Shown here: one piece after another, positions 1-64,000 of the stretch | Position numbering within the stretch: position 1 is the stretch's first letter | Layout of the letters: each line of letters starts with the position of its first letter | NCBI RefSeq assembly: GCF_003704095.1 | Contig: NW_020844782.1 | Location: forward strand, 310,001 to 374,000 | Length of the DNA stretch: 64,000 bases | DNA from: Pocillopora damicornis | Lineage: Eukaryota | Direction of reading: 5' to 3' | Notes under the pieces: generated by a model | Databases searched by the model: none | What the model was told of the DNA's origin: nothing | Seen by the model: the letters and a program-made list of their open reading frames with translations, nothing else | Made by a program: the position numbers and the translations under genes

Positions 1-1320
1 AACTAGCTTCGCAAGGAAAGAAATGCGTTTGACGAGGTGGCAAAGAAGCTCGAGCATGTTCATTTCTCGACCATGCTGAAACTCAACGTCGGAGGCCATT
101 TTTTCTCCACAAGTTTGGCGACTATGACTAAAGATCCAGGTACTTTGAAGCAAGTTTTCAATTTTGAACGAAGGATTGATTTCTAGCTGTCTGTACAAAG
201 TTCGCCTCCATTCAATTGTTTATCCATAAATTCAAATCCTACTTGCGCCCGCAGCTGTTTTAGTAGCTGAGAGAATTCGATTTTAAAGTCTATTGTTCGA
301 AACGATACTTCCGTTTTGCATGCCGATTTCTGAGCTTATACCTGCTTCTTTACGCTTGTTTAAAAACGGACAGGCATGTGGAACGCAGTCCTAAATAATC
401 CACCATTACTTCTAGTTAACTCAGTACATCACGCTGAAAACAATTTTGATATGGCTGACTATAGTTTGCCATGTGATGTACGATGCCACCCGCCAAACTG
501 GGTAAATGAAGTTGATTCTTAGTGAAAAATAGGATTCAGGTATTAAAAGGGTTTTGTTTATTATGTTTTCACGGGTTCCACGTTACATGCCATGTTTTCA
601 GGCAGATTTGACACAAAACCTGGCGAGGATGGATCTTACTTCATCGATCGAGAACACACTTCCGACATATCTTAAATTATCTTCGCACTGGGAAACTCGT
701 CTTACCGGACAATAAGGTCGTTCGCAAGGAGTTGTTAAACGAGGCAGAATTCTATCGAATCGATGGGATACTCGATGAGTTGAAAGCAAAGCCGTTTAAA
801 GATTCTGCAATTCTCTCTTCAAAACAGTGCAAGACCCTGGTAGACTGGTTGAAGGACACTTACGAAAGCTTAGGCGACGATTACGTGTTGTTATACCGAG
901 CTTCTCGCGATCTATTAAGTTCTACTAAAAATATTAAATGAGAGCTTCTTGGCATATAGCTCAAACCTTATCTTAAGAAACTTCTAGTAAACTTTCTCCT
1001 GTCGCAAATTCATGAAAAACTTTTTTCTTCTTTTTTGTTCTTTCCTGTTCAGCCTTGTCAATGCCAGTGGCTTGCCACCAACAAAGTTGCCTTTGATAGA
1101 TGGTATGGATGGAAAAGCCATCTTTTGCTACAGTAGCGATGGCCCAGTATTTGGAGGTGGAAATGACCTTAATATTTGCAACTCTCCAAATTCTTACAAC
1201 TGCTCTGTTAGCCTTGGCAATTCATACCAGTGCCCAGTAGGTCAGAATGGTTACTATTTTTTAACAGGAAGTCAAGACTTCACTGTGAATGAAATGGAAG
1301 TGTTTTTGTTCGAAAATTAA
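1..1320 (+). pseudogene. BTB-TLDc paralog A, pseudogene (5' end outside the window)
   Basis: Exon 1 tail ends at 139 (GATCCAG|GT). The exon 2 acceptor is mutated (ACAG to ACGG, ~571-574) and ATG has become ACG. A 4-nt deletion in the IDRDGTH codons (~652) shifts the frame. A deletion from the YRASR codons runs into intron 2 sequence (~910), and a second deletion removes the exon 3 acceptor (~1020-1035). The TLDc tail is intact to TAA 1320. Confidence 0.88.
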
Positions 1321-1654
1321 AGACATTGTTGTCATTTTTTTTCTTCCTGATAAGACTAAAACTGATTCTGTAAACGTTTGCCATTGACTAGTTTCCTCTT
1401 AGTCATGTTGTTGATACAGAGTTTTGTTACTGATATATGAATGGAGGTGTTAGAGCCTTTAGAAACTCTGGTGCTGTGCTGATTTGGCTCGTGAAAGATT
1501 GTTTCTTGCTTTTGATTTTCAAGAATTGTCTATTAGTCATTTAAGTGAGTTGTTGTTACCTTAACAAGACTAAGTTATTAAAACTAACATTTGCGAAGAC
1601 TGTTTCTGACTGGAGATCTGTGAAGATATTAACCGGGTGGTGGATTAACAAGCA

Positions 1655-2051
1655 TAATCAAAACTACAACAACATTTTTGAACATGATTGGTTATCACCA
1701 GTCCGATTTGAGCACTACCAGGATAGTGTACGTGTCATGCTTGTAATTGGACAGTGTGCTGGGACAATTTAACGCTAAACCTGTGCTAGTGGACGGTACG
1801 CGTCATGTGCGCGCTGCTGTCGCACATTTCGCCGAGTTAAACTATTTGTTTTAATGAAAACAGATAACCAATGTCCAGTTCCTTTCTCAAATTTTGTCAT
1901 AGTTTTGATTAATTGGTAACAAGACTTCGTGTCGCTCAATTCTATATGTTATCATACTCGTGATATACAAACATATCGGACTACCACGATTTTGTCAATG
2001 ACTCGTATGGTTACAGACCCAATTGAAATCCACTCAGTCCTATTACCATTA
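1655..2051 (+). mobile_element. Non-autonomous repeat with a 5' end/subterminal inverted repeat plus a long 3' hairpin
   Basis: TAATCAAAACTACAACAACATT (1655) pairs with AATTTTGTCATAGTTTTGATTA (1890-1911), followed by an imperfect ~140-nt palindrome to 2051. Related copies occur at ~11030-11352, 13950-14348, 15915-16036, 19402-19812, 20113-20524 and 41258-41752. Confidence 0.75.
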
Positions 2052-2270
2052 TAAATCAAATACAGGTTGTTCATATAAAAAGNNNNNNNNNNNNNNNNNN
2101 NNNNNNNNNNNNNNNNNNNNNNNNNNNNNNNNNNNNNNNNNNNNNNNNNNNNNNNNNNNNNNNNNNNNNNNNNNNNNNNNNNAAGGCTTGTATAATAAAG
2201 TAGCATGCGAAATGAAGTGGACGATAAAACACTTATAAATTCTCATTTTACAGCATGACTAAACATCCAG

Positions 2271-3321
2271 TAGCCCACGTCTAACCGTACCCTCCCCCNN
2301 NNNNNNNNNNNNNNNNNNNNNNNNNNNNNNNNNNNNNNNNNNNNNNNNNNNNNNNNNNNNNNNNNNNNNNNNNNNNNNCCCCCCCCCCCCCCCCCCCCCC
2401 CCCCCCAAGGTGAAATGGAAGCAAGGGAACGTCTAAGCAAACCTGGCACCAGCCGTGTTCCATGACGTCACTCTTTTGCAAGAAAATATACAGCCGCTTT
2501 TTATTGGTTAACCCCTTTTGCCGGTTCTTTCGTGAATTCTGATTGGCTAAGGTTGGTAATTTATTTTTTTCTCACTTACAAACAGGATGGCGCACAAAAG
2601 CTTGTATGGTCAACTTTATAGACAAAAGCGATCTACGACGAGTTTTTAAGGTAGTTTGTGCGACTCTTGGATAGAAACATTTCAAGAAGAACAGCGGAAA
2701 GCCATAGATATCTTTTCCGAAGGTAACGATGTCTCTCTTTTGTTACCAAATGGCTATGGAAAATCTTTAATATATCAAGCAGCGCCGGTAATTCATCGGC
2801 TCTCTTCTCTAAAAGAAACCAGTGACTATATTATTTGTGCTGCCCGTTAAAGCTCTCATAGAAGACCAGGTGCACCATCTTAATGAACTTGGGCCAGAGG
2901 ATCGTCCACCTTAAACTTTCGGTCTGTTTGCGAACAGTGCTGCGATGCTATGAAATCTAGTTTCGTAAGCCCAATGCCAATCGAACATCGTCCTATTCTT
3001 ACTCTATACCAAAAATCGCTCGTATTCTTTTCCTATATTCTTGGAGCAAATTAAAGTATTCATTTGAGGTCGGACGCTAAATTGCAAATTAACTCGAAAA
3101 ATGAAAAATGAATTCACTTCAATGTTGTTGTTTATCTCGATAAACTTTCACTTTAACGCGTGCCACTTCGCAAAAAACATCATCAAGGTATATAATTCTG
3201 CATGGATTAAAGTGACGTCACATAACATGATTAGTGTCGGGTTTGCGTAGACTTTCCCTCGCTTCCATTCAATGGTGAGTCACCAGAGGGGAGAAGGAAG
3301 GGTAAGGCTACACGTAGGCTA
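2271..3321 (+). mobile_element. AcademH-like DNA transposon derivative carrying a RecQ-helicase remnant
   Basis: Imperfect TIRs TAGCCCACGTCTAACCGTACCCT ... AGGGTAAGGCTACACGTAGGCTA with an exact 9-bp TSD AACATCCAG (2262-2270 and 3322-3330). The internal decayed ORF EEQRKAIDIFSEGNDVSLLLPNGYGKSLIYQAAP and the frameshifted PLKALIEDQVHHLNELG match RecQ motifs 0, I and Ia. TAG termini, a 9-bp TSD and a RecQ helicase are AcademH features. Confidence 0.82.
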
Positions 3322-3552
3322 AACATCCAGTTGTTTCTAAGAAATCGAAACACTGAGAATTAATCAAAACCTCGTGCAATTTCCGCGAAATATGAAGACA
3401 TAGAAGCTTTTGTTAATTCTTGGAACTCTTTGCATTTTGTACTCGTGGACGGCTTGTTGGAGAAAGTTGAAATGTTTCCCTCCCGCATTTCGAAGAAAAG
3501 TGACTCGCAAAACAGTGCGAAAGAGTTTAAGTTGTCTTTCTCTCGCAGTTCA

Positions 3553-3641
3553 ATGAAAGATTTGCCAAACAAGCACATTACTGATACATTGAGTATTTTG
3601 AGGCGCGAGATAAGCAAAGTTCGTAAAGAAAAGGAAGCCTT
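3553..3641 (+). pseudogene. Relic of BTB-TLDc exon 1
   Basis: MKDLP-NKHITDTLSILRREISKVRKEKEAL aligns to KDLPDDEALDEVNKHIKDAFDILKRETNKLRKERNAF with an internal deletion. No BTB sequence follows. Confidence 0.7.
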
Positions 3642-4222
3642 AATTTGTATTCGACAGGCAGGCAGTGGGGGCAGGCAGGGGCAGTTTGTTTTATTAAGGT
3701 GTTGTGAGGGGAAGCGGGGAAGGGTGAGTAAGGTTTTTAAACTAGCTTCAGTTCTCATGTAAATTTAGAATAGTTTTTAATGGAATAGTAATTTTCTCTC
3801 TACCACGAGTGATATAATAGATTAATTTACAATCAGACAGCGAGGGGAAATTAAAACAGATAAACAACAGACAAATTTTGCATATTCTGTGGGATTTGCT
3901 GTGAGCACTAAACTTGAATTATTTTCGCTGAAAAAGTGTCGACGGGGAAGAGATGCGGTAAAATTGACCGCGAAGTGAACTCATAATAAGAATGCACTAC
4001 TTGATAATCAACGTTTTCCAATATCCAATTAATTTTTATGCATGACGTGACTCGAAGTAATTTATGCATGATGAAATTGATTCACCCATACATTTCCGAG
4101 AAATCAACTTACCGAGAATCACAGCAACACGCAAATTCTAAGAATAGACGTTATATCTCGGGATTCTCAGGAAAAAAATTGATTTCTTCACCTGTCCTTT
4201 TGTATAACCCACTTGAATTAAG

Positions 4223-5996
4223 ATGTCGACAAAGCGTAACTCAAAGAAAGATTTACCCGACGATGAAGCCTTAGACGAAGTGAATAAACACATCAAAGAC
4301 GCTTTCGACATTCTGAAGCGTGAGACAAACAAGCTTCGCAAGGAAAGAAATGCGTTTGACGAGGTGGCAAAGAAGCTCGAGCATGTTCATTTCTCGACCA
4401 TGCTGAAACTCAACGTCGGAGGCCATTTTTTCTCCACAAGTTTGGCGACAATGACAAAAGATCCAGGTACTTTAAAGCGAGTTTTGAATTTTGAACTAAG
4501 AATTGAGATCTAGCTTTTTGATACACTGTACAAAGTTCGCTTTTATTCAGTAGTTTATTCATAAATTCAAATTCTGTTTGCATCCGCAGCTGTTTAAGTA
4601 GTTGAGAGAATTCGATTTTTAAGTCCATTGTTCAAAACGATACTAACGTTTTGCGGCTGACTTCTGAAATTACACCTGCGTCTCTATGCTTGTTTAAAAA
4701 CGAGCAGGCATGTGGAAAGCAGTCTTAAATAATCCGGCATTACTTCTAGTCAACTGAATACACCACAGTAAATAGAGATTACTTCATGGAAAATGCGCGC
4801 GTACGATTTTTATTCACGAGTTGTGTAGTATCAGAAAACGAACGAGTGAGCGCAGCGAACGAGTGAGTTTTCTAATACGTATCAACGAGTGAGTGAAAAT
4901 CGTACAAAGCATTTTCCATGCTGTAATGTGTTTATTTCATAGGTGCTGAGATTTTTTCGTGTTGTCTTTGGTAGACAAATAGCACAGATGGGGCGATGAA
5001 AAGCGTAAAAAGTAGTTTAAAAAGTTCTCAACAACAAGTTAATAAAAGTGCATAAAGTTCATAACACTTAAGCTTACCTGTGTTCATCAGATATCAATCA
5101 AGTTCTAGTCGGCTCGTACTCGTTGCCATCTTTAGTGCGTACGGAGATAATAAATTCGCTAATGAATTCATTCAACTCAGCCGCTGGAATATCTTCAATT
5201 TTCCTGTCTACGTCCTTCGTTTTCAAAAATCTTTCAAGCAATCTTACATCTCTTTCAGTTTTTTGAGCGGTATTTTTGTTTTCGTGTTCTGAAATGAATT
5301 ATTCAACTGAGTAAACAGAAGCGAACCTTCCGTCGGCCATTTTTCAAAGCGCGCGGGATTTGTGCAACGGCTCGCGCATGACGTTCTCTTCAGTACGTTC
5401 ATTCATCATTAATGAAATTTCGTCGTTCGCGTTGCTGATTGGACGAACGATAATTTTTTCACGGTGAAATTTTGTTGTTCGTACTCCTGACTGGCTACAT
5501 TTAGAATCAGTACGAATTTTATTCACTACGATTTTTGTGGGTAAATCTCAGTACCTATGAAATAAAAACATTTTTGATACGGTTGAATGCAGCTTGCTTC
5601 GTGATGTTCGATGCCACACGCCAAATTGGGTAAGTGTAGATGATTCTTTTTGAAAAAAAAAAAGATTAAGGTATATTAGAAAGGTTTTGTTCATCTTGTT
5701 TTCACAGGGTCCATGTTACATGCCATGTTTTCAAGCAGATTTGACACAAAACCTGGCGAGGATGGATCTTACTTCATCGATCGAGACGGAACACACTTCC
5801 GACATATCTTAAATTATCTTCGCACTGGGAAACTCGTACTCCCGGACGATAAAGTCGTTCGCAAGGAGTTGGTAAGCGAGGCGGAATTCTATCAAATCGA
5901 TGGAATACTCGATGAGTTGAAAGCAAATCCGTTTAAAGATTTTGCAATTCTCTCTTCAGAACAGCGCGAAACCCTGGTAGACTGGTTGAAAGACAC
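4223..5996 (+). CDS. BTB-TLDc paralog C (exon 1 4223-4466; exon 2 from 5708 to the gap)
   Basis: Canonical GT/AG phase-1 junction gives TMTKDPG-SMLHAMFS. KCTD-type BTB motifs LNVGG and FIDRDGTHFRHILNYLR are present. Truncated by the N-gap at 5997. Confidence 0.85.
4771..5566. mobile_element. ~800-bp insertion in intron 1 of paralog C (terminal hairpin + 24-bp inverted repeat)
   Basis: Absent from the equivalent intron of copies A, D and E. 4778-4927 is a long palindrome around GAACGAGTGAGCGCAGCGAACGAGTGA. TTTATTTCATAGGTGCTGAGATTT (4931-4954) pairs with AAATCTCAGTACCTATGAAATAAA (5543-5566) with one mismatch. Confidence 0.85.
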
Positions 5997-6096
5997 NNNN
6001 NNNNNNNNNNNNNNNNNNNNNNNNNNNNNNNNNNNNNNNNNNNNNNNNNNNNNNNNNNNNNNNNNNNNNNNNNNNNNNNNNNNNNNNNNNNNNNNN

Positions 6097-8097
6097 TTTT
6101 CTCCACAAGTTTGGCGACTATGACTAAAGATCCAGGTACTTTGAAGCAAGATTTGAATTTTGAACTAAGGATTGAGATCTAGCTGGTTGATACACTGTAC
6201 AAAGTTCGCCTCCATTCAATTGTTTATCCATAAATTCAAGTCCTACTTGCGTCCGCAGCTGTTTTAGTAGTTGAGAGAATTCGATTTTGAAGTCCATTGT
6301 TCGGAACGGTACTTCCGTTTTGCATGCCGATTTCTGAGCTTTTACCTGCGTCTTTACGCTTGTTTAAAAACGGACAGGCATGTGAAACGCAATCCTAAAT
6401 AATCCGCCATTACTTCTAGTTAACTCACTACATCACAATGAAAACAATTTTGATATGGATGATTATAGTTTGCCATGTGATGTACGATGTCACCCGCCAA
6501 ACTGGGTAAATGAAGTTGATTATATTTTAAAAAAAGGATTTAGGTATTAAAAGGAGGTTTTTTCATCTTGTTTTCACAGGTTCCATGTTACATGCCATGT
6601 TTTCAGGCAGATTTGACACAAAACCTGGCGAGGATGGATCTTACTTCATCGACCGAGATGGAACACACTTCCGACATATCTTAAATTACCTTCGCACTGG
6701 AAAACTCGTTTTACCGGACGATAAAGTCGTTCGCAAGGAGTTGTTGAACGAGGCAGAATTCTATCAAATCGATGGGATACTCGATGAGTTGAAGGCAAAT
6801 CCGTTTAAAGATTCTGCAATTCTCTCCTCAGAACAGCGTGAAACCCTGGTAGATTGGTTGAAGGACATACGCGAAAGCTTAGGCGACGATTACGTGTTGT
6901 TATACCGAGCTTCTCGCAATGGATGGGCCGCCTCTTACTTCCACTCCTGTTGTGATAACAAAGGACCAACAGTTACAGTGATCAAGTATGGAAACTACAT
7001 ATTTGGAGGATATACTGAGCAGCCATGGCAATCGCCAAGTAAGAGACCTTTCTGTCAGCCCAATTGAATCAAACTCCTTTACTCCCCCCCCCCCCCCCCC
7101 CCCACCCCCATGATAAAATACCCCATCCTAATATTTTGCTCTCAAATTTGCTGTTTACTTTCCATTTACAGGCTAATTACAGAAGCGAGAAGTCTTTTGC
7201 TTGGGAACTTCTATCCTTTTTCTTCTTTTCTTTTCGGGAAAATGTAATGATGATTCTGCCAAAATATCACAAAAACTTAAATCGATCAGAAAGTGATTAT
7301 TTTACAATCGATCTAGCGCTACAAAAAACTCCCAAATGAGAGCTTCCTGGCATACAGCACAAACGTAATCTTAAGAACCTTCTTAGTTAGCTTTCTGCTT
7401 TCACAACTTCATTAAAAACTAGTGGAAGATTCAGCCAACCGCCCCCCTGCCCCCTCCTTTCTTGTAGGGTGAGTCAGCTTGCTCACATTTCTTAGGGATA
7501 AACCCTTTTGACTGACAGTTCAATGAAATATCAGGTTTTATAGGACTCCCTAATTCCATGAATAATGCATTGATGTTTTTGCTGCTGTTGTTGCTGTATT
7601 TTTATTTTTTTTTTGGTTGTTTTTTCTTGTCTTGTCTTGTCTTGTCTTATCTTGTCTTGTCTTGTCTTGTTTTTGTTTTTGTTTTTATTTTCGTTTCAAA
7701 GGGAGTTCTATCTTATGATATGGTTGTTGTTTTTTTTTTTTGTATATTTTAAGCTAGGTGTTACCATTGCATAGTCAAACCATAGTCTTCGATGAAAAAC
7801 ATCTTTCTAAAGTTGAACACCAAGCCTCCTTTATTTTAAGGAAGTGAACTTCTATCTCATCTAGAGTAAGCTAAGGGCAGAGTGATTTTTTTAGAGGTCG
7901 TGATGCACTGACATGAAAATGATAGCTCCAGCCACAAGCACAAGCGTTAATTATTGCAGTGACAATTTCTTGTCCTGGTTTTGTCCCTATTTGCTACCGA
8001 GAACTGTTATACAACCAATCTAACTCAGTAAATATTTTTTTACCAGATACTGCATCGTACAAAAGAGCACCAGGTTCTTTCCTGTTCAGCCTTGTCA
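6097..8097 (+). CDS. BTB-TLDc paralog D (exon 1 tail to 6135; exon 2 6580-7038; exon 3 from 8047 to the gap)
   Basis: Canonical splice sites. The 459-nt exon 2 encodes the BTB C-terminal half and the TLDc N-terminal motifs LLYRASRNGW, FHSCCDNKGPTVTVIK and IFGGYT. Both ends fall in gaps. Confidence 0.87.
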
Positions 8098-8296
8098 NNN
8101 NNNNNNNNNNNNNNNNNNNNNNNNNNNNNNNNNNNNNNNNNNNNNNNNNNNNNNNNNNNNNNNNNNNNNNNNNNNNNNNNNNNNNNNNNNNNNNNNNAAA
8201 TCGGATTCTGAGAATAGAAAAAATATCTCGGGCTTCTCGGAAAAAAAAAAAGTTGCTTTCGACACCTGTCCTTTTGTTTGACTCACTTGGATTAAG

Positions 8297-10728
8297 ATGT
8301 CGTCGAAGCGTAACTCAGAGAAAGATTTACCCGGCTTTGAAGCCTTAGACGAAGTAAATAAACACATTAAAGACGCTTTCGACATTCTGAATCGTGAGAC
8401 GAACAAGCTTCGCAAGGAAAGAAATGCGTTTGACGAGGTGGCAAAGAAGCTCGAGCATGTTCATTTCTCGACCATGCTGAAACTCAACGTCGGAGGCCAT
8501 TTTTTCTCCACAAGTTTGGCGACTATGACTAAAGATCCAGGTACTTTGAAGCAAGTTTTCAATTTTGAACTAAGGATTGAGATCTAGCTGGTTGATACAC
8601 TGTACAAAGTTCGCCTCCACTCAATTGTTTATCCATAAATTCAAATCCTACTTGCGTCCTCAGCTGTTTTAGTAATTGAGAGAATTCGATTTTAAAGTCC
8701 ATTGTTCGGAACGGTACTTCCGTTTTGCATGCCGATTTCCGAGCTTTTACCTGCGTCTTTACGCTGGTTTTAAAAAACGGACAGGCTTGTGGAACGCAGT
8801 CCTAAATAATCCACCATTAATTCTAGTTAACTCACTACATCACGATGAAAACAATTTTGATATGGCTGACTATAGTTTGCCATGTGATGTACGATGCCAC
8901 CCGCCAAACTGGGTAAATGAAATTGATTATATTTTAAAAAAAGGATTTAGGTATTAAAAGGAGGTTTTTTCATCTTGTTTTCACAGGTTCCATGTTTCAT
9001 TCCATGTTTTCAGGCAGATTTGACACAAAACCAGGCGAGGATGGATCTTACTTCATCGACCGAGACGGAACACACTTCCGATATATCTTAAATTACCTTC
9101 GCACTGGGAAACTCGTCTTACCGGACGATAAAGTCGTTCGCAATGAGTTGTTGAACGAGGCAGAATTCTATCAAATCGATGGGATACTCGATGAGCTGAA
9201 AGCAAATCCGTTTAAAGATTCTGCAATTCTCTCCTCAGAACAGCGTGAAATCCTGGTAGATTGGTTGAAGGACACACGCGAAAGCTTAGGCGATGATTAC
9301 GTGTTGTTATACCGAGCTTCTCGCAATGGATGGGCCGCCTCTAACTTCCACTCCTGTTGTGATAACAAAGGACCAACAGTTACAGTGATCAAGTATGGAA
9401 ACTACATATTTGGAGGATATACTGAGCAGTCATGGCAATCGTCAAGTAAGAGACCTTTCTGTCAGCCCCATTGAATCAAACTCCTTTACTCCCCCCCCCC
9501 CTCTCCCCCTTATGATAAAATACTCCATCCTAATATTCTGCTCTCAAATTTGCTGTTTACTTTCCATTTACAGGTTAATTACAGAAGCAAGAAGTCTTTT
9601 GCTTGGGAACTTCTACCCTTTTTCTTCTTTTCTTTTTGGGAAAATGTAATGATGATTCTGCCAAAATATCAAAAAAAAAAACTTAAATCGGTCAGAAAGT
9701 GATTCTTTCACAATCGATCTAGCTCTACAAAAAACTCCCAAATGAGAGCTTCCTGGTATACAGCACCAACCTAATCTTGAGAACCTTCTTTTTTAGCTTT
9801 CTGCGTTCACAACTTCATTAAAAACTAATGGAAGATTCAGCCAACCGCCCCCCTGCCCCCTCATTTCTTGTACGGTGAGTCAGCTTGCTCACATTTCTGA
9901 GGGATAAACCCTTTTGACTGACAGTTCAATGAAATATCAGGTTTTATAGGACTCCCTAATACCATGAATAATGCATTGATGTTTTTGCTGTTGTTGTAGC
10001 TATATTTTTACTTTGTTTTTTTGGTTGTTTTGTTATGTCTTGTTTTGTTTTTGTTTTGTTTTGTTTATTTTGTTTTTATTTTCGTTTCAGAGGGACTTCT
10101 ATCTTATGACAGGGTTGTTTTTTTTTTTTTGTATATTTTCAGCTAGGTGTTACCATAGTCTTCGATGAGAAACATCTTTCTAGAGTTAAACACCAAGCCT
10201 CCTTTATTTTAAGGAAGTGAACTTCTATTTCATCTAGAGTAAGCTAAGGGCAGAGTGATTTTTTAGAGGTCGTGATGCACTGACATGAAAATGATAGCTC
10301 CAGCTACAAGCACAAGCGTTAATTATTGCCGTGACAATTTCTTGTCCTGGTTTTGTCCCTATTTGCTACCGAGAATTGTTATACAACCAATCTAACTCAG
10401 TAAATATTTTTTACCAGATACTGAACCGTACAAAAGAGCACCAGGTTCTTTCCTGTTCAGCCTTGTCAATGCCAGTGGCTTGCCACCAACAAAGATGCCT
10501 TTGATAGATGGTAGGGAAGGAAGTGCCATCTACTGCCACAATAGCCGTGGTCCAGTATTTGGAGGTGGACATGATCTTTGCGTTCCAGATTCTCCAAATT
10601 CCTCCAACTGCTCCGTTAACCTTGGCATTACATACCAGTGCCCAGCAGGTCAGAATGGTAACCTTTTTTTAACAGGAAGTCAATACTTCGTTGTGAATGA
10701 AATGGAAGTTTTTGTGTTCAAAAATTAA
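8297..10728 (+). CDS. Complete coiled-coil/BTB(KCTD-type)/TLDc protein, paralog E, 337 aa
   Basis: Exons 8297-8540, 8987-9445 and 10418-10728 (244+459+311 = 1014 nt), all GT-AG and in frame. TLDc C-terminal motifs SFLFSL, GPVFGGGHDL and EMEVF are present. Confidence 0.93.
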
Positions 10729-11492
10729 AGGCATCGTTGTCAATTTTCTCTTCCTGATGAGACTACAACAGATATTGTAAACATCAGCTAATGACTAATT
10801 TCCTCTTAGTTATGTTGTTGTTAGTGAATTTTTTTTTAAACTAGATTGGAGAAGTAAGAGGCTTTCAAAACCTTTTTGTGGAACTGATCTGGCTTGTGAA
10901 CATTCGTTTCTTGCTTTTGATTTTCAAGAATTGTTTGCTAGTCAGTTAAGTGTGTTGTTGTTACTTGAGCAAGACTGAGTTATTAAAAGAAACGTTTGCG
11001 ACGACTGTTTCAGTAGAGGATTGACAAACATAATCAAAACTATAACAAAATTCTCGAACATGATTGGTTGTCACCTGCCCGATTTGAGCACTAACAGGAC
11101 AGTGAACGCGCCATGCTTGTATTTGGACAGTGTAGTAGGACAAATTAACGTCGTGTGCGCGTGCTGTTGCTGCGCATTTCGCCTAGTTGAAATTCAACTG
11201 CGCCCTGTTGTTGTTTTTTAGGTTAATGAAAGTGTATCACCTATGTCAAGTTTCAAACTCAAATTTTGTCATTGTTTTGATTGACGAATCGGACTCCCCC
11301 TTTGCATTTATCCACTCAGTCAGTTGGACTCCACTCAGTCCTATTACCATTATAGATCGAATGCGGATTGTATATATATATATAAAGGTCGATAGAAGTG
11401 CAAAATATACCTAACGCCCATGACACTAGGAAGGGCACAAATATGTTTAACGATCCAGCAAATGTTAGGCCTTCAGTTTGTAAAACAAAGCC

Positions 11493-11629
11493 CGGTCAAT
11501 ATCAATATCTGGGTAACTGCCCATCTACCCCTCCCCTAACTCAACAACAGTCAATTGATAACAACTTAGGGTTAATGTTGGGTTAGGGGAGGGGTAGGTG
11601 GGCAGTTACCCAGATACTGATATTGATCC
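11493..11629. mobile_element. Palindromic MITE (~137 bp)
   Basis: GGTCAATATCAATATCTGGGTAACTGCCCATCTACCCCTCCCCTAAC pairs with GTTAGGGGAGGGGTAGGTGGGCAGTTACCCAGATACTGATATTGATCC. Confidence 0.8.
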
Positions 11630-12080
11630 CAAAGCTCCTAGAAAGTCGCTTTTATTACCTTGATGTAAAACAATAAAGTGCTAAAAGGGCGCATTATCCC
11701 GAAATAGAAAAAAAAGTTTAAACTGTGTAGCTTCATCATAACATAAAGAGAAGAAAATTTCCTCGTAGGCATCTATCCTGAGTTATGACCTGCTCATCAG
11801 ACAAATTATATTCATTTGAACGCAACAGCTTCCTTGTAGTAGCCTTGTCTCTCCTGCATGGAAATGTTAATTTATTACTTAGAGCACTGATTTATTTTAG
11901 AAATTTTCTCGGCAAAGATACCCCCACCAACGCGGCGGTACAGTTTCCTTAGAAATTTAACCCTATTACCCAAGGCAAAATTTGGTTTAACCGTTCTCTC
12001 TCGAAGACACCGTATTCCCACCACTAGCGTAGCTTATTTTCTGCATATAAGCAAACACCCAACCCACAATTCCTGCAATC

Positions 12081-12230
12081 ACTCTGACGAAGGGCTGATG
12101 ATCGAAACGTTAGCTTTTAAACTCTCCACGGTGGCCAATTTATCTTATCAACTCAGTTGATAATACTAAATTACCCTGTAATACTCTCCTACCGACGCAG
12201 CAATTTCTTTAGAAATTTTCCCCCTCTATT
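12081..12230 (+). mobile_element. Penelope-like element terminal fragment with a degenerate minimal hammerhead motif
   Basis: CTGACGA-AGGGCTGATGATC-GAAAC-GTT at 12084-12111. There is an inverted copy at ~12960-12992 and related tails at ~26897-27025 and 59662-59760. Confidence 0.65.
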
Positions 12231-12552
12231 CATTTGTTTTGTGGACGTTAACCCATGACTATTCTCGTCGAACTAGGTCTTGAAAAAAACCGACAAAGGC
12301 GGTCAAGCGCGTAATATAAGCCCCAGGAAGCTGGCTCTGAAGAGGGATTCATTAATGTTTTTTTAAAAAAGTTCACACAACAACTAATTTTCGTAAATCT
12401 TATCGATACCTCTGGACGCTCAGGGATGCTTCAAACCAATCTTTCGTGTCTTTTGACTGTTTCAAAGGCTTGTATAATAAAGTAGCATGCGAAATGAAGT
12501 GGACGATAAAACACTTCTGGATTCTCATTGCACAGCATAACTAAACATCCAG

Positions 12553-12808
12553 TAGCCCACGTCTAACCGTCCCCTCCCCCCTCCCCCCCTACCCCAAGGT
12601 GAAATGGAAGCAAGGGAACATCCGCGCAAAACTGGCACTAATCGTTTTCCGTGACGTCACTCTTTTGCAAGAAAATATATAGCCGCTTTTTATTGGTTAA
12701 CCCCTTTTGCCGGTTCTTATGTGAATTCTGATTGTGTAAGGTTAGTAATTTTTTTTTTTTCACTCTTACGAACAGGATGGTGCACAAAAGCTTGCATGGT
12801 CAACTTTT
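12553..12808 (+). mobile_element. Second copy of the AcademH-like left end, duplicated with its flank
   Basis: Same TIR, same AACATCCAG target site and same upstream flank as at 2271. Cut by a gap. Confidence 0.8.
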
Positions 12809-23728: not shown

Positions 23729-26273
23729 TCACTGCTTCTCAAAGCCAAAAACTTCCATTTCACTAATGGTGAAATTCTGGTTCCCTTGAAGAAATGTGGC
23801 AGCATTCTGACCGGTAGGACACTGGTACGAGTTATTCAGGCTGACACTGCAGTTGTTAGAATTTGGAGCACTGACAATACGAAGGTCATGGCCACTTCCA
23901 AATGTGGGCCCATACCCATTGTGACAGTGGATTGCATTCCCCTCTTTTCCAGTTATCAGTGGTAGCTTTGAAGGGGGTAAACTGTTTGGGTTGACAAGGC
24001 TGAACAGGAAAGACTCAGGAGCTTTTTTGTAATTGGCTCCTCCAGCTGAACAACAACAACAGCAAAAGTCTCGGATTATAAAACGTTCTCTACATTGACC
24101 AGATGATTTACCTATCCAAAACGGTCCGAGAGGCTCTTAGAGAAGAGTGAGTAAAAGTTCCTTTATATGAGTATAAAACTCTTCTTATGCATTGGCATTT
24201 TCGGAGGGATTTTTTCTAACAGTCTTACATTTTCTCAGCACAGTCACGATGTAGTCACGTGTGATGTAGATCGCGACGTTTCGACTGCATACTGCTTCTT
24301 CAGGCGATGAGGTCGACTGGTCATGCGTGATCTTATGAGCATGATGCTCTGCTGTGATTAGTTGTTTTTCAACAGCTCTGATTGGAAAATGGAAAAAGGA
24401 TTGAAATGCACCAATCAGGGCTGTTAAAAAACAACTAATCTCAGCAGAGCATCAGGCTTATAAGATCACGCATGATTGGTCGACCTCATCGCCTGAAGAA
24501 GACTAAAAGTATGCTGTTGAAACGTCGCGATCTACATCACAGTGACTACATCGTGAGAATAACGAAAAAACTTAGCTTTTAGAATGCTTTTTGTATTATT
24601 CAACCATCAACCGAACAAGTTGGTGTAAACGAAAAAGAAATCGGTCGTAACAAGCTAAACGGCAAAGTCAGCGCGGCATTTAAGTTAATGTCAACAATCA
24701 CCTTTAAAACCCNNNNNNNNNNNNNNNNNNCCCCCCCCCCCCTTCCTTACTGCACACGTCATTTTCTCTTCAAATCTCTTCGGCCTCGAAACTGTCCCAA
24801 CGGAAACGTTGCCTCATACAAACATTTTCTCCTGAACTCTAAACTTGCCGCGCGCGGTATAAACTACCCGAAGGTAAAGTCTCTTAGGATAACGAACAAT
24901 GGTGCCTTTGTCTAAAAATAATTCAAACCATGACAACAGATTCTGCGTGACGGGCAAAATTTATATCAAATAATTTTTGCGGCTAGTTTAATTTTGGGAG
25001 GAATGGGACTTTTCATTGGAAAATGGTCACAAGTTAGAATAGCGAGGGAAATTTTGGGCTTACCTCCGTCTTCCCAGCATACAGACGTCACGCAATTCGA
25101 AACTCAACTTTTTATTTGAAGAAAACAAAAGACTACAACAAAAGTTAGTGAAAAGTGCGTTAGAGTTATAAGGACTTACCAGGTTGATCCCATTGTTCTT
25201 CAGTGTATCCTCCAAACACGTAGTTCCCACTCTTGATTACTGTAACTGTGGGTCCTTTGCCGTCACAGCAAGAGTGAAAGTTGGCAGCTGTCCAACCATT
25301 CTGGGAAGCGCGGTATAACAAAACGTAGTCGTCACTTGCACTTTCGATGGTTTCCTTCAGTAAGTCGATCAGTTGTTGTCGTTGCTCTGATGAAAGGATC
25401 GTAGAAGTCTTGAACGGCCTTGCTCTCAAATCTTCAATTATTCCTTCGATCTGGTAAAACTCGGCTTCGGTTAGTAATTCGTTACGCACAATTTTGTCAT
25501 CCGGTAGCATAAGTTTTCCAGTGCGAAGATAATTCAAGATATGTCGGAAGTGTGTTCCATCTCGATCGATAAAGTAAGATCCATCCTCGCCAGGTTTTGT
25601 GTCAAATCTTCCAGAAAACATGGCGTGCAGCATCGACCCTGAGAATAGAAACATATATTAGTGTCTATAGCTGCCCTTTACGAGGAGTTTTCACAAGAAA
25701 GTTGGGGTGAAATATTTTCCCAGAACTAGCTTACAAATATTTTCACAGTCGAGTACACTTATACTCAAAAGCAAAGTTTATAAATACTAGACTAAATAAA
25801 AATGTATGAAAAAGCGTCAGAAACTATTTTGTCCACAAACAGAGCCTTTTCTCTATGGGGCAAAACTTGTAGTTTGTGATTTAGGTTCCTCTATCAAACC
25901 GCCGAAAGTGAAAGTAGTTCAAGTACATAATTTTATATCATTAGATGTTATACCATGATATTTCCATTGAAGGACCAACTGGACTGATTTCGTTAAAACG
26001 TCTGTTAATTTTATAAGAAGTACCTGGATCTTTGTTCATAGTCTCCAAACTGGTATCGAAACGGTGGCCGCCGACATTAAGTTTCAGCATCTTTGAGAAG
26101 TGGATGTGCTCAAGTTTCTTCGCCACCTCGTCAAAAGCCTCCTTCTCTTTGCGAACTTTATTCGTCTCTCGCTTCAGAATATTAAAAGCCTCTCTAACGT
26201 GTTGGTTTACTTCCTCCAGGGCTTCATCGCTGGGCGAATTGTGCTCTTCTTCCGACTTACGCGATAACGACAT
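23729..26273 (-). CDS. Complete divergent coiled-coil/BTB/TLDc protein, paralog J, 341 aa
   Basis: Exons 26273-26024, 25638-25180 and 24045-23729 (250+459+317 = 1026 nt). Exon 3 is absent from the ORF track and reads AGGANYKKAPESFLFSLVNPNSLPPSKLPLITGKEGNAIHCHNGYGPTFGSGHDL...EMEVFGFEKQ*. Intron positions and phases match paralog E. Confidence 0.92.
24244..24556. mobile_element. Palindromic Penelope-like relic: ~142-bp inverted arms, each with a minimal hammerhead ribozyme motif
   Basis: Arms at 24244-24385 and 24411-24556. The right arm reads ATCGC-CTGAAGA-AGACTAAAAGTATGCTGTT-GAAAC-GTC-GCGAT (24488-24531). The left arm has the same motif on the minus strand (24308-24270). Confidence 0.78.
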
Positions 26274-27407
26274 CTTCCTTGTAATCAAACGACGCTTTAC
26301 TCAAGAATGTAGAGAATACAGTGAAACTCGAGCTATCTTGTTTGTTTGCTAAAATATTCTGATTATTTTTTCCTAGTATTTCAGTTTCGTGGAAAATTTT
26401 AGGGCACGATTAGCATACTTTGTTACTGACCTACGAACAGAGTGACCTGAATTAATTTCCGCTACTTATCTTGAGGCTAATATTTCAGCAACCTGCAAAT
26501 TTAAATGAAACACGTGAAAACGCTAATTTAAGTCATTTCTTGTTTGAATAAAGCTAACTTCAAAGCCAAAATACTGTTCAGCTCAGTTTCCAAAAATTAG
26601 GAAGGACTGTACCGCGTATCCTCACAAGCGAATGACATGCCTTCCTTTTCTTCTTTACCACTAGGACGCATATTTCACATCTTTTTTTTATTTGGACAAA
26701 TAAACGAAAATGTACAATACTTTCTACTCTCGATTGCCACAAATGAGGCATTCGACTTTGCTGTTTTTCAGAAGGAAAAGTTTTGATCGTTTGGTCTGAT
26801 CGTTCACGTGAAAGTAATCCTACAAATAACTTTTGTCGGCTAAAGTCAATTACGTTTCTACAGCTAAGAGGAGTCACAAGAGCAGTCATCATATGCGTCA
26901 GCCTTTAATTCTTTACGGTGGCCAATTTACATTTTCAACTCAGTTGTTAACACTAAATTACTTGCTATACTCTCCCAGCGACGTAGCACCGCAGTTTCTT
27001 TAGAAACTTAACCCCTTTAGTCATTTAAATTGTCGGTCGCAGGGACTCGAATCAACAACATGAGCAGAAGTCACCATCAGAAGTCACTAAGTGAGTAGTT
27101 TACGGTCAGTCCGATTTGTTGGCTAGACATCGTGCCTGAAAGCTTTCAGAGCTAGGTTGTCTCACAGAAGTTAAAAAAAACCACAAGATTCAACGTCAAT
27201 GTCTGCAAAAATGCATGCCTTTTTTTTGGAGGGGGGAGGATAAAAGTGACATTAGTTGTTTTAAAAGTTTTTATTTAAATGTTAAAAAGAAGGTGCCTTA
27301 GGACTGGCCAGAGTTGATCCAATTACGCATGCCAAACGTTTGACCGCTGCGTTGTTTTTCGTCCTCTTGACGCACGTCTATATAACCATCGTGGCGTGGG
27401 CTCAGAT

Positions 27408-28882
27408 TTAGAACTCAGCACCAAGCCACCATTGCGTGGTGGAAAAAGAATTTTCAGTGCACTTATGTTGAGGATTGGTAAGGTCATAAAATCCAAAATT
27501 ATCTTCGCCCATCAGGGCACCTGTACTTGGGTCCCAAGAACAACCGTTTCTTCTGCTCCAGTATGAATCAGTATGCATATGTTCGTTATCACGCTGCACA
27601 AGCATCCCCGTGCAATTCGTACAACTTCTTCCTCGAACTGAAATGTACTCATACTTCTGACAGCTATCTTGGTTGACAAACGTTAGGATGTCCGTATCTT
27701 GGAGAGTCGTTCGTGCGTAGTCGGTGAAATTAAGGCCTGACAGGAAATTGCATGTCACGCGCCAGTGGGTCGAGTTGTCCCGGATGTTGACCATTGCTTG
27801 GTAAGATACTCGATAATCATTCCAGTTGAATCTTGTTTCGTTTCGCGGAACGTTGAAATAAAAAGGTTTTCGTTTGTAAATGGCCTTATTTTCTAGAGAG
27901 AATGACTCGATGAGAGTCCAAACTTTTCCGGGTTCCGAGTCAAAATCACAATAACTCTGAATCGTGTCATTAAGCTTATACACGCCTGACTTCGACTCTG
28001 GTTTCAGCTTCAAGTAAGATTGGCATGAATCGACTCTTGGGTGGAATATCTCGCATCTCTTTCCCTGGTAATGCTGTGGACATGTGCAGTTGTATTTTTC
28101 TTTGACGTCATCGCAATTCTCTGTGCATGTGCCTCCATTAAGGCAAGGGTTTGATCGACAACAGCCATTCAGGCATCTACTATTTTCCTGAAACCGAACA
28201 CGAACGACAAAAAAACGAAAATTAAAATTTCACTGAATAGAATAAGAGGTCATTGTTCTTTTCTTTGTCTTTTAAAAACATGAGTGTTGCAACAGAAAAT
28301 ATTTTCAAAGAAACTCTTCATTTCATATAAGGCGAATTTTTCGAAGCGACTCGTCCCCACCAAAAATCATGATCAATGGCTTTTCAGCCAATTTTGACTT
28401 GATCATTTACGTTTTCCAGCTTTGGAGACAGTATTCGTGTAGATACTTAAAGTCCTTGCTGGCTCCTGTTTCAGCTGATCCTATTGTTCACAGTTTGTTT
28501 ACGAATCTTATTCGAAAACTACTCTACAAGAACTCAAACTTACCCTCATGCCGTTTTGCTGCACATGATACAAAACAGTTCCTGGTCTTTTCACCCGCTT
28601 CCCGATGGCCCCATCAATGTCCGTGTCCAGAAGCTCACACATTTTTCCACTGACTTGAAACGCAATGCAATCGCAGTGTTTGGCGCAGTGACGAAAACAC
28701 TCCCAGGGGTCCCGCACGCTTTCAGTCTGAATTGTATGATTTTCTATGCTGAAGTTCTCCATGAATATGTTATTGATGAAGATCAGTGGTGTTTGCATTT
28801 GGTTGCTCGCTGTAGTAATTGGAGGGATTAGCAGAAACGCTGTTCCACAGTTGAGCCATAGAAAGGTGAAATATAAATCCAT
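27408..28882 (-). CDS. Secreted PAN/Apple + EGF + fibrinogen-C-like domain protein, ~372 aa
   Basis: Exon 1 28882-28544 has a signal-peptide-like N-terminus and the PAN pattern ECFRHCAKHCDCIAFQ..CEL. A phase-0 intron follows. Exon 2 28187-27408 has the EGF CRSNPCLNGGTC...CTC...YQGKRCE and then DSCQSY...SGVYKL...YCDF...WTLI, typical of fibrinogen/intelectin-like N-terminal subdomains. Confidence 0.85.
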
Positions 28883-29141
28883 CTTATTCTGAAAAATAGT
28901 TCAGTGAAAAGGTTGTCGTGCTTTTCAAAGAAATATAAAATTAAAACTCCTTAACAGCCTGCTTTTAATGAGACTGGAGCCAAATAAACAATGAATAGCA
29001 TCTATTGGTGAAAAAATAAATAGTCAGCTATTTTTTCACGAACATTTTCTGTTTCAAGACGGAAGCATTTTTCAGATCGAAGCAAAAATGAAAACTAAGG
29101 AGCTCTTAGACACGAATTTCCATCAAATGAAAGCCGATTCT

Positions 29142-30150
29142 TTGTGTATAGCACGTGATATGTTTCATTTAACAAGTAATAAAAGTTGTCTAAAAAAAGC
29201 TTTCTGAAAAAGAACTTACATATTTGTCGAGAAAATACAGAGAAATGTTAGCAAGTTTGTAATAAAAGTGTACCTTCACAGTGCGATTCCTTTTAATAAC
29301 TTTTGTAGCTTCCGAGAATATTACACCCATATAAGAACAGAAATCAAGATTAAGCGATTTTTGGAAATCACAAGTATCTCTCAGGTTAAAGAAAGAAATT
29401 GATCATCACTGTTTAGTAAAAAACTTTTGTTAAAAACTCGTGAAACAAAATACACCAAAGGAAAAGTCATCACTTATCACGGAGATAACTCTAAGAGTTA
29501 GAGCAAAATTATTCTTGAAGAATAAAATTCCAGGTTTTTAAACAATTTTTTCGCCTTAAAATTTATAAGTATCGTGAACTAAAACAATGCTTTACTTCTT
29601 CAATTTCTCGTGATGATTAACTGTGAATCCGTCGACAAAAGGAATCAAAAACAACTTTGTGTATAACACGTCATATTTTTCTAACACATACAAAATTGTT
29701 TGAAAAAAGAAAGGAAACTTACTGAAAAAACAACTGGTAAATTTTTTCAGAAATATAGAAGCATGTTAGCGAGTCTTTTATAAAAGTGAACCTTTAAATT
29801 GCGATTCTTTTTAAGAACCTCTGTTGCTTCCGAGAATATTACACCCATATAACAACTAAATTCGAGATTAGGCGATTTCCTGAAATCACAAGTATCTCTC
29901 AGGTTCAGGTAAGAAATTGACCATTAGCGCCTAGAGAAAAACTTTTGCAAAAAACTTGTGAAACAAAAGACGCAAATGAAAAAGTCATTACTGATCACGA
30001 AGACCACTCTAAGAGTCAGATAATAAAAATTATTCTTGAAGGCTTTTAAACGATTTTCCACAATAGCCTCAATGAAAGTCGTGAATTGAAACAGTGCCGC
30101 TTACGACTTCAATTTTTCATGATAATTTATTGCGCATCCGCTGAAAAAAA
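29142..30150 (+). repeat. Diverged tandem duplication, two ~510-bp units
   Basis: 29142-29640 vs 29656-30150 share blocks such as GCTTCCGAGAATATTACACCCATATAA and GAAATCACAAGTATCTCTCAGGTT. Confidence 0.85.
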
Positions 30151-30283
30151 GACTAAGGCAACTTCTCTCTTGAAAGAACTCTGTGTTTAATGCATTTGAT
30201 AAAAAAAGCGCTGTTTTAAACGAAAACGTAGCTTAAGAAAAGAAAAACCAGTACAGACCATGAGCTTGTATCCTTTAGCACTC

Positions 30284-30380
30284 AGGAAGGCTTACTGTTT
30301 ACCATCTTCACTCGATTCGAAGGCTGAGGAGAGGAAATATGTTTCTAATGTCCTAAAGGCAAATGGCTATACAAAAACGA
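30284..30380 (+). mobile_element. Penelope-like retroelement coding fragment
   Basis: Translates RKAYCLPSSLDSKAEERKYVSNVLKANGYTK, which resembles the L..NGY segment between the RT and GIY-YIG domains of PLEs. Confidence 0.6.
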
Positions 30381-33329
30381 AAACGTGTTTGTTAGAGACA
30401 AATTAGAACAGAAAAATTGTCCAGGACAACCTGCTGATGTATGATTCTCCCAGAATTTTCCGGCTTTTTAGTAAATCTTCTTTAAAAAATATCCTTAGAA
30501 GGTCATTTGCACTGGAGAATCTTGCTCTTTACAAGGAAAGTTGTTGTGGAAGAACTAGTCACGTCATATTGAAATGGCTGAGGAAAACTTTTGAAAGAAG
30601 AAAACTCGCTAATTGCAAATTTATCATCATCTTTCAATCACATTCATACGTGATGACAACGTCATCTTAGCCATTGTAATATTAATTGAGAACCACTTAG
30701 TCCACTTATAAGCAGACAAATTGAATATTTTCAATTTTTTTTTTTAAAGTGACACAAGTTTTCCTAACCCGTTAACTCCTGAAATATGATTATTAATTCT
30801 TCTCTCTGGCTGCTTTACCTTCCCTTGTATACTGTGGTGCGAGATCAAGATAAAATCTTTTTTCAGCTAACAAGTTTGAATATTTTCTTTACGTGTTTAA
30901 TTTGTCAGTTAATGTCTGGATCTTACAAGGAGAGGTTACATGTTAATCACTTCTGAGAGGTAAAGTGTTAAGAGGCAAAAACGTTTCGTTAAGAAATTTT
31001 TTTCACATTCTTGTTATGTTTCTTTCTGTACTTTCCTCGATGTCGGTATTTCAAATCAGTTTTCTATTAAAGCTCTGAAATTATTTCTTAGAGGCTTGTG
31101 ATCGATTTTTCCAAATCTACAGGCTTTGAATCATATTTTTCCTAGATGCAAAGATAGGCAGGCAGTCTACGGTTACTATGGTAATCCTAGCACTCAAAGC
31201 ACGAGCGAGCCACCTTAGATTAACCCTCGGTTTTTAACTGCCTCAAAACAGTTTTAAAAGGATTTAGAAGGAAGCCTATGATTCACATTAAAGCTGCTTT
31301 TACACGTATGGAGCAATGTTACCTGGGCGATTACACAAGTTAGGAAAAATGTATGCGCTGCATCAGATTGGAGAGAAAATTGTCAACCCCATCTTATAGC
31401 ATGACAGTTTCTCGACAAGGATGAACTTGTCAGGGAAAAGCAAATTAAGAACTTCACGAAAATTGTCAAGAAAGCTTTCTCGTATAAAAGTAGTTTTTAA
31501 CACTTCGGTTATAAACCTCATTTGCAAAGTCAAGTTTACATATTTTTAATAACATGCTGGCTATAATCAACTTTATTATATCTCTAAGTTAGAACGTGCG
31601 CTGTGATCGGTCAACTTAGCGGGCCATATTTCACTGTACAGCCCACTAAATACAAAATTTTGTTTAAATTGTAATCTTAAACGGAAAGATATAACAAATA
31701 TTTTACTAGCTTCGTTTTCTCAGTCTGAAGTGTAAATCACGGAACCTCGTATTATTCTGTTCGCACTTGGGCCATACTTGAAATCCGAGCGACAAAATAT
31801 CGGTCCTTGACTTACAGTACCGACCTCAAACTCGGTTATTAAGAGTTGTTTACGAGGCAGAATTTCTTGAAAACAAGTTTTAAATGCAGCTATAGCCATC
31901 TTTTTTCCTCCTCGCGATCTAACGTCAAGATTTGTAAATAACTAATTTAATAGGAAGAAACCTTTTTTTGAACAAACATTTGACAGAATGAATTTAACTG
32001 CTGCACCTAGACAAGTAAGACGTGCAAAATATGTATTTCTCATTTTGCGTTACACTTTAACGGGCGCTAAAAAGTATCAAACGAGCAAGAGTTTTGAAGC
32101 TGCGCGTGAAAACGATAGCGCGCGAGGACAGCACGCATGTTTTTATTTCGTACACGTTCGAGTTAAGCTGTCTTCAACAGTATAGTAGCTATAGAAACAA
32201 TCATTTTGAATGATTTTTACTACGGATACAATTCACAAATGAAACGACTGTGCGCTTTGGTGTAAAATACAGATACTCTGAATAATTCGTTATGATAATC
32301 TTTGGGTAAATTGTAGTCTTTGCAATAACATTAAACGCATCTCCAATCACTTTTTTTTAAATTTGCAACAATTTCAACCCGGAATTTTACTTTAAGTTTG
32401 ACGACCAAAGCGAATTTTTTTCGCTGAATTGAGGCGCGAAACCTTGAACGAATTTTGTAACAAAAACTAACCTGTATCATTTGGCTTTCAAAACATGTCA
32501 ACGAAACATCTTCCTTTCGCACAAAATTGGCGTTAAGATCCGTCCAGGGGGAAGGTTACTTCCTCAGATCGCAGCGAAACTCACCTCCAAAAAACAACAA
32601 AAGTAATTTCCTTATTCTTCTCCATGTGGATGGTGTCAAACAAAACCGCTTACTGTTAAAAACTCTGTTACGTATCAAACTTCTTGTAAAATATGCGTTA
32701 TTTCTGTCCCCAAACTGGCATTCGATATTTTTATCTCCTTGAGGCAGGTGTATTTGAAATGGATAATAGTTTGTGGATATTATCTTCGTAGAAGGAAATG
32801 AAAGCTGATTTAATTTCACGTGGAAGGAAATGGAATTTAAACCATGATGAAAGCTTTTCTTCTTTTTTTTTTAGCAATGATGCTTCCATTAGCCTCAGTA
32901 TGCTGTGAGTTAGCAGGAAAAATCTCTATAATCTAATAGAAAACAAACTGAAAACAAATAATTGGCTTCAGTTGTCATATACCCTTTAACTTTGCCAAAG
33001 GAATTTTCTTTTGTAATTAAATCAAGATTGATGTTTACAATTTAGCCTGTTTCATCGGAATAAATGCCGTAAACTGCTAATTTAGGGCGCAAGAGCAAAC
33101 TTGTACCACGACAAAGGAGTATCCCGCGTCATACGGAGATTTTGATTACGATAGAGAGTTAATACAGCCGCATGTTGAAAAACAAAAGGTTCCAGTCAGT
33201 AACAAAAAGCCTCATAATTATAATTTGTTCCAATTTTTTTCTTGTTTTTCTCTTTTTTTAGGATATAACCTTAAGTTCATTTTGAGCGACTTGTTAACTT
33301 GTCGAAGGCTAACAAAAACTAACAATCTG

Positions 33330-33566
33330 GCTGTCGAGATTTCACGAAGACTGCCTTAGATTAGCAATATCGCTGTCGGGAATTGAGGGAAAAAACCGAC
33401 GAAGACTTGCACTATAGCTGACGAAACGTGACGAAGACTGACGAAGACTAGCAGTATATCTGTCGGGACTTAACGAAGACCGACGAAGACTAGCTGGCGA
33501 AACGTAAAGAAGACAGACGACAACTAGTAGTGCGGCAGTCGAGGTTTAACGAACACCGACGAACCA
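33330..33566 (+). repeat. Degenerate ~42-bp minisatellite (about 5-6 units)
   Basis: Approximate unit GCTGTCGAGACTTAACGAAGACCGACGAAGACTAGCAGTATA, with an internal ACGAAGAC doublet. Confidence 0.75.
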
Positions 33567-34742
33567 ATCAATTTTATATCTTGTCCCCACGCTATTTGCA
33601 TACTCTTTGACTTGGAGAAAAATATAATTTCAGTGTCTTCAGTTTTGGTTTCATCAGTCGTGACATCAAAATTCTAAAAATAGCTCGATCAACCCCAAGG
33701 TTTTCATTGCTAATAAATGATGTTTCTGTGTAGCTGATGATAACGCTGTAGTATGATCTGATTCATTCGAGGGAGAAAACTTTCGGAAGTTAACTGTAGC
33801 CACATTATTTCCCTTCATATAATTATTATAGGACAAATATATATCTTCCTAATAATGTTTTGGTCTGAAGCTAAGATAATTACGATCAAGAACTGTGTTT
33901 AAGGGCAGATAGTTAAATTTAAACAGTTCCACCATAATGCTACAAAGTGCTCACTTTTTTTAACCCCCTTAGATGTGTTCTACATTTAACTTCCCTCTAA
34001 AAAATCAACGAATTATTCAGCAAAGAGTTGATACAAAAAGGGAATGATGCAACACCAAATTTTAATGGACGAAAATGTATAGCAGCTGAAAGGGAAAGTT
34101 TGGAAATGGATCATAAATAAATAATATAGTAAACAAAGCTGTCGTTGTGCGGGGCCGGACGGCTTTCTCCTGACCAGCTCACGTCAAACCGTCTTGCCCT
34201 ACACACGTCCGCTTTAACGACATCAACGAGAGCAAAAATCCTTTTTTGAGCACGGTACACCGAGGAGTGCAATGCTCGTTAGAACGTGTACGTGAGCTAT
34301 GATTTTCTATATAATTGAACATTTTTTTTTTATTTTGACTGGTGCATTTCAGATGCATGAAGTCCACTTAGGAAGCTTTAATGAAATTATTTCAATACAT
34401 TAATATTTACAAGCTTAAGGTAATCTTCGTCGGACGTGTGTTGTTAATTATCAACTATTTACCGAAGTGGAGGTGACTTGTGATGGAAAATTTTTTTTTT
34501 CCATATGCTGAAACAATGAGACGATATTGTACAAAAAGATGATTATAACTCATTTATTTCGATCACAAAATATTCGGGCAAAAATTCCGCGTATGCTGCT
34601 CGTAGGTAAATTGAAAAGAATTTTCGGAGTTTGAGTAGCCAATCAGAACGCGCCTTCATCGACATCCACTGTTTTAATATACAATATAACAATATATATA
34701 CTCGGATAAACTGCGGGTGAAAAAGGAATAAACAGCAGAATT

Positions 34743-35687
34743 ATGGCGCCAAAACATTTAACAGAAGATGGAACTCAGAAAACAACATTTCAAGAACTGG
34801 AATGTTCCCTCTCTCTAGTCAGTGAGGTACAGCAACAACCAATTTATTACGCTATATTCAACATTGTCCTCTCCATCACAGCATTTCTTGGCAATTCAAT
34901 CATCCTTGTTGCCCTTCACAAGGAATCGTCCCTCCATCCACCTTCTAAACTCTTGTATCGTTGTCTAGCAGTAACTGATCTTTTGGTTGGTCTTGTCAGC
35001 CAGCCTTGCCATGTTTCTTATTGGATGTCCTTGGTTCAGGAACACTGGAGTCTTTGTCCATACGCAAGGGACGCAGCTTACATAACAAGCTATGCATTAT
35101 GCGGAGTGTCTTTGTCTACGATGACGGCCATAAGCGTGGACAGACTTCTCGCTCTGTTATTGGGGCTGAGATACAGACAAAAAGTAACTTTGAAGCGCAC
35201 ATATGTCATTATAGCTACCTTTTGGATTGTATGTAATGTCGCTGCATCATTCTTCATTTGGAACAACAGTTCTACCATTTGGGTTGGCCGTATTTTTATA
35301 CCGTCTTGCCTTGTAATTTCAGTTGGTTCTTACACAAAGATTTTCCGCACTCTCAGTCATCACCAGACTCAGGTACAAGATCATGTTCAACAACAGCCGA
35401 GCCAACCAAATGCACTGAACATGGCGCAATACAGAAAGGCAGTGTACAGTGCACTGTGGGTGCAGTTAGCATTAGTTGTTTGTTATTTGCCCTATGGTAT
35501 AATGGAAATTGTGATCAGTCATAGAAAAACCTATTCATCCCATTCAGCAGTTAGTAGAGAAATAGCAATCATCTTAGTTTACTTTAACTCCACTTTAAAT
35601 CCGTTCCTTTATTGCTGGAAGATTTCTGAGATAAGACGAGCAGTAAGGCAGACAATCAGACAAGCGCTTTGTTGTCTATGGCGTTAG
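34743..35687 (+). CDS. Intronless class A GPCR (cnidarian-expanded adenosine/melanocortin-receptor-like orphan), 314 aa
   Basis: Seven TM segments with GN in TM1, LAVTD in TM2, DRL at the DRY position, CYLP in TM6 and NSTLNPFLY in TM7. Confidence 0.95.
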   Translation: MAPKHLTEDGTQKTTFQELECSLSLVSEVQQQPIYYAIFNIVLSITAFLGNSIILVALHKESSLHPPSKLLYRCLAVTDLLVGLVSQPCHVSYWMSLVQEHWSLCPYARDAAYITSYALCGVSLSTMTAISVDRLLALLLGLRYRQKVTLKRTYVIIATFWIVCNVAASFFIWNNSSTIWVGRIFIPSCLVISVGSYTKIFRTLSHHQTQVQDHVQQQPSQPNALNMAQYRKAVYSALWVQLALVVCYLPYGIMEIVISHRKTYSSHSAVSREIAIILVYFNSTLNPFLYCWKISEIRRAVRQTIRQALCCLWR

Positions 35688-59400: not shown

Positions 59401-61614
59401 CTTAAGGCTTTTTTTAGAAATGTAAGTTAAGGTTCTCGATCATACGCTGTTCGCAGTTACTGTATGAGCTAATAAACTACACGAAGAAAGATTTTTCGTG
59501 AAAGGAAAAATTGCTGCTTTAAGGCTTACAGAAAACTTGATCAGACAATGGCGGTCTTTTTTTCGTATAGATTGCTGTAAATTAGTCCACAGCAATAGCA
59601 AATGCTTCCGAATGAACTTAGAAACAAATTAAAAGAGAGAGCAGAAAAGTCCTTTTATTTTCTGACGATTGGCTAACGCTCGAAACGTCGCCTGTTGAAG
59701 CTAAATATGGTGGCAATTTACATAGTCATCATATTTGATGACACAAAATTCGTGTAAAATCGTGTCTCTTGAACGCGTCCTGGTTAAACCAGAAGTCAGA
59801 TTTTATTCTTGGTTACGTTCCTCTCATTGAAACAATAATTCGCTTGTAAAAAATGTGCTTTCACTTTATTTGGGGGCGCAGAAATATGCATCGCCGTTTG
59901 TTTGATTCAAAGTTTTAAAGGTTTCAAATCATGAAACCGTCAGAATTTTGATATCGGAAATCATCACGCCGATTGTCTGAGCAAATCGAAAATTGTCGAA
60001 TTCAAAAGTTGAAACTGTCCATCAGAAAAAAATGAAGTCTTTTTCGTAATTCGAAAGTTTCACAAAAATGTGTTAAGGAGCAACAGGGGTAAATTTAAGG
60101 TAAATGCTCCTGTCTTATATTTCATATTTCATATCAGCGTGCGCATGCACTGTACTGATAAGGTCGAAGTGCGCTTCATAGCTCCGAACTTCAGGAAACA
60201 GTATTAACTGTAATGGGAAAATAAGCATGGCTCTCGGTTCAGGATTCTTCGCTTGACACTTGGAAATTTGCGTGAGCTTGACAAGTTTGGCTGTTCTGCG
60301 TTCAACCTTAACTATTCAGGCGAATATGGAAGCGATCTTCGTAGTAATGAACACTACTTAAACAGTAGCGAAAAGAAGGCCTGAAAAAAATTCAGGACTG
60401 TATGGGACCCGAACCCATGACCCTTGCGATACCGGTGCATTGCTCCACCAACTGAGCTAACAAACCAACTGGATTTTTTTCAGTTCAACTGAATTTTTTT
60501 CAGGCCTTTTTTTCACTCCTGCTTAAGTAGTGTTCATTACTGCAAAGATCGCTTCCGTATTCACGTCTTTATCCGCAGTTCAAATATACGACTTTCATAT
60601 ATTCACAGCCGTTTATTCACCTCTTCACGGGTTTATTTGGAACCAACACAGTGACCAGCTCCCAGTTGGTTTGTTAGTTCAGTTGGTGGAGCACTGCACC
60701 GGTATCGCAGGGGTCATGGGTTCGGGTTCCGTACAACTGCTTAAGTAGTGTTCATTACTGCGAAGATCACTTCCATAGTCACGTCTTTATCGCAGTCAAA
60801 TAAATGACTTTCATACATTCACAGCCGTTTAACTAATTAGACTGATGAGTAGTTCTGGAGATTCACCCAACGTGTTTTCTCACGCCATCTAGGATTGTTG
60901 AAACGAAAACACAGCGGCGGACGAGATCCCAGTAGTAGCAACAGCCCAGAGAGTTCCGACAGCGATTATGGCGGTGGTATGGCCTCGGCCTCTAAAAGAC
61001 CTCATGCTGAGTCCCCCTTGACACTTCCTACGGTTATTCCCCCACCGACGGATATCCTGACAAGGGCATTTCCTGGTTTATCGTCCACGGTGCTTGAACA
61101 CGTGTTAAAAGGCTGTAATGGAAATGTCCTTCAAGCCATTGAAGTAATCGTGCAATACAACGCAAGCAGATCACATACAAACGGTCTTCTCGGTCAGTCG
61201 AATATACTGCAGGCTCAACCTCCGAATGACGCCAATCCCCAAGCTCCTCCACCTCCTCCCCAGGCTTCTCACGTTCCTCCCCCGTCCTCAGCTTCCCTTC
61301 CACCCCTGTTCAAATTTAACTACGTAAATGGACAATATCGTTATCTTATGCCGCCATCTTTGATGCCTCTTACGTCATATATGTTCCCTTCGGCTAACGG
61401 CGTCGGACTTCCGTTCCCTCAGTTTCCGGTCGACTTACAGAATCACCAATTCAAGCCGGTTGAAAGTGCACCGGAAGCGGAAGAAAGTGCGAACGGTGAC
61501 ACTAAGCCTGTTGTTAATGCTTATACTTCCGGTGTATGCAAAGGTTGTGGGCAAGAAACTAACCAGGATGAAAATTTATGCGCGAATTGCTCAGCGTCGT
61601 TCAATCGAAAGTAA
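56496..61614 (+). CDS. Dmrt: Doublesex/mab-3-related transcription factor (DM + DMA + C-terminal zinc ribbon), 352 aa (397 aa if the ATG at 56361 is used)
   Basis: Exon 1 ends at 56832 (G|GTAGG) and carries the full DM domain [54 protein letters not shown]. After a phase-1 intron, exon 2 60893-61614 carries the DMA domain [31 protein letters not shown], a Pro-rich region and CKGC-x10-CANC. The subfamily cannot be assigned by eye. Confidence 0.93.
60322..60830. mobile_element. tRNA-derived (SINE-like) repeat in an inverted-plus-tandem arrangement
   Basis: tRNA-like unit GGTTTGTTAGTTCAGTTGGTGGAGCACTGCACCGGTATCGCAGGGGTCATGGGTTCG at ~60668-60735 (A/B boxes, GGT loop), with an inverted copy at ~60398-60470. 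The flanking unit GCTTAAGTAGTGTTCATTACTGC is repeated. Confidence 0.8.
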
Positions 61615-62281
61615 GCAACAATTCAAATTTTCTTCATTAACAATATTTTTTAGAGATTTTCAATAGTTTTTTTTGTTATAAATAATAGAATTTCCAAGGA
61701 GATGGAATAACATTTTTTTTATAAGATTAAATCTTGTAATGTGGAATTTTCACAGTAAAAGTAAATATTTTTTAGAACGCTATTTTTATTGTAAAGCATG
61801 CTTTATCATTGTAATGTTTTATTTCAATTTTGCTTGGATATCTGCAAAGAATTTCAGATGTTAAAATTTTCTAGCAAACGATAAGTGTATTTTCAAATGT
61901 TAATGTTATTAAGACTAATAATTTTAGAGCATGAATTTGTCTCTTTTTATTTCTCGTTCATTTGGATCCAAATATTTGAAACAAATGTCGCTGAGCAGTT
62001 GAATAAAATCTGTTCATGAGTAGCTTGTAGGAAAAGCGCGATTATATTTGTAAATGATCAAGGCAAACTAGCGCTTTTATGGAAAAAAAAATGATTCAAT
62101 AAACGTGAAGGAAATTGTACGTTATTCTGGCCTTAGTGTAATTGTTTGGTTAAGACAAAAGTTGCGACACCTGATATAAGCCATTAACTTACAATCTCTC
62201 TTGCACCGACTTATTATCACTCCTACCTTACGTTTTCAAAAAACGATTTGGCGTTTGATTTATCGTGCTCCTTTTGTGCGT

Positions 62282-62353
62282 TAGCCTTGATATTGGTCCA
62301 GGAGCTAGCCTTGATATTGGTTCAGGAGCTAGCCTTTATATTGGTTCAGGAGT
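62282..62353 (+). repeat. Three tandem 24-bp repeats
   Basis: TAGCCTTGATATTGGT(C/T)CAGGAGC x3. Confidence 0.9.
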
Positions 62354-64000
62354 TTACCGTAATACTATTCTGGTATAGTGGCATGTTCCACACAAAGAAC
62401 AAATGACCCATTTCATTTTTATTTACTATATTACAGTATTGTGGATAATTCTACGATATATTCAACAAAATATTCTTCGTAATTTAAATTAAATTTTGTA
62501 CAAAAGTTTGATCTTTCAACCATTTCCCTAAATAAAGAAACCTATTAGCCACTAATTTAAACCTTTTCAGTTCGGAGACCAGGGAATAAGTTCTCTTTTC
62601 CCCTGCATATTAATTTTAAAGTTATTGGGAGAATTTAGAGCTCTATCATAAAAGCATTCTTCAGCTGACAAAATTGGTTTTCCCCGTCGCTAAATAATAA
62701 AATTATAAGGAGAAATTACAATTCTTGTAATGTGATCTCGGTATCTCAGTAAGTTGTCCCTTGTTGTACTGGGCACTACAAGGCTATTTACATGAAATTA
62801 AATTCAAATTTCAGTGGGGAATGAAAACTGGAGACCAGTCTCATCCGAAGAAACTGACAAAACTGACCCTTACACTAACCCTACGACTAGAAACAGGAGA
62901 CCAGACCTGTCCTTGTTAGCATTACATCTTAATTTATAATCTTGTTGCCAATGATGAGTCTAGCATGGAATCTGATTTTGGGCCAACTGAATCAAATCGT
63001 AAACTCGGGTCCTGCAAAGGAAAAATAGATCACAATTTCAGACGCTCTCAAAAAGTGAAAACCAAAAATAAATCCTCTTGTGAAATGGCGACCGGTATTT
63101 TTATGTGAAGAAGTAGACCCTGGAGTTGAAGAGTAACTAGTCCAAATAGTGAACAAAAAGCAGCAAACTTCTTGGGAGAAATAGCATGGCATGAATACTT
63201 TTCCTTTTTAAAGGATTTCTCATGATTAGGAGTACAAAATGCCACCAGATGGAGAAGGTGAATGTCACAAAGCTCGAAGAATTAACACCCCCCCCCCCAT
63301 GGTATGCCAGTCTCCTGTAGGTAATCATTTTAGTAGGTTTACCTAACAGTTTGCAGGAACCCTTTCCGCTCCTTGGTGGATAAATGCATTTTGAGAGTTA
63401 AGAAAAAAGGTCTGACGAGTAAGGCGAGATCACAGCTCACCACTCTTCTCACCTGTAGTTTAGATAAGAGTCACGAATAACTTTCACCATGTATGCGGCT
63501 GCTTCTCTCTCGCTCTGTGCCGGGCTGAATCTTGCTCTGTTATACACAAAAAACAAAAACAAACGAAAACAAATGAAAACGCCTGACGAGATGTTTATCG
63601 TAAAGTTAAATCCAACGCGATGAACATAGGACTACAGAGTAACTCGTAGTTTGTCACAGAGCAAAAACTCAAACATCTATTTTAAGTTACAGTTCCAAAA
63701 TCTATTCGTCTAACAAAAATAAATATAAATATCTCTACATCATCAATTAAAGCGGTGAACTAAAAGACTACCCTTTCATCATTAATCACCTGAGTCTTTT
63801 GAGTGTTTCCCCCCGGAAACATGGCAGACCAGTGTCCAACATCAGTGCAACAAGGGATACGATTGCTTCCTGGTAAGGCCTGACAGGAGGGAAGAGGATA
63901 GTCAATGTTGAATAAAATAAATCACAAAACAAAAACCAAAGCTACGTAAAGCAAGATGCAAAGAAAAAACGAGTGTGAAGCGTTTTTCTACGCCACTTTA

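Follow-up and report, generated by a model that had tools for sequence, protein, structure and literature searches.

The BTB-TLDc array and its gene copies

The window, i.e. the whole stretch of 64,000 nucleotides that was analysed, carries genes of a Pocillopora-type coral array. These genes consist of three exons and encode a coiled coil, a KCTD-type BTB domain and a TLDc domain. BTB_2 and TLD were the only domains detected by Pfam in the array proteins; an F-box/FTH or MATH domain was not found by Pfam. The BTB domain is of the T1 type (Pfam BTB_2, E 4.6e-14). The TLDc domain is divided between exon 2 (Pfam TLD positions 3-83) and exon 3 (positions 80-169). Exon 2 is therefore not purely a BTB exon, and the first-pass annotation, which had regarded it as such, has to be corrected. 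The array spans 96 kb, of which 14 copies plus fragments were analysed. Several copies are broken, and mosaic copies are present in other samples. The locus has undergone tandem expansion with birth and death of genes.

Copy E is the sole young copy seen both complete and intact. On the plus strand, its exon 1 (8297..8540) codes for the N-terminus, the coiled coil (helix 14-53) and the start of the BTB domain, exon 2 (8987..9445) for the remaining BTB and the N-terminal half of TLDc, and exon 3 (10418..10728) for the fast-evolving C-terminal half of TLDc. Exon 2 contains the Cul3-type residues M84, R92, F93 and F142, and also G196. RNA libraries provided contig-level support for splicing of array genes. 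For copy E, the joint of exon 1 to 8987 was observed in RNA contigs of two out of four runs, and the GT..AG joint 9445-10418 in those of all four.

Further copies on the plus strand are defective or truncated. Copy A (1..1320) is a pseudogene with a stop in exon 1, a 4-nt deletion in exon 2 and, as a second lesion, a deletion that has taken the end of exon 2 and the start of exon 3. Copy C (4223..5996) comprises exon 1 and a partial exon 2, its exon 3 being unassembled; copy D (6097..8097) comprises the end of exon 1, exon 2 and the first 16 codons of exon 3; of copy H, the final exon 3 codons (18641..18667) emerge from a 597-N gap. Copies F, G, I and J lie on the minus strand. Exon 3 of copy F (14683..14993) is intact and is accompanied by the final part of exon 2 (15696..15814), the remainder of which is lost in a gap. 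Exon 3 of copy G (16345..16655) contains an in-frame TGA (16492-16494) and its 5' exons are unassembled; a G-type exon 3 without the stop was found in P0133. Exon 3 of copy I (20861..21168) is intact and the most diverged of the young group. The region 22068..22343, consisting of an exon 2 end (22068-22093), a 100-N gap and a partial exon 1 (22194-22343), was assigned to I. This exon 1 is cut off from exon 3 of I by the gap and may come from another gene. Copy J is an old paralog with exon 3 at 23729..24045, exon 2 at 25180..25638 and exon 1 at 26024..26273.

Selection on exon 3 of the youngest copies

The first-pass annotation had located the variation of exon 3 in three patches, which in copy E correspond to residues 273-279 (patch 1, 10531..10551), 287-292 (patch 2, 10573..10590) and 314-317 (patch 3, 10654..10665), all on the plus strand. 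The 18 patch strings quoted for A, E, F, G, I and J (in this order) are all correct: FCYSSDG, YCHNSRG, FCYSGNG, YCYSSYG, SCYSNNG and HCHNGYG for patch 1, DLNICN, DLCVPD, DLNICC, DL*IPN (with the TGA of G), DLSITN and DLRIVS for patch 2, and NGYY, NGNL, NGHY, NGNL, NGTT and NAAT for patch 3. The near-identity reported for the coiled coil in C, E and I (95-100%) and for exon 2 in C, D and E (91-96%) was likewise reproduced. The comparison of a constant 5' part with a variable exon 3, as it had been drawn, set unmatched copies against each other across assembly gaps: C has no exon 3, D has only 16 exon 3 codons, exon 1 is missing from F and G together with all or most of their exon 2, J had been omitted from the 5' comparison, and both pseudogene A and the stop-bearing G were included. 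With matched copies the contrast itself holds. For exons 1, 2 and 3, the identities are 95%, 87% and 74% between E and A, 87%, 90% and 78% between E and U6, and only 70%, 78% and 60% between E and J.

Selection was analysed with purpose-written codon-model code and NEB posteriors on six sequences of 102 codons, i.e. exon 3 of the young-clade copies A, E, F, G, I and U6. Two of these copies, A and G, are broken, a 1-nt deletion affects U6, and F and I are incomplete. The comparison of M8a and M8 yielded a 2dL of 16.5 (p 4.8e-5) with an omega of 4.1 at 17% of sites, and the comparison of M1a and M2a a p of 2.6e-4. With shared branch lengths, omega of the youngest paralogs is 1.01 for exon 3 and 0.34 for exons 1-2 (p 1e-6), in line with the per-exon difference proposed previously. 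In the young clade, omega is 0.20 for the coiled coil plus BTB and 0.57 for the N-terminal half of TLDc, and the site models detected a selected class in neither of these partitions. The coiled coil and the BTB domain are under purifying selection.

The exon 3 signal persisted when A and G (p 8e-4) or I (p 5e-4) were removed, under multinucleotide-change models (p 0.007, 0.033 and 0.026), when the neutral clock was taken from the 3' flank (p 8.5e-5 and 0.0035), and in whole-gene fits (p 0.0025 and 0.022). None of 75 neutral simulations, 50 of them with recombination, reached a 2dL of 16.5. Six of the 15 selected sites lie in the patches, which together make up 17 of the 102 codons: site 278 in patch 1, sites 289, 291 and 292 in patch 2, and sites 316 and 317 in patch 3. 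The other nine lie outside, so that the confinement of variation to three patches is correct only in part. Examples on the plus strand are sites 237-238 (10423..10428), site 267 (M/M/R/Q/K/K; 10513..10515; NEB posterior 0.996), and sites 324 and 326 (10684..10692; NEB posteriors 0.93 and 0.99). The same sites change recurrently in other individuals and species. Of the 102 sites, 44 are variable in other corals, and these include 11 of the 15 selected ones (p 0.011). Furthermore, in 53 distinct close variants, residues not present in G000 amount to 1.08 per selected site versus 0.56 and 0.24 (p 0.007); the comparison of selected with other free sites in population proteins gave a p of 0.06. These data support diversifying selection on exon 3 of the youngest copies. 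The earlier, broader claim does not extend to older copies and to six other paralog sets.

Beyond the young clade, none of seven exon-3 sets had an omega significantly above 1. A selected class was absent when all 12 array exon-3 copies, J included, were analysed together, and three different starts did not change this; the p values were 0.25, 0.47 and 0.41 for exon 3 of three metagenome clades, and 0.62, 1 and 0.15 for that of three other clusters in G000. In the six other paralog sets, exon 3 is loosely constrained and not significantly above 1. Within the young clade, a tree-free test with I included and the U6/A/F trio by itself were not significant. Two partitions other than exon 3 gave p values of 0.038 and 0.027; weak positives therefore also arise outside exon 3.

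The exon contrast could conceivably have arisen because gene conversion homogenised the 5' exons or because scaffolding joined exons of different copies. Such an origin applies to single cases, namely copy I, with a dS of 0.05-0.28 in exon 1, a dS of 0.36-0.48 in exon 3 and a gap between the two, and U2/U3, with a dS of 0.2-0.4 in the 5' part and 0.75-0.98 in TLDc. The first 25 kb contain 12 assembly gaps. For U6/A/E, however, pS is 0.18 in the coiled coil, 0.08 in BTB, 0.18 in the N-terminal half of TLDc and 0.09 in exon 3, whereas the corresponding pN values are 0.045, 0.032, 0.071 and 0.114. Synonymous divergence of the 5' segments is no lower than that of exon 3, and 5' homogenisation is therefore not the cause of the contrast. 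Moreover, U5/J display the reverse pattern (dS of 0.33 in exon 3 and above 1.4 in the 5' part), and in each of three other clades, whose exons lie on single contigs, omega is higher for exon 3 than for BTB. This explanation is thus largely refuted and we consider it highly improbable. A PHI-like test on 12 informative sites gave a p of 0.42 with 42% of pairs incompatible; recombination and recurrent change are therefore inseparable at those 12 sites. A stronger competitor, although we still judge it rather unlikely, is relaxed constraint. In this view, the C-terminal half of TLDc has lost the partner of its outer face, which drifts near neutrality, and an omega above 1 in a single small clade is an effect of broken copies, conversion tracts, mutations that cluster and alignments that are short. 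In agreement with this, about half of the exon 3 sites in three other coral clades fit an omega of 1 and no class lies above, the seven further exon-3 sets are negative, multinucleotide models halve the test statistic, and several tested copies are broken. In addition, for pairs of E-type and U6-type copies, divergence in the flank (0.21-0.26) is as high as the dN of free sites (0.13-0.32) and higher than the dS of exon 3 (0.09-0.16). Relaxation is, however, unable to raise omega past 1, and the exon 3 signal held through five controls. It also does not account for the pairs among U6, A and F, in which dN at free sites is 0.13-0.18 compared to 0.03-0.06 in the flank, nor for novel residues in other samples landing on the same sites.

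The TLDc fold and the V-ATPase

The coral TLDc domain matches the TLDc folds of OXR2, NCOA7 and mEAK-7 (Z 19-21, rmsd 2.2-2.6), with a Z of 21.2, an rmsd of 2.2-2.3 and 161-162 aligned residues for 4ACJ and 7OBP. The strands show an alternation of variable residues with conserved residues of the core, and weak covariation was also observed; both would indirectly agree with a single surface formed by the selected sites. In phmmer searches, exon 3 also matched scFv chains of antibodies, which was dismissed as chance, driven by the linker. The coral proteins share the fold of OXR1, NCOA7, TBC1D24, mEAK-7 and yeast Oxr1/Rtc5 but are only about 20% identical to these V-ATPase regulators, and the loops with which mEAK-7 contacts the pump appear to be variable in the coral. 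About 70 TLDc loci exist in this coral genome, compared to five in mammals.

The proteins might have remained V-ATPase regulators, as other TLDc proteins are. The variable residues would then tune or protect the interface, for instance at vacuoles that house symbionts or by acting as effector decoys, and the BTB domain would serve for multimerisation or for ubiquitylation of the pump. Besides the common fold, G196 would argue for this role. It aligns with the surface glycine needed for binding (NCOA7 G815, NCOA7-AS G91, mEAK-7 G276) and is invariant in 40 of 40 sequences. Likewise, the selected and variable sites 237/238 align with P316/Q317 of mEAK-7, which contact V-ATPase subunit A (PMC9263379). 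The further contacts in the C-terminal half meet the variable loops by motif only, and automatic alignments disagree: three MAFFT modes differed for the C-terminal half, and HHalign fixed the N-terminal half and the segment G279-C289 with low confidence between them. On the other hand, G196 is perhaps retained for folding (PMC8608904), the coral retains canonical TLDc genes with unchanged contact residues (coral mEAK-7), and most selected sites (289-292, 297, 316-317, 324 and 326) are off the named contacts. Because the V-ATPase is highly conserved, a host-only partner of this kind would not drive omega to about 4. A continued role at the pump is an improbable account, less so than gene conversion and more so than relaxed constraint.

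A proposed role as Cullin-3 adaptors

The best PDB sequence matches of the BTB domain are KCTD10, 7, 13 and 5. Cul3 determinants of KCTD7 and KCTD5 comprise KCTD7 M76 (M/F), R84/H85 (R plus a hydrophobic residue) and the aromatic Y131, which is F128 in KCTD5 (PMC10348674). They map onto coral M84, R92, F93 and F142. Conservation was evaluated over 40 sequences after 8 of 48 had been dropped as poorly modelled; M84, R92 and F93 are kept in all 40, and position 142 is occupied by F in 39 and by Y in one. Pseudogene A contains a T at position 84. The coral proteins thus resemble the Cul3 adaptors KCTD5, 7, 10 and 13 in BTB_2 and in binder-type residues (M/R/hydrophobic/aromatic) but add an N-terminal coiled coil and a C-terminal TLDc; moreover, the coral genes are multi-copy and fast-evolving, whereas the KCTD adaptors are single-copy and conserved. 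Among 72 related TLDc proteins scanned, 26 bear BTB, BTB-BACK, B-box or U-box domains.

Nematode MATH-BTB ubiquitin-ligase adaptors follow the same evolutionary pattern as the F-box families. Nematode F-box adaptors have been described as tandemly expanded families with a proposed role in defence, in which the cullin-binding domain is under purifying and the C-terminal domain under positive selection (Thomas 2006, via PMC8120010). The coral array is also tandem, its putative cullin-binding end is constrained (BTB-side omega 0.20, 0.26 and 0.16 in three other clades) and its C-terminal domain is positively selected, the latter in one of eight exon-3 sets, the young clade. In contrast, its variable module is TLDc instead of FTH, FBA or MATH, and its BTB domain is of the KCTD (T1) type. 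The coral genes would work like the nematode families but are not members of them.

We favour, at about an even chance, the reading that the array consists of birth-and-death BTB-TLDc genes whose C-terminal TLDc half, positively selected in the youngest copies, would be the variable substrate face of oligomeric Cullin-3 adaptors. The BTB domain would oligomerise and bind Cul3. In the TLDc sandwich, the variable residues would all be turned to the outside on a single side, and the putative substrate-binding face would consist of the exposed sheet together with the rim loops. The paralogs would differ in the targets that they bind and direct to ubiquitylation, and ectopic recombination would shuffle patches between copies. 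The targets may be foreign, namely proteins of pathogens or symbionts; we infer ligand binding and an immune role for the coral proteins.

In the literature drawn upon here, TLDc is treated as a conserved V-ATPase-binding module; if it is the end that diversifies in what is probably a Cul3 adaptor of corals, the domain would have a second role. On our best reading, TLDc is unreported as the variable module of such adaptors. TLDc, TLD and KCTD gave no matches in four supplementary files of PMC13319465, and BTB or TLD is not mentioned in the main text of PMC6208414. TLD expansions have been described in Glomeromycotina (up to 400 copies; 10.1101/2022.06.24.497490) and Entamoeba invadens (210 copies; PMC4053983). 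They resemble the coral in having many divergent TLDc genes, but their accounts, in the parts available, name oxidative-stress protection or an unknown function, with no site-level selection or adaptor model. Several eukaryote lineages have TLDc expansions that are unexplained, and the coral family would suggest a reason for them that can be tested. It is tempting, albeit speculative and rather doubtful, to assume that corals have converted TLDc, a domain that docks to the V-ATPase, into a variable intracellular recognition module. Recombination would shuffle its positively selected patches among the tandem genes, and each product would capture different proteins of pathogens or symbionts, perhaps effectors directed against the V-ATPase, and deliver them to Cul3-dependent destruction. 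If true, the same use would explain the large TLDc expansions of mycorrhizal fungi, amoebae, rotifers and diatoms. For coral immunity and symbiosis, the array would add a candidate family for intracellular recognition, in which the codons to be mutated can be named. BTB-TLDc clusters are also present in rotifers, amoebae and diatoms.

Organisation of the array

Three-exon genes in tandem lie in the initial 26 kb of the window and form the right-hand portion of a longer array. Their products combine a coiled coil with a BTB of the KCTD type (Pfam BTB_2) and a TLDc domain. The window corresponds to positions 310001-374000 of contig C1417 in the genome G000; upstream, the array runs on to about 240 kb of this contig, which adds six copies (U1-U6) to copies A and C-J of the window. 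The closest named proteins belong to Pocillopora meandrina, P. verrucosa and P. damicornis, followed by Oculina, Orbicella, Montipora, Porites and Stylophora. Intron 2 splits the TLDc domain: Pfam profile positions 3-83 are encoded in exon 2 and 80-169 in exon 3 (10418-10728, plus strand, in copy E). The intron 2 joint of copy E (9445-10418, GT..AG) was found in RNA contigs of all four runs from three studies and the intron 1 joint in two of the four, the underlying reads being a mixture of paralogs. An alternative GT..AG joint within intron 2 (9445-10143) in one RNA run would lose the frame of the TLDc C-half.

Genome-wide, 115 candidates contained at least 90 TLD matches, of which 71 were N-halves. 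Twelve assembly gaps lie within the first 25 kb of the window; because they break the assembly, only parts of copies C, D, F, G, H and I are present. Copy A is a pseudogene, and a stop codon interrupts G at residues 287-292 (numbering of the E-type protein). In U6, 1 nt is missing at the end of exon 1; copy U5 is truncated. Among the young copies U6, A, E, F, G and I, only E was found complete and intact. A 597-N gap is flanked by an inverted 92% copy of the G intron (16881-18043) and by an exon-3 end identical to that of G (18641-18667). This arrangement reflects either an inverted paralog (H) concealed by the gap or misassembly at this place. Exon 1 of the U5 type also occurs as three truncated orphan fragments, at 3529-3654 of the window and at 303824-304635 of the contig.

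Tests for selection on exon 3 of the young copies

The first-pass annotation had described nearly invariant BTB exons next to three variable TLDc patches (residues 273-279, 287-292 and 314-317), and all 18 patch strings it quoted are correct. It compared exon 3 of A, E, F, G, I and J with exon 1 of C, E and I and exon 2 of C, D and E, omitting the diverged 5' exons of the old paralog J. With matched copies the contrast persists but is smaller; identities for exons 1/2/3 are 95/87/74% (E and A), 87/90/78% (E and U6) and 70/78/60% (E and J).

The 102 exon-3 codons of the six young copies were analyzed by means of purpose-written GY94/F3x4 code with eight beta classes, rescaled M0 branch lengths and NEB posteriors. 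The 2dL values were 16.5 for M1a/M2a, 18.3 for M7/M8, the comparison proposed in the annotation, and 16.5 for M8a/M8 (p 4.8e-5). The selected class has an omega of 4.1 and comprises 17% of the sites. Posteriors above 0.5 were obtained for 15 residues: 237, 238, 261, 267, 278, 289, 291, 292, 297, 298, 306, 316, 317, 324 and 326. Six of them lie inside the three patches and nine outside, so that the proposed concentration holds only in part. Omega is 0.20 for coiled coil plus BTB and 0.57 for the TLDc N-half, and the site models yielded no selected class in either. As anticipated, omega of exon 3 exceeds that of exons 1-2 (1.01 vs 0.34, p 1e-6).

Removal of A and G gave p 8e-4 and removal of I p 5e-4. 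Free branch lengths resulted in 2dL values of 17.9, 12.3 and 13.1, and allowing double and triple substitutions in p values of 0.007, 0.033 and 0.026. With the neutral rate fixed by the 3' flank, p was 8.5e-5 and 0.0035, and 0.075 for the trio U6/A/F alone; whole-gene fits gave 0.0025 and 0.022. In 75 runs simulated under neutrality (25 for each of 1, 3 and 6 segments), 16.5 was never reached and 5.99 was exceeded twice. A tree-free test on 44 sites picked in advance from other corals yielded a dN/dS of 1.6-2.5 when I was left out (probability of a value of 1 or less: 0.05-0.001) and a non-significant 1.0-1.3 when it was included. Of the 102 sites, 44 vary within other coral clades ("free" sites), and these include 11 of the 15 selected ones (p 0.011). 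After removal of gapped rows, of the genome's own and of more distant proteins, 53 distinct close variants were left out of 86 proteins. In these variants, the average number of residues new to the genome is 1.08 at selected sites, 0.56 at the remaining free sites and 0.24 at constrained sites (excess at selected sites: p 0.007 vs all others, p 0.06 vs free sites).

The same exon-3 test was not significant for all 12 array copies taken together and negative for three other clusters of the genome. From 80 metagenome loci, 44 had exons 2 and 3 intact and 24 formed three clades, identical rows removed. In these clades, exon 3 has omega values of 0.50, 0.55 and 0.47 vs 0.20, 0.26 and 0.16 for BTB, and about half of its sites are at omega 1; a class above 1 was not significant in exon 3 (p 0.25, 0.47, 0.41), and p was 0.038 and 0.027 in two further partitions. 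One of eight exon-3 sets is thus significant, and it survives eightfold correction. Between E-type and U6-type copies, flank divergence (0.21-0.26) is higher than exon 3 dS (0.09-0.16) and as large as dN at the free sites; therefore, part of the high omega may stem from low dS.

Homogenisation of the 5' exons can be rejected as the general cause of the contrast. Three young copies (U6, A and E) have every exon; in these, pS is 0.18 (coiled coil), 0.08 (BTB), 0.18 (TLDc N-half) and 0.09 (exon 3), and the corresponding pN values are 0.045, 0.032, 0.071 and 0.114. Exon exchange does occur within the array, in both directions. U2 (273900-286800 of the contig; loci L036, L037) is a chimera of a U3-like exon 1 (dS 0.4) and U1-like exons 2-3 (dS 0.13-0.34). 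U5 and J have exon 3 in common (dS 0.33) and not the 5' exons, copy I combines a young exon 1 with an older exon 3 across a gap, and F/A and E/G exon-3 mosaics were found among proteins of other samples. We consider it probable that the selection in the young clade is real. The earlier observation is partly confirmed and its interpretation partly supported: diversifying selection on the TLDc C-half is limited to one clade, and the BTB domain is conserved and of the Cul3 type.

Location of the variable sites and putative function

For the P. verrucosa counterpart of E, AlphaFold predicts TLDc with a pLDDT mostly >90, and the domain resembles those of OXR2, NCOA7 and mEAK-7 with Z 19-21. The variable positions 273, 275, 281, 289, 291 and 326 alternate along predicted strands with positions that are conserved. 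Weak covariation (332 domains, Neff 305) couples 282, 288 and 290 with the core sheet and connects 291 with 323, 281 with 286, and 283 with 318. Strand alternation and covariation suggest that the variable positions lie on the outward side of the second sheet and in rim loops.

KCTD7 and KCTD5 possess four Cul3-binding determinants, as described in PMC10348674. Such determinants are retained in the array type: M84, R92 and F93 in 40 of 40 proteins, and F142 or a Tyr likewise in 40 of 40. Most likely, the BTB-TLDc product is a Cul3 adaptor whose substrates are bound by TLDc; we give even chances to an adaptor with a variable TLDc binding face, and foreign ligands seem less likely than not. Selection would act in bursts following duplication, with near-neutral drift or saturation on longer timescales. 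The array proteins may instead be linked to the V-ATPase, which is used by corals on the symbiosome. The mEAK-7 contacts named in PMC9263379 include G276, P316/Q317, Y341, T354, Y367 and K384. G276 aligns with the invariant G196, P316/Q317 with the selected 237/238, and Y367 lands in the 284-287 loop. By motif only (automatic alignments disagreed), T354 corresponds to loop 275-278, Y341 to the vicinity of 267 and K384 to loop 302-305. The coral's own mEAK-7 retains Y341, T354 and Y367.

For the putative Cul3 adaptor, the closest pattern is that of nematode F-box families, as outlined in PMC8120010 (citing Thomas 2006). TLD expansions are mentioned for Glomeromycotina (10.1101/2022.06.24.497490) and Entamoeba invadens (PMC4053983), and two KCTD-like transcripts raised in symbiosis for Hydra (PMC6019070); further sources consulted were PMC8608904, 10.1101/2025.04.01.646557, PMC8804929, PMC9174246, PMC13570293 and PMC6208414. 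No description of coral BTB-TLDc arrays, or of selection on them, was found in the searched literature, which covers subscription journals thinly.

Related TLDc genes and neighboring genes

A profile of the array TLDc type matched 11,455 clusters at E <=1e-10. In a length-selected subset of 72 out of the best 150 matches, BTB_2 was detected in 23 and BTB-BACK, B-box and U-box in one each. The eukaryotic proteins P0322, P0427 and P0369 fuse this TLDc type with dynamin-like GTPase, U-box and B-box domains. Further BTB-TLDc arrays of the genome lie on contigs C3082 (142000-197000 and 283000-300000) and C235 (1-27000); many of their genes have a tandem double BTB and long insertions in the loop past the GPxFG strand. 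On contig C173 (110000-135663; loci L135-L137), TLDc copies were found in which no BTB was detected, one with an upstream exon encoding a hydrophobic, membrane-like segment. The database relative P0393 combines collagen, Ig and TLDc in one protein. TLDc proteins of these two kinds are possibly extracellular.

The window further contains DMRT genes, represented by a DM domain (56325-56843, Pfam), a second DM-like frame recognized by eye (49131-49391) and a DMA motif (60853-61614). Two single-exon GPCRs of the rhodopsin family form a tandem pair (34710-35687 and 37875-39137), the second preceded by a short-period repeat. A secreted PAN-EGF protein (27408-28900, minus strand) has a C-terminal cysteine-rich domain without a Pfam name.
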